A DNA stretch of 64,000 bases. Origin: an uncultured Chlorobiota bacterium. Its GTDB lineage: Bacteria > Bacteroidota > Bacteroidia > Bacteroidales > JAADGE01. The stretch spans positions 19,897 to 83,896 of the forward strand of contig CAMZKL010000005.1 of the NCBI GenBank assembly GCA_947311255.1, read 5' to 3'. The translations under genes were made by a program, and so were the position numbers. The notes below the pieces were generated by a model, which did no database searches, was not told where the DNA came from, and saw nothing but the letters and a program-made list of their open reading frames with translations. Below are positions 1-64,000 of this stretch, piece by piece. Position 1 is the stretch's first letter. Each line of letters opens with the position of its first letter.

Positions 1-560
1 CTAACTTGTTTTTCCGGTTTATAGTTTTCAATATACTCAAAAGCATCATCAACAGTATTGGCAAGGTAATATATTTTCCTATAATCGGCTTTAGCTACTT
101 TTTCAGTATAAAGTGTTTCAAAAAAACTAATTAAATTATTATAAAATCCATTAATATTTAAAATTACAATTGGTTTGTTGTGATATGCAAGTTGCTTGTG
201 TGTAATAACTTCCGAAAGTTCCTCAAGAGTTCCAAAACCTCCGGGAAGGGCAACAAAAGCATCAGCATAATCAGCTAATTTTGCTTTACGTGTGTACATA
301 TCTTTGGTAACAATTAATTCATCAACTAATTTACATCCAAGATTACTATCTAAAATTTTTTGAGGAATAATTCCAATTGAAAAACCATTATTTTTGCTTA
401 TAACTTCTGCCATTCTTCTCATGAGCCCAACATTTGAACCTCCAAACACAAAAGTCTTGTTATTTTCAGCTATTTTTAATGCCAATTTTTCAGCAGCTTC
501 AAAATATACCCTGTCAATTACATCACTTGAAGAACAAAATACACAAATATTTTTTTTCAT
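1..560 (-). CDS. LOG family protein (TIGR00730, cytokinin riboside 5'-monophosphate phosphoribohydrolase-like); C-terminus runs off the window
   Basis: Absent from the ORF track because no stop lies inside the window. The reverse complement from ATG (558-560) reads MKKNICVFCSSS...GGSNVGLM...ALPGGFGTLEELSEV, which carries the PGGxGTxxE LOG signature. Confidence 0.85.
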   Translation of the reverse strand, partial: MKKNICVFCSSSDVIDRVYFEAAEKLALKIAENNKTFVFGGSNVGLMRRMAEVISKNNGFSIGIIPQKILDSNLGCKLVDELIVTKDMYTRKAKLADYADAFVALPGGFGTLEELSEVITHKQLAYHNKPIVILNINGFYNNLISFFETLYTEKVAKADYRKIYYLANTVDDAFEYIENYKPEKQV

Positions 561-608
561 TATTTTTATATTATATCTTGCAATTTTAAACAGCAAAAGT
601 AAACATTA

Positions 609-1115
609 ATGATAAATAATAATAATTTTCCAATTAAAGTCTTCGTTTTCGGAACACTAAGAAAAGGCGGAAGACTTGATTATTATATGGGAGGCAGTAA
701 ATATTTAGGAAAATATTACACAAAAGGTCAATTAATGAAATCGGAACTTGGTAGTGCATATATAAATTTTAACGATAAAAAAGCTATTACATTAGGCGAA
801 GTTTATTTTATGGACTTGCAAGGGCTTCTCAGAATTGACCATTTGGAAAGTACATCAAGAGAATTCCCGAAAGGATATGATTTGGACATAACTCCTATAT
901 GGAAGATAGAAGATAAAGATAAAAAAATTAGTTTAGAAGATGTTGAATATGCTTTTATTTATAAAAGAAGAAATGAACCGCAAAAAATAATTTCTGGAGA
1001 TTGGATACAAAGAAAAAAGCCTGTTGATGAAATCATAAAATACCTACATGATAAAGATACAATCAATAATTGTAAATATTTAATTGAACATATGCGATTA
1101 TATTTAAATCAATAG
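609..1115 (+). CDS. gamma-glutamylcyclotransferase-like (GGACT/AIG2-like) protein
   Basis: ATG start. The N-terminal VFVFGTLRKGG motif is typical of the GGCT/AIG2 fold. 168 aa. Confidence 0.65.
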   Translation: MINNNNFPIKVFVFGTLRKGGRLDYYMGGSKYLGKYYTKGQLMKSELGSAYINFNDKKAITLGEVYFMDLQGLLRIDHLESTSREFPKGYDLDITPIWKIEDKDKKISLEDVEYAFIYKRRNEPQKIISGDWIQRKKPVDEIIKYLHDKDTINNCKYLIEHMRLYLNQ

Positions 1116-1305
1116 ATCTAAGAAAATAAGATTTCTAAGATTAATAGGCACTTATAAGAAATCAGGTTTAATTACTAACAATTTCATAATTATTGTTTGA
1201 GAACGTAATAGAACGTTTTAATACATAAAGCAAATTAAACTCATTATTTCTTGAATTTCAAAGACAAAATTACACATAAAGACCTTTAAATTAAAGATAA
1301 AGTTA

Positions 1306-1313
1306 TATATTTG
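1306..1313 (+). promoter_or_regulatory. candidate Bacteroidota -7 promoter box (TATATTTG = TAnnTTTG) for the NRAMP gene
   Basis: Exact match to TAnnTTTG, 20 bp upstream of ATG 1334. Confidence 0.4.
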
Positions 1314-1333
1314 CATACCTGTAAAATCTTTTT

Positions 1334-2725
1334 ATGTCAATAAAAAAGCGAATCCTAAGCATTCTTTTTTGGTCGGTTGTTTCAGCTGCTTTTATTGGTC
1401 CAGGTACAATAACAACTGCATCAAAAGCTGGTGTTTTTTATAACTTTGAATTATTATGGGCATTAGTTTTTTCAACATTTGCTGCATTATTACTACAAGA
1501 AGCAAGTGCAAGATTAGCAATACAAAGCAAGTTAAACTTAGGCGAAGCAATAGCAAAAAAATTTGAAGGTAAATCAAGTAAAACATTGGTACTTTTTATT
1601 GTAATTGTTGCAATTGTATTAGGTTGTGCAGCATATGAAACAGGCAATATTCTTGGAGCAGTTGAAGGTCTTAAAATGATTTTTGATTTTCCCTCTTACG
1701 TTTTTGTTGCTGCAATTGGAGGGCTTGCAATTTTAATTTTCCTTCTTGATTCTGTCCATACTATTGCCAGATTAATGGGATTAGTTGTTTTTTTAATGGG
1801 AGGAGCATTCTTCTTTACTTCACTTTCTTTGAAACCAGACTGGACAGAAGTAATTCACGGCAGTATTGTTCCAATTATTCCAGACGGAACAGGTGCCGCA
1901 TTTTTAGTTATGGCTTTAATTGGAACAACAGTAATCCCATACGATTTATTTCTTGGTTCAGGAGCGTTAAATAAAAAGCAATCAATAAAAGATATGCGTT
2001 TTGGACTTGCTTTTGCAATTATATTAGGCGGAATAATTTCAATGTCAATTATGGGTGTTGGGAATTCAGTTACCGAAGCAATGAGCGAAACAGAAAAAGC
2101 CAATTTCTTATCAAATATTAATTTTGGCAAAGAAGGGTTCTCTATTCTAACAAATCACTTAAAAAATGAAATTGGAATGTTTGCAGTTTATATTTTTGGG
2201 TTTGGAATGTTTGCTGCTGGATTTTCTTCTGCAGTTACTTCCCCGTTAGCATCCGCTATCACTGCAAAAAGTTTATTTGTAAATAAAAATAACAAAAAAA
2301 AGTGGGCTTCAAATAAATTATATTTTAAACTTGTAATTGCAGGTGTTTTAGCTGTTGGTTTATTTTTTGGTTTTATGGAAGTTAAACCGATTCCTGCAAT
2401 AATTATAGCACAAGCATTTAACGGACTTATACTACCTTTGATAGCTGTATTTCTGATTTCTGTTGTAAACGACCCGGAAATAATTGGAGAAAAGAACCTT
2501 AATGGTTGGATTTCAAATGTTTTAATGAGTTTTGTTTTATGGATTACAATGATTTTAGGTTTTACAAACATTTCTAAATCTATTGCAAAAGTAGTGGGTT
2601 ACAACCTTGGAAGTACTGATGTTGTTCTTTTAATCCCTGTAATTGTTATGTCTTTTCTCATCTCTGCCATTTTATTATGGCGTATATATAAAAAAAGGAT
2701 TAAACTTGTAGAGCAGCGACTTTAA
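1334..2725 (+). CDS. NRAMP-family divalent metal (Mn2+/Fe2+) transporter
   Basis: 463-aa polytopic membrane protein with an N-terminal GPGTITTASKAG motif and an NRAMP-like TM layout. Confidence 0.8.
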   Translation: MSIKKRILSILFWSVVSAAFIGPGTITTASKAGVFYNFELLWALVFSTFAALLLQEASARLAIQSKLNLGEAIAKKFEGKSSKTLVLFIVIVAIVLGCAAYETGNILGAVEGLKMIFDFPSYVFVAAIGGLAILIFLLDSVHTIARLMGLVVFLMGGAFFFTSLSLKPDWTEVIHGSIVPIIPDGTGAAFLVMALIGTTVIPYDLFLGSGALNKKQSIKDMRFGLAFAIILGGIISMSIMGVGNSVTEAMSETEKANFLSNINFGKEGFSILTNHLKNEIGMFAVYIFGFGMFAAGFSSAVTSPLASAITAKSLFVNKNNKKKWASNKLYFKLVIAGVLAVGLFFGFMEVKPIPAIIIAQAFNGLILPLIAVFLISVVNDPEIIGEKNLNGWISNVLMSFVLWITMILGFTNISKSIAKVVGYNLGSTDVVLLIPVIVMSFLISAILLWRIYKKRIKLVEQRL

Positions 2726-3479
2726 ATTTAACAATTCTGTTTTTTATAAAATTTCCTAGCATATCAAAGTCCCAAATCCATTCCTTTTTTATTTTATCTT
2801 TTGGTAGATCAATTTTCAGCCTATTACTTTCGCTTAGTAAGTTATTATCATTGTCATAATCAAATTGTAAGTAATCAACAATTAAACAAGATTTATTTTT
2901 AGGCAAACTTTCAATATGTTTTTGTTCTATCATTTCAGCAATAATATTTGCCTCATTTTCAGAGAAAATATCATTCCCTATTAAATATTTTTTAGCAAAA
3001 AAGGAAAGTTGATTTAAAATATTCAAAGAAACTACAAAATCAGCTTCATTTTTTTTCCCAAATCCAAAATTGTTAGTTTCAACTATAAAATCATCAGGAG
3101 CTAAAATCGTATTCCCTCCCCTTTTAATCTCATAAATAGATTTAAGAGTACCCGATATGTCAGCAGTAATTAGTTCAATATTATTATATTTTTTAGCTTT
3201 ATGTTTAATTTGGTTTGGATGTGAAATATCAACTAAAATAAGTTTATTAAACATTTCGGCAAGCTCTTCATATGGGATATCTAGCCACCAACCACTTCCA
3301 AGTATAACAGCAGTACCTTTCTGCTTGTTTTTGGCAGACCTTAAAATAAAAGATTTTGTGTTCTGCAAATGAGACTCCCAATTATCTCTTTCGTTAAGAT
3401 ATCTTAATATCAAACCTTCCCTATCCTTTTGAAGCCCAAATAGTTTTGCAAGTTTTTTATATGAAATAGTCGAACTCAA
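2700..3479 (-). CDS. hypothetical protein, Rossmann/class-I methyltransferase-like fold suspected
   Basis: 259-aa ORF. The start codon is TTG (rc of caa at 3477-3479), 2 nt after the upstream stop, suggesting coupling. AVILGSGWWLD and LVDISHP resemble motif I/II of SAM-binding folds. The first in-frame ATG would delete these motifs. Confidence 0.5.
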   Translation of the reverse strand: MSSTISYKKLAKLFGLQKDREGLILRYLNERDNWESHLQNTKSFILRSAKNKQKGTAVILGSGWWLDIPYEELAEMFNKLILVDISHPNQIKHKAKKYNNIELITADISGTLKSIYEIKRGGNTILAPDDFIVETNNFGFGKKNEADFVVSLNILNQLSFFAKKYLIGNDIFSENEANIIAEMIEQKHIESLPKNKSCLIVDYLQFDYDNDNNLLSESNRLKIDLPKDKIKKEWIWDFDMLGNFIKNRIVKFKVAALQV

Positions 3480-3481
3480 AT

Positions 3482-4174
3482 TTATGTTTTTTTTATAACA
3501 GAAGTTATTTTTTCAATTTCTTTTCTTATTGGAAGACTATCAAAATTATCAATATCCGCAGAATATTCCTTGTCTAAATCAGCAATATATTCAGTAACCT
3601 CTTGTTTAATTTTAAAATCATCTTCAATTTTTTGAATATCATCATTTAAAGAATCAAGAGTTCCTGTTTCATCAAATATTTCTTCGAAGTTTCCCGTTTT
3701 TGATTGCATCTTAGAAATTCTCATTTTGTGTTTATTTAAAATATGAATCTTTCTTTCATCATTTTTTAATTGCTTTATACGACTAAGAGCATTTTTATAT
3801 TTTTTTATAATATGCTCATATTCAGCAATTAAAGTGTTATAAAAATCAATCTTAGAAATACTAAGTTTTATTTGCTCCCTATATTGCTGAATCACTTTTT
3901 CAGATTCTTCAACTAATTCTGAGCTAACTGAAAGATTATTATCATGAAACTTAATATTTTCATATTCATCCAATTCTTCGTACCAAAAAGCAGATGGCAC
4001 ATCAAAAATTTCAAGAATTACATCTTTTGCCCATTTTTTAGCATTCGAAATATTTTCAATTTCTTGATCTTTTTCAATCTTACATTTGTTCAAAGCAACA
4101 GAAACTTTCTCATAAAACAGAGATTTATTATTTTTCTTTTTTTTTGAACCAAAAATACTTTTAAATATATTCAT
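3482..4174 (-). CDS. hypothetical coiled-coil protein
   Basis: 230-aa ORF with an ATG start. It is highly charged K/E-rich with heptad-like sequence and no recognisable catalytic motif. Forms a 2-gene operon with 2700-3479. Confidence 0.6.
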   Translation of the reverse strand: MNIFKSIFGSKKKKNNKSLFYEKVSVALNKCKIEKDQEIENISNAKKWAKDVILEIFDVPSAFWYEELDEYENIKFHDNNLSVSSELVEESEKVIQQYREQIKLSISKIDFYNTLIAEYEHIIKKYKNALSRIKQLKNDERKIHILNKHKMRISKMQSKTGNFEEIFDETGTLDSLNDDIQKIEDDFKIKQEVTEYIADLDKEYSADIDNFDSLPIRKEIEKITSVIKKT

Positions 4175-4347
4175 GTAATAAATTTAAAAATTGAAAAAAA
4201 TCTTAGAAATCCAACTACTATACAAAAGTATAAATAAATAGGTAAAAAACAGTTGGAATATAGTAAGTATATTATGTTTTTTTTTTAAAAGATAGTGTTA
4301 ATTATAAATAAATTAGCAAAATATTTTTTTATAACTGAAAACATTTT

Positions 4348-4355
4348 TAATTTTG
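4348..4355 (+). promoter_or_regulatory. candidate -7 box (TAATTTTG)
   Basis: TAnnTTTG match 41 bp upstream of ATG 4397. Confidence 0.35.
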
Positions 4356-4396
4356 TAAAAAAATAGTATTATTTTAATTGTTTAATTTATAAAATT

Positions 4397-6184
4397 ATGA
4401 AGAAATCGATAGTTATTCTTTCATCACTTTTAATTGTAGCTGTTTTGTTTACAGCTTGTAACCCATTGAAAAAAATGGTAAAAAATGCAGGAGACGTAGA
4501 ATATAAAACTACTCCTAAACCTTTAGAAATGCACGCAGGCAAAGTTCCTATTGACGTAAAGGTTACATTCCCTCCAAAATACTTTGGTAAAAAAGTAAAA
4601 TTAGTTATAACTCCTTCTTTAGTTTCAGACTTTAGCTCTTCTGAACAAGTAAAGTTTAAAACTCAAACAATAATAGGGGAGAAATTTGAAGATAACTACG
4701 AAACTATTAGTTTTAAAGAAGGTGGTAGCTTTACATTTAAAGATACAATTAATTATGACCCTAAATTTAGAGCATCTGATTTAAAATTGAACTTTTTAAT
4801 TTCAACTCAAAAAGGTAAATCTGCAAACGGAACAGAAATTAAACTTGCAGATGGTATTATTACTACTCCTGAATTAGTTGACGGAGGAATGACAATTGAT
4901 GGTGGTTTAAAAAGAGGCACATCATTAGGACAAATTGTAGAAGTTCCTATTACTAAACCAAAAGTAAGATTAGAAACAGAAACTGCAAAGTTATTTTTTG
5001 ATCTTCAAAAATCTAAAGTTAACAAAAATCAACTTAACAAAGAAGAACTTGAAAGTCTTAAAAGCTCAATAAGAAATGCAGCAACAAATCCAGATAAAGA
5101 TATTAAATCTATTAAAATTGCAAGTTACGCATCTCCTGACGGACCAGAAGATTTAAATGCAAAACTAGTAACAGATAGAGGTACAAATTCTAAAAAATCT
5201 TTTGAAAAAGAATTCTCAAAAGATGAAATTTCTGAGTTTCAAAATAATGATTTTGTAATTACTGAAACTACACCTGCAGAAGACTGGGAAGGTTTCAAAA
5301 GTGCAGTTACAGCTTCTAACATGGAAGATAAAGACCTAGTATTAAGGGTGTTAAGTATGTATTCAGACCCAGACACAAGAGAAGAAGAAATTAAAAAACT
5401 TGCTGCTGTATATGACAATTTAAGAAACGACATACTTCCATTATTAAGACGTTCTGAAATTAAATTTGAATTTCAAGGAAGAGCAAAATCTGACAATGAA
5501 TTAAAAACTATGGCATCTTCAGGAGGAAACTCTGGTGGATTATACCAAGAAGAGTTAATCTATGCTGCTTCAATTAGTGAAGGAAACAATAAAGAAAACG
5601 CTTATAAAACATATACAAGTAAATACCCAACTGATTGGAAAGGATGGAATAACTTAGCATCAATACAAGCAAAAGAAGGTAATTATTCAGAAGCAAGAAA
5701 AAACTTTGAAAAAGTACTTTCTACTAACAATACTAATCCGGCAGCTTTAAACAATCTTGGAGTACTTGCCCTAGCAGAAGGAGATCTTGATGCAGCTTGG
5801 GATTATTTTGAAAGAGCAGAAAATGCAGGTTGTAAATCTCCAAGTTTACCTTATAATAAAGGTATAATTTTAATCAAAAGAGGAAAATATAGTGATGCTG
5901 TTGATAAATTCTCTGCTGACTCATTTAATAAAGCATTAGCTTTAACTCTTGCTGGAGATAATGATGCTGCAATAAGCACATTAGATAATTTAGGAAGTAG
6001 CGAATATGGATTATTTTATTATTTAAAAGCAGTAACTGCTGCAAAAGCTAATAAAATTGATGACCTTATTGAATATTTAAAAATAGCAATTTCAAAAGAT
6101 AGCAAATTAAAAGATTATGCTAAAAAAGATGCTGAATTCTTAAATTTTATTGACAAATCTGTTTTCAGAGGTGTTGTTGAATAA
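4397..6184 (+). CDS. TPR-repeat lipoprotein
   Basis: Signal peptide with a lipobox-like LFTAC. The C-terminal ~200 aa contain TPR-like repeats (AYKTYTSKYPTDWKGWNNLASIQAKEGNYSEARKNFEKVL...). Confidence 0.75.
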   Translation: MKKSIVILSSLLIVAVLFTACNPLKKMVKNAGDVEYKTTPKPLEMHAGKVPIDVKVTFPPKYFGKKVKLVITPSLVSDFSSSEQVKFKTQTIIGEKFEDNYETISFKEGGSFTFKDTINYDPKFRASDLKLNFLISTQKGKSANGTEIKLADGIITTPELVDGGMTIDGGLKRGTSLGQIVEVPITKPKVRLETETAKLFFDLQKSKVNKNQLNKEELESLKSSIRNAATNPDKDIKSIKIASYASPDGPEDLNAKLVTDRGTNSKKSFEKEFSKDEISEFQNNDFVITETTPAEDWEGFKSAVTASNMEDKDLVLRVLSMYSDPDTREEEIKKLAAVYDNLRNDILPLLRRSEIKFEFQGRAKSDNELKTMASSGGNSGGLYQEELIYAASISEGNNKENAYKTYTSKYPTDWKGWNNLASIQAKEGNYSEARKNFEKVLSTNNTNPAALNNLGVLALAEGDLDAAWDYFERAENAGCKSPSLPYNKGIILIKRGKYSDAVDKFSADSFNKALALTLAGDNDAAISTLDNLGSSEYGLFYYLKAVTAAKANKIDDLIEYLKIAISKDSKLKDYAKKDAEFLNFIDKSVFRGVVE

Positions 6185-6202
6185 TTTTAGATATTATTTT
6201 TT

Positions 6203-6232
6203 AAAACTCTCACATTTTGTGGGAGTTTTTTT
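6203..6232 (+). terminator. rho-independent terminator after the TPR lipoprotein gene
   Basis: CTCTCACA/TGTGGGAG stem (one G-U pair) followed by a T7 run. Confidence 0.6.
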
Positions 6233-6284
6233 ATGCCATAAAGTTACATACTATGAAAAAGTGTCAGCTAAAATCAACTGGCAC

Positions 6285-6292
6285 TAAGTTTG
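6285..6292 (+). promoter_or_regulatory. candidate -7 box (TAAGTTTG) for htpG
   Basis: TAnnTTTG match 36 bp upstream of ATG 6328. It lies inside the ORF-track N-terminal extension and so argues against that extension. Confidence 0.45.
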
Positions 6293-6327
6293 AAAAAGCA
6301 AAAGAAATAAAACTAAAAAATAAAAAA

Positions 6328-8388
6328 ATGGCAAATAAATCAAAAAAAGGTAAAATAAAAGTAACCGGGGAAGACATATTTCCAATTATAAAAAAATTCC
6401 TCTATTCTGACCACGAAATTTTTCTGCGTGAGTTAATTTCGAATGCAGTTGATGCAACTCAAAAATTAAAAATTCTTTCTTCAAAAGGTAATTACAAAGG
6501 AGAATTAGGAGATTTAACTATTCGTATAAAAGCAGATAAAAAAGCAAAAACTATAACAATTTCTGATGCAGGAATAGGAATGGATGCTAATGAAATTAAC
6601 AAATATATAAACCAAATAGCATTTTCTGGTGCAGAAGAATTTCTTGACAAATATAAAGATGAGAAAAATGCAATTATTGGACATTTTGGTTTAGGATTTT
6701 ATTCTTCTTTTATGGTTTCAGAAAAAGTTGAAATAATTTCAAAATCTTACAAAGATGATTCAATAGCTGTTAGATGGGAATGTGATGGTAGCCCAAATTT
6801 CAAATTAAAGGAAATTGAAAAAGAAAAAAGAGGTACTGACATAGTTTTACATATTGATGAAGATTCAACCGATTTTTTAGAAGATTCTAAAATAACTGAA
6901 CTTTTAAATAAGTACTGTAAGTTTTTACCTGTTGAAATTGCATTTGGCAAAGAAGAAAAAACTGAGGATGGTAAAAAAATTAAAAAAGATAAAATTATTA
7001 ATAACACAAGTCCTGCTTGGACAAAAAAACCTAGTGATTTATCCGATAAAAACTATAAGGATTTTTATAAAGAACTATATCCAATGACTTTTGATGATCC
7101 TTTGTTTCATATTCATCTTAATGTAGATTACCCTTTTAATTTAACCGGAATTTTATACTTTCCAAAATTCACAAACAACATTGAAATTCAAAAGAATAAA
7201 ATTCAGCTATACCAACGACAAGTTTTTGTAACAGATTCTGTTGAAGGAATTGTTCCTGAATTTATGACTTTATTACATGGAGTTATTGACTCTCCGGATA
7301 TTCCTCTTAATGTTTCAAGAAGTTATTTGCAAAGCGACAAAAATGTTAAAAAAATTTCCAGCCATATTACAAAAAAAGTTGCTGACAGATTGAAGGAAAT
7401 TTTTACAAAAGAGAGAGAGGATTTTGAAAAAAAATGGGAAGATTTAAAAGTTTTTGTTGAATACGGAATGCTTAGTGATGAGAAATTCCATGAAAAAGCA
7501 ATGAAATTCTTTTTGCTAAATAATACTGAGGATAAGAAATTTACTTTTGACGAGTATGAAGAGCTTGTAAAACCAAACCAAACTGATAAAGACGGAAATA
7601 TAATTTATTTGTACACAACAGACAAAGAGGGGCAATACAGTTTTATTGAAGAAGCAAAAGAAAAAGGATATGATGTTCTTGTTTTGGATGGGCAGTTAGA
7701 TGCACATTTTATAAATAATATTGAAACCAAACTACAAGGAAAGCGTTTCTCAAGAGTTGATGCGGATGTTATTGACAAACTTATCGCTAAAGAAGATGGT
7801 TTTGAGTCAAAATTAAGTTCAGACGATGAAGCAAACTTAAACTCAGTATTTCAAAGCCAGTTACCAAAAGACACTACTTTTCTTGTAAGTTTTGAAGCAT
7901 TATCTGAAACATCGAACCCAACAATAATAACTCAAAATGAGTTTATGAGACGAATGAAAGATATGTCAAAAATGGGTGGTGAAGCAAGTTTCTATGGAAA
8001 TTTACCTGACAGTTATAATCTTGTAATAAACTCAAACCACAAGTTGGTTTCTGAACTAAAAGACAAAATGTATGACAAGATAGGTGCAGATTTAGAGAAA
8101 TTTGATAAAGAAATTAATAGTTTAAAAACAGATATTGAAGCACTTGGTAAATTACAAAAAGATAAAAAAGAAGAAGAAATACCACAAGAAGAAAAAGACA
8201 GAAAAGAAGAACTAAATAAAGAGTTAAGCAAAATAGAAAATGATAAAAAAGGAATTTTATCTAAATTTGGAAATTCGGAAAAGATTGTTAATCAGTTAAT
8301 TGATTTAGGGTTACTTGCAAATAATATGTTAAAAGGAAAATCTTTAAGCAAATTTGTAAAAAGAAGTATTGAACTTATAAAATCTTAA
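6328..8388 (+). CDS. htpG: molecular chaperone HtpG (Hsp90)
   Basis: FLYSDHEIFLRELISNAVDA, GHFGLGFYS and the overall Hsp90 layout. The track ORF begins at a TTG (6217) inside the upstream terminator. ATG 6328 gives the canonical N-terminus. Confidence 0.95.
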   Translation: MANKSKKGKIKVTGEDIFPIIKKFLYSDHEIFLRELISNAVDATQKLKILSSKGNYKGELGDLTIRIKADKKAKTITISDAGIGMDANEINKYINQIAFSGAEEFLDKYKDEKNAIIGHFGLGFYSSFMVSEKVEIISKSYKDDSIAVRWECDGSPNFKLKEIEKEKRGTDIVLHIDEDSTDFLEDSKITELLNKYCKFLPVEIAFGKEEKTEDGKKIKKDKIINNTSPAWTKKPSDLSDKNYKDFYKELYPMTFDDPLFHIHLNVDYPFNLTGILYFPKFTNNIEIQKNKIQLYQRQVFVTDSVEGIVPEFMTLLHGVIDSPDIPLNVSRSYLQSDKNVKKISSHITKKVADRLKEIFTKEREDFEKKWEDLKVFVEYGMLSDEKFHEKAMKFFLLNNTEDKKFTFDEYEELVKPNQTDKDGNIIYLYTTDKEGQYSFIEEAKEKGYDVLVLDGQLDAHFINNIETKLQGKRFSRVDADVIDKLIAKEDGFESKLSSDDEANLNSVFQSQLPKDTTFLVSFEALSETSNPTIITQNEFMRRMKDMSKMGGEASFYGNLPDSYNLVINSNHKLVSELKDKMYDKIGADLEKFDKEINSLKTDIEALGKLQKDKKEEEIPQEEKDRKEELNKELSKIENDKKGILSKFGNSEKIVNQLIDLGLLANNMLKGKSLSKFVKRSIELIKS

Positions 8389-8414
8389 AGAGTTTATTTT
8401 ATTTTTATGCGAAT

Positions 8415-8443
8415 AAAAGTCGGATTAATAAATCCGACTTTTA
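8415..8443 (+). terminator. rho-independent terminator after htpG
   Basis: AAAAGTCGGATT / AATCCGACTTTT, a 12-bp stem with a 4-nt loop and a T-run. Confidence 0.7.
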
Positions 8444-8515
8444 TATAATAATTATAATTAGTATTTTTTTTTATTAAAATCATGGAAATTTTTAATTTAT
8501 TAAATTTTTAATTCA

Positions 8516-8523
8516 TATATTTG
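8516..8523 (+). promoter_or_regulatory. candidate -7 box (TATATTTG) for the DUF1987 gene
   Basis: TAnnTTTG match 32 bp upstream of ATG 8556. Confidence 0.4.
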
Positions 8524-8555
8524 AACTTCAAAACTATATATAATATATTTCTTTC

Positions 8556-8936
8556 ATGGAAAGTATTTACATAAAAAAAACCAAAAAGACTCCTCTAGTC
8601 AATTTAAACATTAAAGAAAATGTTTTTCAAATAAAAGGACCTTCTTTTTCTGAGGATGTAATTGAAATTTTAAACCCTATTTTGGATTGGATTGATAGTG
8701 AAATCCCAAAACTTGACAAAGAGTTAATTTGTGAATTTTATTTTACTGTACTTAACAGCTCTTCCCATAAAAAGATTTTCCAAATTCTTCTTAAACTAAA
8801 TTCTCTTTTAGATAATGGGAAAGATATTAAAATAAATTGGTATTACGATGAAGACGATGAAGACATTATGGAAATGGGAGAAGATTTAATAGAACTAATT
8901 AATATTCCTTTTACTTTAATTCCTATAAATCTTTAA
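8556..8936 (+). CDS. DUF1987 / SiaC-family regulatory phosphoprotein-like
   Basis: 126 aa. TKKTPLVNLN...IKGPSFSED...NPILDWI...YFTVLNSSSHK...IKINWYYDEDDEDIMEMGEDL matches the DUF1987 pattern (TP.V.f, G.S.PE, YfNTSS, WyYe.dDedm.e.GeD). Confidence 0.8.
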   Translation: MESIYIKKTKKTPLVNLNIKENVFQIKGPSFSEDVIEILNPILDWIDSEIPKLDKELICEFYFTVLNSSSHKKIFQILLKLNSLLDNGKDIKINWYYDEDDEDIMEMGEDLIELINIPFTLIPINL

Positions 8937-8955
8937 AAATATTTTTTATAAAACT

Positions 8956-9606
8956 TTAATTTATAAAGATACTAAATATTCCTACAAAAAAACCTACTAG
9001 AAAACCAATTGCTATTTGTTTAAGATTATGAGATTTTAATATTAATCTTGAAGTCATTATTATTCCTATAATAAGAATTATAAATGTGAAAAAATGAATT
9101 GCCGTAAAATTAAAATTTATTACAGAAAACAGTGTTTCACTCATATTTTCTTTATTAAAAAAAATTAAAAAATAAGAAATAAAACCTCCGGTTCCAGCAG
9201 AATGAATACTTATTTTTGTTCTGAAATTAAATAATAGGACTATAAAAATTACAATTGAAGACACCAATAAAAAGTTACTAATATCACTTGGCACTCCTAC
9301 AGGTAATCTAAGCATAATAAAATAGGCAGCAATATAAATTGCTCCAATAATTGCTAAGGGTATAAATCTTTCTTCCCGTTTTGAAAGTTGCAAATCCGAA
9401 ATAACTCTTAAATTTAAAAGTATCAGCATAACTAATAAGGGAGAAACAAATGTTGACATAAAGACAACAAGTACAATTCCTTTTTTATAAACAAACTGAT
9501 AATGAGACAAATAAGATGGCAAATAGAATAGGATTATTACTGCATATACAGGAAGAAATAAAGGATGAAAAATATATGAGAATATTTTTGCAATTTGCTC
9601 TTTCAT
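8956..9606 (-). CDS. polytopic membrane protein, function unknown
   Basis: 216 aa with about 6 hydrophobic helices and an ATG start. Confidence 0.7.
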   Translation of the reverse strand: MKEQIAKIFSYIFHPLFLPVYAVIILFYLPSYLSHYQFVYKKGIVLVVFMSTFVSPLLVMLILLNLRVISDLQLSKREERFIPLAIIGAIYIAAYFIMLRLPVGVPSDISNFLLVSSIVIFIVLLFNFRTKISIHSAGTGGFISYFLIFFNKENMSETLFSVINFNFTAIHFFTFIILIIGIIMTSRLILKSHNLKQIAIGFLVGFFVGIFSIFIN

Positions 9607-9617
9607 TGTTTAACTTT

Positions 9618-11087
9618 CTATAATTCTTTTCTTAAACGAGCTACTAAAACATCCAACTGTTCTCTATACTTTGCAACTGTACGTCTTGCAATTTTATAAC
9701 CTTTTTCTTGTAGTATTTTTGCAAGTTTTTCATCTGTTAGAGGTTTTTTCTTATCTTCATTATCAATACATTCTTGAAGTATTCTTTTAATTTCTCTTGT
9801 TGAAACAGTTTCGCCATCTTGGGTTTCCATTCCTTCTGAAAAGAAAAACTTAAGAGGTAAAATTCCAAAATGAGTTTGAATATATTTACTGTTAGCAACT
9901 CTTGAGATTGTAGAAATATCAAGATTTGTAATTTCGGCAATATCTTTTAAAATCATTGGTCTCAGTTTAGTTTCATCTCCATCAATAAAATATTCTTTTT
10001 GAAAACCAATTATTGCATTTATTGTTACAAGAAGTGTATTTTGCCTTTGCTTTATTGCTTCAATAAACCATTTAGCAGAATCTAATTTTTGTTGTACAAA
10101 ACTACTCGCTTGTTTTTCAGATTTTGTAGATTTTTCTTTACTGTCTCTCATTCCTTTCAACATATCCTTATATGTTTTACTAACACGTAACATAGGGACA
10201 TTTCGAGCATTTAAAGAGACCATAGCTTCTCCATCAACAACTTTTAATATGAAATCCGGAGTAATTTGTTGTGCTGTTTTATTTAATGATGAAGAAAAGT
10301 TGCTGCCGGGCTTAGGATTTAATTTAACAATTATATTTATTGCTTCTTTCAATTCATCATCCGAAATTTCCATTTTCTTTGTTATTTTAGAATAATGTTT
10401 TTTTGAAAACTCATCAAAATAGTTAGAAACTATAGTCTTAGCATTTAAAAATGCTACTGAATTTTCTTTATCCGGATTTATTGACTTTTCAATTTGTAAT
10501 AATAAAGTCTCTTGTAAGCTTCTTGCTCCTACTCCAACAGGTTCTAAATCTTGAACTATTTTAAGTGCATTTTCTAAATCTTCAATTGCAACTGTAATAT
10601 TCTGAGTAAATGCTAAATCATCAACAATATTTTCTAAATCACGTCTTAAATACCCAGCACTATCTAAACTGCCGATTAAATATTTTGCTAAAACTTCTTC
10701 TTGGGCACTTATCTTCTTTAGTCTTAATTGTTCGTTTAGATGTTCCGGCAAAGTAAATCCTTCGGAATATGGTATGTCAACGACTTTGTCATCTTTTGAA
10801 TAATTGCTAATATTTAGTTTGTAATCCGGTATATCATCATCGTTCAAATAATCATCAATTGAAAATTCATCATCATATTCATTTTCTTTTTCTTCATTTT
10901 CATTTTCAGGTTCATCGTCAGAATATTCATCTTGTGGGTTACCTTCTTCTAATGTAGGGTTTTCTTCAATTTCTTTTTTAATTCTTTGTTCTAATTGCAA
11001 AGTCGGAAGTTCCAACAATTTTATTAGTTGAATTTGTTGAGGAGATAATCTCTGCAACATTTTTTGATTTAGACTTTGTTTGAGCAT
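9618..11087 (-). CDS. rpoN: RNA polymerase sigma-54 factor RpoN
   Basis: N-terminal LSPQQIQLIKLLELPTLQLEQ, an acidic linker, and the C-terminal RpoN box ARRTVAKYREQL. Confidence 0.95.
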   Translation of the reverse strand: MLKQSLNQKMLQRLSPQQIQLIKLLELPTLQLEQRIKKEIEENPTLEEGNPQDEYSDDEPENENEEKENEYDDEFSIDDYLNDDDIPDYKLNISNYSKDDKVVDIPYSEGFTLPEHLNEQLRLKKISAQEEVLAKYLIGSLDSAGYLRRDLENIVDDLAFTQNITVAIEDLENALKIVQDLEPVGVGARSLQETLLLQIEKSINPDKENSVAFLNAKTIVSNYFDEFSKKHYSKITKKMEISDDELKEAINIIVKLNPKPGSNFSSSLNKTAQQITPDFILKVVDGEAMVSLNARNVPMLRVSKTYKDMLKGMRDSKEKSTKSEKQASSFVQQKLDSAKWFIEAIKQRQNTLLVTINAIIGFQKEYFIDGDETKLRPMILKDIAEITNLDISTISRVANSKYIQTHFGILPLKFFFSEGMETQDGETVSTREIKRILQECIDNEDKKKPLTDEKLAKILQEKGYKIARRTVAKYREQLDVLVARLRKEL

Positions 11088-11113
11088 TAAAAAAAATTAG
11101 AATGTTTATTATA

Positions 11114-11121
11114 CAAAAATA
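11114..11121 (-). promoter_or_regulatory. candidate -7 box (rc TATTTTTG) for rpoN
   Basis: CAAAAATA on the + strand is TAnnTTTG on the - strand, 26 bp upstream of the rpoN ATG. Confidence 0.4.
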
Positions 11122-11141
11122 AGAATATTTTTTGTTTTGCA

Positions 11142-12713
11142 TTATATTTTTTCTGGGTAACCTGTAATATTTCTTATTTCATGATACAAAGGTTGAAGTT
11201 TTTTATACATACGTTTATAAATTTTATTATATAAATTGTTATATATTTTACTTACTTCTTGATTTGGAGTATATGTTTCTGATACTCTACACATAAATTT
11301 CACAGCAGTTTTATAATCAGGATAATATTTCATACCTACTGCTGCACTTATTGCTGCCCCCAATGCAGAAGTTTCGTGAGTATGAGGCTTTTCAACGGGA
11401 ATATTAAAAATATCAGATGTCAGTTGTAATACATTTTTATTTTGCGAACCTCCTCCGGAAATTAATAACTTCTTTATTTTAACTTTTGTTCGTTTTTCTG
11501 TCCTTTGCAAACCATCTTTTAAAGAATATGCTAATCCTTCAATTATTGAGCGATAAATATGTGCCCTTGTGTGCACATCACCAAATCCAATAATTGCTCC
11601 TTTTGCTTCTGTTCCAGGAATTTTTACACCTGGCGACCAATATGGTTGCAGTGTTAGCCCCATTGAACCAGGGGGAACTTCATCAATTAACTTATCGAAT
11701 AATTCTTCAGGATTTTTACCTTGTTCTTTTGCTTGAATTGTTTCTAAATGTCCACATTGTTTTTTAAACCAATCAACCATCCAGAAACCTCTGTATATCA
11801 TTATTTCTGTATTAAAATAGTTAGGTACTGCACTCGGATACGGCGGAAAAAACCTTATTATTTCTTTATATTTTTTCATCGTTGTTTGTACTGTTGCAGT
11901 TGTTCCATAACTGAGACAGGCAACATTATCTTCAATAACACCAGAGCCTAAAACTTCTGATGCTTTGTCGGAAGCTGCTGCAAAAAGAGGCAAACCCACA
12001 GGTATTCCTGTTTCTTTTGATGCTTCTGTACTAATATGTGCCAATATTTCGGAAGGTTTTACAAGTTCGGGCAACATTGATTGTTCAACAGGAAACATTT
12101 TATAATTTCTGTGAGTCTTGGAGGTCCATTCTTTTTTCTTATAATCAAAAGGCATATATCCAACAATGTTCCCAATAGAGTCTTTAAATTTGCCCGTTAG
12201 TTTATATGTTAAATATCCCGAAAGAAATAAATACTTATCAGTTTTCTTCCATATTTCTTTTTGATTTTGCATTATCCAATTGCATTCTGCATTTTTAACA
12301 GCGTGTATTACAGATTCTTTCATATTTACAATACGCAGTATTAACATATCTAATCTTGAAAGTTTATTTGTCTTTTTTGCTTGCCTTTGGTCTAACCAAA
12401 TTATTGCAGGTCGAAGAGGCTTACCGAATTTATCTAAATTAATAACAGTTCCTCGTTGGGTTGTTAGCGTAACCGCTACAATTCTTTCTTTATATTCCAA
12501 ATTTTTAGAAAGAAGTTTTTGGCTTGTTTCTGAAAGTTTTTCCCAGAAATATTCCGGATTTTGTTCTGCCCAGCCAGGCTTATTTGAAAAAAAAGCCTTT
12601 ATTTTTGTTTTAACAATATCAACAATATTTCCTTTTAGATTAAATAATACTGCTCTAACAGATTGTGTTCCTGCATCTATTGAAAGAATTAAATCTGTCT
12701 TTTTTTTTTGCAT
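11142..12713 (-). CDS. FGGY-family carbohydrate kinase
   Basis: N-terminal LSIDAGTQSVRAVLF and C-terminal ISGGGSQNKNVLQLTSDIFNIPV are FGGY signatures. Confidence 0.9.
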   Translation of the reverse strand: MQKKKTDLILSIDAGTQSVRAVLFNLKGNIVDIVKTKIKAFFSNKPGWAEQNPEYFWEKLSETSQKLLSKNLEYKERIVAVTLTTQRGTVINLDKFGKPLRPAIIWLDQRQAKKTNKLSRLDMLILRIVNMKESVIHAVKNAECNWIMQNQKEIWKKTDKYLFLSGYLTYKLTGKFKDSIGNIVGYMPFDYKKKEWTSKTHRNYKMFPVEQSMLPELVKPSEILAHISTEASKETGIPVGLPLFAAASDKASEVLGSGVIEDNVACLSYGTTATVQTTMKKYKEIIRFFPPYPSAVPNYFNTEIMIYRGFWMVDWFKKQCGHLETIQAKEQGKNPEELFDKLIDEVPPGSMGLTLQPYWSPGVKIPGTEAKGAIIGFGDVHTRAHIYRSIIEGLAYSLKDGLQRTEKRTKVKIKKLLISGGGSQNKNVLQLTSDIFNIPVEKPHTHETSALGAAISAAVGMKYYPDYKTAVKFMCRVSETYTPNQEVSKIYNNLYNKIYKRMYKKLQPLYHEIRNITGYPEKI

Positions 12714-12765
12714 ACTATGTATCTTTTATACAAAGATAGTATTTTACTTTTGTTTTGAAACAGGA

Positions 12766-12798
12766 CATAAAAAAACCTACAAATTAAATTGCAGGTTT
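12766..12798 (-). terminator. rho-independent terminator after add
   Basis: On the - strand: AAACCTGCAA-loop-TTGTAGGTTT followed by T7. Confidence 0.65.
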
Positions 12799-12829
12799 CT
12801 AATATTTTTATTGCATTATTTACAATATT

Positions 12830-13888
12830 CTACATATAATCGTTAACAATCTTTAAACCTTTATCTTCAAGTTCTTTCATTACTTTTTTAATTAGTGTAA
12901 CTTTTTTATTGTGAGGCAAAAAAGCTGATTTAAATCCATTAATTATCAGATACTTAATCTCAGGTGCAGTAAAGCCAAATTCTTTAACTGCGAGCCAATA
13001 TTCATCGGTTAATGTTGTTCCGGAGATTAATCTGTTATCTGTATTTAAAGTTACTCTCAATCCGTAATTGAAATAAAATTTAACCGGATGGCTTTTCAAA
13101 TTTTTGACAGCTTTGGTTTGTACATTTGAAGTTATACACATTTCAAGAGGAATTCTGTGGTCATTTATATAATTTAACAGATCTCCATCTTCTCTGAGCC
13201 TAGTTCCGTGTCCTATTCTGTTCGCATTTATAAAATGTAAAGCCTGATGAATAGATTCTGGACCATATGCTTCTCCGGCATGTGCTGTTGTATTAATATT
13301 ATTATTCACAATTAAATAAAATGCTTCTTTATGGTCTTTGGCAGGAAAATTTTCTTCGGCACCTGCTAAATCAAAACCTACAACACCTGAGTTTTTATAT
13401 GCTACAGACAATTCTGCTAGTGTTAATGATTTGGCTGGGGAAAAATGTCTTAATCCGCAAACAATAATTCCAATAATTATATCGAATTTCTTTTCTGCTT
13501 GTTCCTTGCCTTCAAGAACAGCATCAATAACATCTGTTAGGGTCAATCCTTTATCTGTATGTAATATTGGAGAGAATCTTATTTCTAAATATCTTACATT
13601 TTCTGCTGCATTATCTTCTGCCAATTCATAAGTTGCTCTTCTCAATGACTCGTGCGTTTGCATAACAGAAGTTGTTACATCAAATGCTTTTAAATAATCT
13701 ACCAAACTATCGCACCATGTTCCGGCCTTTAAATAATGTTCTAATTTCTTGGGATCATCTTCCGGAAGTTTTACTTTTTGTTTTTTTGCAAGTTCAATAA
13801 TTGTTTCTACCCGCATTGAGCCGTCAAGATGGCAATGAAGTTCAGCTTTGGGTAAGCTGTGTAAGAATTCTTTTGTTAATTTCTTCAT
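12830..13888 (-). CDS. add: adenosine deaminase
   Basis: LHCHLDGS, TAHAGE and NTDN motifs of the adenosine/AMP deaminase fold. Confidence 0.9.
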   Translation of the reverse strand: MKKLTKEFLHSLPKAELHCHLDGSMRVETIIELAKKQKVKLPEDDPKKLEHYLKAGTWCDSLVDYLKAFDVTTSVMQTHESLRRATYELAEDNAAENVRYLEIRFSPILHTDKGLTLTDVIDAVLEGKEQAEKKFDIIIGIIVCGLRHFSPAKSLTLAELSVAYKNSGVVGFDLAGAEENFPAKDHKEAFYLIVNNNINTTAHAGEAYGPESIHQALHFINANRIGHGTRLREDGDLLNYINDHRIPLEMCITSNVQTKAVKNLKSHPVKFYFNYGLRVTLNTDNRLISGTTLTDEYWLAVKEFGFTAPEIKYLIINGFKSAFLPHNKKVTLIKKVMKELEDKGLKIVNDYM

Positions 13889-13915
13889 ATCTATTTATTT
13901 TTGAAGGGTATTTTT

Positions 13916-13957
13916 ATAAAAAATCTCATCAGCGAAAGAAAAATAGCTGTTGAGATT
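13916..13957 (-). terminator. rho-independent terminator after yaaA
   Basis: 12-bp stem AATCTCA(T/A)CAGC with one mismatch and a 12-nt loop, followed by a T-run on the - strand. Confidence 0.55.
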
Positions 13958-14015
13958 GGTATGACATTTTGTTCATATTAAAATACAAAATTACGAAAAA
14001 TATTTAAGTTTAGTG

Positions 14016-14777
14016 CTATCTTGTAAAAATATATTCATTTTCATTTGATAATTCATGGTTAAAATTATAGTTTTCATAATCAAAACCTTTTAAATCTTCA
14101 TAGTTTTTAAGTTTATTTTTTATAATGTATCTGCACATCAAACCTCTTGCTTTTTTTGCATAAACGCTTATGTTTTTATAAGTCCCGTTTTTGTTTTCTT
14201 TAAAAACAGGGGTTATTATTTTTGCTTTTAAAAATTTAGTATTAACTGCTTTAAAATACTCATTTGATGCTAAATTTATAAGAATTTTTTTGTTTTGCTC
14301 AGCAAGCTCTTCATTAATTTTGTTTGAAAGTTTACTACCCCAAAACTCATATAAATTGTTGGAACTTTCAGTTTTTAACTTAGTACCCATTTCTAATCTA
14401 TATGGAAGAATAATATCAAAAGGTTTTAAAATTCCATATAAACCTGAAAGCATTCTTAAATGTTTCTGAGCAAACTCAAAATCTTGTTTTGAAAAAGTTT
14501 TTGCATCCATTCCTTGATATGCGTGTCCTTGGAACATCAGTAAAGCATGTCCTTTTTCTTCACTTTCAAAAGGATATTGCCATTTCATGTTTCTTTCAAA
14601 ATTTAATTCGGCTAGGTTTGGGCTTATGTTCATTAATTCAGACAAATCTTTGGGACTTAGCTCTTTAATATATTTCATAAGTTCTTTGCTTTCTTTTTGA
14701 AAATCTATTTCAGTAGATTTTACATCTTTTATTGAACCTGTTTTTATCTTTTTTGCGGGGGAAATTATTATTATCAT
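14016..14777 (-). CDS. yaaA: peroxide stress protein YaaA (DUF328/UPF0246)
   Basis: From ATG 14777 the protein starts MIIIISPAKK, the family-typical N-terminus. The track ORF extends 25 aa further to ATG 14852, and a TAnnTTTG box at 14896-14903 sits upstream of both starts. Confidence 0.8.
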   Translation of the reverse strand: MIIIISPAKKIKTGSIKDVKSTEIDFQKESKELMKYIKELSPKDLSELMNISPNLAELNFERNMKWQYPFESEEKGHALLMFQGHAYQGMDAKTFSKQDFEFAQKHLRMLSGLYGILKPFDIILPYRLEMGTKLKTESSNNLYEFWGSKLSNKINEELAEQNKKILINLASNEYFKAVNTKFLKAKIITPVFKENKNGTYKNISVYAKKARGLMCRYIIKNKLKNYEDLKGFDYENYNFNHELSNENEYIFTR

Positions 14778-15023
14778 TGTGTTTGTGTTATATGTAAATT
14801 TTATAATATGTTTTATATGAAATGATTTTAAAGTTGTCAGTATCAGCCTCATCTATTTATTCTTAGCATATAGTAAAAATATTTCTTACATAAAACAAAT
14901 TTACTTTTGCCAAGTATTAAATCCTCTTTCTATTTTAAAACTTTATATTTTATTGAAGATTAAAAACTCATAACGAAATTCTAATACAAAAAGTGGGTTT
15001 CAGAAATACAAAGTTATGATTTT

Positions 15024-15695
15024 TTACAAATATTTCAACATAATACCTTTTCCTCTGTATGATTTTATTTCAATAGATTTATCTTTTCTGAAATATTTAC
15101 GAAGTCGTGAAATAAATACGTCCATGCTTCTACCGGTAAAGTAGTCTGCTTCATTCCAAAGCTCATTTAGAATTATTTCTCTCTCTGTTATTTTATTTTT
15201 ATTTTTTAACAAGACTGTTAGCAAGTCAGCTTCCAAAACAGTTAAAATTAATGTTTCGTTTTCAAATAATAATTCTAAAGTTTCAGGAAAAAACTTGTAT
15301 TTTCCTATATTATGAACATTTACATCTACTTTTTTAGAGCGTAGCAGAATATTATTTATTCTCAGCAATAATTCTTCAGCTTCAAAAGGTTTTGTTATGT
15401 AATCATCGGCACCTATTTTTAATCCTTTTATTACGTCATCTTTTAAATTTTTTGCAGTAAGGAAAAGGAAAGGCATTTTTGAGTTTTTATTTTTAATTTT
15501 TTGTGCGAGTTCAAAGCCGTCAAGTTTAGGCATCATAACATCTAAAATGCAAAAATCAACTTCATTTTCTTGAAAAAAAAGCCATGCTTCTTCACCGTTT
15601 TCTTTATGGAAAACTTCAAAATTACTTATTTCGAGATATTTTTTTAGTATATATCCGAAATCTTTGTCGTCTTCTGCTAGGAGTATTTTGATCAT
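15024..15695 (-). CDS. OmpR/PhoB-type response regulator
   Basis: Receiver domain (ILLAEDD...ILDVMMPKLDG...LTAK) plus a winged-helix C-terminus (FISRLRKY). Confidence 0.9.
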   Translation of the reverse strand: MIKILLAEDDKDFGYILKKYLEISNFEVFHKENGEEAWLFFQENEVDFCILDVMMPKLDGFELAQKIKNKNSKMPFLFLTAKNLKDDVIKGLKIGADDYITKPFEAEELLLRINNILLRSKKVDVNVHNIGKYKFFPETLELLFENETLILTVLEADLLTVLLKNKNKITEREIILNELWNEADYFTGRSMDVFISRLRKYFRKDKSIEIKSYRGKGIMLKYL

Positions 15696-15738
15696 ATTTT
15701 TTTTGTTGTTGGCGGTTGGTGGTTAGCTTTTGGCACTT

Positions 15739-15777
15739 GGCTTTTAGCTAGTTGTTAATCGCTAACAGCTAAAAGCC
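15739..15777. repeat. GC-rich intercistronic hairpin between the histidine kinase and response regulator genes
   Basis: Perfect 11-bp inverted repeat GGCTTTTAGCT...AGCTAAAAGCC with a 17-nt loop, starting immediately after the kinase stop codon. Confidence 0.6.
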
Positions 15778-17166
15778 TTATTTCAATTTAATTATAAACT
15801 TTGTTCCTACATTAACTTTACTTTCAAAACTAATTGTTCCTTTATGTAATTCAATAATTTTTTTCGTAAAAAACAAACCTATCCCTAAACCTTTTACATT
15901 ATGAATATTACCTTTCAGTCCTCTGTAAAATTTATCAAAAATCATTTTTTTATCTTTATCTGAAATTCCTTGCCCATTGTCTTTAATTTCAATTTGTAAA
16001 TAATTATTTTTTTCATAAACTTTAATTGAAACAATTTTCTCTGTTTTATTGTTGTATTTTATTGCATTATCTAGAACATTCACAATTGCAGGTGCTAAAT
16101 ATGTTTCATCAATATTGATAAAATAGTTTTTTTTTTCTTTAAATTCATAAATAAAATAAACAGTCTCATTATTAATTGATTGCTTAAAGTCATTAATTAA
16201 AGATAAGAAAAACTTATTTGCATCTGTTTTTACAAGTTGTATATCAATAGCATTATTAAAGCTATTATCAAGAACTCTTTCAGTAATTTTTTGCAATCTA
16301 CTAGCCTGATTTTCAATAATTTGAACCGTTTTGTTTTCAGAAATAGATTTGCCTTGTTTAAGTGTTGAAATTGCAACTTTCAGTGTAGCAATTGGTGTTT
16401 TTAATTCGTGAGTTATGTTATTTACAAAGTCTGTTTTAATTTCTGAAAGTTGTTTTTGTTTTAAAATTACTTTAATGGTTATTATAAAAGTTGCAAGAAT
16501 AATTAAAGTAAAAAGCACAGACATAAACAGCAAATAAATAACAGATTTATAGAAATATTTTGAACTTTCGGGAAAGTATAAAAGCAAAAAATAATTTTTA
16601 TCAGATAAATCATTTGTAAACAGATTTGCTTTGAATTTTGTATTAATATTTTTTTTATTAAATTTTTTAGATTTATATTTTATAAGTGTATCGTTTTGTA
16701 CAACTGCAAATTCATAATTTAAATCAATTCCTGTATTTAAAAGCTCATTTTCTATAATTGTGTCTAACAAATTCAAATTTAACCTTTCCAAAGGATTTTT
16801 ATTTGTTTCAATTTCTATTTGTAATTTTTTAAAAATTTTATCTAAATCAGTAATTTTATTGGTTTTAGCACTATCATTAGTATTTAATGCAAAAACAGTA
16901 ACTCTTTTCATTTCATTATCATCTGACAAACTAATCATTGTTTCCAAACTTTCGTCAAATTTAAGTAGTTCTGCATTTAGTTTTATAAGAACAGTTTTAG
17001 TTGCTAATTTTGGAATAATGTTTTTAAATGAAGCAAAAACATTCTGTTCAAATTGCTTTTCTTTAATTTTAACAGCATTTTTTACCCACATAATTTGCAC
17101 AACAATAATTCCGCTAAGAGCAATGCTCATTAAAATAATTATTATTATAAAAATTTTCTTCTTCAT
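15778..17166 (-). CDS. sensor histidine kinase
   Basis: Two TM segments, an H-box NITHELKTPIATL, and N and G boxes (DNAIKYN, GLGIGL). Confidence 0.9.
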   Translation of the reverse strand: MKKKIFIIIIILMSIALSGIIVVQIMWVKNAVKIKEKQFEQNVFASFKNIIPKLATKTVLIKLNAELLKFDESLETMISLSDDNEMKRVTVFALNTNDSAKTNKITDLDKIFKKLQIEIETNKNPLERLNLNLLDTIIENELLNTGIDLNYEFAVVQNDTLIKYKSKKFNKKNINTKFKANLFTNDLSDKNYFLLLYFPESSKYFYKSVIYLLFMSVLFTLIILATFIITIKVILKQKQLSEIKTDFVNNITHELKTPIATLKVAISTLKQGKSISENKTVQIIENQASRLQKITERVLDNSFNNAIDIQLVKTDANKFFLSLINDFKQSINNETVYFIYEFKEKKNYFINIDETYLAPAIVNVLDNAIKYNNKTEKIVSIKVYEKNNYLQIEIKDNGQGISDKDKKMIFDKFYRGLKGNIHNVKGLGIGLFFTKKIIELHKGTISFESKVNVGTKFIIKLK

Positions 17167-17196
17167 AACTGCACAAATTTAAACAATTTATATTCT

Positions 17197-17234
17197 CATT
17201 AACAAAGTTTAACCTGCATTAACCTTGCATTAAC
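17197..17234. promoter_or_regulatory. three CATTAAC direct repeats in the divergent TCS / GLPGLI control region
   Basis: CATTAAC at 17197, 17217 and 17228. The last two sit within (C/T)TGCATTAAC units 11 bp apart. Confidence 0.4.
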
Positions 17235-17255
17235 ATAGTTATATTTTTTGCTTTT

Positions 17256-17263
17256 TACTTTTG
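17256..17263 (+). promoter_or_regulatory. candidate -7 box (TACTTTTG) for the GLPGLI gene
   Basis: TAnnTTTG match 22 bp upstream of ATG 17286. Confidence 0.4.
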
Positions 17264-17285
17264 TCTCGATTTTATTAATTAAAAA

Positions 17286-18077
17286 ATGACAATAATGAAA
17301 AAACTAATTTTAATTGGGTTATTACTGATTTTAGTAGCAAGTTTATTTGCTCAAAAACAAACAGGGAGAGTAACTTATTTTTTTAACAGAGATGCAAAAA
17401 TTTCGCTTGGAAACAATATGCCAACAGAACAACAAAAAGCACTTACAGAAATGCTAAAAAAACAATTTCAAAAAACATTTGTTCTTGAATTTTCAGATAG
17501 TAAATCTATTTATTATCAAAAAAAAGAACTCCAAGAAAACACAAAGAGCAATATTAATATTATGATATTTGATGGCACAGCAGGAAAACTATACAAATCA
17601 ACTTCCGAAAAAGAATATCTAAAAACAGATGAAAGCCTCGGTAAACGCTTTTTAATTTCTGATAAATTGCTTAAACCTAACTGGCAACTAATTGACAGCA
17701 CAAAAAAAGTTTTGAATTATATGTGCTACAAAGCAAAATACATAAAAGAGGAAACAGAAGAAAATGACAGCCTTATAAAAACTACTATTGAAGTTTGGTA
17801 TGCTCCTGATATTCCGACAAATACAGGCCCTGATAAACTGTGGGGATTGCCTGGTTTAATTCTTGAAGTGCATGAAGGTAAAGTTTCAATAAGGGCAACA
17901 AAAGTTGAAATAAATGCAGATAATATTGCAATAGAAAAACCTAAGAAGGGTAAGAAAATTTCGCAAGATGAGTTTGATGAAATTCATAAAAAACACATGA
18001 AAAAGGTGAAAGAAATGTATGAAGGAGGCAGACAAAAGGACGATGGAAATACTATTCGGATTAAAATTAGTGGGTAA
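17286..18077 (+). CDS. GLPGLI family protein
   Basis: Signal peptide and the family-defining WGLPGLILEV motif. Confidence 0.85.
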   Translation: MTIMKKLILIGLLLILVASLFAQKQTGRVTYFFNRDAKISLGNNMPTEQQKALTEMLKKQFQKTFVLEFSDSKSIYYQKKELQENTKSNINIMIFDGTAGKLYKSTSEKEYLKTDESLGKRFLISDKLLKPNWQLIDSTKKVLNYMCYKAKYIKEETEENDSLIKTTIEVWYAPDIPTNTGPDKLWGLPGLILEVHEGKVSIRATKVEINADNIAIEKPKKGKKISQDEFDEIHKKHMKKVKEMYEGGRQKDDGNTIRIKISG

Positions 18078-18185
18078 ATAGAAAAGGGATAATACGGATT
18101 TAACAGACTTTCTCTGATAAAATCTGTGATTATTTAATCTATCTGCTTGTGCTTAATTACTTTTTTCTATTATAAAACTAAAAAT

Positions 18186-20855
18186 ATGAAAGTTAAATAT
18201 CTTTTTACATTATTGCTTATTTCTCTTTTTGCAGAAACAATACTTTCTCAAACAGTTGTAAAAGGTATTGTAAAAGATAAAAGCAACAAATATATTGAAG
18301 TTAATATTATTGCTTTTGATACTGTAACAAATACAATTGGGGCTTATTCAACTGCAAATAATTTTGGTTATTATGAACTTTATTTAAAGCAAAATAAACA
18401 TTATGAATTGCGTGTAAGTTACCTTGGATATGAAACAGTTAATATTCCAATATTCACTGGAAATAAAAAAATTATTACGAAAAATATTGTTCTTGTTTCA
18501 AAAGAATACTCAATAGAAAAAGTTGAAATAACATACACTCAACCAATAAAAATAAATGGCGATACAATAACTTATGATGCAAATTCATTTTCAACAGGCA
18601 ATGAAAAAAGGCTTGAAGATGTTTTGGGAAATTTACCTGGAGTGGAAGTTTCAAAATCAGGAGAAATTACAGTTAAGGGCAAGAAGGTTAGTAAGATAAT
18701 GGTTGATAATAAAGATTTTTTTAGTGGAGATACTAAACTTGCAACACAAAATATTCCTGCAAATGTTGTAGATAAAATTCAGGTTTTAAATAATTACAGC
18801 GAAGTTGGTATGATGAAAGGTGTAAATGCCATCAATAATAATCCTGTTATAAACATAAAGTTAAAACAAGGGAAAAAGCGTTTTTGGTTTGGAAATATTG
18901 AGGTAGGTGCAGGATATGAGAATAAATATCTGTTAAACCCCAAGTTGTTTTATTACAGTCCAAAAACTTCAATAAATTTTATAGGAAACATAAATAATAC
19001 AGGGAAGCAGTCATTTAATTTTCAGGATTATATACGATTTTCAGGAGGCATTACAAATTTACTTAACGGAAGTAACGGATCTTTTTCATTTAATTCTGAG
19101 GAACTTGGTTTTATGTTGTTGCCGAATAATAGGGCAATGAAAATAAATCCTAAATTCTCGGCTTTAAATATAAACCATATTTTTAGTAAGAGGTTGTTAA
19201 TAAGCAGTTTTGCTATTTTCAATATTGATAATTTTGAAATGAAAAAAAATACTAAAAAAGATTATTTTTTAAATTTAAATTCAGAAAATACGAATTCATT
19301 ATCAAAAATTATCAGTCAATTTGCTTTGTACAATTTCAGAATTAATTATCAGCCTAATTATAAGATTTATTTAGATTATAATTTATATGGAAAATATAAT
19401 GATAGTGAGTTCTTAAATAATATTTATTCTAGTGTTTCAGGGGAAACTGAGACAAGAAAAAATAGTAATATAAATGATTTGAAACAGAATTTTAATTTAT
19501 TTTATTCTGTTGGGAATAAAGGTATTTTGTCAATTAGTTTAAAACATAAGTTTTTTGATAATAATCTAAGCAATTTTTATAATTCAAGAAATAAGGTTTT
19601 TAATTTTCATGAATTTGATGAGATAAACAAACTACATTTTTCTCAAATTAAAGATATTTCGGGAAATGAGTTTAGAGGAAAAACAGAGTTTATATATTTG
19701 TTAAACAAGCAAAATAATATAAGAGTAAATATTGGTAGTGATTATGTGCATAACATATTATTACTTAATACAAAGCAATTTACAAGTGGAAATGAAGTTT
19801 TATTATCAGAAAAGTCTAATTTTTCAAATGAGTTAAATAAAAAGTTGCGTTATTATTATTCAAGTTTAAAATACAAGGCATTAAAAGGCAATCTAACAGC
19901 ATCGGGAGGTATAAAATTACATTATTTTATTTCGGAAAACCAACAAAAAGGAGGCATTTATTTAGATAAGCAAACAAAAATAACACCCGACATTTTCTTG
20001 AAATACAATTTTATGAAAACTAAAAATATTAGTTTCTCTTATAATGCTTCGCCCAATTTTATGGAAATTACAAAATTATCAGAAGCATATGTTTTCGCAT
20101 CATACAACAGCCTTAATTTTGGAAATGCGAATTTAAAATCGAGTTTGTATCATAAGTTCTCGTTAAATTATATGTTTTTTAATAATTTTTCGTTTTCAAA
20201 TACTCATTGGTTTATAAATTATTTAAGACAGATAAATCCTACTGCTATTTCAACTAAGTTAAGTGAAAATTTATTTATCTCAAAATATGAACAATTTAGC
20301 AAAGCAAAAGAAACACTTTCAAGTAATTTTAATTATGAAAAACGTATAAAAAAGTTTAAAGTTTCATTTAAAAATATTCTTACATATTCAACTTATGAAA
20401 ATAAAATTAATGATGAGTTTGCAAGAAATAAACTGTTTTCTCACAAATATAAATTAGGTGTTTCAACTTTTTTTAAAAATGTAGCTAATTTTGAAATTGG
20501 GAGTAATCAAAATTTTACAAATTTCAAACAAAATAATGTAAAAAGTGATTTTATAAATTCAGATTATTTTGCAAATATTGAAATTCCTTTTTTAAAGCAA
20601 TTTATTTTTACTGCGGACTACACATATAACACGAATCGAAAAATACAAAACAAAAGTAAAAAATTTTACTCTTTTTTAAATGCTGATTTATATTACAAGG
20701 CAAAAAATAAAAGTTGGGGGTTTTCAATTTCAGGCGAGAATATTCTCAATACAAAATTGCTTACCAAAATAAACAATAATGACATATTCTATTATAAATC
20801 AGACTATTATACTCAAGGGATTTCTGTATTGTTTTCTATTGTGTATAGAATTTAG
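18186..20855 (+). CDS. outer-membrane beta-barrel protein with carboxypeptidase-regulatory-like and plug-like N-terminal domains (TonB-dependent-receptor-like)
   Basis: The ATG at 18186 gives the signal peptide MKVKYLFTLLLISLFAETILSQ (the track start 18147 is TTG). Also a CarboxypepD_reg-like VVKGIVKDK...YELRVSYLGYETV, a plug-like LGNLPGVEVSKSGEITVKGK, and a long Y/F/N-rich barrel. Confidence 0.8.
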   Translation: MKVKYLFTLLLISLFAETILSQTVVKGIVKDKSNKYIEVNIIAFDTVTNTIGAYSTANNFGYYELYLKQNKHYELRVSYLGYETVNIPIFTGNKKIITKNIVLVSKEYSIEKVEITYTQPIKINGDTITYDANSFSTGNEKRLEDVLGNLPGVEVSKSGEITVKGKKVSKIMVDNKDFFSGDTKLATQNIPANVVDKIQVLNNYSEVGMMKGVNAINNNPVINIKLKQGKKRFWFGNIEVGAGYENKYLLNPKLFYYSPKTSINFIGNINNTGKQSFNFQDYIRFSGGITNLLNGSNGSFSFNSEELGFMLLPNNRAMKINPKFSALNINHIFSKRLLISSFAIFNIDNFEMKKNTKKDYFLNLNSENTNSLSKIISQFALYNFRINYQPNYKIYLDYNLYGKYNDSEFLNNIYSSVSGETETRKNSNINDLKQNFNLFYSVGNKGILSISLKHKFFDNNLSNFYNSRNKVFNFHEFDEINKLHFSQIKDISGNEFRGKTEFIYLLNKQNNIRVNIGSDYVHNILLLNTKQFTSGNEVLLSEKSNFSNELNKKLRYYYSSLKYKALKGNLTASGGIKLHYFISENQQKGGIYLDKQTKITPDIFLKYNFMKTKNISFSYNASPNFMEITKLSEAYVFASYNSLNFGNANLKSSLYHKFSLNYMFFNNFSFSNTHWFINYLRQINPTAISTKLSENLFISKYEQFSKAKETLSSNFNYEKRIKKFKVSFKNILTYSTYENKINDEFARNKLFSHKYKLGVSTFFKNVANFEIGSNQNFTNFKQNNVKSDFINSDYFANIEIPFLKQFIFTADYTYNTNRKIQNKSKKFYSFLNADLYYKAKNKSWGFSISGENILNTKLLTKINNNDIFYYKSDYYTQGISVLFSIVYRI

Positions 20856-21238
20856 TTAATCAAAGATTCTACTTCAATACCAAATTCAGATATTACATCA
20901 AGGACATCGTGGATATGATTATCTGATTTATCTCTAAAATTCCATTTTATTTTGACATTTGCACCCTTTCTTTTGTATGACCTTAAAACATCAAGTATTT
21001 CATACAAGACTCTGCTTGTTCCGGTGTTCATATTATCAATATCGGAAAAAAACAATAAATCACCTTTATTCAATATTGAATATTCTTTTAACCATTTGAT
21101 AACAGGTTTAAAAAAATCATCAGGGTTTTGCATATAAGAATTGCCAGAGATAATACAAGTTCCAGTTTCCGCGTTAAGCTCAACAAAAGGGAATGTATCG
21201 TTACCTATTTTAGGTTTAGTTATTATAAGGTTGTTCAT
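20852..21238 (-). CDS. DUF1987 / SiaC-like protein (second copy)
   Basis: From ATG 21238 (the track start 21268 is TTG): MNNLIITKPKIG..FVELNAETGTCIISGNSYMQNPDDFFKPVIKWLKEY...NMNTGTSR...VKIKWNF, collinear with the 8556-8936 protein. Confidence 0.65.
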   Translation of the reverse strand: MNNLIITKPKIGNDTFPFVELNAETGTCIISGNSYMQNPDDFFKPVIKWLKEYSILNKGDLLFFSDIDNMNTGTSRVLYEILDVLRSYKRKGANVKIKWNFRDKSDNHIHDVLDVISEFGIEVESLIN

Positions 21239-21490
21239 TAAATATGCTATTATTAAATTTAATTGCAAAAATATTTATAAAAATAAAAGAGATTGTTCCT
21301 TTCATAATTAAAAAAGATATTCGTATAACTAATGATATATTTATAAAGAATGGTTGCACAAAAAAACATATTCAATCTTCCTTTTTTACTGGAACTTAAG
21401 AATATTTTTAAATTTAAAAGAAGAATTACTTTTAGTATGTGTACTAGTCTGAGTTCAATATAAGTTTTAGAGACTTTTTAAAAACAAAAA

Positions 21491-24400
21491 TTAAAATGCG
21501 GTTACAATAATTTCTGCAATTCTATTTCTTGCTCGTCCATCTTCTGAATCGTCAGTTGTTTTAGGAAACAAATTACTCAAACCTTTTGTTTTAATTCTAT
21601 GTTCTCTAATACCTCTTTTTATTAGATATGCAGCTACTACTGTTGCTCTTGCCTCAGACAAGCCAGTTGGGTTAAGAATTAGAGCTTCAACATTGTCTGC
21701 GTGTCCTAAAACTTCAATATGTACGGAAGGGTTCAAATATAAAAGGTTTACAATATTATCTAATTCTGCTTTGGCAAGAGGAGATAAAGTTGCACTTTCA
21801 GATTTAAAATTAAGATTATCAGTTTTAATTTCTTCTTCTAAAAATATTTTATTCAATAAAATATCATGATTAAGATTTTCAAATGTTGTAACTTGTTGGA
21901 TGTTTAAATCTGCTTTATATGTCCAATATCCTTTTGCAGTTGTTTTTATATAGTAATTGTCTCCTGCAAAAAACGATGTAAAATAAACACCTGTTCTTTT
22001 ACTTGAAGCTGTTTCAGAAATTAGTTCGTTTGTTTTAGAATTATAAATTGAAACAATTGCATGTAAAGGCATTAAAGAATTTGCATCTTTTGTAATTCCT
22101 CTTAGGTTTGTTTGTTTAATTATTTTAATGTCATCAAATGAAAAGTCATCATCTGCAACATCATCATCGTCAATAAGAAATTCGCTTTCATCAAATGAAA
22201 TTTTCCTTTCTTTTTCATCAAAGTCAAAGCTAACTTCAAAGTTTTTGTAACCGTTAAATTTAACAATATAATATGCTTGTCTTATTGAGAAGTGTTCGTG
22301 AAATATGTTGTTAATCTTTACTTTATAATAATCTGAAACTGGAACAAAAAGCTCAAAATAACCATCTTTATCGGTTAGAGCAGAATATGTTCTATCATTT
22401 CCTTCTACAATAATTTTTATATTATTTATAGGGATATCTCCTAGTGCTGAATTTTTATTTCTATTTAGATGTACCCTTCCAAAAAGTTTATTTCTTTCCA
22501 TAAAAGGAATGTGTAGAACGGTATCTTTAGAGGCTGTAAATTTATATGTTGTGCTTTCACTTTCGTATGTATTATCGAATGAAATCTGAGGTGTATAATT
22601 AATAAGATAGTTCCCCTCAACTATGTTATTGTATTCTACATGTCCTTCTTGATTTGATAATAATTCATTTGGAAGAAATTCTCCATTGTAGTTTGGGTCT
22701 TTATTGTCTTCAATTGGGTTTGCTCTTTGAATGTCAGTAAGAACAGAAGTTACACCGGGTTCATTTGGGTCATGTATTCTGTTTCCGTTGTAGTCTTTAT
22801 AATAAAGAATTTTTAAATCATGGTATTTTAATCTTGGTTGAGAAATATTGAAAGATTTTCTTATTCCTGCTTCAAAATAAGTAGAGGTATAAGATCCTGA
22901 CCCGGAACTATTAGACACTCTTTGTACCGATGATGTGTTTGTAAATCTAAATGACCAACCTTTGCCAATATTCCATTTTATCCCGGTATTAATATTAATC
23001 CTACTATTTTTTGATGATAGATTATTTATATATGAACCTCTCAGAATTAGCCTTACTTTATCGTCTATTAAATCTCTTTCATAATACGGAATAATACTTA
23101 AAGATTTTGAGTCTATATGACTATAAAAATGCGAAAATTGCTGAGAAAGATTATAAGGTCCAATATTATATTTTAAATAAACTCCAAAGTTTTTTTGCAT
23201 AAAACTAGCACCAAACTCAGAAACATTGAATGTTTCTGCTGCTGTTCTTCCTTCGTATGAAATACTATTTAAAACCAAAGAATAATTGTAAACGTTAGTA
23301 AATCCATACTTAGCATATAAAGAGAATGAGTTATCTGAGAATTTGTTATAAACTCTAACCCCAAGATATGCTTTTCCGGAAAATGTAGCAAAATATCCTT
23401 CATCTGGATTTGTTGAATAAGTGTTTGTTGTTTGCTGTTCAAAAATTGGAGCTAAATAGATGCTTATATTTTTTTTAACCCAATATATCATTTGAGGTCT
23501 TAATTGTTGGTAACTAGTGAACTTGTCGTCATGCATTACACTATCTGAAATATATGTAGGTTGGTATTTTTGATTGTAATATTGAATTCTAAAATGTTTA
23601 TTTTCAGAAATTGGTAGGCTTACGTTTGCTTCTGTGTATTGACGTCCTCTTGAATATCCCCAGTAGTTTGAAGTTCCAAAATGACTTCTAAGACTGAATT
23701 TCAGGGATTTTATATTGCCGGCAAAATTTAATCTATATCCCCACCCAGAAGATTTACTTTTTATTAATTGATTGTTTGTGCTTTGACTACTTCCAATAAG
23801 AAGCATTAAATTTTGTTTTAAAATCCTAGTTTTAATTAAACCATACTCTAAATTTGCAGTTGTTTTATATGCCGGTAATTGAGAATAAACTCCTCCTAGT
23901 TCAAAAGTAAAAAGACTTGGGAAACTATGAGAGTAGGAAAGTCCGTAATTGTCTGATTTTTGAAGTAATCTTCGGGTAGCTACTCCTTTAATTTTAATAT
24001 TTTCCCCAATAGATTGAGATATAAATACTCCTCTTCCATACATACTATGTTCAAAGTTTCCTGTATAATCACCAAGAAATATATTTGTTTTTGGTGTATG
24101 AAAATCAATCTTCATTCTACTATTAATCCAAAGATTATTTGTAGAAGGGTCTTGATTATAGTTTTCAAATGAATATACAATATTTTTTTTTCTCTTAAAA
24201 AGAATATTCCCGAAGATTTTTCCAATATATATAGGAGTACTGTTTCCAAAAATATTATATGCAGAAAACTCAATATTTAAAGGATAATTAAGCTCGGAGA
24301 AAATGTTTTTATATTTCCAGTCTAAATATTTAAACCAAACTGTTTTTGAGATTACTGAGTCATGAAGACTAACTTCAAGATTTACTTTGTGTACCCGATA

Positions 24401-25063
24401 TTTCTTATAATCTATATCTTTATTAAGTTGAACTTCATATTTGAAAGTTTTATTTTCCCCGGTTTTAACAAGTCTTTGTTCTACAAGAATATTATCAGTA
24501 CCATTTAAAATCTTGATACTTTTATCGGGTGTGATTTTTATATTAGTAATTTCATCAATATTCCCTTTGTTTTCAACTTTCAATGAGAATGTTGATTTTA
24601 GAGTGTTGTGGTTAAAATATCTTGATTTTTTATTAGTCTTAACATTTATTACTGATTTAACCGGTATTTTGACAAAACAATATTCAGAATCATAAATTGA
24701 TTTATTATTGTCAGTAAGAACAGCAACTATTGCGTATCCAACTCCACCATTTGCATTTTTGGAAACACTAACTCTTACAGGAAATGACAAACTCCCATTT
24801 GGTGGGAGAGATATTTGTTCATATGAAGACCCAATTATTAACCAGTCTTTTGGAGTGTTTAATTTAATATTAAAACTAATCTCATGATTAGATTTATTAC
24901 TTAACAATAAGATATTAAAAATAGACTCTCCCGATTCAATTTCAATTTTATCTTTTAAAAATCTCATATCAATATCACCTCCGTTATTAACTGTTTGAGC
25001 AGAAACAGAATTTAATAACAAAAGAAATATTGGAATCAATAAAAATCTGACTTTTGGTGTCAT
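21491..25063 (-). CDS. 1190-aa OmpA-family outer-membrane protein (N-terminal Ig-like domains, central beta-barrel, C-terminal beta-sandwich domains, OmpA peptidoglycan-binding domain)
   Basis: Signal peptide. Two Ig-like segments (ISLPPNGSLSFPVRVSV; LVKTGENKTFKYEVQL). About 500 aa of alternating aromatic/polar barrel-like sequence ending in ..YFEAGIRKSF. CarboxypepD_reg-like segments (LTDKDGYFELFVP). OmpA-like C-terminus (HIEVLGHADN...LSEARATVVAAYL...NRIAEIIV). Confidence 0.85.
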   Translation of the reverse strand: MTPKVRFLLIPIFLLLLNSVSAQTVNNGGDIDMRFLKDKIEIESGESIFNILLLSNKSNHEISFNIKLNTPKDWLIIGSSYEQISLPPNGSLSFPVRVSVSKNANGGVGYAIVAVLTDNNKSIYDSEYCFVKIPVKSVINVKTNKKSRYFNHNTLKSTFSLKVENKGNIDEITNIKITPDKSIKILNGTDNILVEQRLVKTGENKTFKYEVQLNKDIDYKKYRVHKVNLEVSLHDSVISKTVWFKYLDWKYKNIFSELNYPLNIEFSAYNIFGNSTPIYIGKIFGNILFKRKKNIVYSFENYNQDPSTNNLWINSRMKIDFHTPKTNIFLGDYTGNFEHSMYGRGVFISQSIGENIKIKGVATRRLLQKSDNYGLSYSHSFPSLFTFELGGVYSQLPAYKTTANLEYGLIKTRILKQNLMLLIGSSQSTNNQLIKSKSSGWGYRLNFAGNIKSLKFSLRSHFGTSNYWGYSRGRQYTEANVSLPISENKHFRIQYYNQKYQPTYISDSVMHDDKFTSYQQLRPQMIYWVKKNISIYLAPIFEQQTTNTYSTNPDEGYFATFSGKAYLGVRVYNKFSDNSFSLYAKYGFTNVYNYSLVLNSISYEGRTAAETFNVSEFGASFMQKNFGVYLKYNIGPYNLSQQFSHFYSHIDSKSLSIIPYYERDLIDDKVRLILRGSYINNLSSKNSRININTGIKWNIGKGWSFRFTNTSSVQRVSNSSGSGSYTSTYFEAGIRKSFNISQPRLKYHDLKILYYKDYNGNRIHDPNEPGVTSVLTDIQRANPIEDNKDPNYNGEFLPNELLSNQEGHVEYNNIVEGNYLINYTPQISFDNTYESESTTYKFTASKDTVLHIPFMERNKLFGRVHLNRNKNSALGDIPINNIKIIVEGNDRTYSALTDKDGYFELFVPVSDYYKVKINNIFHEHFSIRQAYYIVKFNGYKNFEVSFDFDEKERKISFDESEFLIDDDDVADDDFSFDDIKIIKQTNLRGITKDANSLMPLHAIVSIYNSKTNELISETASSKRTGVYFTSFFAGDNYYIKTTAKGYWTYKADLNIQQVTTFENLNHDILLNKIFLEEEIKTDNLNFKSESATLSPLAKAELDNIVNLLYLNPSVHIEVLGHADNVEALILNPTGLSEARATVVAAYLIKRGIREHRIKTKGLSNLFPKTTDDSEDGRARNRIAEIIVTAF

Positions 25064-25103
25064 TAATTGAGATTAGGGATATTGAAAAGAAAAGTTCTTG
25101 AAA

Positions 25104-25625
25104 CTATTCTGGTTCTAAAGTATATAAAATTTCAGCATAATAATAATCTGGGGTTTTTCCAATTAACGAATTATTAGCAACATAAACACTTTTTCCGCAA
25201 TGATATGAAATAAACAAATTAGTTAAAACACCCGGAACAGTTGTTTGTTGCCCATCCTCAACCAAGTTAGTTGGAACGGGAGATAAAACAGCATGAGAAA
25301 CATCATTAAAGTATGTTGCTGCTGCATCGTCTCCTGTTATGGAAAATTCTATAGTATTAAGCGGCAAGCTATTTCCAGCATCACCCTGAATTACAGGAGT
25401 AGTAGCTTCCACACTCAATTTCCACTCCCGTAGGGGGTTTCCTAAGTCTTCAAAAAAAACAGTCAAATGCGTCCAATTATTATATGAAACACCATTATTA
25501 TAATGGTCTAATAATTGAAAATTAAAATTAATATTACTGCCCGACTGTATTGTTAATCTTGAAGTAACTTGTCCAGATAAGCTTAATGTACCACAAACCA
25601 GAAATAAAAATATTATATACTTCAT
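25104..25625 (-). CDS. small secreted beta-strand protein, paralogue of 25678-26271 (candidate fibre subunit)
   Basis: ATG at 25625 (the track start is TTG). Signal peptide. Shares LDHYNNGV / THLTV / SLPLNTIEFSIT / PDYYYAEILYTL blocks with its neighbour. Confidence 0.65.
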   Translation of the reverse strand: MKYIIFLFLVCGTLSLSGQVTSRLTIQSGSNINFNFQLLDHYNNGVSYNNWTHLTVFFEDLGNPLREWKLSVEATTPVIQGDAGNSLPLNTIEFSITGDDAAATYFNDVSHAVLSPVPTNLVEDGQQTTVPGVLTNLFISYHCGKSVYVANNSLIGKTPDYYYAEILYTLEPE

Positions 25626-25677
25626 CAAGAACAATAAATCACTATAAAATAAAACAAATTTTATAATTTAAAAATTG

Positions 25678-26271
25678 TTAATGCTGACTTAGTTCAAGAA
25701 TAACATTTACAACGTATCTATCAGATGTAATACTTTGTGCTAACAATGATGAACCATTCATACTACCTTCTCCTGTCCCAAGTCTCCATTCAAGAGTGAA
25801 AAGATTTTGATTAATGTCCCCTGCACCTGCTCCCAAATAATTACCAGCAATAATTGTAGCTGCTGCATTTGTAAGTGGTTGAACTCCTGCAAGTAAATCC
25901 CAGTTTGTACCATCAGCTCCTGTGCCTTGTTCAGTTACTTCATAACCTAAATTATTTAAAGGAATATTATGCGTAGCATCATCAACTCCAAAGAAATCTG
26001 TTGCATCTGCCATTAAAGTTACATCAAAATCAACGGATGAAGCTACAGTAAAATGTGTTTGATAAAGTGCATTTGGTTGTCCAACACCGTTTGTATATTG
26101 ATCAATAGTGTTAATAACATACTCAAGATTTCCTCCTCCGGTTACATTTAATCTTAAAATTGAATTTAAAGTAATCCCCACAGGAATAATTCCTTGATCA
26201 GAAACCGGCTGTGAAAACATAGTTCCTATTGAAAGGATAATTGCTAAAATTGAAATTGTAAATTTTTTCAT
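25678..26271 (-). CDS. small secreted beta-strand protein (candidate major fibre subunit)
   Basis: Signal peptide MKKFTISILAIILSIGTMFSQ. Gly/Thr/Asn-rich 197-aa protein with no Cys lipobox. Blocks IDQYTNGV / THFTV / NIPLNNLGYEVT / SDRYVVNVILEL. Confidence 0.7.
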   Translation of the reverse strand: MKKFTISILAIILSIGTMFSQPVSDQGIIPVGITLNSILRLNVTGGGNLEYVINTIDQYTNGVGQPNALYQTHFTVASSVDFDVTLMADATDFFGVDDATHNIPLNNLGYEVTEQGTGADGTNWDLLAGVQPLTNAAATIIAGNYLGAGAGDINQNLFTLEWRLGTGEGSMNGSSLLAQSITSDRYVVNVILELSQH

Positions 26272-26340
26272 TATATTTGAATTTAAATGGTTAAAAAATT
26301 AAAGTTTTAATATGTAAAAGTACTAGTTTATTTTGAAATA

Positions 26341-28248
26341 TCAAATATTATTTGGAAATAGTTTAAACCCAATTAAGATTATATCGTCAGTTTGGTCAAC
26401 ATTTCCTTGCCATTTTTGTAAAAAAAGTTTTAAAATATCTCTTTGATTTTCCATAGGTTTTTTATGAATTTCAAATAATAGATTCCTAAAAAACTTAGAC
26501 ATTAGTTTTCTTCCAGTTTCCTCTCCTGTTTGGTCAGCAAATCCATCTGAGAATATATATACCGTGATAGGCTCATCTATTTCTATAGAATAGTTTGTAA
26601 ATCTTTTTGTTTCAGTTTTATCAAAAATAACCCCTCCAATAGGTTTAATATCTCCTTTTATTCTTTCTAATTTATTGTCTTTAATATATATTAGAGGGTT
26701 CTTAGCTCCCGCAAATTCCAATATGTTGTTTTTTTTGTCATAACAACACATAGACATATCCATTCCATCTCTATTGTCAGATGTGTCTTGTCTTAATGAT
26801 TTTCTTACCCCTTCATGTAATTCATCTAGAATTTTTGCAGGTTCATAAATTTTCTTTTGTTCAATTATATTTTCAAGCAAATTATAACTCATAATTGATA
26901 AAAATGCACCTGGTACTCCATGCCCTGTACAATCAATTGTTGAAACAAAAGTTTTTTCAATTGGTTCATCTTCTCCATTTTCAATTACAATGTTTTTAAA
27001 CCAATAAAAATCACCACTAACTTTATCTCTTGGTTTAAAAAAGACAAATGAATTGTCTATGTATTTATTTAAATTCCTTTGTGGAGGAAGTAATGCTCTT
27101 TGGATATTAACAGCATAATTAATACTTGAATTTATATCATAATTTTGACTTTCAATTTTCATGAAAGCACTGGTAAGTTCTTCATTCTTTATTTCAATTT
27201 TTTTATTTTGTTCTGCAATTTTTTGGTTAGTTATTGATAACATCTTATTATGTTGTTTTCTTCTTTTTATGTTAAAAAGCAATACAAGAGCAATTAATAG
27301 ACCAAAAGCTACTATACTAGAAAATATTATCAATGTTAATCTTTGTTGGGCTTTATCTCTGTTAAGTTCAGCCTTTACTAATTCGTTTTTCATTTTTTCT
27401 TGCTCAACAATAGCTTCAACACGTGCAATTGAATCGTTTTTAGCTTTAATCATAGCTCGTTGAATTTCAATAGCTCTGTTTAGAGTATCTTCAATAAACT
27501 CTTTATTTTTTTTCATTAATTCATATTCGAGCTGTTTTGTTTTTGCTTCTGCATCTTTAATGCTGAGTTCTGCAATTGATTTAATTCTTTCTTCTGTTAC
27601 CAACTCTTTTGTTTTTGTGTCCTTAAAGTGTTGTCTATATGAAGCAAACTTATCAAGATATTCGGCTGCTTTTTGTTCATTGCCAATTTTTTGGTAATTT
27701 TCAGCAAGCATTCTATAGCTTATAAGAAGTAGTTTTGGATTTTGAATTTCATTTGCAATATCAAGAGCTCTAATTGTATTTTTTATTGCATTTTTATAAT
27801 CTTCCTTAATTGCTAAAACATATGCATAATCTAATAGCCCTGATGAAATTTGAGATTTATCTCCTAAATTTTTTCTTATTTTTAAACTTTTTTGAAAATA
27901 TAATAACGCTTTGTCATTTTGATCTAAATTTGCATGCAACAACCCTAAATTACTGTATATTTTCATTACATTTTGAAAATCTTTAATTTGCCCATAAATT
28001 TTATATGATTCTTTAAAATAAGGTATTGCTTTTTTGTTTTCTCCTTTATTTAAACAAAATCTACCAGCTTTGTAATATTGATTTGCAGCTTTTTTATTTT
28101 CATCGTTTTTTTGATATTCTTTGGCAGAAACCAAATATTTATTTAGTTTTTCTTTGTCTTTATCTGAAAATTGAGAAAAAGAATGAAAATTAAAAGAAAG
28201 TAATAAAATTACTATCAAAAAAACAGTATAATTTATATTTAATTTCAT
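26341..28248 (-). CDS. TPR-sensor, single-TM, PP2C/SpoIIE-family protein phosphatase
   Basis: Signal/anchor, about 6 TPRs, a TM segment (LTLIIFSSIVAFGLLIALVLLF), a coiled coil, then SGDFYWF, DCTGHGVPGAFLS, SDGFADQ and DDIILIGFKL PPM/SpoIIE motifs. Confidence 0.85.
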   Translation of the reverse strand: MKLNINYTVFLIVILLLSFNFHSFSQFSDKDKEKLNKYLVSAKEYQKNDENKKAANQYYKAGRFCLNKGENKKAIPYFKESYKIYGQIKDFQNVMKIYSNLGLLHANLDQNDKALLYFQKSLKIRKNLGDKSQISSGLLDYAYVLAIKEDYKNAIKNTIRALDIANEIQNPKLLLISYRMLAENYQKIGNEQKAAEYLDKFASYRQHFKDTKTKELVTEERIKSIAELSIKDAEAKTKQLEYELMKKNKEFIEDTLNRAIEIQRAMIKAKNDSIARVEAIVEQEKMKNELVKAELNRDKAQQRLTLIIFSSIVAFGLLIALVLLFNIKRRKQHNKMLSITNQKIAEQNKKIEIKNEELTSAFMKIESQNYDINSSINYAVNIQRALLPPQRNLNKYIDNSFVFFKPRDKVSGDFYWFKNIVIENGEDEPIEKTFVSTIDCTGHGVPGAFLSIMSYNLLENIIEQKKIYEPAKILDELHEGVRKSLRQDTSDNRDGMDMSMCCYDKKNNILEFAGAKNPLIYIKDNKLERIKGDIKPIGGVIFDKTETKRFTNYSIEIDEPITVYIFSDGFADQTGEETGRKLMSKFFRNLLFEIHKKPMENQRDILKLFLQKWQGNVDQTDDIILIGFKLFPNNI

Positions 28249-28290
28249 TTTTGAGTTGAATTAAAACTATAAATATTTAATTCTAAACGA

Positions 28291-28388
28291 TGCCGTTTTC
28301 TCAATTATAATAGGGAAAATTTAGTGTTTCTTTGGTGTCGTTTTAATATTTATATATGGTTTTTTTAGTTTATTTAATTGGGAAAATT
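28291..28388. promoter_or_regulatory. paired direct repeats in the divergent control region of the fibre locus
   Basis: TG(C/T)CGTTTT at 28291 and 28336. Exact GGGAAAATT at 28313 and 28380. Confidence 0.35.
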
Positions 28389-28400
28389 AATATATTTTTT

Positions 28401-28408
28401 TAAATTTG
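28401..28408 (+). promoter_or_regulatory. candidate -7 box (TAAATTTG) for the chaperone-like gene
   Basis: TAnnTTTG match 40 bp upstream of ATG 28449. Confidence 0.4.
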
Positions 28409-28448
28409 AAAATTTTAATGAAAAGAAAATTAATAAAACCCAAAAAAA

Positions 28449-29282
28449 ATGCTTAAATACATTGGCTTATTTATACTGATTTTTTTTAATATAAATAAAA
28501 ACATATACTCTCAAGACTTTGAAGTTTCTCCTGTTATAATGGAATTTTCCGTTGATGAGGGAGAGTCTCAAACAAAATTATTGTCTGTTAAAAACCACTC
28601 TAATTTTAAAACATCTTTTACTGTAACTTTTGCAGATTTCACAGTTGATGTGAACGGCAATAAACAGCTTATGAAAAAAAATTCTTCTAAAAATTCATGT
28701 GCAGACTGGATAACAATTGAAAAAACTTTTTTTGAGATAAATCCAAATGAACAAATTAATCTTAAAGTTACATTAGAATCTCCTGCAGAAGACAACACTT
28801 CAAGATGGGCAATAATGTATATTCAAACAGTAAAAGAACAAGTTAGTTTTGATGTGGACAAATCGGCTATTGGCGCAGGTATTAATTTAAGTGGAAGAAT
28901 TGCCGTTCATGTTTTCAGAAAACCAGTTTCAGATGCAAAATCTGACTTAACAATTAAGTATTTGAAAGAAAGTAAGAGTACAGACTCAATCGGTCGTGTT
29001 TTTTCAGCTGTAATTGAAAACAAAGGACAACTTATAGAAAAATGTAAAGTTACTTTTATTGCATCCGACATGACTACCGCTGAGGAAATAAGGTTTGATC
29101 CTATTTATTTAGAATCATACCCAAATTGCAAAAGAAATGTTAAGTTTACTTTGCCTAAAACAATGATGCCCGGAAAATATGAATTAGTTGCCCTTTTAGA
29201 TTATGGCAAAGCTACCACAATTAAAGGAGTTAGATTGAAAGAAACTCTCTTAATTCTTGATAAGAAAAAAGAAAAAGAATAA
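28449..29282 (+). CDS. secreted two-domain Ig-like protein, PapD-like periplasmic chaperone candidate
   Basis: Signal peptide. FEVSPVIMEFSVDEGESQTKLLSVKNHS opening strand pair. GRIAVHVFRKP resembles the sRIKLfYRP end-of-domain-1 signature of pilus chaperones. A second beta domain follows (SAVIENKGQLIEKCKVTF). Confidence 0.55.
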   Translation: MLKYIGLFILIFFNINKNIYSQDFEVSPVIMEFSVDEGESQTKLLSVKNHSNFKTSFTVTFADFTVDVNGNKQLMKKNSSKNSCADWITIEKTFFEINPNEQINLKVTLESPAEDNTSRWAIMYIQTVKEQVSFDVDKSAIGAGINLSGRIAVHVFRKPVSDAKSDLTIKYLKESKSTDSIGRVFSAVIENKGQLIEKCKVTFIASDMTTAEEIRFDPIYLESYPNCKRNVKFTLPKTMMPGKYELVALLDYGKATTIKGVRLKETLLILDKKKEKE

Positions 29283-29307
29283 TATAAAAACACTATAGTT
29301 TTATACT

Positions 29308-30411
29308 ATGAATAAGCATATTGTCTTCCTTACTTTTTATATATTCTTTTTGCCAATTTTAACTTATGCCCAAAAAAGTTTTGTGAGTTATTACTCTGAC
29401 ACAAATAATCGTGTAAAAGAAAAATATTTTGCTGAAATTAAAGCTAATGACACAATAAAAAATGGAAAATATACATTCTTTTCTAAAAATGGGACAAAAT
29501 TACAAGAAGGAACTTTCTTAAATAATAGTTTAGAAGGAAATTGGATTTTATATTATAATACGGGAGAAGTAAAATCCAAAATTCATTTTCTTGAAAACAA
29601 TAAAAATGGTAATTTTTATCACTATTATAAAACTGGAGAGTTAAAACAAGAGGGCAGGTATAAAAACAATTTACCCGAAGGAAAAGTTACAACTTATTAT
29701 TTGAATGGAAAAATTAAAATTATAGGGCACTACAAAAATGGAAAATTAAACGGAACAGTTGAAAAATTTAAAGAAGACGGATTAAAAGAAGAATTAATTA
29801 CATATAAAGATAATAGAATTGAAGGTTATTTTGAAACCTATTATGATACAGGAGAATTAAACTATAAAGGAAAAAAAAAGGAAGATTTATATTTTGATAC
29901 TCTATATGTTTATTATAAAAATAACAACTTGCAAAGGAAATGTTTTTATGAAAACGGCAAACTAAATAGCAAGTTTTATGCGTTTTATAAAAACAAAACT
30001 TTAAGCGGACTTTATCATTATAAAAATGGGCTAATCAGTGGTGAATATAAAGTTTATCATGCAAATGGAATAATTGCCGAAGAAGGTCAGTATATTGAAG
30101 ATAAGAGAATTGGACATTGGAAATCATATTACCCTAATAAAAAGATATTTTCTGAAGGAAATTACCTGAATGGGAAATTTGAAGGCCTTTGGAAAGTTTA
30201 TTTCCCAAATGGGAACTTAAAACAAACTGGCAAATTCCAGAATGGATTAGCAGTAGGGAAATGGGAATTTTACTATGAAAATGGTCAAATTTCCTCAAGA
30301 GGAAATTATAAAGAAGATTTTAAAACAGGAATTTGGGTTTTTTATAACGAAAAAGGAAAAAAATCAATGATTAAAAAATATCTTCTTGGTAAAATAATAA
30401 ATATAGAATAA
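29308..30411 (+). CDS. secreted MORN-repeat-variant (YwqK-like) protein
   Basis: Signal peptide plus about 13 tandem ~23-aa repeats (G.w..YY.nGk.k.eG.y.ng...G). Confidence 0.8.
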   Translation: MNKHIVFLTFYIFFLPILTYAQKSFVSYYSDTNNRVKEKYFAEIKANDTIKNGKYTFFSKNGTKLQEGTFLNNSLEGNWILYYNTGEVKSKIHFLENNKNGNFYHYYKTGELKQEGRYKNNLPEGKVTTYYLNGKIKIIGHYKNGKLNGTVEKFKEDGLKEELITYKDNRIEGYFETYYDTGELNYKGKKKEDLYFDTLYVYYKNNNLQRKCFYENGKLNSKFYAFYKNKTLSGLYHYKNGLISGEYKVYHANGIIAEEGQYIEDKRIGHWKSYYPNKKIFSEGNYLNGKFEGLWKVYFPNGNLKQTGKFQNGLAVGKWEFYYENGQISSRGNYKEDFKTGIWVFYNEKGKKSMIKKYLLGKIINIE

Positions 30412-30599
30412 AAAGATTAACTTTTAATATCTGAAACACTAATAACAAAAAATTTGACGCACAAGGGCATAACTATTATTCAGCACAATGATTGCTTACA
30501 TACAAAAGCAAGTGTTTCTATGTGCAAAGCAAAACAATTATTGTAAATATATATTTAATCAACTTATTGAACAATAATTAATTAGACAAATATAGACAT

Positions 30600-31772
30600 A
30601 TGAAAGATTTTATTTCAAATAATTTTTATATAGAAAAAGAAACAAATGTTTCTCAAATTGATTTAGCATATAAAATGACTGAATCAGTAGATAAAGAATA
30701 CGTTGAATATGTCTATAGAGGCAATTTTTCTGAAAAAATAACAGAAAGTATATTAGGACTAACAGATGCAAAGTTTGTCAATGATAAAGATGTTTCGGGA
30801 AGCAGGAAGAAGATATCTTCTATTTTAATTGAAGCACTTCAAAATGTAATAAGACATCAAGATAAATCTGAGGATGAAGATGTTGACAACAAAAGCCTTT
30901 TTGTTATACAAAAAACAAAAGACTCTATATTTATTAGTACCGGAAATGTAATTGAAAATAAAAATATATTAGAACTTGAACAATACTTGTCAGAAATAAA
31001 GAGTCATAATAATGAAAGTTTAAAGAAAGCATACCAGAAAAAAATGACAGATGGTATTATTTCTGAAAAAGGTGGAGGAGGTCTTGGTATAATTGGAATG
31101 GCAAGAAGAACAAAAGGTAGGGTTGATTATTATTTTAAAAAAATAAATGATTCATATTCTTATTTTTATTTTCAAATAAGATTAGTTTTTTCTGACACTT
31201 TCAAAGAAGTAATAAATGACAAATTGTTTAATTTAAAAAGAATATCAAAATTTCATGATTTACTAAATGAAGAAAATATTCTTCTTAATTTTAACGGTTC
31301 TTTTGCTTTTGAAAATCTCACACACCTTTTGCCAATAATTGAATCTCATTCGATTGGAGGTGATAAAATAAAAAAGAAAGTATTTGATTTCACAGTAAAA
31401 GCCCTAAGGAATATTATTGATTTCGCAGATAAATTTGAAGATGAAAAAGGGAATACTCCCAAAAAGCGAAATAGTAGAGGAGTGTTTTTATTAAATAAAA
31501 AAGGGAAAAAACTATATTTAACTGCTGGAAATCTTATTTTAAATGATAAAGCAATAATATTAGGTAGTAAAATAAGAATTATTAACAAAACAAATCCTGA
31601 TGGGTTAATAAAAATACGAGATTATATTGAGCAATTTTATGCATTTGATGTTTCTAAAAAACCTGATTTAAATTTAATAGATATGAAGTTGAAAAATGAT
31701 AATAATATCTATTACCTTTTTAAAAACATAAATCCTAAAACTTCTTATTTTATTCTGCAGTTAGTAATATAA
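30600..31772 (+). CDS. SiaB-like HATPase serine/threonine kinase fused to a degenerate second copy (kinase-pseudokinase tandem)
   Basis: The N-half has ILIEALQNVIRH (N-box) and GGGGLGIIGMARRT (G-box), as in RsbW/SpoIIAB/SiaB kinases. The C-half aligns with it (FNGSFAFENL..., VKALRNII, LYLTAGNLI) but lacks the G-box. Confidence 0.7.
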   Translation: MKDFISNNFYIEKETNVSQIDLAYKMTESVDKEYVEYVYRGNFSEKITESILGLTDAKFVNDKDVSGSRKKISSILIEALQNVIRHQDKSEDEDVDNKSLFVIQKTKDSIFISTGNVIENKNILELEQYLSEIKSHNNESLKKAYQKKMTDGIISEKGGGGLGIIGMARRTKGRVDYYFKKINDSYSYFYFQIRLVFSDTFKEVINDKLFNLKRISKFHDLLNEENILLNFNGSFAFENLTHLLPIIESHSIGGDKIKKKVFDFTVKALRNIIDFADKFEDEKGNTPKKRNSRGVFLLNKKGKKLYLTAGNLILNDKAIILGSKIRIINKTNPDGLIKIRDYIEQFYAFDVSKKPDLNLIDMKLKNDNNIYYLFKNINPKTSYFILQLVI

Positions 31773-31799
31773 GTTAATGTATGTTTTTATTAACTTTTT

Positions 31800-33305
31800 T
31801 CAGGCTTTATGTGTATCCCTTAACAAATCATTGACGTTTTTTACAGGATTAAAAGTTGAAACAGGAACTTCTGCAAAAACTGTATTCCACTTTGCCATAG
31901 CACCATTCCATAGTCCGGGGAGTTCTTGTGCTTTTAGATTTTTTCCATCTTTAGACTTTTGTGAAATAAAACCTGTTTCAGCATCAACATATTTAGTTAA
32001 ATCAAAAGAATTTCCTTCAAAATCCTTAACTGCCAGAATCAAATCAACAGGGTTAAAATGAGTTGCATTTTCAACAATTTTCACTTTATTTTTATTATTC
32101 ATATCAATTTGAACACCTTCCACAATCTGCAAAGAAGCTGAACCACTATCCTTTTTAACAAAAAAAGGTCCTCCACCCGGTTCTCCTTCATTTCTTACCA
32201 TTCCACATACTCTTATTGGACGATTTAGCTTTGAAATTAGATAATCTACTTTTTCTAAGTTATTTTTAGATGTAAATTTATTATCAAGAGTAATAAAAAG
32301 CTCAGTTTCAAGAAAACTTTTAACTTCATTTATCAAACTAATTTCCGGATTTTTAAGAAGTCTTTTTATATAATCAAAAACTTGATTTCGTTTATTAATT
32401 AAAATTCCTGCCAATGCTTTTTTATAAACTACCGTATCTCTTTTTAACTTCTCCGGAACAACATTGTCAATATTTTTCACAAAAATTATATCAGCTTCAA
32501 TATCATTTAAGTTTTCAATTAATGCACCATGCCCACCGGGTCTAAAAAGAATATCTCCATTTAATTCTCTAAAAGGAACATTTTCTAAATCAACTGCAAT
32601 TGTATCAGTTTCAGGCTTTTGCACCGAAAACTCAATATTAAAAACAACATTATATTTTTCTTCATATATATGCTTAATTTCATTAATATGATTTTCAAAT
32701 CCAACTTGATGCTCTGGAGAAACCGTAAAATGAATGTTTACTTTTCCGCCAAAATTAGAATATTCGGCACCTTCAACTAAATGTTCTTCTGCAGGAGTTC
32801 TTGATGTATTTTTATATTTATGAAATTTTAACAAGCCTTTTGGTAAATTACCATAATTTAAACCTATTGGTTCTAATAAATTCTCTAAAATTTCTTTATA
32901 ATCGGTTTTAAAATTAATATCATTCCTACAAACAGATTTTAAGTCTGAAAAAAAAGCAAAATTTTCAATTTCTTTAAAAAAATTAAAAACAGAATTAAAA
33001 CCCTTGTCTTCCAACACTTGATTTTTACTATCCTTAAATTCAAATAATTGTTTAAACATCCTGCTTGCAGCACCCGAAGCCGGAACAAATTTTACAGTCT
33101 TTTCTTTTTTTAATGTTTTTTCATACTTTTTAACAAAACTGTCAAGATCCTCTTCTTTTATTTTAATTATTCCATCATTAATTGTTGCAGCTTTAGTTAT
33201 GTTTACAAAAGGAAATCCTTTTTTAAAGTTTTCTATTTGAATATTTATTTTTTCTTCACTTATTCCTTTTTCAGAAAATTGTTTTAAATCTTTATCTGTA
33301 AACAT
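31800..33305 (-). CDS. DUF4301-like protein with UDP-sugar-pyrophosphorylase-like nucleotidyltransferase motifs
   Basis: 501 aa. FVPASGAASRMF and RPGGHGAL resemble UGPase-family motifs. The N-terminal FTDKDLKQFSEKGISEEKI...GFPF is as I recall for DUF4301. Confidence 0.65.
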   Translation of the reverse strand: MFTDKDLKQFSEKGISEEKINIQIENFKKGFPFVNITKAATINDGIIKIKEEDLDSFVKKYEKTLKKEKTVKFVPASGAASRMFKQLFEFKDSKNQVLEDKGFNSVFNFFKEIENFAFFSDLKSVCRNDINFKTDYKEILENLLEPIGLNYGNLPKGLLKFHKYKNTSRTPAEEHLVEGAEYSNFGGKVNIHFTVSPEHQVGFENHINEIKHIYEEKYNVVFNIEFSVQKPETDTIAVDLENVPFRELNGDILFRPGGHGALIENLNDIEADIIFVKNIDNVVPEKLKRDTVVYKKALAGILINKRNQVFDYIKRLLKNPEISLINEVKSFLETELFITLDNKFTSKNNLEKVDYLISKLNRPIRVCGMVRNEGEPGGGPFFVKKDSGSASLQIVEGVQIDMNNKNKVKIVENATHFNPVDLILAVKDFEGNSFDLTKYVDAETGFISQKSKDGKNLKAQELPGLWNGAMAKWNTVFAEVPVSTFNPVKNVNDLLRDTHKA

Positions 33306-33403
33306 ATATTTTAAAGTTTAAATGACCTATTTCTACAAAAGTAGGTATTTTAAAGTTTCTTGCCTTAATTTATCAAAATTATTTTATAATTAATATCTTT
33401 TTA

Positions 33404-33411
33404 TAAGTTTG
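33404..33411 (+). promoter_or_regulatory. candidate -7 box (TAAGTTTG)
   Basis: TAnnTTTG match 37 bp upstream of ATG 33449. Confidence 0.4.
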
Positions 33412-33448
33412 TAATTGTTAAATATTACAATTAATTAAAAATTGACAC

Positions 33449-33946
33449 ATGAAAAAACTTATAACAATTAGCAGTGCATTAATTTTATTTTTAATGTTCT
33501 CGCAATGTGGGCCTACATCTGAACAGGCAATGGAATATAATGATAAATTAATTACAGATCAACTTGCTGTTATAAATGCTATCAATGATGTAGATAATGC
33601 GTTTACAACTTATGATCCTGCAAAAATAGGACCTGCAATTATTGTCGCAAAAAACAAAGTTGAAGAATCTATGAAGGCACTTGAAAAATTAGGAGGTTTT
33701 GATAAAACAACTGAGTTTAAAGACGCAACTATGAGTCTTTATAAGTTATTTAAAGAGCAATTAGAGAATGAATATTCCGAACAACTTCAAATATATAAAT
33801 TACCAGAAGAAGAATATACAACAGAACAGCAAGATAGATACAATGAGTTGCAAAAGTTAATTGACGATAAATACACTCTTGTTTTTAATAAATTTGCAGC
33901 AATTCAAGTTGAATTTTCTAAAAAATGGAATTTTACATTAGAATAA
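33449..33946 (+). CDS. hypothetical secreted/lipoprotein, helical
   Basis: Signal peptide ending in ..MFSQCGP. 165 aa with no recognisable motif. Confidence 0.65.
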   Translation: MKKLITISSALILFLMFSQCGPTSEQAMEYNDKLITDQLAVINAINDVDNAFTTYDPAKIGPAIIVAKNKVEESMKALEKLGGFDKTTEFKDATMSLYKLFKEQLENEYSEQLQIYKLPEEEYTTEQQDRYNELQKLIDDKYTLVFNKFAAIQVEFSKKWNFTLE

Positions 33947-33962
33947 TCTTAAAACAAATTAA

Positions 33963-34223
33963 CGGGACTTCTAAAAATTAACTCGCATTAAGATTTTCAG
34001 AATTTTCATAGGCGATTTAATTTTTGGAAGTACTATCGGAATAATACAATGAAAATTAAAGAAGTATATAGGAAATTCTAAAAACCATTTGGGAACAAAT
34101 ATAACAAGCAATCTGACTTCCTAATATTTTATTTAAAATAACTCACTATTATATAAAAAATATTAGTCGCATCTTATTTCTTATATTTTGTTTTTTGGTA
34201 GAAATGAATTTTCAGAAGTCCCC
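33963..34223. mobile_element. MITE-like element candidate (261 bp) with terminal inverted repeats and TTAA flanks
   Basis: Left end CGGGACTTCT, right end AGAAGTCCCC (9/10 inverted). TTAA lies immediately outside both ends (33959-33962 and 34224-34227). Contains an internal ~22-bp imperfect hairpin (33964-34033). No ORF. Confidence 0.3.
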
Positions 34224-34269
34224 TTAAGAATACAAAATATTTGTTAAATATAAAATATTACGGTTTTGT

Positions 34270-35772
34270 TTAGAAAATCTTAACACCCATAATAAGGGCA
34301 TCATCAGTTCTTTGTTGTTTGCCTCTCCAATTTCTAAAGGCCTTCTTAATTTTTTCTTTTTGAAAACTAAGAGGTTCTTCAGAATATGTAATTAATAATT
34401 CCTGAAGCCTATTCAATGTAAATTTCTTATTTGCTTTCCCTCCAAATTGATCAATTATTCCATCAGTAAACATATAAATCGTATCATTTTCTTTAAGGTC
34501 AATATGTTGATTCTTAAAACTTGTCATGGAAATAAAAGTTCCAATTGGCATCTTATCGGAACTAAAATATGTAATCTCATTATTTCTAATAAGAATTAAA
34601 GGTAAATTAGCACCCGAAAAATTAAGTTGTTTTGTTTTAGTATTAATAATACTTAAAGCAATATCAAAGCCATCGTTTGTAATTGGTCTTTTGTTTTTTG
34701 GGTCTAATGAAACAATTATTTTTTCTCTTAAAATATTTAAAACTTCTGCAGGATTTTCATTTTCGTAATTATCAATTACTTCCTTAAGCATTGTTATACC
34801 AAGCATAGACATAAAACCACCGGGAATTCCATGTCCAGTACTATCTGCAATTGCAATTATTAAATTATTATCTTTTTTTGTAAAATAATAAAAATCTCCA
34901 CTAATTTTGGATTTTGGAAGATAGAAAATGAAGTTCTCTTTACAATTTTTATTAATAATATCTATTGATGGAAGAACAGCTTTTTGTATTTTTTGAGCAT
35001 ATAAAATACCATCATTTATATATTCATTTTGATTTTCAAGAATTTGCCTTTGCTTATTTAACTCTCTATTTGTATTTTCAAGCGTTAAATTTGTTTTTTT
35101 ATATAAATTTGTATAAATATAAAACAATGAAGAAACTCCAACAAGTACACTCACAAAACTCAACGTAATATCAAACAACCTGTCTGTCGGACTTGGATAA
35201 TCAAATATCTTTTCAGGAAACTTATATTCAAAAACTAATAAAAAAACAGACAAAAAAACAACGAATGAAACTATTGGAATTATTATAGATCTTTTATTTA
35301 TAACAGCAATTGCAAATGTTAAATAAGCAAATATATAATATTGAAATCCGCCGGAAGAACCTCCATTTCCAATCCACATAACAGGAGTATAAATTACTAA
35401 ACTTACAAATAGAGAAATGTAAACAGGAATCTCAAACATTCCTTTTATTCTCGATAAATAATATGCAAAAATTAAAATTACTGATGTCCCAATGGTTGCA
35501 GTAACTGTAATCTCTGGTAAACCTAAAAGATAATTGAATATAGAAGATTGTATTCCTAAAAAAATTGCAATTAATATAACAGCATTAGAAACTCTGTGCT
35601 TTAGCTCAAACTTGTTTGGATTACCTAATATTTTTATTAAAAACTTATTCAAATGCCATGTTATTATAAAGGTGCTAATATTTAAAATAAAAAAGTAAAA
35701 GTGTTTTTTAAAAAAAACTTTGGATAAAGCCTGTTTGTAGTATATTTTAGGAGATACAAATATTTTAAACAA
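34270..35772 (-). CDS. polytopic-membrane PP2C/SpoIIE-family protein phosphatase
   Basis: About 7 N-terminal TM helices and a coiled coil, then SGDFYYF, ADSTGHGIPGGFMS, TDGIIDQFG and TDDALIMGVKI. The track start is TTG. The first in-frame ATG would remove several TM helices, so the N-terminus is uncertain. Confidence 0.8.
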   Translation of the reverse strand: MFKIFVSPKIYYKQALSKVFFKKHFYFFILNISTFIITWHLNKFLIKILGNPNKFELKHRVSNAVILIAIFLGIQSSIFNYLLGLPEITVTATIGTSVILIFAYYLSRIKGMFEIPVYISLFVSLVIYTPVMWIGNGGSSGGFQYYIFAYLTFAIAVINKRSIIIPIVSFVVFLSVFLLVFEYKFPEKIFDYPSPTDRLFDITLSFVSVLVGVSSLFYIYTNLYKKTNLTLENTNRELNKQRQILENQNEYINDGILYAQKIQKAVLPSIDIINKNCKENFIFYLPKSKISGDFYYFTKKDNNLIIAIADSTGHGIPGGFMSMLGITMLKEVIDNYENENPAEVLNILREKIIVSLDPKNKRPITNDGFDIALSIINTKTKQLNFSGANLPLILIRNNEITYFSSDKMPIGTFISMTSFKNQHIDLKENDTIYMFTDGIIDQFGGKANKKFTLNRLQELLITYSEEPLSFQKEKIKKAFRNWRGKQQRTDDALIMGVKIF

Positions 35773-35789
35773 ATTTACATAATAAAAAA

Positions 35790-36998
35790 TTATTTGGGAA
35801 TTAGCAAAGAGCTGTCTCCATAGCTTAAGAATCTAAACTCATTTTCAAAAGCATACTTATATACATCTTTCCAATCTTCACCAATAAACGCAGAAATTAA
35901 CAAAAGCAAAGTGCTTTTTGGTTGATGAAAATTAGTAATTAATTTATTAACTATCTTAAACTTATACCCTGGAACAATAATTATTTTTGTAGATGCATTT
36001 ATTGTTTCAAAATTATTTTTGTTCATATAACTTAAAATATTATTTAAAGAATCCTTTGAACTTAATAGTTTTCCTATGTCATAAACTTCCCACTGGTTTA
36101 TATTAAAATCTTTAAGTTCATTCTTCTTATTCAACTTGCAACCTAAAACATAAAGACTTTCCAAAGTCCTAACAGTTGTTGTTCCAACAGCAACAATTTT
36201 ACCATCATTTTTTATAAGCTGTAAAATTAATTTCTTTGAAACGGAAAAATGTTCAGCATGCATTTCATGTTCGCCAATTTTGTTAGTTTTTACAGGTTTG
36301 AAAGTTCCCGCTCCTACGTGAAGACTTATATGCCCAGTACTAATTCCTTTATTAAATAAATCTTTTAAAATTTTAGCCGTAAAATGCAAACCTGCTGTTG
36401 GTGCTGCAACTGAACCTTTATGTTTTGAATAAACAGTTTGATACCTTTCTTTATCGCTTTCTTCTGACTTTCTTTTAAGATAAGGAGGAATGGGTGTTTG
36501 CCCCATATTCTCAAGTATTTCTCCAAAACTTATTTCAGAATTATCCCAAGAAAACTCAATAATGTTTGAATTATCTAATGCCCTTATTTTTTTTGCAGAA
36601 ACAGTTATTTCTATACCAGAAATTATAACAGTAGAAAAAACTTCCTCAATTTTCCATTTTTTTAAATTACCAATAATACATTTCCATTTACAGGAATTAA
36701 CTGATTGAAACATTAAAGAATAGTCCGCAGGTTCAATAGGCTCAAGACAAAAAATCTCAATATTTGCTCCTGTTTTTTTTTTGAAATTTAAACGTGCCTG
36801 AATAACCTTTGTGTTATTGTAAACTAAAAAATCATTTTCTAAAACTTTGCTTATGTCTTTAAAAAATTTCTGTTTTATATTCCCTTTATCATAAATTAAT
36901 AATTTTGAATTACTTCTGTTTTCTAATGGGTATTTTGCAATTCTGCTATCTGGAAGTTCGTAATTAAAACCTTCAATATTTATGTCTTTTATCTGCAT
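35790..36998 (-). CDS. queA: S-adenosylmethionine:tRNA ribosyltransferase-isomerase QueA
   Basis: FNYELPDSRIAKYP, AAPTAGLHFT and GTTTVRTLES. ATG at 36998 (the track start 37013 is TTG). Confidence 0.9.
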   Translation of the reverse strand: MQIKDINIEGFNYELPDSRIAKYPLENRSNSKLLIYDKGNIKQKFFKDISKVLENDFLVYNNTKVIQARLNFKKKTGANIEIFCLEPIEPADYSLMFQSVNSCKWKCIIGNLKKWKIEEVFSTVIISGIEITVSAKKIRALDNSNIIEFSWDNSEISFGEILENMGQTPIPPYLKRKSEESDKERYQTVYSKHKGSVAAPTAGLHFTAKILKDLFNKGISTGHISLHVGAGTFKPVKTNKIGEHEMHAEHFSVSKKLILQLIKNDGKIVAVGTTTVRTLESLYVLGCKLNKKNELKDFNINQWEVYDIGKLLSSKDSLNNILSYMNKNNFETINASTKIIIVPGYKFKIVNKLITNFHQPKSTLLLLISAFIGEDWKDVYKYAFENEFRFLSYGDSSLLIPK

Positions 36999-37215
36999 TT
37001 TATTTTTTTGCAAAGTTAATACATGAGAACAAAATAAAAAAATATCATAAATTTCTAATTAACCGATTTATACACTAGGTTTTGTTATGACTGTTCAAAC
37101 TACAATAAATTCACATCCCAAGTTTATGAATAAAAACAAATAAAATAAATACAATTACTTATGTTTTATAACATCTTTTTTTGTATGTTTACATCTTAAT
37201 TTAAAAAATACAACT

Positions 37216-40200
37216 ATGAAAAAAATTTATTATTTAAGTCTTATTGCCACTATGCTCATTTCTATTACTACAAACTACGCCCAAATTAATGTAGGAGGTT
37301 TGCCTAAAAGTTTTTTAGAAAAAGACATAAAAACTAAAATTGAATTTGAAAAAATGCCATTTGTAAATATTCAAAAACTAAAAGAAGAAGATAAAGTAAA
37401 TGATTTAAGAAAAGATAAACCTTTTAGATTTGGACAAAACATTTTTGTTCATATTAATATAAAAGAAAAGGGAAGCTATGATATCTTATCTGACGGAAGC
37501 AAAATTTGGAGATTAGGTATTGAATCTACAAATGCTTTAACTATAAATTTAAGATTTGAAAATTATAATTTATCTCAAGGAGCTTTGCTCTATGTTTATA
37601 ATGAAGACAAATCTGATATAATTGGAGGTTTTAATTATCAAAATAATCAAGAAAATGGAGTTTTTGCCACAACATTAGTAAGCGGAGATAAAATTATAGT
37701 CGAATACTTTGAGCCAAAAGAAATTAACAATCCATATAGCCCAATTATTACACGAGTTACTCATGGTTATAGAGGATCAAGCGAATTTGACAAAGGTTTT
37801 GGAGGTTCTGGTTCATGTAATATGAATGTTGTTTGTCCGGATGGAGCTCCATGGGTTGATGATATAAGAGCATCTGCAAGAATAATAAGTGGCGGAAGTG
37901 ATTGGTGCTCAGGAGCTTTAATAAATAATACATCAGAAGATGGCACTCCATATTTTTTAACTGCTAATCACTGCTTTAATGATCCTTCGGATTGGGTTTT
38001 TTGGTTTAATTGGGAAAGCGAAACCTGTGCAAATCCTGGAAGTTCACCATCTCATGATGCCATATCAGGTTCTACTTTAATTGCAAGAAATTCTGATTCG
38101 GATTTTTGCCTAGTACTTTTAAACAATACACCTCCCGCCGAATATGAAGTATATTATTCTGGTTGGGATAATTCAGATAATCAACCCTCAACTCAGGTTG
38201 GAATACATCATCCTAGTGGAGATATTAAAAAGATTTCTTTTGATGACAATCCTGCTGTTTCATCAGATTATGACCCTTCTCCTTATTTAGCCGATTCTCA
38301 TTGGGAAATTACTCAATGGGACCGAGGTACAACAACAGAAGGAGGTTCTTCTGGCTCACCTTTATACGATGAAAATCATAGAATAATAGGACAACTTCAT
38401 GGAGGATGGGCTTCTTGCTCAAGTTTAACACAAGATTATTACGGAAAATTTTCAATGTCGTGGGATAGAGGTGGTAGTCCAACAAATCAACTTAAAGATT
38501 GGTTAGACCCTACAAATTCTGGAGTTTTAGTCCTTGATGGCTTCGACCCTAATGTTCCTACAGTAGCTTTAGATGCACAATTACTTCAAATAAGCACACC
38601 TGCTGATACATATTTTGCAGAAGAAAATATTACACCTACAATTACAATAAAAAATAAAGGAATTGATGCCATAACATCATTTACAGCAAAATATAAAATT
38701 GATACTCAACAATATATTGAAAATAACTGGACAGGAACTATCGCATCAGGAGAAACAGTTGAAATTGTTTTTCCTGACGTAGGAATAACATTCGGAAGCC
38801 ATACTTTTGAAGCATTGGTTACATCACCAAACGGAGGCACAGATTTAAACACTTCAAATGATACATTAACTAAAGTATTTAATGTTGTAGAAACAATTTT
38901 TAATGACGATTTTGAAACAGATAAAGCTTGGACTATGAACGGCGAATGGGAAAGAAATGCACCGCAAGGACTTGGAGGAGAACACGGAAACGCTGATCCT
39001 ACAACAGCTTTTGGAGGTACAAATGTTTTAGGACTTGACTTAACAGGACAAGGTTCAAATTCGGGTGATTATGAGGCAAATTTAGCAAGTCATGTCGAAT
39101 ATGCAATAAGCCCAGTAATTAATTGTTCAAACTTTGAGAACATTGAACTAAATTTTAAAAGATGGTTAGGAATAGAACAAGCCAGTTATGATCATGCATA
39201 TATTGATATATCTACTGACGGATCAACTTGGACAGAACTCTGGACAAATACAAGTACCATTGCAGAAAACGCATGGAGCAACCAAACAATTGACATTTCA
39301 GCATATGCTGATGAACAGGCAAGTGTCCAAATAAGATACTCAATTGGAGAAACAGATGGAAGCTGGTTTTATTGTGGCTGGAATATTGATAATTTTGTCT
39401 TAACCGGAACTTCAATTACACCTGTTGCCACTATTAGTGCATTGCCTGGTTGCGGTGCAGGAACAGGGACTATAACTGTCAATTCTTCAAGAAGTGGCAC
39501 ACAAACATTTTATTTAAGAAATGATGCGGGAAGTCCTATTTCAGATTGGACAGGAGATGCAAACTCTCATGATTTTACAGGATTAAACGATGGAATTTAT
39601 AAAGGACAAGTTGAAAAAAACGGACTGATGTCAAATTTATCTGCTTCTACTACATTAACTAATGATTTATCAAATTCAGTTGCTCCAAGTTCAGTTTCTG
39701 CAAGTGAAACAACAGTTTGTGCAGGAACACCAACAATTTTATCATATACGGGAGGTTCCGGAAATACTTTTGGATGGTATGAAACATCTTGCGGAGGAAC
39801 TCTTGTTGGAAACGGTAATAATTTGTCTGTTAGCCCATTAACAACAACTACTTATTATGGACGATGGGAAAATTCATGTGCAAACTCTACTTGCGAAACA
39901 ATTGAAATTACTGTTGATAACTTAATAACAGCAAATGCAGGAAATGATGATAATACATGTGATGCAAATTATACACTTTCAGGAAATAGCCCTTCTCCCG
40001 GAACCGGGGTTTGGGCAGTTGTTTCCGGAACTGCAAATATTTCTGATATAAATTTATATAATTCTGATATAAATATAACAATGTCTCCTCTAACACTTTC
40101 TTGGACAATTACAAATGGTGCTTGTGTTAATTCTGATGAAGTAATTATTACACTTGAAAACACTACTGTAATAACAGACCAACCAGATGATATAAATGCT

Positions 40201-40665
40201 GCCATTGGTGAAAATGTTAGTTTTACTGTTGTTGCAACAGGAGATAATTTATCTTATCAATGGAGAAAAGATGGTTCAAATGTAGGAACAAATTTAAATA
40301 CTTTAACACTTAATAATGTTCAGACCTCAGATGGAGGGAGTTACGATGTAGTTGTATCTGGAAATTGTGGCATTGAAACTAGTGATATTGCTGTTTTATT
40401 TGTTGCTTCTAATATTGAAAATATAGAAAAAACAGGAATCAAAGTATATCCAAATCCAAATAATGGAATTTTTAATATAGATTTCCCAAAAGAAACTAAA
40501 AATGTTGAAATTTCAATTATTGATATAACAGGAAAATTAATTTACGATAAATTTTTTGAAGGAATTAAACAACACACTCTCGATTTTAATAAAAATAAAG
40601 GAGTTTACTTCTTGCAAATTAGTTATGACAATATTAATTTAGTTTCAAAAATTATTATTCAATAA
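37216..40665 (+). CDS. T9SS-secreted multidomain lysyl-endopeptidase-like (S1) serine protease
   Basis: Signal peptide. Catalytic LTANHC (His), SDSDFCLV (Asp) and TEGGSSGSPLY (Ser), as in Achromobacter protease I. Downstream beta domains include an I-set-like Ig domain (YQWRKDGSNVG...DGGSYDVVVSGNCG). C-terminal Por/T9SS sorting domain (KVYPNPNNGIFNI...VYFLQI...KIIIQ). Confidence 0.85.
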   Translation: MKKIYYLSLIATMLISITTNYAQINVGGLPKSFLEKDIKTKIEFEKMPFVNIQKLKEEDKVNDLRKDKPFRFGQNIFVHINIKEKGSYDILSDGSKIWRLGIESTNALTINLRFENYNLSQGALLYVYNEDKSDIIGGFNYQNNQENGVFATTLVSGDKIIVEYFEPKEINNPYSPIITRVTHGYRGSSEFDKGFGGSGSCNMNVVCPDGAPWVDDIRASARIISGGSDWCSGALINNTSEDGTPYFLTANHCFNDPSDWVFWFNWESETCANPGSSPSHDAISGSTLIARNSDSDFCLVLLNNTPPAEYEVYYSGWDNSDNQPSTQVGIHHPSGDIKKISFDDNPAVSSDYDPSPYLADSHWEITQWDRGTTTEGGSSGSPLYDENHRIIGQLHGGWASCSSLTQDYYGKFSMSWDRGGSPTNQLKDWLDPTNSGVLVLDGFDPNVPTVALDAQLLQISTPADTYFAEENITPTITIKNKGIDAITSFTAKYKIDTQQYIENNWTGTIASGETVEIVFPDVGITFGSHTFEALVTSPNGGTDLNTSNDTLTKVFNVVETIFNDDFETDKAWTMNGEWERNAPQGLGGEHGNADPTTAFGGTNVLGLDLTGQGSNSGDYEANLASHVEYAISPVINCSNFENIELNFKRWLGIEQASYDHAYIDISTDGSTWTELWTNTSTIAENAWSNQTIDISAYADEQASVQIRYSIGETDGSWFYCGWNIDNFVLTGTSITPVATISALPGCGAGTGTITVNSSRSGTQTFYLRNDAGSPISDWTGDANSHDFTGLNDGIYKGQVEKNGLMSNLSASTTLTNDLSNSVAPSSVSASETTVCAGTPTILSYTGGSGNTFGWYETSCGGTLVGNGNNLSVSPLTTTTYYGRWENSCANSTCETIEITVDNLITANAGNDDNTCDANYTLSGNSPSPGTGVWAVVSGTANISDINLYNSDINITMSPLTLSWTITNGACVNSDEVIITLENTTVITDQPDDINAAIGENVSFTVVATGDNLSYQWRKDGSNVGTNLNTLTLNNVQTSDGGSYDVVVSGNCGIETSDIAVLFVASNIENIEKTGIKVYPNPNNGIFNIDFPKETKNVEISIIDITGKLIYDKFFEGIKQHTLDFNKNKGVYFLQISYDNINLVSKIIIQ

Positions 40666-40692
40666 TATTCAAATATTTTTATGTTAAAAAAA

Positions 40693-40720
40693 AGAGTAGG
40701 CTTTTGCTTACTCTTTTTCC
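40693..40720 (+). terminator. rho-independent terminator after the protease gene
   Basis: AGAGTAGGC-TTTT-GCTTACTCT stem (one G-U pair) followed by T5. Confidence 0.65.
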
Positions 40721-40745
40721 TTTTTGACTTTAAGAATAAATAAAC

Positions 40746-40753
40746 TACTTTTG
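40746..40753 (+). promoter_or_regulatory. candidate -7 box (TACTTTTG)
   Basis: TAnnTTTG match 13 bp upstream of ATG 40767. Confidence 0.35.
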
Positions 40754-40766
40754 CAAAAAAAAAGAA

Positions 40767-41795
40767 ATGAAAGTAAAAGTTGGAGATACAATTAAATTTT
40801 TAAATGATATTGGCGGAGGTAAAGTTACAAAAATATTAGATAAAGAAACTGCTTTAGTTCTAAACGATACCGGTTTTGAAATTCCCGTTTTAATTGAAGA
40901 ACTTATGCCCGATATAAGTGCAGAAGAATATTCTGAAAAACAAAAAGTAAATATTCCACCGGAAATTAAAAATGTATATGAAGAAGAACCTTTATATACA
41001 GACAATACTGATGTTAATATTTATTTAGCATATGTTCCTGAAAATCAAAAAAGAATTGGAGATTCTGATTGTGATATTTATCTGATAAACGACAGCAATT
41101 TTTTTATCTATTATAATTTTGCTGAAAAAAATGGCACACAGTATGAAAGTATAACAGGAAAAATAGAACCTAATGTTAAAGAAAAAATTTGCACCTTAGA
41201 GCTAAACTCAATTCCGGACAATGTAATTACGACTGTACAAATATTATTTTTTTCTAAAGAAAAATATTCTTTAAAAGAACCTTTAAATTCTGAAATAAAA
41301 ATAAGAGCAACAAAGTTTTTTAAAAAAAATGCTTTTAAAGAAAACGATTTTTTTGATGAATTTGCAATTGTAATGCCTGTTATTGAAGAAAATGATATGC
41401 AGGAAGCTGTTAACAAATTAAAAAAAGAAGAAATTCAAAAAGTAATTGAACAAAAGGCAGATAGCAAAAGAATAAACAGACCCAGACTATATCAAAAACA
41501 AGAACCAAAGAACATAAAAGAAGTAGATTTACATATTACAGAACTTATTGATGATGAAGCAGGAATGTCCGATCACGACAAACTCCAATTACAATTAGAT
41601 ACTTTTCATAACGAAATAAAAACTGCAATAAAAGAAAGATATAAGAAAATAGTTTTCATACATGGTGTTGGAAGTGGCAGTTTGAAACTTAAAATAAGAA
41701 GCGAACTTCAACATAAATATAAACAATATCAGTTTCAGGATGCTTCATTTAAAGAATATGGTTATGGAGCAACCATGATTTTATTAAGACGATAA
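40767..41795 (+). CDS. Smr-domain protein (DUF2027 + Smr/MutS2-type nuclease domain)
   Basis: C-terminal EVDLHITELID...IVFIHGVGSGSLKLKIRSEL Smr signature. Confidence 0.8.
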   Translation: MKVKVGDTIKFLNDIGGGKVTKILDKETALVLNDTGFEIPVLIEELMPDISAEEYSEKQKVNIPPEIKNVYEEEPLYTDNTDVNIYLAYVPENQKRIGDSDCDIYLINDSNFFIYYNFAEKNGTQYESITGKIEPNVKEKICTLELNSIPDNVITTVQILFFSKEKYSLKEPLNSEIKIRATKFFKKNAFKENDFFDEFAIVMPVIEENDMQEAVNKLKKEEIQKVIEQKADSKRINRPRLYQKQEPKNIKEVDLHITELIDDEAGMSDHDKLQLQLDTFHNEIKTAIKERYKKIVFIHGVGSGSLKLKIRSELQHKYKQYQFQDASFKEYGYGATMILLRR

Positions 41796-41801
41796 AAATT
41801 T

Positions 41802-41809
41802 TAACTTTG
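41802..41809 (+). promoter_or_regulatory. candidate -7 box (TAACTTTG) for mgtE
   Basis: TAnnTTTG match 61 bp upstream of ATG 41871. Confidence 0.35.
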
Positions 41810-41870
41810 TATTACACATATTAAAAGAATTATCTATACCCTCTTATCAATTAACTTATTATAATTTATC

Positions 41871-43232
41871 ATGCACTTTGAGTTAACAAAAGATTATCTT
41901 CAAAATCTTATTAATATTATTGATAAAAAAGATGATAAAGCTGCCATAAAGCTTATGGATGAACTACATGCAGTTGATATTGCCGAAGTTTATGACGAAT
42001 TAAATATAGAACAAGCAAAATATCTTTTTTTACTTATAGAAGACGGTGAAAAAGCAGCGGATGTTATTGCCGAATTAGACGACGATGACAGAACAAGATT
42101 TCTTAAAATCCTTCCTGATGATGTAATTGCATCCAGATTTATTGACCACATGGATTCAGATGACGCAGCCGATGTTATAGCTGATTTACCGGAAGAAAGA
42201 CAAGAAGAAGTTCTTCAAAGAATAAAAGATATTGACCAAGCAGGCGACATTGTAGACTTATTATCTTACGATGAAGATACTGCTGGTGGTTTAATGGGAA
42301 AGGAAGTTGTAACGGTTAATATTGATGCCGTAGTTGAAGATGCAATTTCTGTAATTAGAAAAAGTGTTGAAGAAGTTGATGAAATATACTACGTATATGT
42401 TGTTGATAATGACGAGATTCTTAAGGGAGCACTTTCTCTTGCAAAACTACTTCTCGCATCAAAAGGCACAAAAGTTAAAGATATTTATGAGCCGAATGTC
42501 ATTTCAGTTAAAGCAGATATGAAAGCAGAGGAAGTTGCCAATTTGTCTGACAAATATGATTTAGTGGCTTTACCTGTTGTTGATAATATTGGAAGATTAC
42601 TTGGTAGAATAACATTTGATGATTTAGTCGATGTTATGCGTGAAGAAGCTGATAAGGACTACCAAATGATGTCTGGTTTAACAGAAGATGTCGAGCATAG
42701 TGATAAAGTCTGGCAACTAACAAGAGCAAGACTTCCTTGGCTTTTCATTGGTCTTTTTGGAGGAATATTGGGAGCAATTATTCTCGGGTCTTACGAAAGC
42801 CACCTTGCATCTCATGCTTCAATGGCATTTTTCATTCCCCTTATTTCAGCAATGGGGGGAAATGTTGGAATTCAATCTTCTTCCATTGTGGTTCAGGGAC
42901 TAGCAAGTGGAAACATAGGTTTTGAAAGTACATTTAAAAAAATTATGAAAGAACTTTCTGTTTCTTTAATAAACGCTACAGTTTTTGCAAGTGCAATTTT
43001 TATTTATAACTATTTCTTTTCTTCATCTTTTGCCTTAACTGTAACAGTAAGCATCTCTTTGTTCATTGTAATAATCTTCGCATCAGTTTTTGGAACTTTT
43101 GTTCCATTAGCTTTACATCGCTTTAAAATTGACCCAGCAGTTGCAACAGGTCCTTTTATTACCACAACAAATGATATAATTGGATTATTTATCTATCTTG
43201 CAATTGGAGTTTTGATATTTACAATTTTATAA
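41871..43232 (+). CDS. mgtE: magnesium transporter MgtE
   Basis: Acidic N domain, tandem CBS domains, and a 5-TM C-terminus with GGNVGIQSSS and PFITTTNDIIGL. Confidence 0.95.
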   Translation: MHFELTKDYLQNLINIIDKKDDKAAIKLMDELHAVDIAEVYDELNIEQAKYLFLLIEDGEKAADVIAELDDDDRTRFLKILPDDVIASRFIDHMDSDDAADVIADLPEERQEEVLQRIKDIDQAGDIVDLLSYDEDTAGGLMGKEVVTVNIDAVVEDAISVIRKSVEEVDEIYYVYVVDNDEILKGALSLAKLLLASKGTKVKDIYEPNVISVKADMKAEEVANLSDKYDLVALPVVDNIGRLLGRITFDDLVDVMREEADKDYQMMSGLTEDVEHSDKVWQLTRARLPWLFIGLFGGILGAIILGSYESHLASHASMAFFIPLISAMGGNVGIQSSSIVVQGLASGNIGFESTFKKIMKELSVSLINATVFASAIFIYNYFFSSSFALTVTVSISLFIVIIFASVFGTFVPLALHRFKIDPAVATGPFITTTNDIIGLFIYLAIGVLIFTIL

Positions 43233-43255
43233 TTCAATAAATTAATATTTCTTTC

Positions 43256-44434
43256 ATGGTTAAAAAGGTATTTTATTTAGTATTAATAATATTCTTATTT
43301 CTTAATGATTATAATCTTAAATCTCAAAGTTTATCTAATTATGCAGAAGTTAGCGTTCTAACCTGTGCCCCAGGAGAGGATTTATACTCCACCTTTGGAC
43401 ATTCGGCAATTAGAATAAAAGATCCAGCATTAAGAATTGACAAAGTATATAATTATGGAACTTTCAATTTTGAAACTCCTAATTTTTATCTCAAATTTGT
43501 AAGAGGTCAATTGGATTATATGTTGAGTGCAAGTCGATATAAATACTTTATAATTCCGTATATAAATGAGAACAGATGGATAAAAGAGCAAGTTTTAGAT
43601 TTGTCTCAATCTCAAAAAAATGATGTTTTCTTATTTCTTGAAAATAATTTATTGCCAGAAAATAAATATTATCGATATGACTTTTTTTATGATAATTGTG
43701 CAACAAGAGTTAAAGATGTTATAAAAGATGTTATAAAAGATGATTTAAACCTTCCTAAGAATATAACAAAAGAAAATGAAACTTTCAGACACTTAATTCA
43801 TAAATACTTAATAGGAAAAAATTGGGAACGCTATGGAATTAATCTAGCACTCGGACAACCAACCGACAAGGTTGTTAGTGCAGAAGAGGCAACATTCTTG
43901 CCCGATTATCTTAATTTTATGTTTGAAAATGCAGTTTTGAATATTAATGGAACTCAAAAACCTCTTGTAAAAGAAACCTTAATGATATTTGAACCAAAAA
44001 ACATTAATAAAAGAACTAATAATTCTATACTTAGACCAGTTTTTGTTCTCTCATTTTTGTTTTTGTTCTTTTTAGTTATTAGTTTTTTAGAATATAAGAA
44101 TACTAAATATTATGTATTGTTAGACAAAGCAATATTCTTTATTTCCGGAATCGTTGGGGTTATACTTTTGTTATTATGGTTTGGAACTGAACACAGTACA
44201 ACAATTAAAAATTGGAATTTAGTTTGGGCAATGCCTCTGTTTTTAATTGCATCATTCAAATTAAAAGAAAGTAGAAATAAAAACTACATTAAAGTATTCT
44301 TTCTTATAATGTCAATATTAATGTTTTTAAGTATAATTGGCGATATATTTTTGATGCATTTATACGATTATTCCACAATACCTGTTGTTATGGTATTAAC
44401 TCTAAGATCCTTTCTTATTTTTAAAAAACATTAA
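43256..44434 (+). CDS. DUF4105 (Lnb N-terminal periplasmic domain) membrane protein
   Basis: EVSVLTCAPGEDLYSTFGHSAIRI N-terminal motif and a C-terminal multi-TM region. Confidence 0.75.
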   Translation: MVKKVFYLVLIIFLFLNDYNLKSQSLSNYAEVSVLTCAPGEDLYSTFGHSAIRIKDPALRIDKVYNYGTFNFETPNFYLKFVRGQLDYMLSASRYKYFIIPYINENRWIKEQVLDLSQSQKNDVFLFLENNLLPENKYYRYDFFYDNCATRVKDVIKDVIKDDLNLPKNITKENETFRHLIHKYLIGKNWERYGINLALGQPTDKVVSAEEATFLPDYLNFMFENAVLNINGTQKPLVKETLMIFEPKNINKRTNNSILRPVFVLSFLFLFFLVISFLEYKNTKYYVLLDKAIFFISGIVGVILLLLWFGTEHSTTIKNWNLVWAMPLFLIASFKLKESRNKNYIKVFFLIMSILMFLSIIGDIFLMHLYDYSTIPVVMVLTLRSFLIFKKH

Positions 44435-44521
44435 TACTAGTAGAATTCAGTAAATGCAATCTTATATGCCCTACTCTACAAACTAATTCTAATTTACATT
44501 TGAACTTATCGTTAAGTGGGG

Positions 44522-44565
44522 TGACATATTGTCGCATTCCACCAGCACAAGAATGACATAATGTC
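44522..44565. promoter_or_regulatory. two copies of a 12-bp palindromic operator-like site TGACATAWTGTC upstream of hsp20
   Basis: TGACATATTGTC at 44522-44533 and TGACATAATGTC at 44554-44565. The latter sits inside a perfect 17-bp palindrome AATGACATAATGTCATT. A TGTCAT half-site lies at 44594-44599. Confidence 0.45.
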
Positions 44566-44675
44566 ATTAAACTGGTTTATTTTGCTCTATTTTTGTCATT
44601 TTTTTTATTCGGTATTAGAATTGATGTGTTTTTTGTGAAATATTAAACTAATTATTAACTAAAAATATAGAAATT

Positions 44676-45107
44676 ATGACATTAGTAAGAAGAGACATTA
44701 GCTCACCATTTTTCCCTGATTGGATGGAAGATTTTTTTTCAGGAGAAATTAATCCGTTAACAAAATCAAGAATTTCAACAATTCCAATGGTAAATGTTTT
44801 TGAGACAGAAAAAGATTTCAGAATTGAACTTGCAGCTCCCGGATTAAGCAAAGAAGACATCAAAATAAACCTTGAAAATGATGTTCTTACAATTTCGGCA
44901 GAAAAAGAAATTGAAAATGTAGATGAAGGAGAAAATTGCACTAAAAGAGAATATCAATTTAATAGTTTTTCAAGAGCATTTACATTACCAGAATCAGCAG
45001 ATGTTGAAAAAATTGAGGCAAAATCCATTGATGGTATTTTAAAAATTACAATCAATAAAAAAGAAGAGGAAATTATTAAGCCTCCAAGAAAAATTGAGAT
45101 TAAATAA
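44676..45107 (+). CDS. Hsp20/alpha-crystallin small heat-shock protein
   Basis: Alpha-crystallin domain (FRIELAAPGLSKEDIKINLENDVLTISAEK...GILKITI). Confidence 0.9.
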   Translation: MTLVRRDISSPFFPDWMEDFFSGEINPLTKSRISTIPMVNVFETEKDFRIELAAPGLSKEDIKINLENDVLTISAEKEIENVDEGENCTKREYQFNSFSRAFTLPESADVEKIEAKSIDGILKITINKKEEEIIKPPRKIEIK

Positions 45108-45124
45108 TATTTCTCAAAACAAAT

Positions 45125-45158
45125 AAAAAATGCGATTCTTATTGAATCGCATTTTTTT
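45125..45158. terminator. bidirectional rho-independent terminator between hsp20 and porP/sprF
   Basis: AAAAAATGCGATTC-TTATT-GAATCGCATTTTTT, with A/T runs on both sides. Confidence 0.75.
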
Positions 45159-45172
45159 ATCTTATAATGTTT

Positions 45173-46207
45173 TTAGAAGCTCGGACAAGGAATAATTGTA
45201 TGTTTATAGCGTTTATCAAGTCCTTTATTAAATTCCCACACAAGAGAAATTTCATGTGCACCACCGGTATGGCTAAATAAATTTCTTATAATTGTCATAT
45301 CATAGCTATATCCAATTTTTAAATTTGGAGAAAGTTTAAATCCAACCATTACAATAATAGCGTCAATATTGTTAAAGGATTGATCTTTTTTGTCAACAAT
45401 TGGAATACCCCTAAACCAAGCACCTAAAATTAATGGGTCTCTGGTCCAGTATGCTCCAATATCCAATTGGTCAAATTTATCCCAGTATTGATAGTTTATC
45501 GCAAAAGTTACATTTTCATTTTCTCTTCCGTATCTTACTCTTCTATTTTTTTGTCTTTTCAGCATTACTTTTGCACCACCAAAAACATCAAATTTCATTT
45601 TCATTCTGTATGATTGGTTTCCGTATAATGACTGGCTGGGTTTTAAAAGATGATCAACAGAGAAACCGCCCCAATATAAATCTGTATAGCCCATTAGTGA
45701 GGCTGTAAAATCAATATATGATTTATTTGAAAGAGGAGGTGCATGTGATGTAGATGATTGCCCCAACAATTGGTCTCCAAAAGTTAATTTTTCAAAATCA
45801 ATAGAACGTTGAGAATATTTGAATTGAATTCCAGGTCTTAAAAACCATTCAGAATTTCTATTTCCTCTTTTTTGTCCAACTTTTAATTTATAAGAGTATT
45901 GCAAACCAGCTTCGGTTAATCCTAAATTACCAACACCGGCAACATCTCTAAAAATTAAAATACCAACTCCACTTTTTGCACGAGAAAAATAATGGTCAAC
46001 ACCCACGGACATAGTTCTGAAAACACCAGGTACTGCAGGCCATTGATCTCTGTAATTTACAGACAATCTACTTGCTTCGGTTAAACCTGCAAAAGATGGT
46101 GCAATTGTCATTGGGGTGGAATAAAACTGAGAATAATGAGCTATCTGAGAAGTTCCAATTTGCAATGATAATAGCAAAATCAATAATAATCCGACTATTT
46201 TTTTCAA
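45173..46207 (-). CDS. type IX secretion system membrane protein PorP/SprF family
   Basis: QIAHYSQFYSTPMTIAPSFAG and SVNYRDQWPAVPG are family-typical. A TTG start gives a clean signal peptide (M)KKIVGLLLILLLSLQIGTSQ. Confidence 0.85.
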   Translation of the reverse strand: MKKIVGLLLILLLSLQIGTSQIAHYSQFYSTPMTIAPSFAGLTEASRLSVNYRDQWPAVPGVFRTMSVGVDHYFSRAKSGVGILIFRDVAGVGNLGLTEAGLQYSYKLKVGQKRGNRNSEWFLRPGIQFKYSQRSIDFEKLTFGDQLLGQSSTSHAPPLSNKSYIDFTASLMGYTDLYWGGFSVDHLLKPSQSLYGNQSYRMKMKFDVFGGAKVMLKRQKNRRVRYGRENENVTFAINYQYWDKFDQLDIGAYWTRDPLILGAWFRGIPIVDKKDQSFNNIDAIIVMVGFKLSPNLKIGYSYDMTIIRNLFSHTGGAHEISLVWEFNKGLDKRYKHTIIPCPSF

Positions 46208-46335
46208 TTTACCTGTTTTTAAGATAAGTACAAATATAAATATTAACGTTGGATATTAAAATAATATTTATATTTTTTTTTATAAATAGTTTTAGCAAAA
46301 TAGATACCAAAAATTAAATTAATTCAAACGAACAT

Positions 46336-47400
46336 TTAAATACTAACGGTTTTAAGAGTGTCAAATATTTCATGTTCACTGATTTTATTACTGATTAGGG
46401 GTGTCCCAATATTTTTTAAAAGAATACAATTTATTTCTTTATATGTATTTTTTTTATCGTGCAACATTAAATTATAAATATTTTTGTGTTCTTTTTTTTC
46501 AATAGAAAATTCTCCAAAGATGTCAAAAATGAGCTTAGAAATCTCAATTAAGTCTATTTCGGGAAAATTTACTTTTTTTACAGAAAGGTGCAACTCATAA
46601 ACAATTCCGTATGCAACTGCTTCGCCGTGTTTTATATTAGATTTATCACTTTTATTTATTAAACTTTCAAAAGCATGGCCAAAAGTGTGTCCAAAGTTTA
46701 GTGTTTGTCTAATTCCTTTATCATTAATATCATTTTTAACGAAATGCTCTTTAATTAAAACAGAACTTTTAATTAATTCTGAAATTTTGCTGAAATCTTT
46801 CTTTTTAAAATCAAAATAAAAAAAAGATTTTAGCTCTTCAAAATATTCTCTATCATAAATTAAAGAATGTTTTAGCATTTCTGCAAAACCGGATAAAAAT
46901 TCATCATCTCCCAGAGTTTCAAGAAAAATTGGAGAAATTAATACTTTATTTGCTTGATTTATTATTCCAATTTCATTTTTTAAGCCATTGAAATTTATCC
47001 CGTTTTTGCCTCCTGCAGAGGCATCAACTTGTGCTAAAAGTGTTGTTGGTATATTTATAAAATCTATTCCTCTTTTAAATGTTGATGCTGCAAACCCTCC
47101 TATATCCGTAACAACACCACCGCCGAGGTTTATTAACAATGAGTTCCTATTAGCATGTTCTTCTATTAAAAAACTCCAAATTAATTGTAATGTTTCAAAA
47201 GATTTATTTTTTTCTCCTGCCTCAATAATATATATATGTATTTGCTCAGAAAGTGCATCTTTTACTTTAGGCAAACACTTTTCAAAACAATTTGTGTCTG
47301 TTAAGAGATAAATTGAAGAATAATTTTTAATAATCATATTTAAATCAAAAACAATATCTATTGTATGAATAATATCATGGTATCTATAGTTTTTAGTCAT
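46336..47400 (-). CDS. aroB: 3-dehydroquinate synthase
   Basis: LGGGVVTDIGGFAAS, the metal-binding FGHTFGHAFE and HGEAVAYG. Confidence 0.9.
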   Translation of the reverse strand: MTKNYRYHDIIHTIDIVFDLNMIIKNYSSIYLLTDTNCFEKCLPKVKDALSEQIHIYIIEAGEKNKSFETLQLIWSFLIEEHANRNSLLINLGGGVVTDIGGFAASTFKRGIDFINIPTTLLAQVDASAGGKNGINFNGLKNEIGIINQANKVLISPIFLETLGDDEFLSGFAEMLKHSLIYDREYFEELKSFFYFDFKKKDFSKISELIKSSVLIKEHFVKNDINDKGIRQTLNFGHTFGHAFESLINKSDKSNIKHGEAVAYGIVYELHLSVKKVNFPEIDLIEISKLIFDIFGEFSIEKKEHKNIYNLMLHDKKNTYKEINCILLKNIGTPLISNKISEHEIFDTLKTVSI

Positions 47401-47495
47401 TATTTTTGCTTTTAAAATTATGCTAAATTAATTTTTTTTTTCAAAATGATGTTTTATAATATTTAAAGTTTTGCTAAAGAAAGGCTATAAATTAT

Positions 47496-47503
47496 TAATT
47501 TTG
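47496..47503 (+). promoter_or_regulatory. candidate -7 box (TAATTTTG)
   Basis: TAnnTTTG match 20 bp upstream of ATG 47524. Confidence 0.4.
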
Positions 47504-47523
47504 TAAGAATTTAAAAACAGATT

Positions 47524-48693
47524 ATGAATATTGATTTTAAAAATACCGAAATTGCATTTGTTTCAAAATCAAATACTGATTTAAGAAAAGCAAGATTTTT
47601 ATATCGAGTTATGGCAAGTAAGTTAATAACTAAAATTTCAAAAGTGTTAACTCAATTTGCCATGTCTATAAGGTTTCCTATTAAATGGTTTGTTAAACCA
47701 ACTATTTATAAGTTGTTTGTTGGAGGAGAAACAATTACTGAATGTTCTCCAACTGTAGAACTACTTTCAAAATTTAATGTAAAAGCAATTCTTGATTATT
47801 CGGTTGAAGGGAAAGAATCAATTGAGGATATAAATAAAGCTCTTGAAGAAACATTAAATTCTATTAAAAATGCAGGACAAAATCCAAATATTCCTTTTGC
47901 AGTTTTTAAACCTACAGCATTTACAACTTCTAATGTTTTAACAAAAGCAAGTGCTGGTGAAAAAATGTCTGAGGAAGAAAGAAAAGAAGCTCAAAATTTT
48001 AAGAACAGAATAAATACTCTTTGCAAAGCTGCATTTGAAGCAGATATTCCTATTTTGATTGATGCAGAAGATTCTTGGTATCAGAATTTTATTGATGAAA
48101 CTACCGAAGAAATGATGCAGTTGTATAATAAAGAAAAAGCAATTGTTTTTAATACTTGGCAAATGTATAGGCACGACAGATTAGAACATTTAAAAATGAC
48201 TTACGAAAAAGCTATAAAAGGAAATTATTATCTGGGAGCAAAGTTTGTGAGAGGTGCGTACATGGAAAAAGAAAGAGCAAGGGCAATAGAAAAAGATTAT
48301 GAATCTCCAATTTGTAAGGACAAAGCCGAAACAGATATATCATACAATAATGCACTAAAGTTTGCATTTGAAAAAAGAGAAGTTGTTTCGATTTTTAACG
48401 GAACTCACAATGAAAAAAGCAGTTTGCTATTAGCCAAATTAATGAAGGAGAATAATATAAATTCTGATGACAAAAGATTTTGGTTCTCACAACTCTACGG
48501 AATGAGTGACAATATAAGTTTTAATATGGCAAAAGCTAAATACAATGTAGCTAAATATTTACCATATGGTCCGGTTAAGCATGTTTTACCTTATTTATTC
48601 AGAAGAGCAGAAGAAAACACATCTGTTGAAGGACAAACAAGCAGAGAACTATTTTTAATTTCTACTGAGATAAAAAGGAGAAAAAATAAATAA
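47524..48693 (+). CDS. proline dehydrogenase family protein
   Basis: C-terminal FSQLYGMSDN...KYLPYGPVKHVLPYLFRRAEEN signature. Confidence 0.85.
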   Translation: MNIDFKNTEIAFVSKSNTDLRKARFLYRVMASKLITKISKVLTQFAMSIRFPIKWFVKPTIYKLFVGGETITECSPTVELLSKFNVKAILDYSVEGKESIEDINKALEETLNSIKNAGQNPNIPFAVFKPTAFTTSNVLTKASAGEKMSEEERKEAQNFKNRINTLCKAAFEADIPILIDAEDSWYQNFIDETTEEMMQLYNKEKAIVFNTWQMYRHDRLEHLKMTYEKAIKGNYYLGAKFVRGAYMEKERARAIEKDYESPICKDKAETDISYNNALKFAFEKREVVSIFNGTHNEKSSLLLAKLMKENNINSDDKRFWFSQLYGMSDNISFNMAKAKYNVAKYLPYGPVKHVLPYLFRRAEENTSVEGQTSRELFLISTEIKRRKNK

Positions 48694-48882
48694 ATTTTAT
48701 TAGAAATTCATAATTAGCAACAGCTCTCTATTCTTTATTTTCAGATATAAAATTATAAGCTATTAAACTCTCAGGATGTTTTCTGTATGCTTCTATATTT
48801 GCTCCTATTTTATATTCAAATCTTAGCATAAAAAGAGGAAATATTTGATTTTCAGAAACTTATACTAGTCTCATAACAAAAC

Positions 48883-48945
48883 AAGTTCGATATAAAATTT
48901 ATGTTAGTGCCTAAAACTATGAGTAGTAAATCTTATATCGAACTT
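48883..48945. repeat. perfect 13-bp inverted repeat with a 37-nt spacer
   Basis: AAGTTCGATATAA (48883-48895) and TTATATCGAACTT (48933-48945), just downstream of the stop of the minus-strand gene 48969-49754. Confidence 0.6.
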
Positions 48946-48968
48946 ATCTTATTAAAATTTTTGTTTTA

Positions 48969-49754
48969 TTAGAAAATTGTAATTGTAACGTCTTTGTGTC
49001 TTTTTTGCGAAACTTTAATCTCACCGCATCCACCTGCTCCATAATCAAGAATTACAGGATTTTTTTCTCCATCAACATTTATTGTCATCGTTCCTTCTGT
49101 TGGGTAGGTACATACACCGGAAGTACTAAAGAAGTTAATTTTCATACCCTCAGTTTCAGTTGAAAAATTTTCACCATTTCTATTTATTCCTTCTGATGCT
49201 CCTGAAATTTCGATGCTAAAACCATCCAAATAGTTAATTACATAATTTATAGTAGCAGTGTTATATTTAACGTACTCACCATTTGAGTATGTAATTTTTA
49301 AATTTGTAGCTGCAAGTTTTAAAAATGCTCCTAAAGTTCCAGCTCCTACACTAAGAGAAAGTTTTCCATCAACAACTTCATCTTCAATAGTAAAGTCTAT
49401 AAACTCTATTAAAAAAGAAGCACCTTCGTTCATATCATAAATATCTTCATCTCCTGTAAACCTGATTGTTCCATCTCTTGTAATCCCATCATCGTCAGTA
49501 CAATTATCAAATGTTAATTCAAACCCATTATTTAATTGGGTAAAAGTAAATGAGCATCTATCAAATCTGTTTTTTAAGGCTTTGCCTCCATCTCTTCCAT
49601 CACTTCCAATGGCAAAGGCATCTGCCATAATAAAACTACCTCTTGCTGAGTCTTCTGCAGATTGAGAATCTGCATCACGTTTTTTACAAGATGTTAATGT
49701 GAAAATTGTTGCAATAAAAAATAATGCTGTAAGTTTTAAAAAATTTTTCTTCAT
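48969..49754 (-). CDS. hypothetical lipoprotein
   Basis: Lipobox-like FTLTSCKK. 261 aa, beta-rich and Asp/Gly-rich, with no recognised motif. Confidence 0.65.
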   Translation of the reverse strand: MKKNFLKLTALFFIATIFTLTSCKKRDADSQSAEDSARGSFIMADAFAIGSDGRDGGKALKNRFDRCSFTFTQLNNGFELTFDNCTDDDGITRDGTIRFTGDEDIYDMNEGASFLIEFIDFTIEDEVVDGKLSLSVGAGTLGAFLKLAATNLKITYSNGEYVKYNTATINYVINYLDGFSIEISGASEGINRNGENFSTETEGMKINFFSTSGVCTYPTEGTMTINVDGEKNPVILDYGAGGCGEIKVSQKRHKDVTITIF

Positions 49755-49841
49755 AATTTTTGATTTTTAATTAATATTTAAGGATTTTAATTATTGTGTA
49801 AAAAAAACTGTTTTTTATTATATAATTTAACTGTTTACATT

Positions 49842-49892
49842 TTCGTATGTGTTTATTTTACTTTCGTATGTAAATGTTTTATATTCGTAAGT
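49842..49892. promoter_or_regulatory. three TTCGTAWGT direct repeats phased at exactly 21 bp
   Basis: TTCGTATGT at 49842 and 49863, and TTCGTAAGT at 49884, in the divergent region between 48969-49754 (-) and 50004-50603 (+). Confidence 0.45.
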
Positions 49893-50003
49893 ATTTTAGC
49901 TTAAAATGTTATAGTTTTCATTGTATAGAAAAACAAGTCTTTCTTGTTTAATATTTATTTTAATACATTCGCACATTATTAACTAAAAAATGTATAAAAT
50001 ATT

Positions 50004-50603
50004 ATGAAAAAGGTATTAATTTTTATAATTGCAATATCTGTTTTAAATTTATCAAATAACAGTATTTTTGCTCAAGAATACAAATCAACTGTTGGAATTG
50101 ATGCAGGAGTAAGCATTGTTGGTGCTGCAATTAGGGCAGTTGCCTATTCAGAAGGCAAAACAGCCAGCGACTACAAGTATTCATCAACTCCTGTTCTGCA
50201 ATTGACCTATGGCTATATGCTTACAAAAAATATTAGTGTTGGAGTGGCAGGCTCTCATCAAGAATATAAGTTTAGTATCCCCGATGGTTCTGTAGCAGCA
50301 GAAATAAAAAGATCTAATTTTGCTATAAGGGGATTATTTCATTATGGAAGTTCTGATAGAATTGACATGTATTCTGGTGTGAGATTAGGATATACAATAT
50401 GGGGAACTGATGTTAAAACAACTGACCCAACATTAAAACCCACATTAAAAACCTTAGAAAAAAATTATCTTGGAAAAAGGTTTGCTGCACAATTAGTTGC
50501 TTTCGGAATAAGAGGGTATTTTACAAAAAATATTGGAGCTCATGCAGAATTTTCAATTGGTTCACCCTATTATTTAGTTGCAGGTCTTAATTTTAGATTC
50601 TAA
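50004..50603 (+). CDS. small outer-membrane beta-barrel protein (OmpW/porin-family-like)
   Basis: Signal peptide, about 8 amphipathic beta strands and a C-terminal ...VAGLNFRF aromatic terminus. Confidence 0.7.
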   Translation: MKKVLIFIIAISVLNLSNNSIFAQEYKSTVGIDAGVSIVGAAIRAVAYSEGKTASDYKYSSTPVLQLTYGYMLTKNISVGVAGSHQEYKFSIPDGSVAAEIKRSNFAIRGLFHYGSSDRIDMYSGVRLGYTIWGTDVKTTDPTLKPTLKTLEKNYLGKRFAAQLVAFGIRGYFTKNIGAHAEFSIGSPYYLVAGLNFRF

Positions 50604-50626
50604 AACTTAAAGATTATTATAAAATT

Positions 50627-50660
50627 AAAATCGTTTCTTTAAATAAGGAACGATTTTTTA
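50627..50660. terminator. bidirectional terminator between the OMP gene and the TonB-dependent receptor
   Basis: AAAATCGTTTC / GGAACGATTTT stem (one G-U pair), a 9-nt loop, and flanking A/T runs. Confidence 0.6.
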
Positions 50661-50662
50661 TT

Positions 50663-52750
50663 TTAAAGATTAAAATTAAATCTTACTCCTAACTTAAATT
50701 GTCTGCCAGGCATTAATATATTACCAAACTCATAATATTTAGAATCTGAAATATTGTTTATTACGGAATATATTTCCCAGTTCCTGTTCTTCCAATAAAC
50801 TTTTAAATCTGCTAAAATAAATGCTTTGTATTTTTGTTCTCCAATATACTTTTCTTCGGATAAATTATAAACTGCAAAAGAACCTTCTCTGTCTTCATAC
50901 CTAATATTAAAACTTGTATATATTCTTTTATAAAGTTTAAGATGTGAAGAAAAAATTGCTTTATGTTTTAAATAATCCAAAGCATATTTTGAGATATAAT
51001 TTCCACTTTGTTTTGAAATATTAATGTATGAATATGAAAAAGAAAGTTTTTTTAATAGTTTACTCTTTATAGGGATATACGATACCGAAATATCAGCTCC
51101 AAAAGTTGATAGTTCAGTAATGTTTTGAGCTTGCCAATCAACTGTGTCAGAAAGCCTTACCCAATCTATTGTGTTTTTACCATTTCTTTTAAAACTTGTT
51201 ATATCTATTCTTAACCATTTTTTTCTATACTTTAATCCAAGTTCATAAGTTATTGCTGTTTCAGGCATTAAATCAGGATTTCCTTTGTTTATAGGACCGT
51301 CATAATAAAGATCAGTAAAGGTGGGAAGTCTTAAAGCTTGATTTAATGAAGTAAATATTTTTAAATTATTTGTAAAATTATAACTTGCATCAATTCCTCC
51401 TGCTGTGTGCCAATTGAAATCGCTATTATAGTTTGAAGAAAAACCACCTGCAACCAAAAAACTTTTATATTTAAAAACGTGTTCAGCATATAAATTTACA
51501 TTATACCGGTCAGCGTCTTTTGTGTATTTTCCATATTTCTCAAAAGGAACATCAATTGTGTGTTCCATTTCATTTCCAAGAACATTGCTTTTTATAAAAA
51601 CGTGCCTATATTCTGCCCCTATTCCGGTTTTTCCGGCAATTGTTTTAATGTCATATTTCAAAATACTAGAAATCAGGTTAGTTTTATGATAGTTATGACT
51701 TTTATAAAAGTAACCACTGCCAAAACCTGCTGTATCTTTATTATTTATAAAATAATTTCCTTTTCGTATATATTTGTCTTCTCTAAAAAGTTCAAATCTG
51801 TCTTGATGCCTCCTCCAAAAAAAACTTTTAACAAAATTATATTTTTTCCCTTTTTTTATGGTTTTGTATCCTGCAAAAAATGTTTTCGTATTTTCGTATT
51901 GCCAAGGATATTTTGGTGTGTAAAAACTATTTGCCCCAAAAGATTTATTAGAAAACCCTGTTTGAATAATAAAATTAATATTCTTATATTTATATTTAGT
52001 TTCGTAGAAAATATTTAATGTTTTAAAATCTGTATTGTTTATAGAATCTTTTGAAAGATATCCATCGCTAGTTTTTTGGGATACAGAAAGATGATTTTTC
52101 CAAGTTTTCTGATTAAAAAATAAGCCAATGTTTCCTCCGAAGTAATTGTTTTGACCTGCAAAAAAGGAAAGTTTAAGTTTTTTTGCAGTTTCAGTGTTTG
52201 TAATGAAGTTTATTGCCCCGCTGTACGCATTAATTCCAAAAATTCTGTTTCCTGGTCCTTGAAGAATTTCAATTTTTTCAACACTCTCAATATCAACCGG
52301 AAGGTTCATGTTGTGATGTCCGGTTTGAGCATCATTCATTTTAAATCCATTAAGAAGTATTAAAGTTTGCTCAAAATTTCCTCCCCTAATACTTATGTCT
52401 GCTTGAATGCCTTCTGTTCCTCTTTGCCTAACATCTACATTGCTAACATATTCAATTAAATCTTGTAAACTGTGAACAGGCATAGCTTCAATTTCATTTT
52501 TTTCAATAGTATAAATTACTCTTGCCGATTCAGATTGCAGAGTAGGCACTCTTGCTGAAATAATTTGAACATCTTCAATGGAAATTGTATCTGTTTGAGC
52601 AGATAATGTTAAAAATGAACCAAGAAAATAAGAAAGGGGTAATAATGCAATTTTTATTTGTTTGCCTAAAGAACTAAAAACACTCCAAGATTTTGAAGAC
52701 CATTTTTTAAATGTTATAATTTCTTTTGTAATAAGAACTTTTCTGTTCAT
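50663..52750 (-). CDS. TonB-dependent receptor
   Basis: Plug domain (NVDVRQRGTEGIQADISIRGGNFEQTLILLNG) and a long barrel. ATG at 52750 (the track start 52780 is TTG). Confidence 0.9.
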   Translation of the reverse strand: MNRKVLITKEIITFKKWSSKSWSVFSSLGKQIKIALLPLSYFLGSFLTLSAQTDTISIEDVQIISARVPTLQSESARVIYTIEKNEIEAMPVHSLQDLIEYVSNVDVRQRGTEGIQADISIRGGNFEQTLILLNGFKMNDAQTGHHNMNLPVDIESVEKIEILQGPGNRIFGINAYSGAINFITNTETAKKLKLSFFAGQNNYFGGNIGLFFNQKTWKNHLSVSQKTSDGYLSKDSINNTDFKTLNIFYETKYKYKNINFIIQTGFSNKSFGANSFYTPKYPWQYENTKTFFAGYKTIKKGKKYNFVKSFFWRRHQDRFELFREDKYIRKGNYFINNKDTAGFGSGYFYKSHNYHKTNLISSILKYDIKTIAGKTGIGAEYRHVFIKSNVLGNEMEHTIDVPFEKYGKYTKDADRYNVNLYAEHVFKYKSFLVAGGFSSNYNSDFNWHTAGGIDASYNFTNNLKIFTSLNQALRLPTFTDLYYDGPINKGNPDLMPETAITYELGLKYRKKWLRIDITSFKRNGKNTIDWVRLSDTVDWQAQNITELSTFGADISVSYIPIKSKLLKKLSFSYSYINISKQSGNYISKYALDYLKHKAIFSSHLKLYKRIYTSFNIRYEDREGSFAVYNLSEEKYIGEQKYKAFILADLKVYWKNRNWEIYSVINNISDSKYYEFGNILMPGRQFKLGVRFNFNL

Positions 52751-52804
52751 TTTATTTATTTTTGAAATTTTAGTCGACAAAAATAACTTTTAAAATAACA
52801 ATTT

Positions 52805-53467
52805 ATGCAATATAAACATATAATTTGGGATTATAACGGAACTTTATTAAACGATGCAAGTCTTTGTGTTGAAGTTATTAACGGTATGCTTTCTAAAAGA
52901 AAATTACCTTTAATGACCATTGAAAAATATAGAGAGATGTTTGATTTTCCTGTAAAAGATTATTATGAAAAAACCGGTTTTAATTTTAAAAAAGAGTCAT
53001 TTGAAATTGTAGGTACTGAATTTATTAAAATATACGATGAACGTCTTAAAACCTCATCACTTCATGAAGGAGTAAATAAAATTTTGCAAGACATACATAA
53101 TTCCGGTATAAAACAGTCTGTTTTGTCAGCAAGAAAAGAAGAGCAACTTTTAGACGAACTAAAATATTTTAAGATTTTTAATTATTTTGAAGAAATTATT
53201 GGACTAAACGACCACTATGCCGGTGGTAAAATTAATATTGGTTTAAAACTTATTGAAAAGATTAATTTAAAAAAAGAGAAAGTATTAATGATTGGAGATA
53301 CTAAACATGATGCAGAAGTTGCAAAAGCTATGGGAATAAATTGCATTTTAATTTCTCATGGGCACCATACAAAGAAAAGATTGCAGACCTGCGGTGTTGA
53401 AGTTTTTAATAATATGGAGGAAATAAATAAATGGTTATCCACAAATTTACCAGATAATCTATGTTGA
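52805..53467 (+). CDS. HAD-superfamily hydrolase (phosphoglycolate-phosphatase-like subfamily IA)
   Basis: Motif I IIWDYNGTLLND, motif III/IV K...GDTKHD. Confidence 0.8.
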   Translation: MQYKHIIWDYNGTLLNDASLCVEVINGMLSKRKLPLMTIEKYREMFDFPVKDYYEKTGFNFKKESFEIVGTEFIKIYDERLKTSSLHEGVNKILQDIHNSGIKQSVLSARKEEQLLDELKYFKIFNYFEEIIGLNDHYAGGKINIGLKLIEKINLKKEKVLMIGDTKHDAEVAKAMGINCILISHGHHTKKRLQTCGVEVFNNMEEINKWLSTNLPDNLC

Positions 53468-53529
53468 TTTGTATGTTGAAGCCCCAAATAAAAAAGCCTC
53501 ACATCTCTGTAAGGCTTTGGGCTTTAGTG

Positions 53530-53603
53530 TGAACCCGACAGGATTCGAACCTGTAATCGCTTGATTCGTAGTCAAGTGCATTATCCAGTTATGCTACGGG
53601 TCC
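53530..53603 (-). tRNA. tRNA-Arg(ACG): tRNA-Arg (anticodon ACG)
   Basis: The 74-nt reverse complement folds as a cloverleaf. Acceptor stem GGACCCG/CGGGTTC, D stem GCAT/ATGC, anticodon stem CTTGA/TCAAG with loop CTACGAA, T arm ACAGG-TTCGAAT-CCTGT. CCA is not encoded. Confidence 0.9.
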
Positions 53604-53721
53604 ATAACAGATTGCAAAACTAAATATAATTTCTTTTTTGAAAGAGTATTTTATAATTATTTTCATCTTTGTTTTAATTTCTTAAAAATAGATTAAAAAA
53701 TTCAACTATTTTTACATAAAA

Positions 53722-54663
53722 TTGTATGTTTGTGAGTCAATAAAATTTAAAAAAAAGATAGTGATTAAAACAAAACTTAAAAGATACGGAGGAATTGATA
53801 TTGGGTCAAATGCTGTTAGACTAATTATAAAAGATGTTTTGCCGGGAGAGAATTATAATGATGCAGTATTAAATAAACGTGTGTATGTAAGATTACCTTT
53901 AAGGTTAGGAGGAGATGTTTTTCTTTATAATAAAGTTAAAAAAGAAAAGGAAAAAGAGTTTATAAAGGCAATGAAAATATATAGTAATTTGTTAGATTTT
54001 TATAAAGTTGAAAAATATAGAGCTTGTGCTACTTCTGCTTTGAGAGGAGCAAAAAATGGACTAAAAATTGTTGAAAAAATTAAAAAAAAAACAGGAATTA
54101 ATATTGATATTATAAATGGCAAGGAAGAGGCCGAACTAATTTTTGAAACTAATAAGTATATGCTTCCAAACAGTAAAACTTACCTTTCTGCGGATTTGGG
54201 GGGGGGAAGTTTACAACTAACAATTTTTAAAAACAATAAACTTCTTTGGACATATTCTTACAAAATTGGTACTGTTAGGATGCTAAATAATAAGGTTAAG
54301 AAAAAAGAAATTGAAAAATTTGAGACCAAACTAATTGAAATAAAAAAAATGCACGAGGATATTTTCATTTTAGGAACAGGTGGTAATATAAACCAAGTCA
54401 GTAAGTTATACAAATCTAAAAACGTGTTCTACTCAGATTTAGAAACATTATATAAAGAGCTTAAGAATTTAACCGTTGAAGAAAGAATGAAAAAATATAC
54501 TTTTAAAGTTGATAGAGCTGATGTAATTATTCCTGCCTTAAAAATTTATTTACAGATTTTAGAAACTACTAAAAATAAAAATATACTTATACCAAAAACA
54601 GGTTTAGCTGATGGAATTATAAGGCAACTTTATGAAAATGATTTTAGGAAACTAAATTTTTAA
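53722..54663 (+). CDS. Ppx/GppA-family phosphatase (exopolyphosphatase-like)
   Basis: GGIDIGSNAVRLII and ADLGGGSLQL ASKHA-fold motifs. There is no in-frame ATG near the 5' end. The start is either TTG 53722 or, perhaps more likely, GTG 53761. Confidence 0.8.
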   Translation: MYVCESIKFKKKIVIKTKLKRYGGIDIGSNAVRLIIKDVLPGENYNDAVLNKRVYVRLPLRLGGDVFLYNKVKKEKEKEFIKAMKIYSNLLDFYKVEKYRACATSALRGAKNGLKIVEKIKKKTGINIDIINGKEEAELIFETNKYMLPNSKTYLSADLGGGSLQLTIFKNNKLLWTYSYKIGTVRMLNNKVKKKEIEKFETKLIEIKKMHEDIFILGTGGNINQVSKLYKSKNVFYSDLETLYKELKNLTVEERMKKYTFKVDRADVIIPALKIYLQILETTKNKNILIPKTGLADGIIRQLYENDFRKLNF

Positions 54664-55278
54664 AAAAACAATCTTCTTTGTTTCAAAAAAATCAAAATTA
54701 AAATAATTAGATATTTCAAAAACCTTAATTGATTTAAAACTTTTAAGTTCATCTTCAAAATCTCCTCCTTTAAGATATATAATTGCCTTTTCTCCTTTGT
54801 TTTTTTTTAAAAGGTGTTTTACAGAATTGTAAAATTTAGGGAACGATGTTACTGCTCTTCCCATTATAAAATCATAACTTCCATCTAATTGAGTACTTTT
54901 TATTTGTTTAGTAAAAACATTTTTCAATTTTAGTGTGCCAGCAATTTCGTGAGTTACTTTTACTTTTTTTGCAATAGAATCAATTAATGTAAATTTTGCT
55001 TCCGGGAACATTATTGCTAAAGGGATTCCAGGGAAACCACCTCCTGTACCTACATCTAAAATCCTATCTCCGGCTTTAAACTGTTTTATTTTTGCAATTG
55101 AAAGAGAATGAAGGATATGTCTTACAAAAAGATTGTCAATATCTTTTCTTGAAATTACATTAATTTTCTCGTTCCAATTTTTATATAAACTAGATAAGTG
55201 TTCATACTGGTTTTCTTGCAAAGAGGATATTTCAGGAAATAATTCTTTAAGTTTTTTTATTTCAGAATTTAATGTCAT
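54652..55278 (-). CDS. rsmG: 16S rRNA (guanine527-N7)-methyltransferase RsmG
   Basis: ILDVGTGGGFPGIPLAI SAM motif and GidB length and layout. Confidence 0.9.
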   Translation of the reverse strand: MTLNSEIKKLKELFPEISSLQENQYEHLSSLYKNWNEKINVISRKDIDNLFVRHILHSLSIAKIKQFKAGDRILDVGTGGGFPGIPLAIMFPEAKFTLIDSIAKKVKVTHEIAGTLKLKNVFTKQIKSTQLDGSYDFIMGRAVTSFPKFYNSVKHLLKKNKGEKAIIYLKGGDFEDELKSFKSIKVFEISNYFNFDFFETKKIVFLKI

Positions 55279-55876
55279 GAATATTGTGTTTTTTTAAAGT
55301 ACTCTGCAACAATTCTTTTGACCTATGTAGTCTTGCTTTAACAGTTCCAACAGGAAGTTCAAGTTTTTCTGAAATTTCGGAATAAGAAAACTCATCAAAA
55401 TATCTTAAAACAATTATTTTTCTGTAATTAATTGGAAGTTTATGTACAATGATTTTAATAATTTCTTTTTGTTGCAGACTTACAATTTCTTCTTCCGGAT
55501 TAAGCCCTTTTGCTTTAATTATATATTTTTTTTGTGTGTCAGCTTCATATTCTTTCTCAATATAAACTTCATTAACTCGTTTTTTATTAGAACGCATAAA
55601 ATCAATTCCATGATTTGTTCCTATTCTAAAAAGCCATGTACTAAATGCGTAAACAGGTTTGTAATTATCAATTTTCCTAAATGCTTTTTCAAAAGTCTCA
55701 ATAGTTAAGTCTTCGGCATCTTCTTTTGATCCTACCAATCTATACAGCATAAAATATAAAGGTTCCCTATAATAACCTAACAATTTGGAATAAGCAGACT
55801 GATTTCCTTCTTTTGCTTTTTCAATCAAAAGATAATCTCTTTTTGCCTTATCCGAAAAATTTGGACTTATTTCCAT
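55262..55876 (-). CDS. sigma-70 family (ECF-like) RNA polymerase sigma factor
   Basis: Region 2 (DAEDLTIETFEKAF...FSTWLFRIGTNHGIDFMR) and region 4 (YRKIIVLRYFDEFSYSEISEKLELPVGTVKARLHRSKE). Confidence 0.85.
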   Translation of the reverse strand: MEISPNFSDKAKRDYLLIEKAKEGNQSAYSKLLGYYREPLYFMLYRLVGSKEDAEDLTIETFEKAFRKIDNYKPVYAFSTWLFRIGTNHGIDFMRSNKKRVNEVYIEKEYEADTQKKYIIKAKGLNPEEEIVSLQQKEIIKIIVHKLPINYRKIIVLRYFDEFSYSEISEKLELPVGTVKARLHRSKELLQSTLKKHNIHDIKF

Positions 55877-56970
55877 TCTGTTTCTTTAGTGAATTTATAA
55901 CTAATTATGGCATATAGATTTACAATCGGTATTAAAACATCAAATATAGGAATAAAAATTAAATTTTTCTTTTCTTTTAATTTGTTAGAAAAAAGAATAT
56001 CTGTAATCACCTGAAAACCAAGCCTTATAAAATACAATAAAACAATCAAAAATATTGAACTTTTCAAAAAAAGAAAGTAAAGTATTGAAAAATAAAAAAA
56101 GAAAACCGATGCACTTTCAAATCCAAATAATAATTTATGAACATTTTTGTAGAAAAAACCTGTTGTAAGATGTCTTTTTTTTTGCTTAATAAATTCTTTC
56201 CACGTTTTTTTGGGAACAGAAACAGTAACACTTTCGTAATCTATAACAATTTCTGTGTTCGTTTTATTGGCAACTTCATTAACAAATAAATCGTCATCGC
56301 CGGATTTTATATGCTTATGCGATTGAAAACCTTTATTTTTTAAAAAAACAGATTTTTTATAAGATAAATTTCTTCCAACTCCCATGTATGGCAAACCTGC
56401 GTTGGCAAAAGACATATATTTTAAGGCAATGGTTAAAGTATCGTACCTAATTAATTTGTTTAATAAACCTAATGATTTTTCATATGCACCATAAGCAAGT
56501 ATAATTTCAGTTTTTTCTTTGTAAGAAGACATAACAGATTTAATCCAATTTTTTGAAACAGGATAACAATCAGCATCTGTAAATAATAAGTATTCATATT
56601 TTGAAGCATTTATTCCGGCAGTAAGGGCATTTTTTTTTCCTTTCTCTTTTAAATTTTTATCAATTTTTACTATAGTAATATTTTTATTTTTTTGAGAAAA
56701 CGAATTTAAAATGTCCTCAGTTCCATCATTAGACATATCGTTTACAACAACAACTTCAAAAAGAGGATAATTTTGGTTCAGAACTTTTGGAAGAAAATCT
56801 TTTAAATTAGTTTCTTCGTTTTTTGCACTAATAATAACTGAAACCGGTTTGTTTAAAGATAAGGATTTATTTTTTTTATTTTTAAAAAGTACACGAATAT
56901 AAAAGTAAACAAAAAAGAAAATTTGGATAGCAAATGAAATCCAAAGTGTATATGTTATAATTATTGGCAT
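55867..56970 (-). CDS. membrane-embedded family-2 glycosyltransferase (processive-type layout)
   Basis: N-terminal TM segment, VSVIISAKNEE, NDMSNDGT, FTDADC, GDDDLF, a QKKRH (QxxRW-like) motif, and C-terminal TM helices. Confidence 0.85.
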   Translation of the reverse strand: MPIIITYTLWISFAIQIFFFVYFYIRVLFKNKKNKSLSLNKPVSVIISAKNEETNLKDFLPKVLNQNYPLFEVVVVNDMSNDGTEDILNSFSQKNKNITIVKIDKNLKEKGKKNALTAGINASKYEYLLFTDADCYPVSKNWIKSVMSSYKEKTEIILAYGAYEKSLGLLNKLIRYDTLTIALKYMSFANAGLPYMGVGRNLSYKKSVFLKNKGFQSHKHIKSGDDDLFVNEVANKTNTEIVIDYESVTVSVPKKTWKEFIKQKKRHLTTGFFYKNVHKLLFGFESASVFFFYFSILYFLFLKSSIFLIVLLYFIRLGFQVITDILFSNKLKEKKNLIFIPIFDVLIPIVNLYAIISYKFTKETEWK

Positions 56971-57035
56971 TTCAGCTTAATTTAAAACCTTTAAAACCTC
57001 CGATTAAATCCTTATTCATTGAAAAACAGATATAT

Positions 57036-57115
57036 AGTTGGTATGCAATATTACTAAATAACTGAAAGATAGCTAATACAAACTCTCTGTTTATTAACAT
57101 CGCTGCATACCAACT
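57036..57115. repeat. perfect 12-bp inverted repeat with a 56-nt spacer between pdxA and the GT2 gene
   Basis: AGTTGGTATGCA (57036-57047) and TGCATACCAACT (57104-57115). Confidence 0.6.
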
Positions 57116-57133
57116 TACAAGTTGAAGGAGTAA

Positions 57134-58168
57134 CTATAATTTATTTTTTTTCATTTCTTTGTACCTTTCTCTGTTCCTAAAAATATCAATTGCAGTATAT
57201 AATGCCGCTCTAAATGAATCCGGAGATGCAATTCCTTGTCCTGCAATTTCAAATGCAGTGCCATGAACAGGCGATGTTCTTATAATGGGTAAACCAGCTG
57301 TGAAGTTTATTCCTGCATCAAACTCAACTACTTTAAAAGAGCTAAGTCCTTGGTCATGATACATTGCTAAAACAGCATCATATTTTTTATATGTTGCAGC
57401 ACCAAAGAAACCATCAGCAGCATAGGGTCCAACAGCCATAATACCTTCCTCTCTGGCTTTGTTAATTGCCGGAATAATAATGTCAATTTCTTCTTTGCCT
57501 ATTATCCCTTCGTCTCCTGCATGAGGATTTAAACCAAAAACTGCAATTTTTCCTTTTCTTATTCCAAAATCTTCAAGTAAAGACTTATTAAGAATTTGTA
57601 ATTTAGTTAAAATATTTTCTTCGGTTACTAATGAAGGAACATCTTTCAAAGGAACGTGCCCTGTTACAACACCTATTCTCATTTGTTCTCCAAGCATTAA
57701 CATTAAAACTTCGTCAGTTTTTGTTTTAGACTGAAAATATTCTGTGTGTCCGGGAAAAGTAAATTTATCTGAATTAATACTCTTTTTATTTATTGGAGCA
57801 GTAAGAATTACATCAATTTTTCCATCAATTAAATCCTTTGTGGCCTTCTCCAAAGAAAAATATGCAGCTTCACCGGATTCCGGTGTAGATTTTCCTAATT
57901 CAATACGAGTGTCTTCATTCACACAATTTATAACATTAGGTCTTTTAGGATTTGCTTCTTCCGGAGTTTTTATAATGTTAAGACTAAAATTTTCAACATT
58001 TATAGCTTTTCTATGATATGCGGCAAGTTTAGGAGAGCCATAAACAATAGGAGTGCATAAATCATTAATTCTTTTGTCTAGCAATGTCTTTATAATGATT
58101 TCGTAACCTATTCCATTTATATCGCCGTGTGTAATACCTACTTTTATTTTATTTTCGTTTACTTCCAT
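57134..58168 (-). CDS. pdxA: 4-hydroxythreonine-4-phosphate dehydrogenase PdxA
   Basis: GITHGDINGIGYEI, HTEYF and PVHGTAFEIAGQG. Confidence 0.9.
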   Translation of the reverse strand: MEVNENKIKVGITHGDINGIGYEIIIKTLLDKRINDLCTPIVYGSPKLAAYHRKAINVENFSLNIIKTPEEANPKRPNVINCVNEDTRIELGKSTPESGEAAYFSLEKATKDLIDGKIDVILTAPINKKSINSDKFTFPGHTEYFQSKTKTDEVLMLMLGEQMRIGVVTGHVPLKDVPSLVTEENILTKLQILNKSLLEDFGIRKGKIAVFGLNPHAGDEGIIGKEEIDIIIPAINKAREEGIMAVGPYAADGFFGAATYKKYDAVLAMYHDQGLSSFKVVEFDAGINFTAGLPIIRTSPVHGTAFEIAGQGIASPDSFRAALYTAIDIFRNRERYKEMKKNKL

Positions 58169-58225
58169 TGTATTTTAAAATTTAAAAAAAGAAACATAAG
58201 CATGAAAAAAGATATTTCTTAATTT

Positions 58226-59656
58226 TTATTTAATATTCTTAAAAAAGTCATATAATAATCTTACTCCATATCCACTTCCTCCTTCCGTTCTGTACGAGTT
58301 TTTTTTGCTCAAAATTGAAGGTCCTGCAATATCAATATGAATCCAAGGATAATCTGTAAAATATTCTAAAAATTTACCAGCTGTAATTGCACCAGCTTCT
58401 TTTCCTCCGATATTTTTTATGTCGGCAATGCTTGACTTTAGCATATCTTTATACTCGTCCCAAAACGGAAATCTTACCACTCTTTCATAAACATTGCAAC
58501 CACTTGAAATAAGTTTATTAAAATCTGTATCTTTTGCAGTTCCCATAATTACAGCAGCCTGTGTCCCAATTGCTGCAGCAGCAGAACCGGTAAGAGTTGC
58601 CAAGTCCATAACAAGCTCAGGATTAAGACTTTGTGCATAGCTTAGTGCATCTGCAAGTATCAACCTTCCTTCTGCATCTGTATTTAAAACTTCAACAAAT
58701 AGTCCATTGTGCATTTTGATAACATCTCCAGGTACATAAGCATTTTCATTAACAAGATTATCAGTTGAAGGAATTAAAGCTATAAGTTTTACAGGAAGTT
58801 TATTTTTTGCAATTGCATACATCGCTCCAATAACAGAAGCTGCACCAGCCATATCCAATTTCATTAAATCCATTGAATTTTTTGTAGGTTTTAAACTATA
58901 ACCTCCCGAATCATAAACTAAACCTTTGCCAACAAGAACATATGGTTTGTTGTTTATTGCATTTTCAGGTTCCCATTTTAGTATTGAAAAAGTTGGTGAA
59001 ATTTTACTGCCTTTATTAACAGCAAGTAATCCCCCCATTTTATGCTTCTCAATTTCTTTTTTATATAATACTTCAACCTTAAAACCGGCTTCTTTACCAA
59101 ATTTTTCAATTTTTTCTGAAAGTTGAACAGAATTTAATCCGGAAAAAGGTTCATTTCCTAAATCACGAGCACTATACACGCCCTCCATAATTGATTGTAT
59201 ATCAGAAATTTGCTTATTGTCTGCATTTTCAGAAACAATATCAATTGCCGTAAGTTTAGAAACTTTATCTTTTGGATCTTTAAAATACTTTAAAAATTGG
59301 TAATTGCTTAAAATAATTCCTTCAATAAATGCAATAAGTTCTTCGCTACTTTTTCCTGTATCAATTATTGTAATTGATTTTAACTTTTTTTTATTTATAA
59401 TTGAACATAATTTGCTCCCGTAAGTTCTAATTTTTTCAACATTATTTCCAACAGTTTCATTTTTAAAATTAAAAAACCATAAAAAATTGTCGTAATTATT
59501 AATTTCAACAATATTTTTATCATCATTAAATTCATTAATAATAAATTTCTGTTGCTTTTCGTTAATTAAATAAAACTTATAATCAATATTTTTGTCAATA
59601 AAAACAAGGGTATCTTTTGGTTTTATTTTTTCTTTTTTTATTATATTTATTTTCAT
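58226..59656 (-). CDS. pepA: leucyl aminopeptidase (M17)
   Basis: VGKGLVYDSGGYSLKP and NTDAEGRLILADAL signatures. Confidence 0.9.
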   Translation of the reverse strand: MKINIIKKEKIKPKDTLVFIDKNIDYKFYLINEKQQKFIINEFNDDKNIVEINNYDNFLWFFNFKNETVGNNVEKIRTYGSKLCSIINKKKLKSITIIDTGKSSEELIAFIEGIILSNYQFLKYFKDPKDKVSKLTAIDIVSENADNKQISDIQSIMEGVYSARDLGNEPFSGLNSVQLSEKIEKFGKEAGFKVEVLYKKEIEKHKMGGLLAVNKGSKISPTFSILKWEPENAINNKPYVLVGKGLVYDSGGYSLKPTKNSMDLMKLDMAGAASVIGAMYAIAKNKLPVKLIALIPSTDNLVNENAYVPGDVIKMHNGLFVEVLNTDAEGRLILADALSYAQSLNPELVMDLATLTGSAAAAIGTQAAVIMGTAKDTDFNKLISSGCNVYERVVRFPFWDEYKDMLKSSIADIKNIGGKEAGAITAGKFLEYFTDYPWIHIDIAGPSILSKKNSYRTEGGSGYGVRLLYDFFKNIK

Positions 59657-59790
59657 TTCTATATTTGATAATTAAGGATGTAAAAGTATAAAAAATAGTA
59701 AATATGTAAGAAAAAAAGCAAATTATAATTTTGAATTCTCGTATTTTAAAAACTTTTGCACGTATTTTGCAAATATTATAATTAAAAAAA

Positions 59791-60459
59791 ATGAAAATGA
59801 AGAATAAAATTCTTCTTATATTATTTGTATTTAGTTTTCACTTTTCTTTCTCACAAATTAATAAAAAATTTGGTAACAAAAGTGAATTGAATAAAGAATA
59901 CTTTTTTGCAATTAGGCTAATGCCAAGTCTTAATGGAGGATTGTATCAATGTGCTATTTTAAAAAAAGGAGTTTCAGCTCCCTATGACATCATAAATCTG
60001 TCTGTAAACAGTTGGATAAGACAAGCGGCAGGTTATGAAACTTCAAAAGCAAATCCTACCGGAGAAAATCTTTTGGCTAAATACAATGTTTTTAAAGTTC
60101 CAGAAAAAGCAAAAAAAATTGGGGACAGTGAAATTGTAATGTACACTATTAAAAAAACTGAAGCAATATTTAATAATTTATGGAGAGTAAGATATTCGGA
60201 ATATCCATATTTTTCTCTTTCAAAAAAGAATGAAAAAGGATGGGCAAAGCATCCTGACCCTCAAATAACTTGGTTGCCATCAGATAGCCAAATGCAAATT
60301 TTAAGAGCCTTTGGAATTGAAGAATTAAGTGATTTTATTATTGAAGATAAAGTTTTTCTCTTTCTGAAAGCTGTAAGAGATAGAAACTGGCAAAATTCAT
60401 ACATCCAAAGTGCAGGAACTTTTTCGGAAGACTCGCAAGAAGATATTCCTGATGAATAA
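59791..60459 (+). CDS. hypothetical secreted protein
   Basis: Signal peptide. 222 aa with no recognised motif. Confidence 0.6.
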   Translation: MKMKNKILLILFVFSFHFSFSQINKKFGNKSELNKEYFFAIRLMPSLNGGLYQCAILKKGVSAPYDIINLSVNSWIRQAAGYETSKANPTGENLLAKYNVFKVPEKAKKIGDSEIVMYTIKKTEAIFNNLWRVRYSEYPYFSLSKKNEKGWAKHPDPQITWLPSDSQMQILRAFGIEELSDFIIEDKVFLFLKAVRDRNWQNSYIQSAGTFSEDSQEDIPDE

Positions 60460-60538
60460 GGAAAATTAAAAAACTTAATCTACTCTTCAATAAACGAATC
60501 TAATAGTTTTATGAAATTTTAGTTAGTTCATTATAGAA

Positions 60539-60620
60539 AGACCCTGCAGGTTTAAGTTTGCAAAGACATAAAATCTTAAACACCTTATATTTAGTTAATT
60601 ATCACAAACCCGCAGGGTCT
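60539..60620. repeat. GC-rich 15-bp inverted repeat (14/15) with a 52-nt spacer upstream of parA
   Basis: AGACCCTGCAGGTTT (60539-60553) and AAACCCGCAGGGTCT (60606-60620). Confidence 0.6.
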
Positions 60621-60758
60621 GAAAACACAAAAATCACTTTTTGTACTGCTCTCTTTAGTTGTTAATTTTATAATTTTATTAACAAAAAATCATTTTCTTG
60701 TTTATTAATCGTTAATAAAAGAAATAATCAAATTCAACTTAAGTTATAATAAAAATTA

Positions 60759-60784
60759 TATTTTTGCATAATTCTTTATATTTG
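60759..60784 (+). promoter_or_regulatory. two candidate -7 boxes (TATTTTTG, TATATTTG) for parA
   Basis: TAnnTTTG matches at 60759-60766 and 60777-60784, 36 and 18 bp upstream of ATG 60803. Confidence 0.4.
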
Positions 60785-60802
60785 AATTTCAAAACATAGC
60801 AT

Positions 60803-61570
60803 ATGTCAAAAATTATAGCATTAGCAAATCAAAAAGGAGGAGTAGGAAAAACTACTACTGCAATAAACCTGGCAGCAAGCCTTGCAGTATTAGAAAAAAG
60901 GGTTTTAATTGTTGATGTTGATCCTCAGGCAAATGCAACATCCGGAATTGGATTTGACCTTAAAGAGCTAGAAACAAGCATATATGAATGCTTTATAGGA
61001 GGTGCAAATCCAAAAGATGCAATATTAAAAACAGAAATTGAAAATCTGTATTTATTACCATCACATATCGATTTGGTAGGTGCTGAAATAGAGATGTTAG
61101 AACTTGAAGATAGGGAGTTTATACTCAAAAATATTATGAATAAAATTAAAGGAGATTATGATTATATTTTAGTAGATTGTTCTCCTTCCTTAGGTCTTTT
61201 AACTTTAAATGCACTAGTAACCTCTGATTCTGTAATAATTCCTGTTCAATGTGAATATTTTGCATTAGAGGGTTTAGGCAAGTTATTAAATACCATACAG
61301 ATGATTCAGAAAAATATAAATACTGAACTTTCAATAGAAGGTTTTTTATTAACAATGTATGATGCAAGACTTCGTCTAGCAAACCATGTTGCAACAGAAG
61401 TTAGAAATCATTTCGAAACAATGGTATTTGATACAATAATACAAAGAAACATTAAACTTAGCGAGGCTCCAAGTTATGGTATGCCTGCAGTACAATATGA
61501 TGCGAACTCAAAAGGAGCAATAAACTATTTGAATCTTGCAAGAGAATTACTTGAGAGGAATAATGATTAA
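60803..61570 (+). CDS. parA: chromosome partitioning ATPase ParA/Soj
   Basis: Deviant Walker A NQKGGVGKTTTAINLA. Confidence 0.95.
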   Translation: MSKIIALANQKGGVGKTTTAINLAASLAVLEKRVLIVDVDPQANATSGIGFDLKELETSIYECFIGGANPKDAILKTEIENLYLLPSHIDLVGAEIEMLELEDREFILKNIMNKIKGDYDYILVDCSPSLGLLTLNALVTSDSVIIPVQCEYFALEGLGKLLNTIQMIQKNINTELSIEGFLLTMYDARLRLANHVATEVRNHFETMVFDTIIQRNIKLSEAPSYGMPAVQYDANSKGAINYLNLARELLERNND

Positions 61571-61664
61571 TTATTTTATGTAAAAGTAATAGTTTTAAAA
61601 CAAAAATTAAAAATCTGAACTAAAAAACAATGTATTTGTTTATAGTTTTTCTTAAATAAAAAAT

Positions 61665-62558
61665 ATGGCAAAGAAAAGTCCTCTAGGAAAAGGCTTAGGA
61701 GCACTAATTGACAATTCAAAATTTGAAAAAAAAAGTGTTAACGAAGCTGTTTCAACTGGTGCAGTTGCAGAAATTGATATTGACAAAATTGAAATTAACC
61801 CTTTTCAGCCACGCGTTGAATTTGATAAAGAATCGTTAAAAGAATTAACAATATCAATTAAAAAACATGGTATAATTCAACCAATTACTGTTCGTAAGCT
61901 ATCTCAGAATAAATTTCAATTAATTTCAGGAGAAAGAAGGTTAAGAGCATCAAAAGAAGCAGGATTTAAGAAGATTGTTGCATTTATAAGAAAAGCAAAT
62001 GACCAAGAAATGCTTGAAATGGCATTAATTGAGAATATTCAAAGAGAAGACTTAAATGCTATCGAAGTTGCAGTTTCATATCAAAGGTTAATTGATGAAT
62101 GTAATTTAACACAAGACACTTTGGGAGACAGAGTGGGCAAGAAAAGAACAACAATCTCTAATTATTTAAGACTATTAAAACTTCCGTCTGTTATTCAGTC
62201 TGGATTGCAACAAAAATTAATTTCTATGGGGCATGCAAGAGCCTTAGTTACAGTTGAAAACGAAAAAGAACAAAATAATATTTTTGAAAGAATAGTTTCA
62301 AATAAATTATCTGTTAGAGAAGCAGAAAAAATAATTAGAGAGATAAACTTTCCTGCAAAAAAATCTACTTATAAAACAAAATCAAATAGTAAAACAAACT
62401 TAACAGAAAAACATATTGATTTTAAGAACAAACTGTCTGATATTCTGAAAAGTAATGTTACAATTAAAAGAAATAATGCAGGAAAAGGGAGCTTAACAAT
62501 ACCCTTTACTTCTGATGAAGATTTTAAGAAAATTAAAGAAATTCTTTTAAAAATGTAA
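61665..62558 (+). CDS. parB: chromosome partitioning protein ParB/Spo0J
   Basis: ParB box GERRLRASKEAG and HTH region. Confidence 0.95.
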   Translation: MAKKSPLGKGLGALIDNSKFEKKSVNEAVSTGAVAEIDIDKIEINPFQPRVEFDKESLKELTISIKKHGIIQPITVRKLSQNKFQLISGERRLRASKEAGFKKIVAFIRKANDQEMLEMALIENIQREDLNAIEVAVSYQRLIDECNLTQDTLGDRVGKKRTTISNYLRLLKLPSVIQSGLQQKLISMGHARALVTVENEKEQNNIFERIVSNKLSVREAEKIIREINFPAKKSTYKTKSNSKTNLTEKHIDFKNKLSDILKSNVTIKRNNAGKGSLTIPFTSDEDFKKIKEILLKM

Positions 62559-62559
62559 A

Positions 62560-63195
62560 ATGAATAATATTAAATTGTTGTTGTTTTTAATAATATTTGC
62601 TGTTTCTTTTCATCAAACAAAAGCTCAAGTTGATAGTTCTAATGTTATTATGACTGCTGATACAATTGCAGTTTTGTCTGATTCTGTATTTTTATCAACA
62701 GAAACTGTTATTGTTTCAAAAATAAAAAACAATTCTAAAAGAAAAAACCCGAAGAAAGCTGTTTTATTTTCTCTATTACCCGGTGCAGGACAAGCATACA
62801 ATGAGCAATACTGGAAAATACCTATATTTTATGGGGCGTTTGGCTATGCGGTATATAAAATAAACAGCAACAACAAACAATACAAAAGATATCTGAACGG
62901 ACTAATTGAAAAGCAAAACAATGTTCCTCAAAACGAATTAAGATATTTTCCTGACAACCCTGATGAAGAAAAATTAAAAAGAGGACGAGATAAGTTCAGA
63001 AGAAAAAGAGATTTAGCAGGAATTTTGTTTCTTGCAGTATATTCTTTTAATTTAATTGATGCTTCTGTTTATGCACATCTTTCAGATTTCGATGTTAGCG
63101 AAGATTTAACATTAAATATTAAACCGGAAATATTGCCTATCTTTGCTAGCGAAAACAAAAATACAATTGGACTAACAATAAGCCTAAAATTTTAA
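62560..63195 (+). CDS. DUF5683-like membrane protein
   Basis: Positioned immediately after parB, as is typical in Bacteroidota. LLPGAGQAYNEQYWKIPIFYG motif. Confidence 0.7.
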   Translation: MNNIKLLLFLIIFAVSFHQTKAQVDSSNVIMTADTIAVLSDSVFLSTETVIVSKIKNNSKRKNPKKAVLFSLLPGAGQAYNEQYWKIPIFYGAFGYAVYKINSNNKQYKRYLNGLIEKQNNVPQNELRYFPDNPDEEKLKRGRDKFRRKRDLAGILFLAVYSFNLIDASVYAHLSDFDVSEDLTLNIKPEILPIFASENKNTIGLTISLKF

Positions 63196-63229
63196 ATAAT
63201 AAACACACTTTACAATTAAACTAAAATAC

Positions 63230-64000
63230 ATGAGATTTTTTTTTATACTTATAATTATAATATACTCTACCCTAGCAGGTTATACTCAAAAAAGCAAAAA
63301 ATACAGCAGTTTAAATGATATTGATGCATTAACTCAGCAAGTTGAATTTCTTGATTTGTTAGTTAACAATTGGTACGTAAAAAGAAGCAAAATAAATATT
63401 AACAATCAGTTAATACAAAAAAACAACTTGCCTGAAGTAGATGTTGAAACTCCTGATTCGATATATGTTAAACGACTTTTTAATTTACCTACTTTAATAC
63501 CTTTAACTTTTAATAAAGAAGTAAAAAAATGGATTAATGTATATACACGAAATAATGCTTTCCGAAGAAAACTTTTAGGAATGACGCATTATTACTTGCC
63601 TTTTTTCGAACAAACTTTTGATAAATATGACCTACCATTAGAATTAAAATACATGGCAATAATTGAGTCCGGATTAAATCCAAGAGCAAGATCCCGTGCA
63701 GGAGCAGTTGGTCTTTGGCAATTTATGTTTCCAACAGGAAAAATGTACGGTCTTGAAATTAATTCTTATGTTGATGAAAGAATGGACGTTTTAAAATCTA
63801 CTGATGCAGCAGCAAGATATTTACGAGATATGTATAAAATTTTTGGTGATTGGAACCTCTCAATTGCAGCTTATAATAGTGGGGCAGGAAATGTTAAAAA
63901 AGCAATAAGGCGTTCAGGTGGAAAAACAGATTTTTGGGAAATATACCCTTTTTTGCCAAAAGAAACAAGAGGTTATATTCCTGCATTTATAGCTGCTTTA
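63230..64000 (+). CDS. lytic transglycosylase (MltD-like, SLT domain); runs off the window
   Basis: ATG 63230, signal peptide, AIIESGLNPRARSRAGAVGLWQFM and IAAYNSGAGNV. No stop inside the window. Confidence 0.85.
   Translation, partial: MRFFFILIIIIYSTLAGYTQKSKKYSSLNDIDALTQQVEFLDLLVNNWYVKRSKININNQLIQKNNLPEVDVETPDSIYVKRLFNLPTLIPLTFNKEVKKWINVYTRNNAFRRKLLGMTHYYLPFFEQTFDKYDLPLELKYMAIIESGLNPRARSRAGAVGLWQFMFPTGKMYGLEINSYVDERMDVLKSTDAAARYLRDMYKIFGDWNLSIAAYNSGAGNVKKAIRRSGGKTDFWEIYPFLPKETRGYIPAFIAAL

What the first reader, a model, noticed from the sequence alone, without database searches (positions are those of the whole stretch)
20852..31772. Candidate non-canonical chaperone/usher-like surface-fibre locus wired to a Sia-type partner switch
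Nine adjacent genes form two divergent units around one control region (28249-28448).

- Minus strand: TPR-TM-PP2C phosphatase, two paralogous small secreted beta proteins, a 1190-aa OM protein (Ig-like/barrel/Ig-like/OmpA), then a DUF1987 (SiaC-like) gene.
- Plus strand: a secreted two-domain PapD-like protein, a secreted MORN-repeat protein, then a SiaB-like HATPase kinase.

The structural set (chaperone-like, subunit-like x2, barrel with periplasmic beta-sandwich domains at both ends) mirrors chaperone-usher logic. No protein looks like a classical usher. The known Bacteroidota pili (type V FimA/Mfa lipoprotein pilins) have different features, and these subunits have no lipobox.

The regulatory set mirrors Pseudomonas SiaA/SiaB/SiaC, whose output is the diguanylate cyclase SiaD and which has been linked to cupA fimbriae. 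Here no GGDEF protein is present, so the output of the switch is unknown. I cannot name a characterised system with this combination.
Basis: partly seen in the sequence, partly recalled or inferred. Interest (0 to 1): 0.85.

Follow-up and report, generated by a model that had tools for sequence, protein, structure and literature searches.

The report
Gene cluster for TLP-1-type fibres
This locus is a distant relative of the previously unidentified operon that encodes the subunit of the orphan "TLP-1" pond-water fibrils, and it pairs two pilin-like subunits with a PapD/WxLIP-like chaperone, a giant outer-membrane protein and, in this lineage, a Sia-type phospho-switch.

Summary

- **Chaperone-like protein.** The 277-aa protein models confidently as two beta-sandwich domains. 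Its best structural matches are Enterococcus WxLIP, then chaperone-usher chaperones.
- **Subunits.** The 197-aa protein family is homologous to the protomer of TLP-1a/b (PDB 9IKJ/9IKK). These are cryo-EM fibrils from pond water, built by donor-strand exchange, whose genes and producer were unknown.
- **TLP-1 operon.** A marine homologue matches TLP-1b at E 1.3e-45 over the whole mature protein. It lies in a self-contained four-gene operon: chaperone-like, major subunit, minor subunit, large outer-membrane protein. All four families are the ones in this window.
- **Window clade.** In 26 Bacteroidota loci with full flanks, the MORN gene is present in 26, the outer-membrane gene in 22 and the subunit genes in 21. 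SiaA-, SiaC- and SiaB-like genes are present in 16, 11 and 7.
- **Minor subunit.** It consistently lacks 12-13 N-terminal residues of the putative donor strand.
- **Classical chaperone-usher families.** No sequence membership was found with FimC, FimD or FimA.

The barrel and export role of the outer-membrane protein, and the output of the switch, remain inferred.

The parts
25678..26271 (-). Major fibre subunit (197 aa, Sec signal peptide). Member of the TLP-1 protomer family. The mature N-terminus QPVSDQGIIPVGITLNSILRLNV is the putative donor strand.
   Evidence: phmmer against the PDB gives 9IKK as top hit (E 0.3). The orthologue in L051 gives 9IKK at 5.3e-4 and 9IKJ at 2.8e-3 as the top two of the PDB. 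A TLP-1b fragment hits only this family among 3296 ORFs. hhalign of A2 against the TLP-1 clade A4 gives probability 97.1%, E 4.7e-11. The N-terminal 28 mature residues are the most conserved part. AF2 pLDDT is below 50 for residues 39-68.
25104..25634 (-). Minor subunit paralogue (176 aa, signal peptide). Its mature N-terminus is 12-13 residues shorter. Candidate tip/cap or initiator subunit.
   Evidence: Paralogous to the 197-aa protein. Present between the major subunit and the OM protein in 21 of 26 full loci and in all testable TLP-1-clade loci. The N-terminal truncation is systematic in both clades.
21491..25063 (-). 1190-aa outer-membrane protein. Signal peptide, N-terminal Ig-like domain(s), a central region of about 500 aa rich in aromatic residues and Gly (putative beta-barrel, 241-740, ending YFEAGIRKSF), prealbumin-like domains, and a C-terminal OmpA peptidoglycan-binding domain. 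Candidate export/assembly platform and anchor.
   Evidence: Pfam and NCBIfam hits. Among orthologues, CarboxypepD_reg is found in 26 of 26, SdrD_B in 24, OmpA in 19 and SPOR in 4. Composition profile. The part conserved across both clades is HMM positions 7-963; the peptidoglycan-binding tail is variable. It is the only OM protein of the core operon.
28449..29282 (+). Periplasmic two-domain Ig-like chaperone-like protein (277 aa, signal peptide, no C-terminal TM helix).
   Evidence: AF2 pLDDT 86.6, all-beta, two domains. Foldseek gives WxLIP 9i25_C at E 1.2e-10, then CfaA, CsuC, Caf1M and FimC at 1e-8 to 1e-6. The A1 profile against the PDB gives EfmWxLIP1 as top hit, E 0.01. The homologue directly upstream of the TLP-1-like subunit gene matches at BLASTP 1e-26. 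No TM segment.
29308..30411 (+). Secreted MORN_2-repeat protein (367 aa). Clade-specific accessory partner of the chaperone-like gene.
   Evidence: PF07661, E 3e-34. Adjacent to the chaperone-like gene in 76 of 81 loci and 26 of 26 full loci of the window's clade. Absent from the TLP-1-clade operon.
26341..28248 (-). SiaA-like sensor phosphatase. N-terminal anchor, periplasmic TPR domain, TM helix 306-324, cytoplasmic PP2C/SpoIIE domain. First gene of the subunit operon.
   Evidence: SpoIIE 9.8e-15, TPR_12 3.5e-16. NF038263 6.8e-55, below the equivalog cut-off. TM segments. The gap to the major-subunit gene is 69 bp. Present in 16 of 26 full loci.
30600..31772 (+). SiaB-family kinase made of two tandem DUF6272 domains (390 aa).
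   Evidence: NF038262, 168.6 bits, above the cut-off of 85. The halves score 8.9e-32 and 1.3e-14 against DUF6272. Present in 7 of 26 full loci.
20852..21268 (-). SiaC-family (DUF1987) phosphoprotein. The likely true start is the ATG at 21238 (128 aa). The phospho-acceptor Thr is conserved.
   Evidence: PF09345, 80.7 bits. phmmer against P. aeruginosa SiaC (6K4F/6KKO) gives E 1.7e-6, with N67-T68 aligned to N71-T72. The gene is absent from the 94%-identical contig L002.
28249..28448 (.). Divergent AT-rich intergenic region between the two units.
   Evidence: Sequence. TAAATTTG (TAnnTTTG type) at 28401, 41 nt before the ATG of the chaperone-like gene. This motif occurs about 2.6 times per kb in the window, so it is weak evidence.

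Best explanation
The locus encodes a TLP-1-type surface fibre and its dedicated assembly proteins. It follows chaperone-usher logic but uses non-homologous parts.

Proposed pathway:
1. The major (197 aa) and minor (176 aa) subunits are exported by Sec.
2. In the periplasm their incomplete Ig-like fold is capped by the soluble two-domain chaperone-like protein (277 aa).
3. The subunits are delivered to the 1190-aa outer-membrane protein. This protein is anchored to peptidoglycan through its OmpA domain and acts as the export and polymerisation platform.
4. Subunits polymerise by donor-strand exchange, using the conserved N-terminal strand of the major subunit.
5. The minor subunit lacks most of that strand, so it can accept a strand but probably cannot donate one properly. 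It would then sit at one end of the fibre as a tip or initiator.

The MORN-repeat protein is a periplasmic accessory factor found only in this clade.

In this lineage a Sia-like partner switch governs production. A TPR-sensor PP2C phosphatase is co-transcribed with the subunits. A tandem SiaB-like kinase and a SiaC-like phosphoprotein with the conserved Thr complete the switch. It acts through an effector that is not a diguanylate cyclase and is not encoded in the locus.

Shown here: the homologies, the fold of the chaperone-like protein, the synteny, and donor-strand exchange in the solved homologue. Inferred: the chaperone function, the barrel and export role of the OM protein, the position of the minor subunit, and the regulatory link.
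For: Subunit identity:
- A2 against the TLP-1 clade A4: hhalign probability 97.1%, E 4.7e-11 over 188 columns.
- The TLP-1-clade subunit L088 against 9IKK: E 1.3e-45 over mature residues 25-260 of the query and 2-236 of the chain.
- TLP-1b fragments retrieve one protein, P0171, from 5.8 billion (E 1.1e-10). It shares an identical 13-mer, VTVTMDLQPVLQL, and the mature N-terminus is in register.
- TLP-1 fibres assemble by insertion of the N-terminal beta1 strand of protomer n+4 into protomer n (PMC11494351).

Chaperone-like protein:
- AF2 model and Foldseek matches to WxLIP and chaperone-usher chaperones.
- The family profile gives EfmWxLIP1 as top PDB hit.
- Weak WxLIP_PGBD Pfam hits in both clades.
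- A conserved but low-confidence hairpin tip at residues 132-145.

Synteny:
- Window clade: 26 of 26 MORN, 22 of 26 OM protein, 21 of 26 for each subunit.
- TLP-1 clade: chaperone-like, major, minor, OM protein in that order in every locus with enough flank. Flanks are housekeeping genes.
- Gaps within the operons are 25-69 bp.

Minor subunit: N-terminal truncation in both clades.

Sia module. The SiaA-like gene heads the subunit operon in 16 of 26 loci. In P. aeruginosa SiaABCD controls CupA-fimbria-dependent aggregation (PMC7647112).
Against: - No chaperone-subunit complex could be modelled, so donor-strand complementation by the 277-aa protein is untested.
- The AF2 model of the 197-aa protein is mediocre (pLDDT 72.7). 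Its Foldseek top 50 does not contain 9IKK or 9IKJ. It gives only weak matches to chaperone-usher pilins (EcpA 3.8e-5, TM about 0.4).
- The central region of the OM protein has no detectable family. hhalign against FimD gives probability 1.4%. Its barrel nature rests on composition alone.
- In TLP-1 the donor is protomer n+4, which by my own inference means four parallel donor-strand-linked chains. That is hard to reconcile with a single usher-like pore.
- Five of the 26 full loci lack a subunit gene or the OM gene within 10 kb; three have neither, one has only a weak partial OM-protein hit, and one has only Sia genes alongside.
- The SiaC gene is missing in the nearest relative. SiaB and SiaC are separated from the operons by 188 bp and 222 bp.
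- No effector for the switch was found among conserved neighbours.
Confidence: 0.7

Rival explanations
1. The proteins form a non-filamentous cell-surface complex like the Gram-positive WxL/Csc clusters. The two small proteins would be displayed on the cell surface, held by the WxLIP-like protein, and would serve adhesion or substrate binding rather than forming a polymer.
For: - The best structural and sequence match of the 277-aa protein is WxLIP.
- The canonical WxL cluster is one WxLIP plus two WxL proteins (PMC10599100). That is the same 1+2 count as here.
- UniRef names the Salinivirga homologue a 'WxL domain-containing protein'.
Against: - Pfam WxL does not hit any of 32 family members at E up to 1.
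- The W of the W-x-L-like motif is not conserved in the TLP-1 clade.
- The 277-aa protein lacks the C-terminal TM helix of WxLIP.
- The solved homologues are helical polymers.
- The N-terminal strand that mediates polymerisation is the best-conserved part of the family.
Confidence: 0.1
2. A TLP-1-type fibre is made, but the 1190-aa protein is only an OM-peptidoglycan anchor or base, not the export pore. The 277-aa protein would be a structural adaptor rather than a chaperone. Subunits would cross the outer membrane by another route or self-assemble without a chaperone, as TasA or archaeal cannulae do.
For: - No usher homology.
- The OmpA or SPOR tail and the Ig-like domains are typical of tethering proteins.
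- The n+4 donor geometry does not fit extrusion of a single chain.
- Chaperone-free donor-strand polymers exist (PMC12518558, listed).
Against: - The four-gene operon is self-contained and flanked by housekeeping genes. It holds no other membrane component.
- The subunits have no T9SS C-terminal domain, although the genome uses T9SS.
- The peptidoglycan-binding tail is dispensable in the TLP-1 clade, whereas the central region of about 500 aa is conserved.
Confidence: 0.15
3. The Sia-like genes are neighbours with an unrelated cellular output. They do not control the fibre genes.
For: - SiaB and SiaC are present in only 7 and 11 of 26 full loci.
- The module is absent from the TLP-1 clade apart from SiaA-like ORFs upstream in one locus, L129.
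- The SiaC gene is an indel relative to the nearest relative.
- A second membrane PP2C lies 2.5 kb away.
- No effector was found.
Against: - The SiaA-like gene is the first gene of the subunit operon, 69 bp upstream of the major subunit. It keeps that position in 16 of 26 loci across several families.
- Its sensor domain is periplasmic, where the subunits fold.
- Sia controls fimbria-dependent aggregation in Pseudomonas.
Confidence: 0.15

Closest known systems
TLP-1a / TLP-1b fibrils (PDB 9IKJ, 9IKK; CryoSeek, Wang et al. PNAS 2024, PMC11494351)
   Same: The major-subunit family is homologous. The bridge is hhalign probability 97.1% from the window's family to the clade that matches 9IKK at E 1.3e-45. 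Both have Sec signal cleavage before a Gln, and the N-terminal strand is conserved and in register with TLP-1 beta1.
   Different: The window's subunit is about 60 residues shorter and only about 25% identical to the TLP-1 clade. TLP-1 was described as an orphan structure, with no gene, organism, chaperone or operon known. The window's clade adds MORN and Sia-like genes and a divergent two-operon layout.
Chaperone-usher pili (Fim/Pap, archaic Csu/CupE, alternative CFA/I and Ecp)
   Same: The gene logic is the same: a periplasmic two-domain Ig-like protein, major and minor subunits, and one large OM protein. Polymerisation is by N-terminal donor-strand exchange. The chaperone-like fold matches CfaA, CsuC, Caf1M and FimC (Foldseek 1e-8 to 1e-6). 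The subunit model weakly matches EcpA, DraE and CfaB.
   Different: There is no sequence-family membership. Pfam gives no PapD, Usher or fimbrial hits. hhalign against FimC, FimD and FimA gives probabilities of 0.2, 1.4 and 0.6%. The OM protein has a different architecture (Ig-like, central region, prealbumin-like domains, OmpA or SPOR). The donor is protomer n+4, not n+1.
WxL-WxLIP clusters of Firmicutes (Csc clusters; EfmWxLIP1, PDB 9I1Y/9I25; PMC10599100)
   Same: This is the closest structural and sequence relative of the 277-aa protein. The stoichiometry is one WxLIP-like gene plus two small paralogous secreted proteins. A beta-hairpin of WxLIP is predicted to insert into WxL.
   Different: WxLIP is membrane-anchored by a C-terminal helix and occurs in monoderms. 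Here the protein is soluble and periplasmic, in a diderm, with an OM partner. The small proteins do not match the Pfam WxL domain. WxL proteins are not known to polymerise.
Pam pili of CPR bacteria (bioRxiv 10.64898/2026.03.03.709456)
   Same: This is another recently found non-canonical system with donor-strand-exchange pilins and PapD-like chaperones encoded in one operon.
   Different: Pam chaperones are anchored in the inner membrane and there is no OM component. Its pilins have two domains. No homology was tested here.
SiaABCD partner switch of Pseudomonas aeruginosa (PMC7647112, PMC8457831)
   Same: The module has a PP2C phosphatase, a SiaB-family kinase and a DUF1987 protein with the N-T phospho-acceptor motif conserved. 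It is linked to a fibre or aggregation phenotype.
   Different: There is no SiaD or GGDEF protein. The sensor is a periplasmic TPR domain. The SiaB-like kinase is a tandem fusion. The genes are scattered at the edges of a structural locus rather than forming one siaABCD operon. SiaA and SiaC score below the equivalog cut-offs.
Type V pili of Bacteroidota (FimA/Mfa)
   Same: Both occur in the same phylum, and both polymerise by a strand-exchange principle.
   Different: Type V pilins are lipoproteins that are cleaved by a protease and donate a C-terminal strand (own knowledge). Here there is no conserved lipobox, the strand is N-terminal, and a dedicated chaperone-like gene is present.

Membership tests
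TLP-1-type fibre gene cluster (defined here) | Major subunit homologous to the TLP-1a/b protomer (9IKJ/9IKK) | tested here: met
   The window protein gives 9IKK as top PDB hit, but at E 0.3. The family bridge is A2 against A4 at probability 97.1%, E 4.7e-11, and the A4 member L088 against 9IKK at E 1.3e-45.
TLP-1-type fibre gene cluster (defined here) | Conserved N-terminal donor strand starting right after signal-peptide cleavage | tested here: met
   Residues 21-48 are the most conserved block. TLP-1b residue 8 aligns to residue 29, so the mature N-termini coincide. Strand exchange by the window protein itself could not be tested.
TLP-1-type fibre gene cluster (defined here) | Synteny of the chaperone-like, major subunit, minor subunit and large OM protein genes | tested here: met
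   All four families lie in the window. The window-clade HMMs hit the TLP-1-clade operon genes at about 1e-46, 1e-11, 1e-7 and 1e-88.
Classical chaperone-usher pathway | PapD-family periplasmic chaperone (PF00345/PF02753) | tested here: not met
   No Pfam hit. hhalign of FimC against A1 gives probability 0.2%. Only fold-level similarity was found (Foldseek 1e-8 to 1e-6, TM 0.4-0.6).
Classical chaperone-usher pathway | Usher-family OM protein (PF00577) | tested here: not met
   No Usher hit in the window protein or in 26 orthologues. hhalign of FimD against A3 gives probability 1.4%. The A3 profile against the PDB: the 60 of 85 matches shown are all OmpA-type domains.
Classical chaperone-usher pathway | Subunits polymerised by donor-strand exchange after chaperone donor-strand complementation | not testable with these tools
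   Exchange is shown by cryo-EM for the homologue TLP-1 (PMC11494351). Complementation by the 277-aa protein would need a complex model or an experiment.
WxL / WxLIP cluster | WxLIP: DUF916 plus DUF3324 Ig-like pair | tested here: inconclusive
   Top Foldseek hit is 9i25_C at 1.2e-10. The family profile's top PDB hit is EfmWxLIP1 at E 0.01. Pfam WxLIP_PGBD scores 17.6 bits, below the cut-off of 27.3.
WxL / WxLIP cluster | C-terminal transmembrane helix on WxLIP | tested here: not met
   No hydrophobic segment. The AF2 model ends in a 4-residue helix.
WxL / WxLIP cluster | Small proteins carry the WxL domain (PF13731) | tested here: not met
   0 of 32 family members hit WxL at E up to 1. The only support is a UniRef name.
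SiaABCD signalling module | SiaB-family kinase | tested here: met
   NF038262 scores 168.6 bits against a cut-off of 85. It is a tandem DUF6272 protein. It scores below the SiaB equivalog cut-off (56.7 against 225).
SiaABCD signalling module | SiaC (DUF1987) with phospho-acceptor Thr68 | tested here: met
   PF09345 scores 80.7 bits against a cut-off of 24.5. The alignment to 6K4F (E 1.7e-6) places N71-T72 on N67-T68 (site from PMC8457831).
SiaABCD signalling module | SiaA-type PP2C phosphatase | tested here: inconclusive
   NF038263 gives E 6.8e-55 but 186.8 bits against a cut-off of 700. Only residues 335-630 match, and the sensor domain differs.
SiaABCD signalling module | SiaD diguanylate cyclase as output | tested here: not met
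   No GG[DE]EF motif in six frames of the 64-kb window. No GGDEF family among the conserved neighbours.
Type V (FimA/Mfa) pili | Lipoprotein pilin precursors with a lipobox Cys | tested here: not met
   The N-termini of 52 major and 38 minor orthologues show type I signal peptides ending ...(S/G/A)Q. No Cys is conserved at the cleavage site.

The most novel reading that the evidence does not exclude
This gene-cluster family is the missing genetic basis and assembly pathway of the orphan TLP-1 fibrils. It would define a new pilus class, found so far in Bacteroidota-type genomes and marine and other metagenomes. Its features would be tubular fibres held together by donor-strand exchange in which protomer n+4 is the donor, built by a WxLIP/PapD-like periplasmic chaperone and a non-usher outer-membrane platform of about 1,000-1,300 aa. 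In some lineages it would be controlled by a Sia-like Ser/Thr partner switch that works without c-di-GMP.
Probability: 0.55. Interest if true: 0.9.

Novelty: new variant of a known kind. Interest (0 to 1): 0.8.

Why it matters
- **Identity of TLP-1.** The fibrils were published as structures with no gene, no organism and no biogenesis pathway; the authors' own metagenomics and mass spectrometry failed to identify them. This work ties them to a four-gene operon and to about 160 loci.
- **Assembly candidates.** It supplies candidate assembly factors: a chaperone-like protein and an OM platform unrelated to ushers.
- **Test organism.** It points to a cultured carrier, Salinivirga cyanobacteriivorans, in which the pathway can be tested.
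- **Reach of chaperone-assisted pili.** It extends chaperone-assisted donor-strand-exchange pili to Bacteroidota, where only type V pili are known. It also links the Gram-positive WxLIP fold to a diderm periplasmic chaperone role.
- **Assembly geometry.** It raises the question of how fibres in which protomer n+4 is the donor are assembled at an outer membrane.
- **Regulation.** The Sia-like module offers a case of a DUF1987 partner switch with an output that is not a diguanylate cyclase.

Tried and rejected
1. **WxL domain.** I tested membership of the small proteins. Pfam gave no hit in any of 32 members, and the family profile found no WxL chain in the PDB. I rejected membership.
2. **Foldseek of the subunit model.** The 197-aa AF2 model gave only weak matches to chaperone-usher pilins, and 9IKK/9IKJ were not in the top 50. 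The model is mediocre, with residues 39-68 disordered, so I relied on sequence evidence instead.
3. **Flavobacteriales orthologue.** I expected L071 to be closer to TLP-1. phmmer against the PDB found no TLP hit.
4. **The name 'TLP-2'.** It first led me to a dipeptide glycofibril paper. The data-availability section of the first CryoSeek paper shows that 9IKK is TLP-1b.
5. **Classical chaperone-usher homology.** hhalign against E. coli FimD, FimC and FimA was negative. Single-sequence queries make this a weak test.
6. **OM protein.** The family profile against the PDB and Pfam found only OmpA, SPOR and prealbumin-like domains and nothing for the central region. The DUF748 hit merely overlaps the OmpA region.
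7. **Output effector for the Sia-like switch.** Among conserved neighbours I found only housekeeping genes (GyrB, HtpG) and one 135-aa ORF without a Pfam hit.
8. **Conserved extra genes in the TLP-1 clade.** Only housekeeping genes were found.
9. **RNA and cyclase checks.** No Rfam RNA in the locus and no GGDEF motif in the window.

Full report
**Observation**

- SiaC-family protein: PF09345, E 8.7e-23.
- 1190-aa protein: signal peptide, N-terminal Ig-like hits (FixG_C, NPCBM_assoc), SdrD_B and CarboxypepD_reg domains, and a C-terminal OmpA domain.
- Two small signal-peptide proteins without any Pfam hit. They are paralogues (BLASTP 1e-5).
- TPR-TM-SpoIIE phosphatase. Its best NCBIfam match is SiaA (6.8e-55, below the cut-off).
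- 277-aa secreted protein with only faint Cep192_D6 and WxLIP_PGBD hits.
- MORN_2 protein.
- SiaB-family kinase above the NCBIfam cut-off. It is a tandem of two DUF6272 domains.

The 200-bp divergent intergenic region is real. There are eight genes, not nine. No GG[DE]EF motif occurs anywhere in the window.

**The chaperone-like protein**

I aligned 30 homologues, all of them unnamed or called only 'hypothetical protein'. The AF2 model built from that alignment has pLDDT 86.6 and two beta-sandwich domains. Its Foldseek neighbours in the PDB are Enterococcus faecium WxLIP (9i25_C, E 1.2e-10), then a long run of chaperone-usher chaperones: CfaA, CsuC, Caf1M, FimC, EcpB and CupB2. The family profile also picks EfmWxLIP1 as the best PDB sequence hit (E 0.01).

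Unlike WxLIP, the protein has no C-terminal membrane helix. A soluble periplasmic location fits a diderm. The tip of a long hairpin (residues 132-145) is conserved yet modelled with low confidence. By my inference, that is what would be expected of a partner-binding element.

**The subunits and the link to TLP-1**

The 197-aa family has 406 representative clusters at E up to 1e-3 among 1.84 billion proteins. Its most conserved part is the first 28 or so residues of the mature protein. AF2 models the stretch just after them (residues 39-68) with pLDDT below 50.

The only PDB sequence that the window protein approaches is 9IKK (E 0.3). The depositors named that molecule 'TLP-2', but the CryoSeek paper shows it is TLP-1b. 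TLP-1a/b are 8-nm tubular fibrils recovered from pond water. The N-terminal beta1 strand of protomer n+4 completes the Ig-like fold of protomer n. The authors could identify neither the gene nor the organism (PMC11494351).

I strengthened the link in steps.
- A 55-residue TLP-1b fragment hits only the 197-aa orthologues among 3296 ORFs from 81 loci.
- The orthologue in L051 gives 9IKK and 9IKJ as the top two hits in the PDB (5.3e-4 and 2.8e-3).
- TLP-1b fragments retrieve a single protein, P0171, from 5.8 billion (E 1.1e-10). It has an identical 13-residue N-terminal stretch, and its signal-peptide cleavage puts the numbering in register.
- The gene immediately upstream of P0171 belongs to the 277-aa family (BLASTP 1e-26).
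- A full-length relative of P0171, L088, matches TLP-1b at E 1.3e-45 over the whole mature chain.
- The window's family and this TLP-1 clade align profile to profile with probability 97.1%, E 4.7e-11.

**Synteny**

A genome scan with the 277-aa family found 80 loci. All are metagenome-assembled genomes, and nearly all are labelled Bacteroidota, including Bacteroidales, Paludibacter, Rikenellaceae, Salinivirgaceae, Draconibacterium and Crocinitomix. Some carry a 'Chlorobi' label. The cultured Salinivirga cyanobacteriivorans also carries the locus.

The table gives family HMM results for the 26 loci with at least 8 kb on both sides.

| Gene family | Loci with the gene (of 26) |
|---|---|
| MORN protein | 26 |
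| Large OM protein | 22 |
| Major subunit (197 aa) | 21 |
| Minor subunit (176 aa) | 21 |
| SiaA-like | 16 |
| SiaC-like | 11 |
| SiaB-like | 7 |

A metagenome scan with P0171 found 80 more loci, many of them from marine samples. Every locus with enough flank has one co-directional operon. Its order is chaperone-like (about 287 aa), major subunit (about 262 aa), minor subunit (about 203 aa), then OM protein (about 1,000-1,300 aa). The flanks are housekeeping genes: RecG, RsmB, Tag, PyrD and PheT.

Four genes are therefore the self-contained core. The MORN gene and the Sia-like genes are lineage-specific additions.

**The OM protein**

The part conserved across both clades covers HMM positions 7-963. 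This includes the N-terminal Ig-like region, a central region of about 500 residues, and two prealbumin-like domains. The OmpA tail can be replaced by SPOR or be absent.

The central region is rich in aromatic residues and glycine and poor in charged residues. It ends in YFEAGIRKSF, which resembles an OMP beta-signal. This is compatible with a large barrel but is not shown. No usher signal was found.

**The minor subunit**

In both clades the mature N-terminus of the minor paralogue is 12-13 residues shorter than that of the major subunit. It lacks the first half of the putative donor strand. By analogy with chaperone-usher tip subunits (own knowledge), it may accept a strand without donating a full one. 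It would then occupy one end of the fibre. This is an inference.

**The switch**

The SiaA-like protein has an N-terminal anchor, a periplasmic TPR domain, a TM helix at 306-324 and a cytoplasmic PP2C domain. Its gene heads the subunit operon, 69 bp upstream of the major-subunit gene.

The SiaC-like protein aligns to P. aeruginosa SiaC (E 1.7e-6) with the N67-T68 phospho-acceptor conserved. In Pseudomonas, SiaA and SiaB set the phosphorylation state of SiaC, which activates the cyclase SiaD. Aggregation there depends on CupA fimbriae. Here there is no cyclase, and no candidate effector is conserved nearby.

The most likely reading is that the periplasmic TPR domain senses an envelope or fibre-assembly signal. 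The switch would then set fibre production through a distal effector. The link rests on operon position and co-occurrence only.

The SiaC-like gene is a clean 633-bp presence/absence difference against a contig that is about 94% identical at the DNA level.

**Comparison and novelty**

The system works like a chaperone-usher pathway but is not a member of it. The PapD, usher and fimbrial-subunit families were all tested and not met. It resembles the Gram-positive WxL/WxLIP clusters in the fold of the chaperone-like protein and in its one-plus-two gene count. It fails the WxL-domain and TM-helix criteria. It differs from type V pili because it has no lipoprotein pilins.

I found no paper that links TLP-1 to genes or to an assembly pathway. 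I therefore rate it a new variant of a known kind: chaperone-assisted donor-strand-exchange fibres, with a non-usher OM component and an unusual n+4 donor geometry.

**Caveats**

- No complex model was possible.
- The OM protein was not modelled.
- The subunit model is mediocre and does not retrieve 9IKK by fold.
- The window's subunit is a distant relative of TLP-1 (about 25% identity), so fibre geometry may differ.
- Five of the 26 full loci lack a subunit gene or the OM gene within 10 kb.

Noticed in passing
window 20855-21487, compared with L002 3036-3041: The SiaC-like gene and its 222-bp spacer form a clean 633-bp presence/absence difference against the roughly 94%-identical MAG contig CAMZKV010000004. 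There the stop of the TonB-receptor-like gene abuts the stop of the OM-protein gene. In more distant relatives the SiaC gene sits convergent to the SiaB gene instead.
   Followed up: partly
window 33962-34246: A second indel of 285 bp relative to the same sister contig, between the 165-aa ORF and the polytopic PP2C gene.
   Followed up: no
window 34270-35772 (-): A second membrane-bound SpoIIE/PP2C phosphatase with about six hydrophobic segments lies 2.5 kb from the SiaB-like gene. It could share the SiaC-like substrate.
   Followed up: no
window 37216-40665 (+): A T9SS cargo protein with trypsin-like peptidase, CARDB, Ig domains and a Por_Secre_tail sorting domain. It shows that the genome uses type IX secretion, whereas the fibre subunits carry no such sorting domain.
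   Followed up: partly
window 15024-20855: An OmpR-type two-component system (15024-17166), a Porph_ging-family protein (17286-18077) and a 902-aa CarboxypepD_reg/OMP_b-brl_3 outer-membrane protein (18147-20855) lie directly upstream. They are not conserved with the locus in other genomes, apart from the near-identical L002.
   Followed up: partly
L054:8831-9238 (+) and 16 other loci: A conserved ORF of about 135 aa with no Pfam hit follows the MORN gene in 17 loci, for example L054. It occupies the position that the SiaB-like gene has in the window's closer relatives.
   Followed up: no
PDB 9IKK; P0142 (Salinivirga, L001:10001-10585): Two naming traps. The 9IKK molecule is deposited as 'TLP-2' but is TLP-1b of the paper; a different dipeptide glycofibril was later named TLP-2. 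UniRef calls the Salinivirga homologue a 'WxL domain-containing protein', although Pfam WxL hits none of the 32 family members.
   Followed up: yes
L088:10865-11473 and other minor subunits of the TLP-1 clade: Minor subunits of the TLP-1 clade carry conserved Cys residues: an N-terminal HCG motif right after the signal peptide and a second Cys about 70 residues on. The major subunits lack them, which suggests a disulfide specific to the minor subunit.
   Followed up: no
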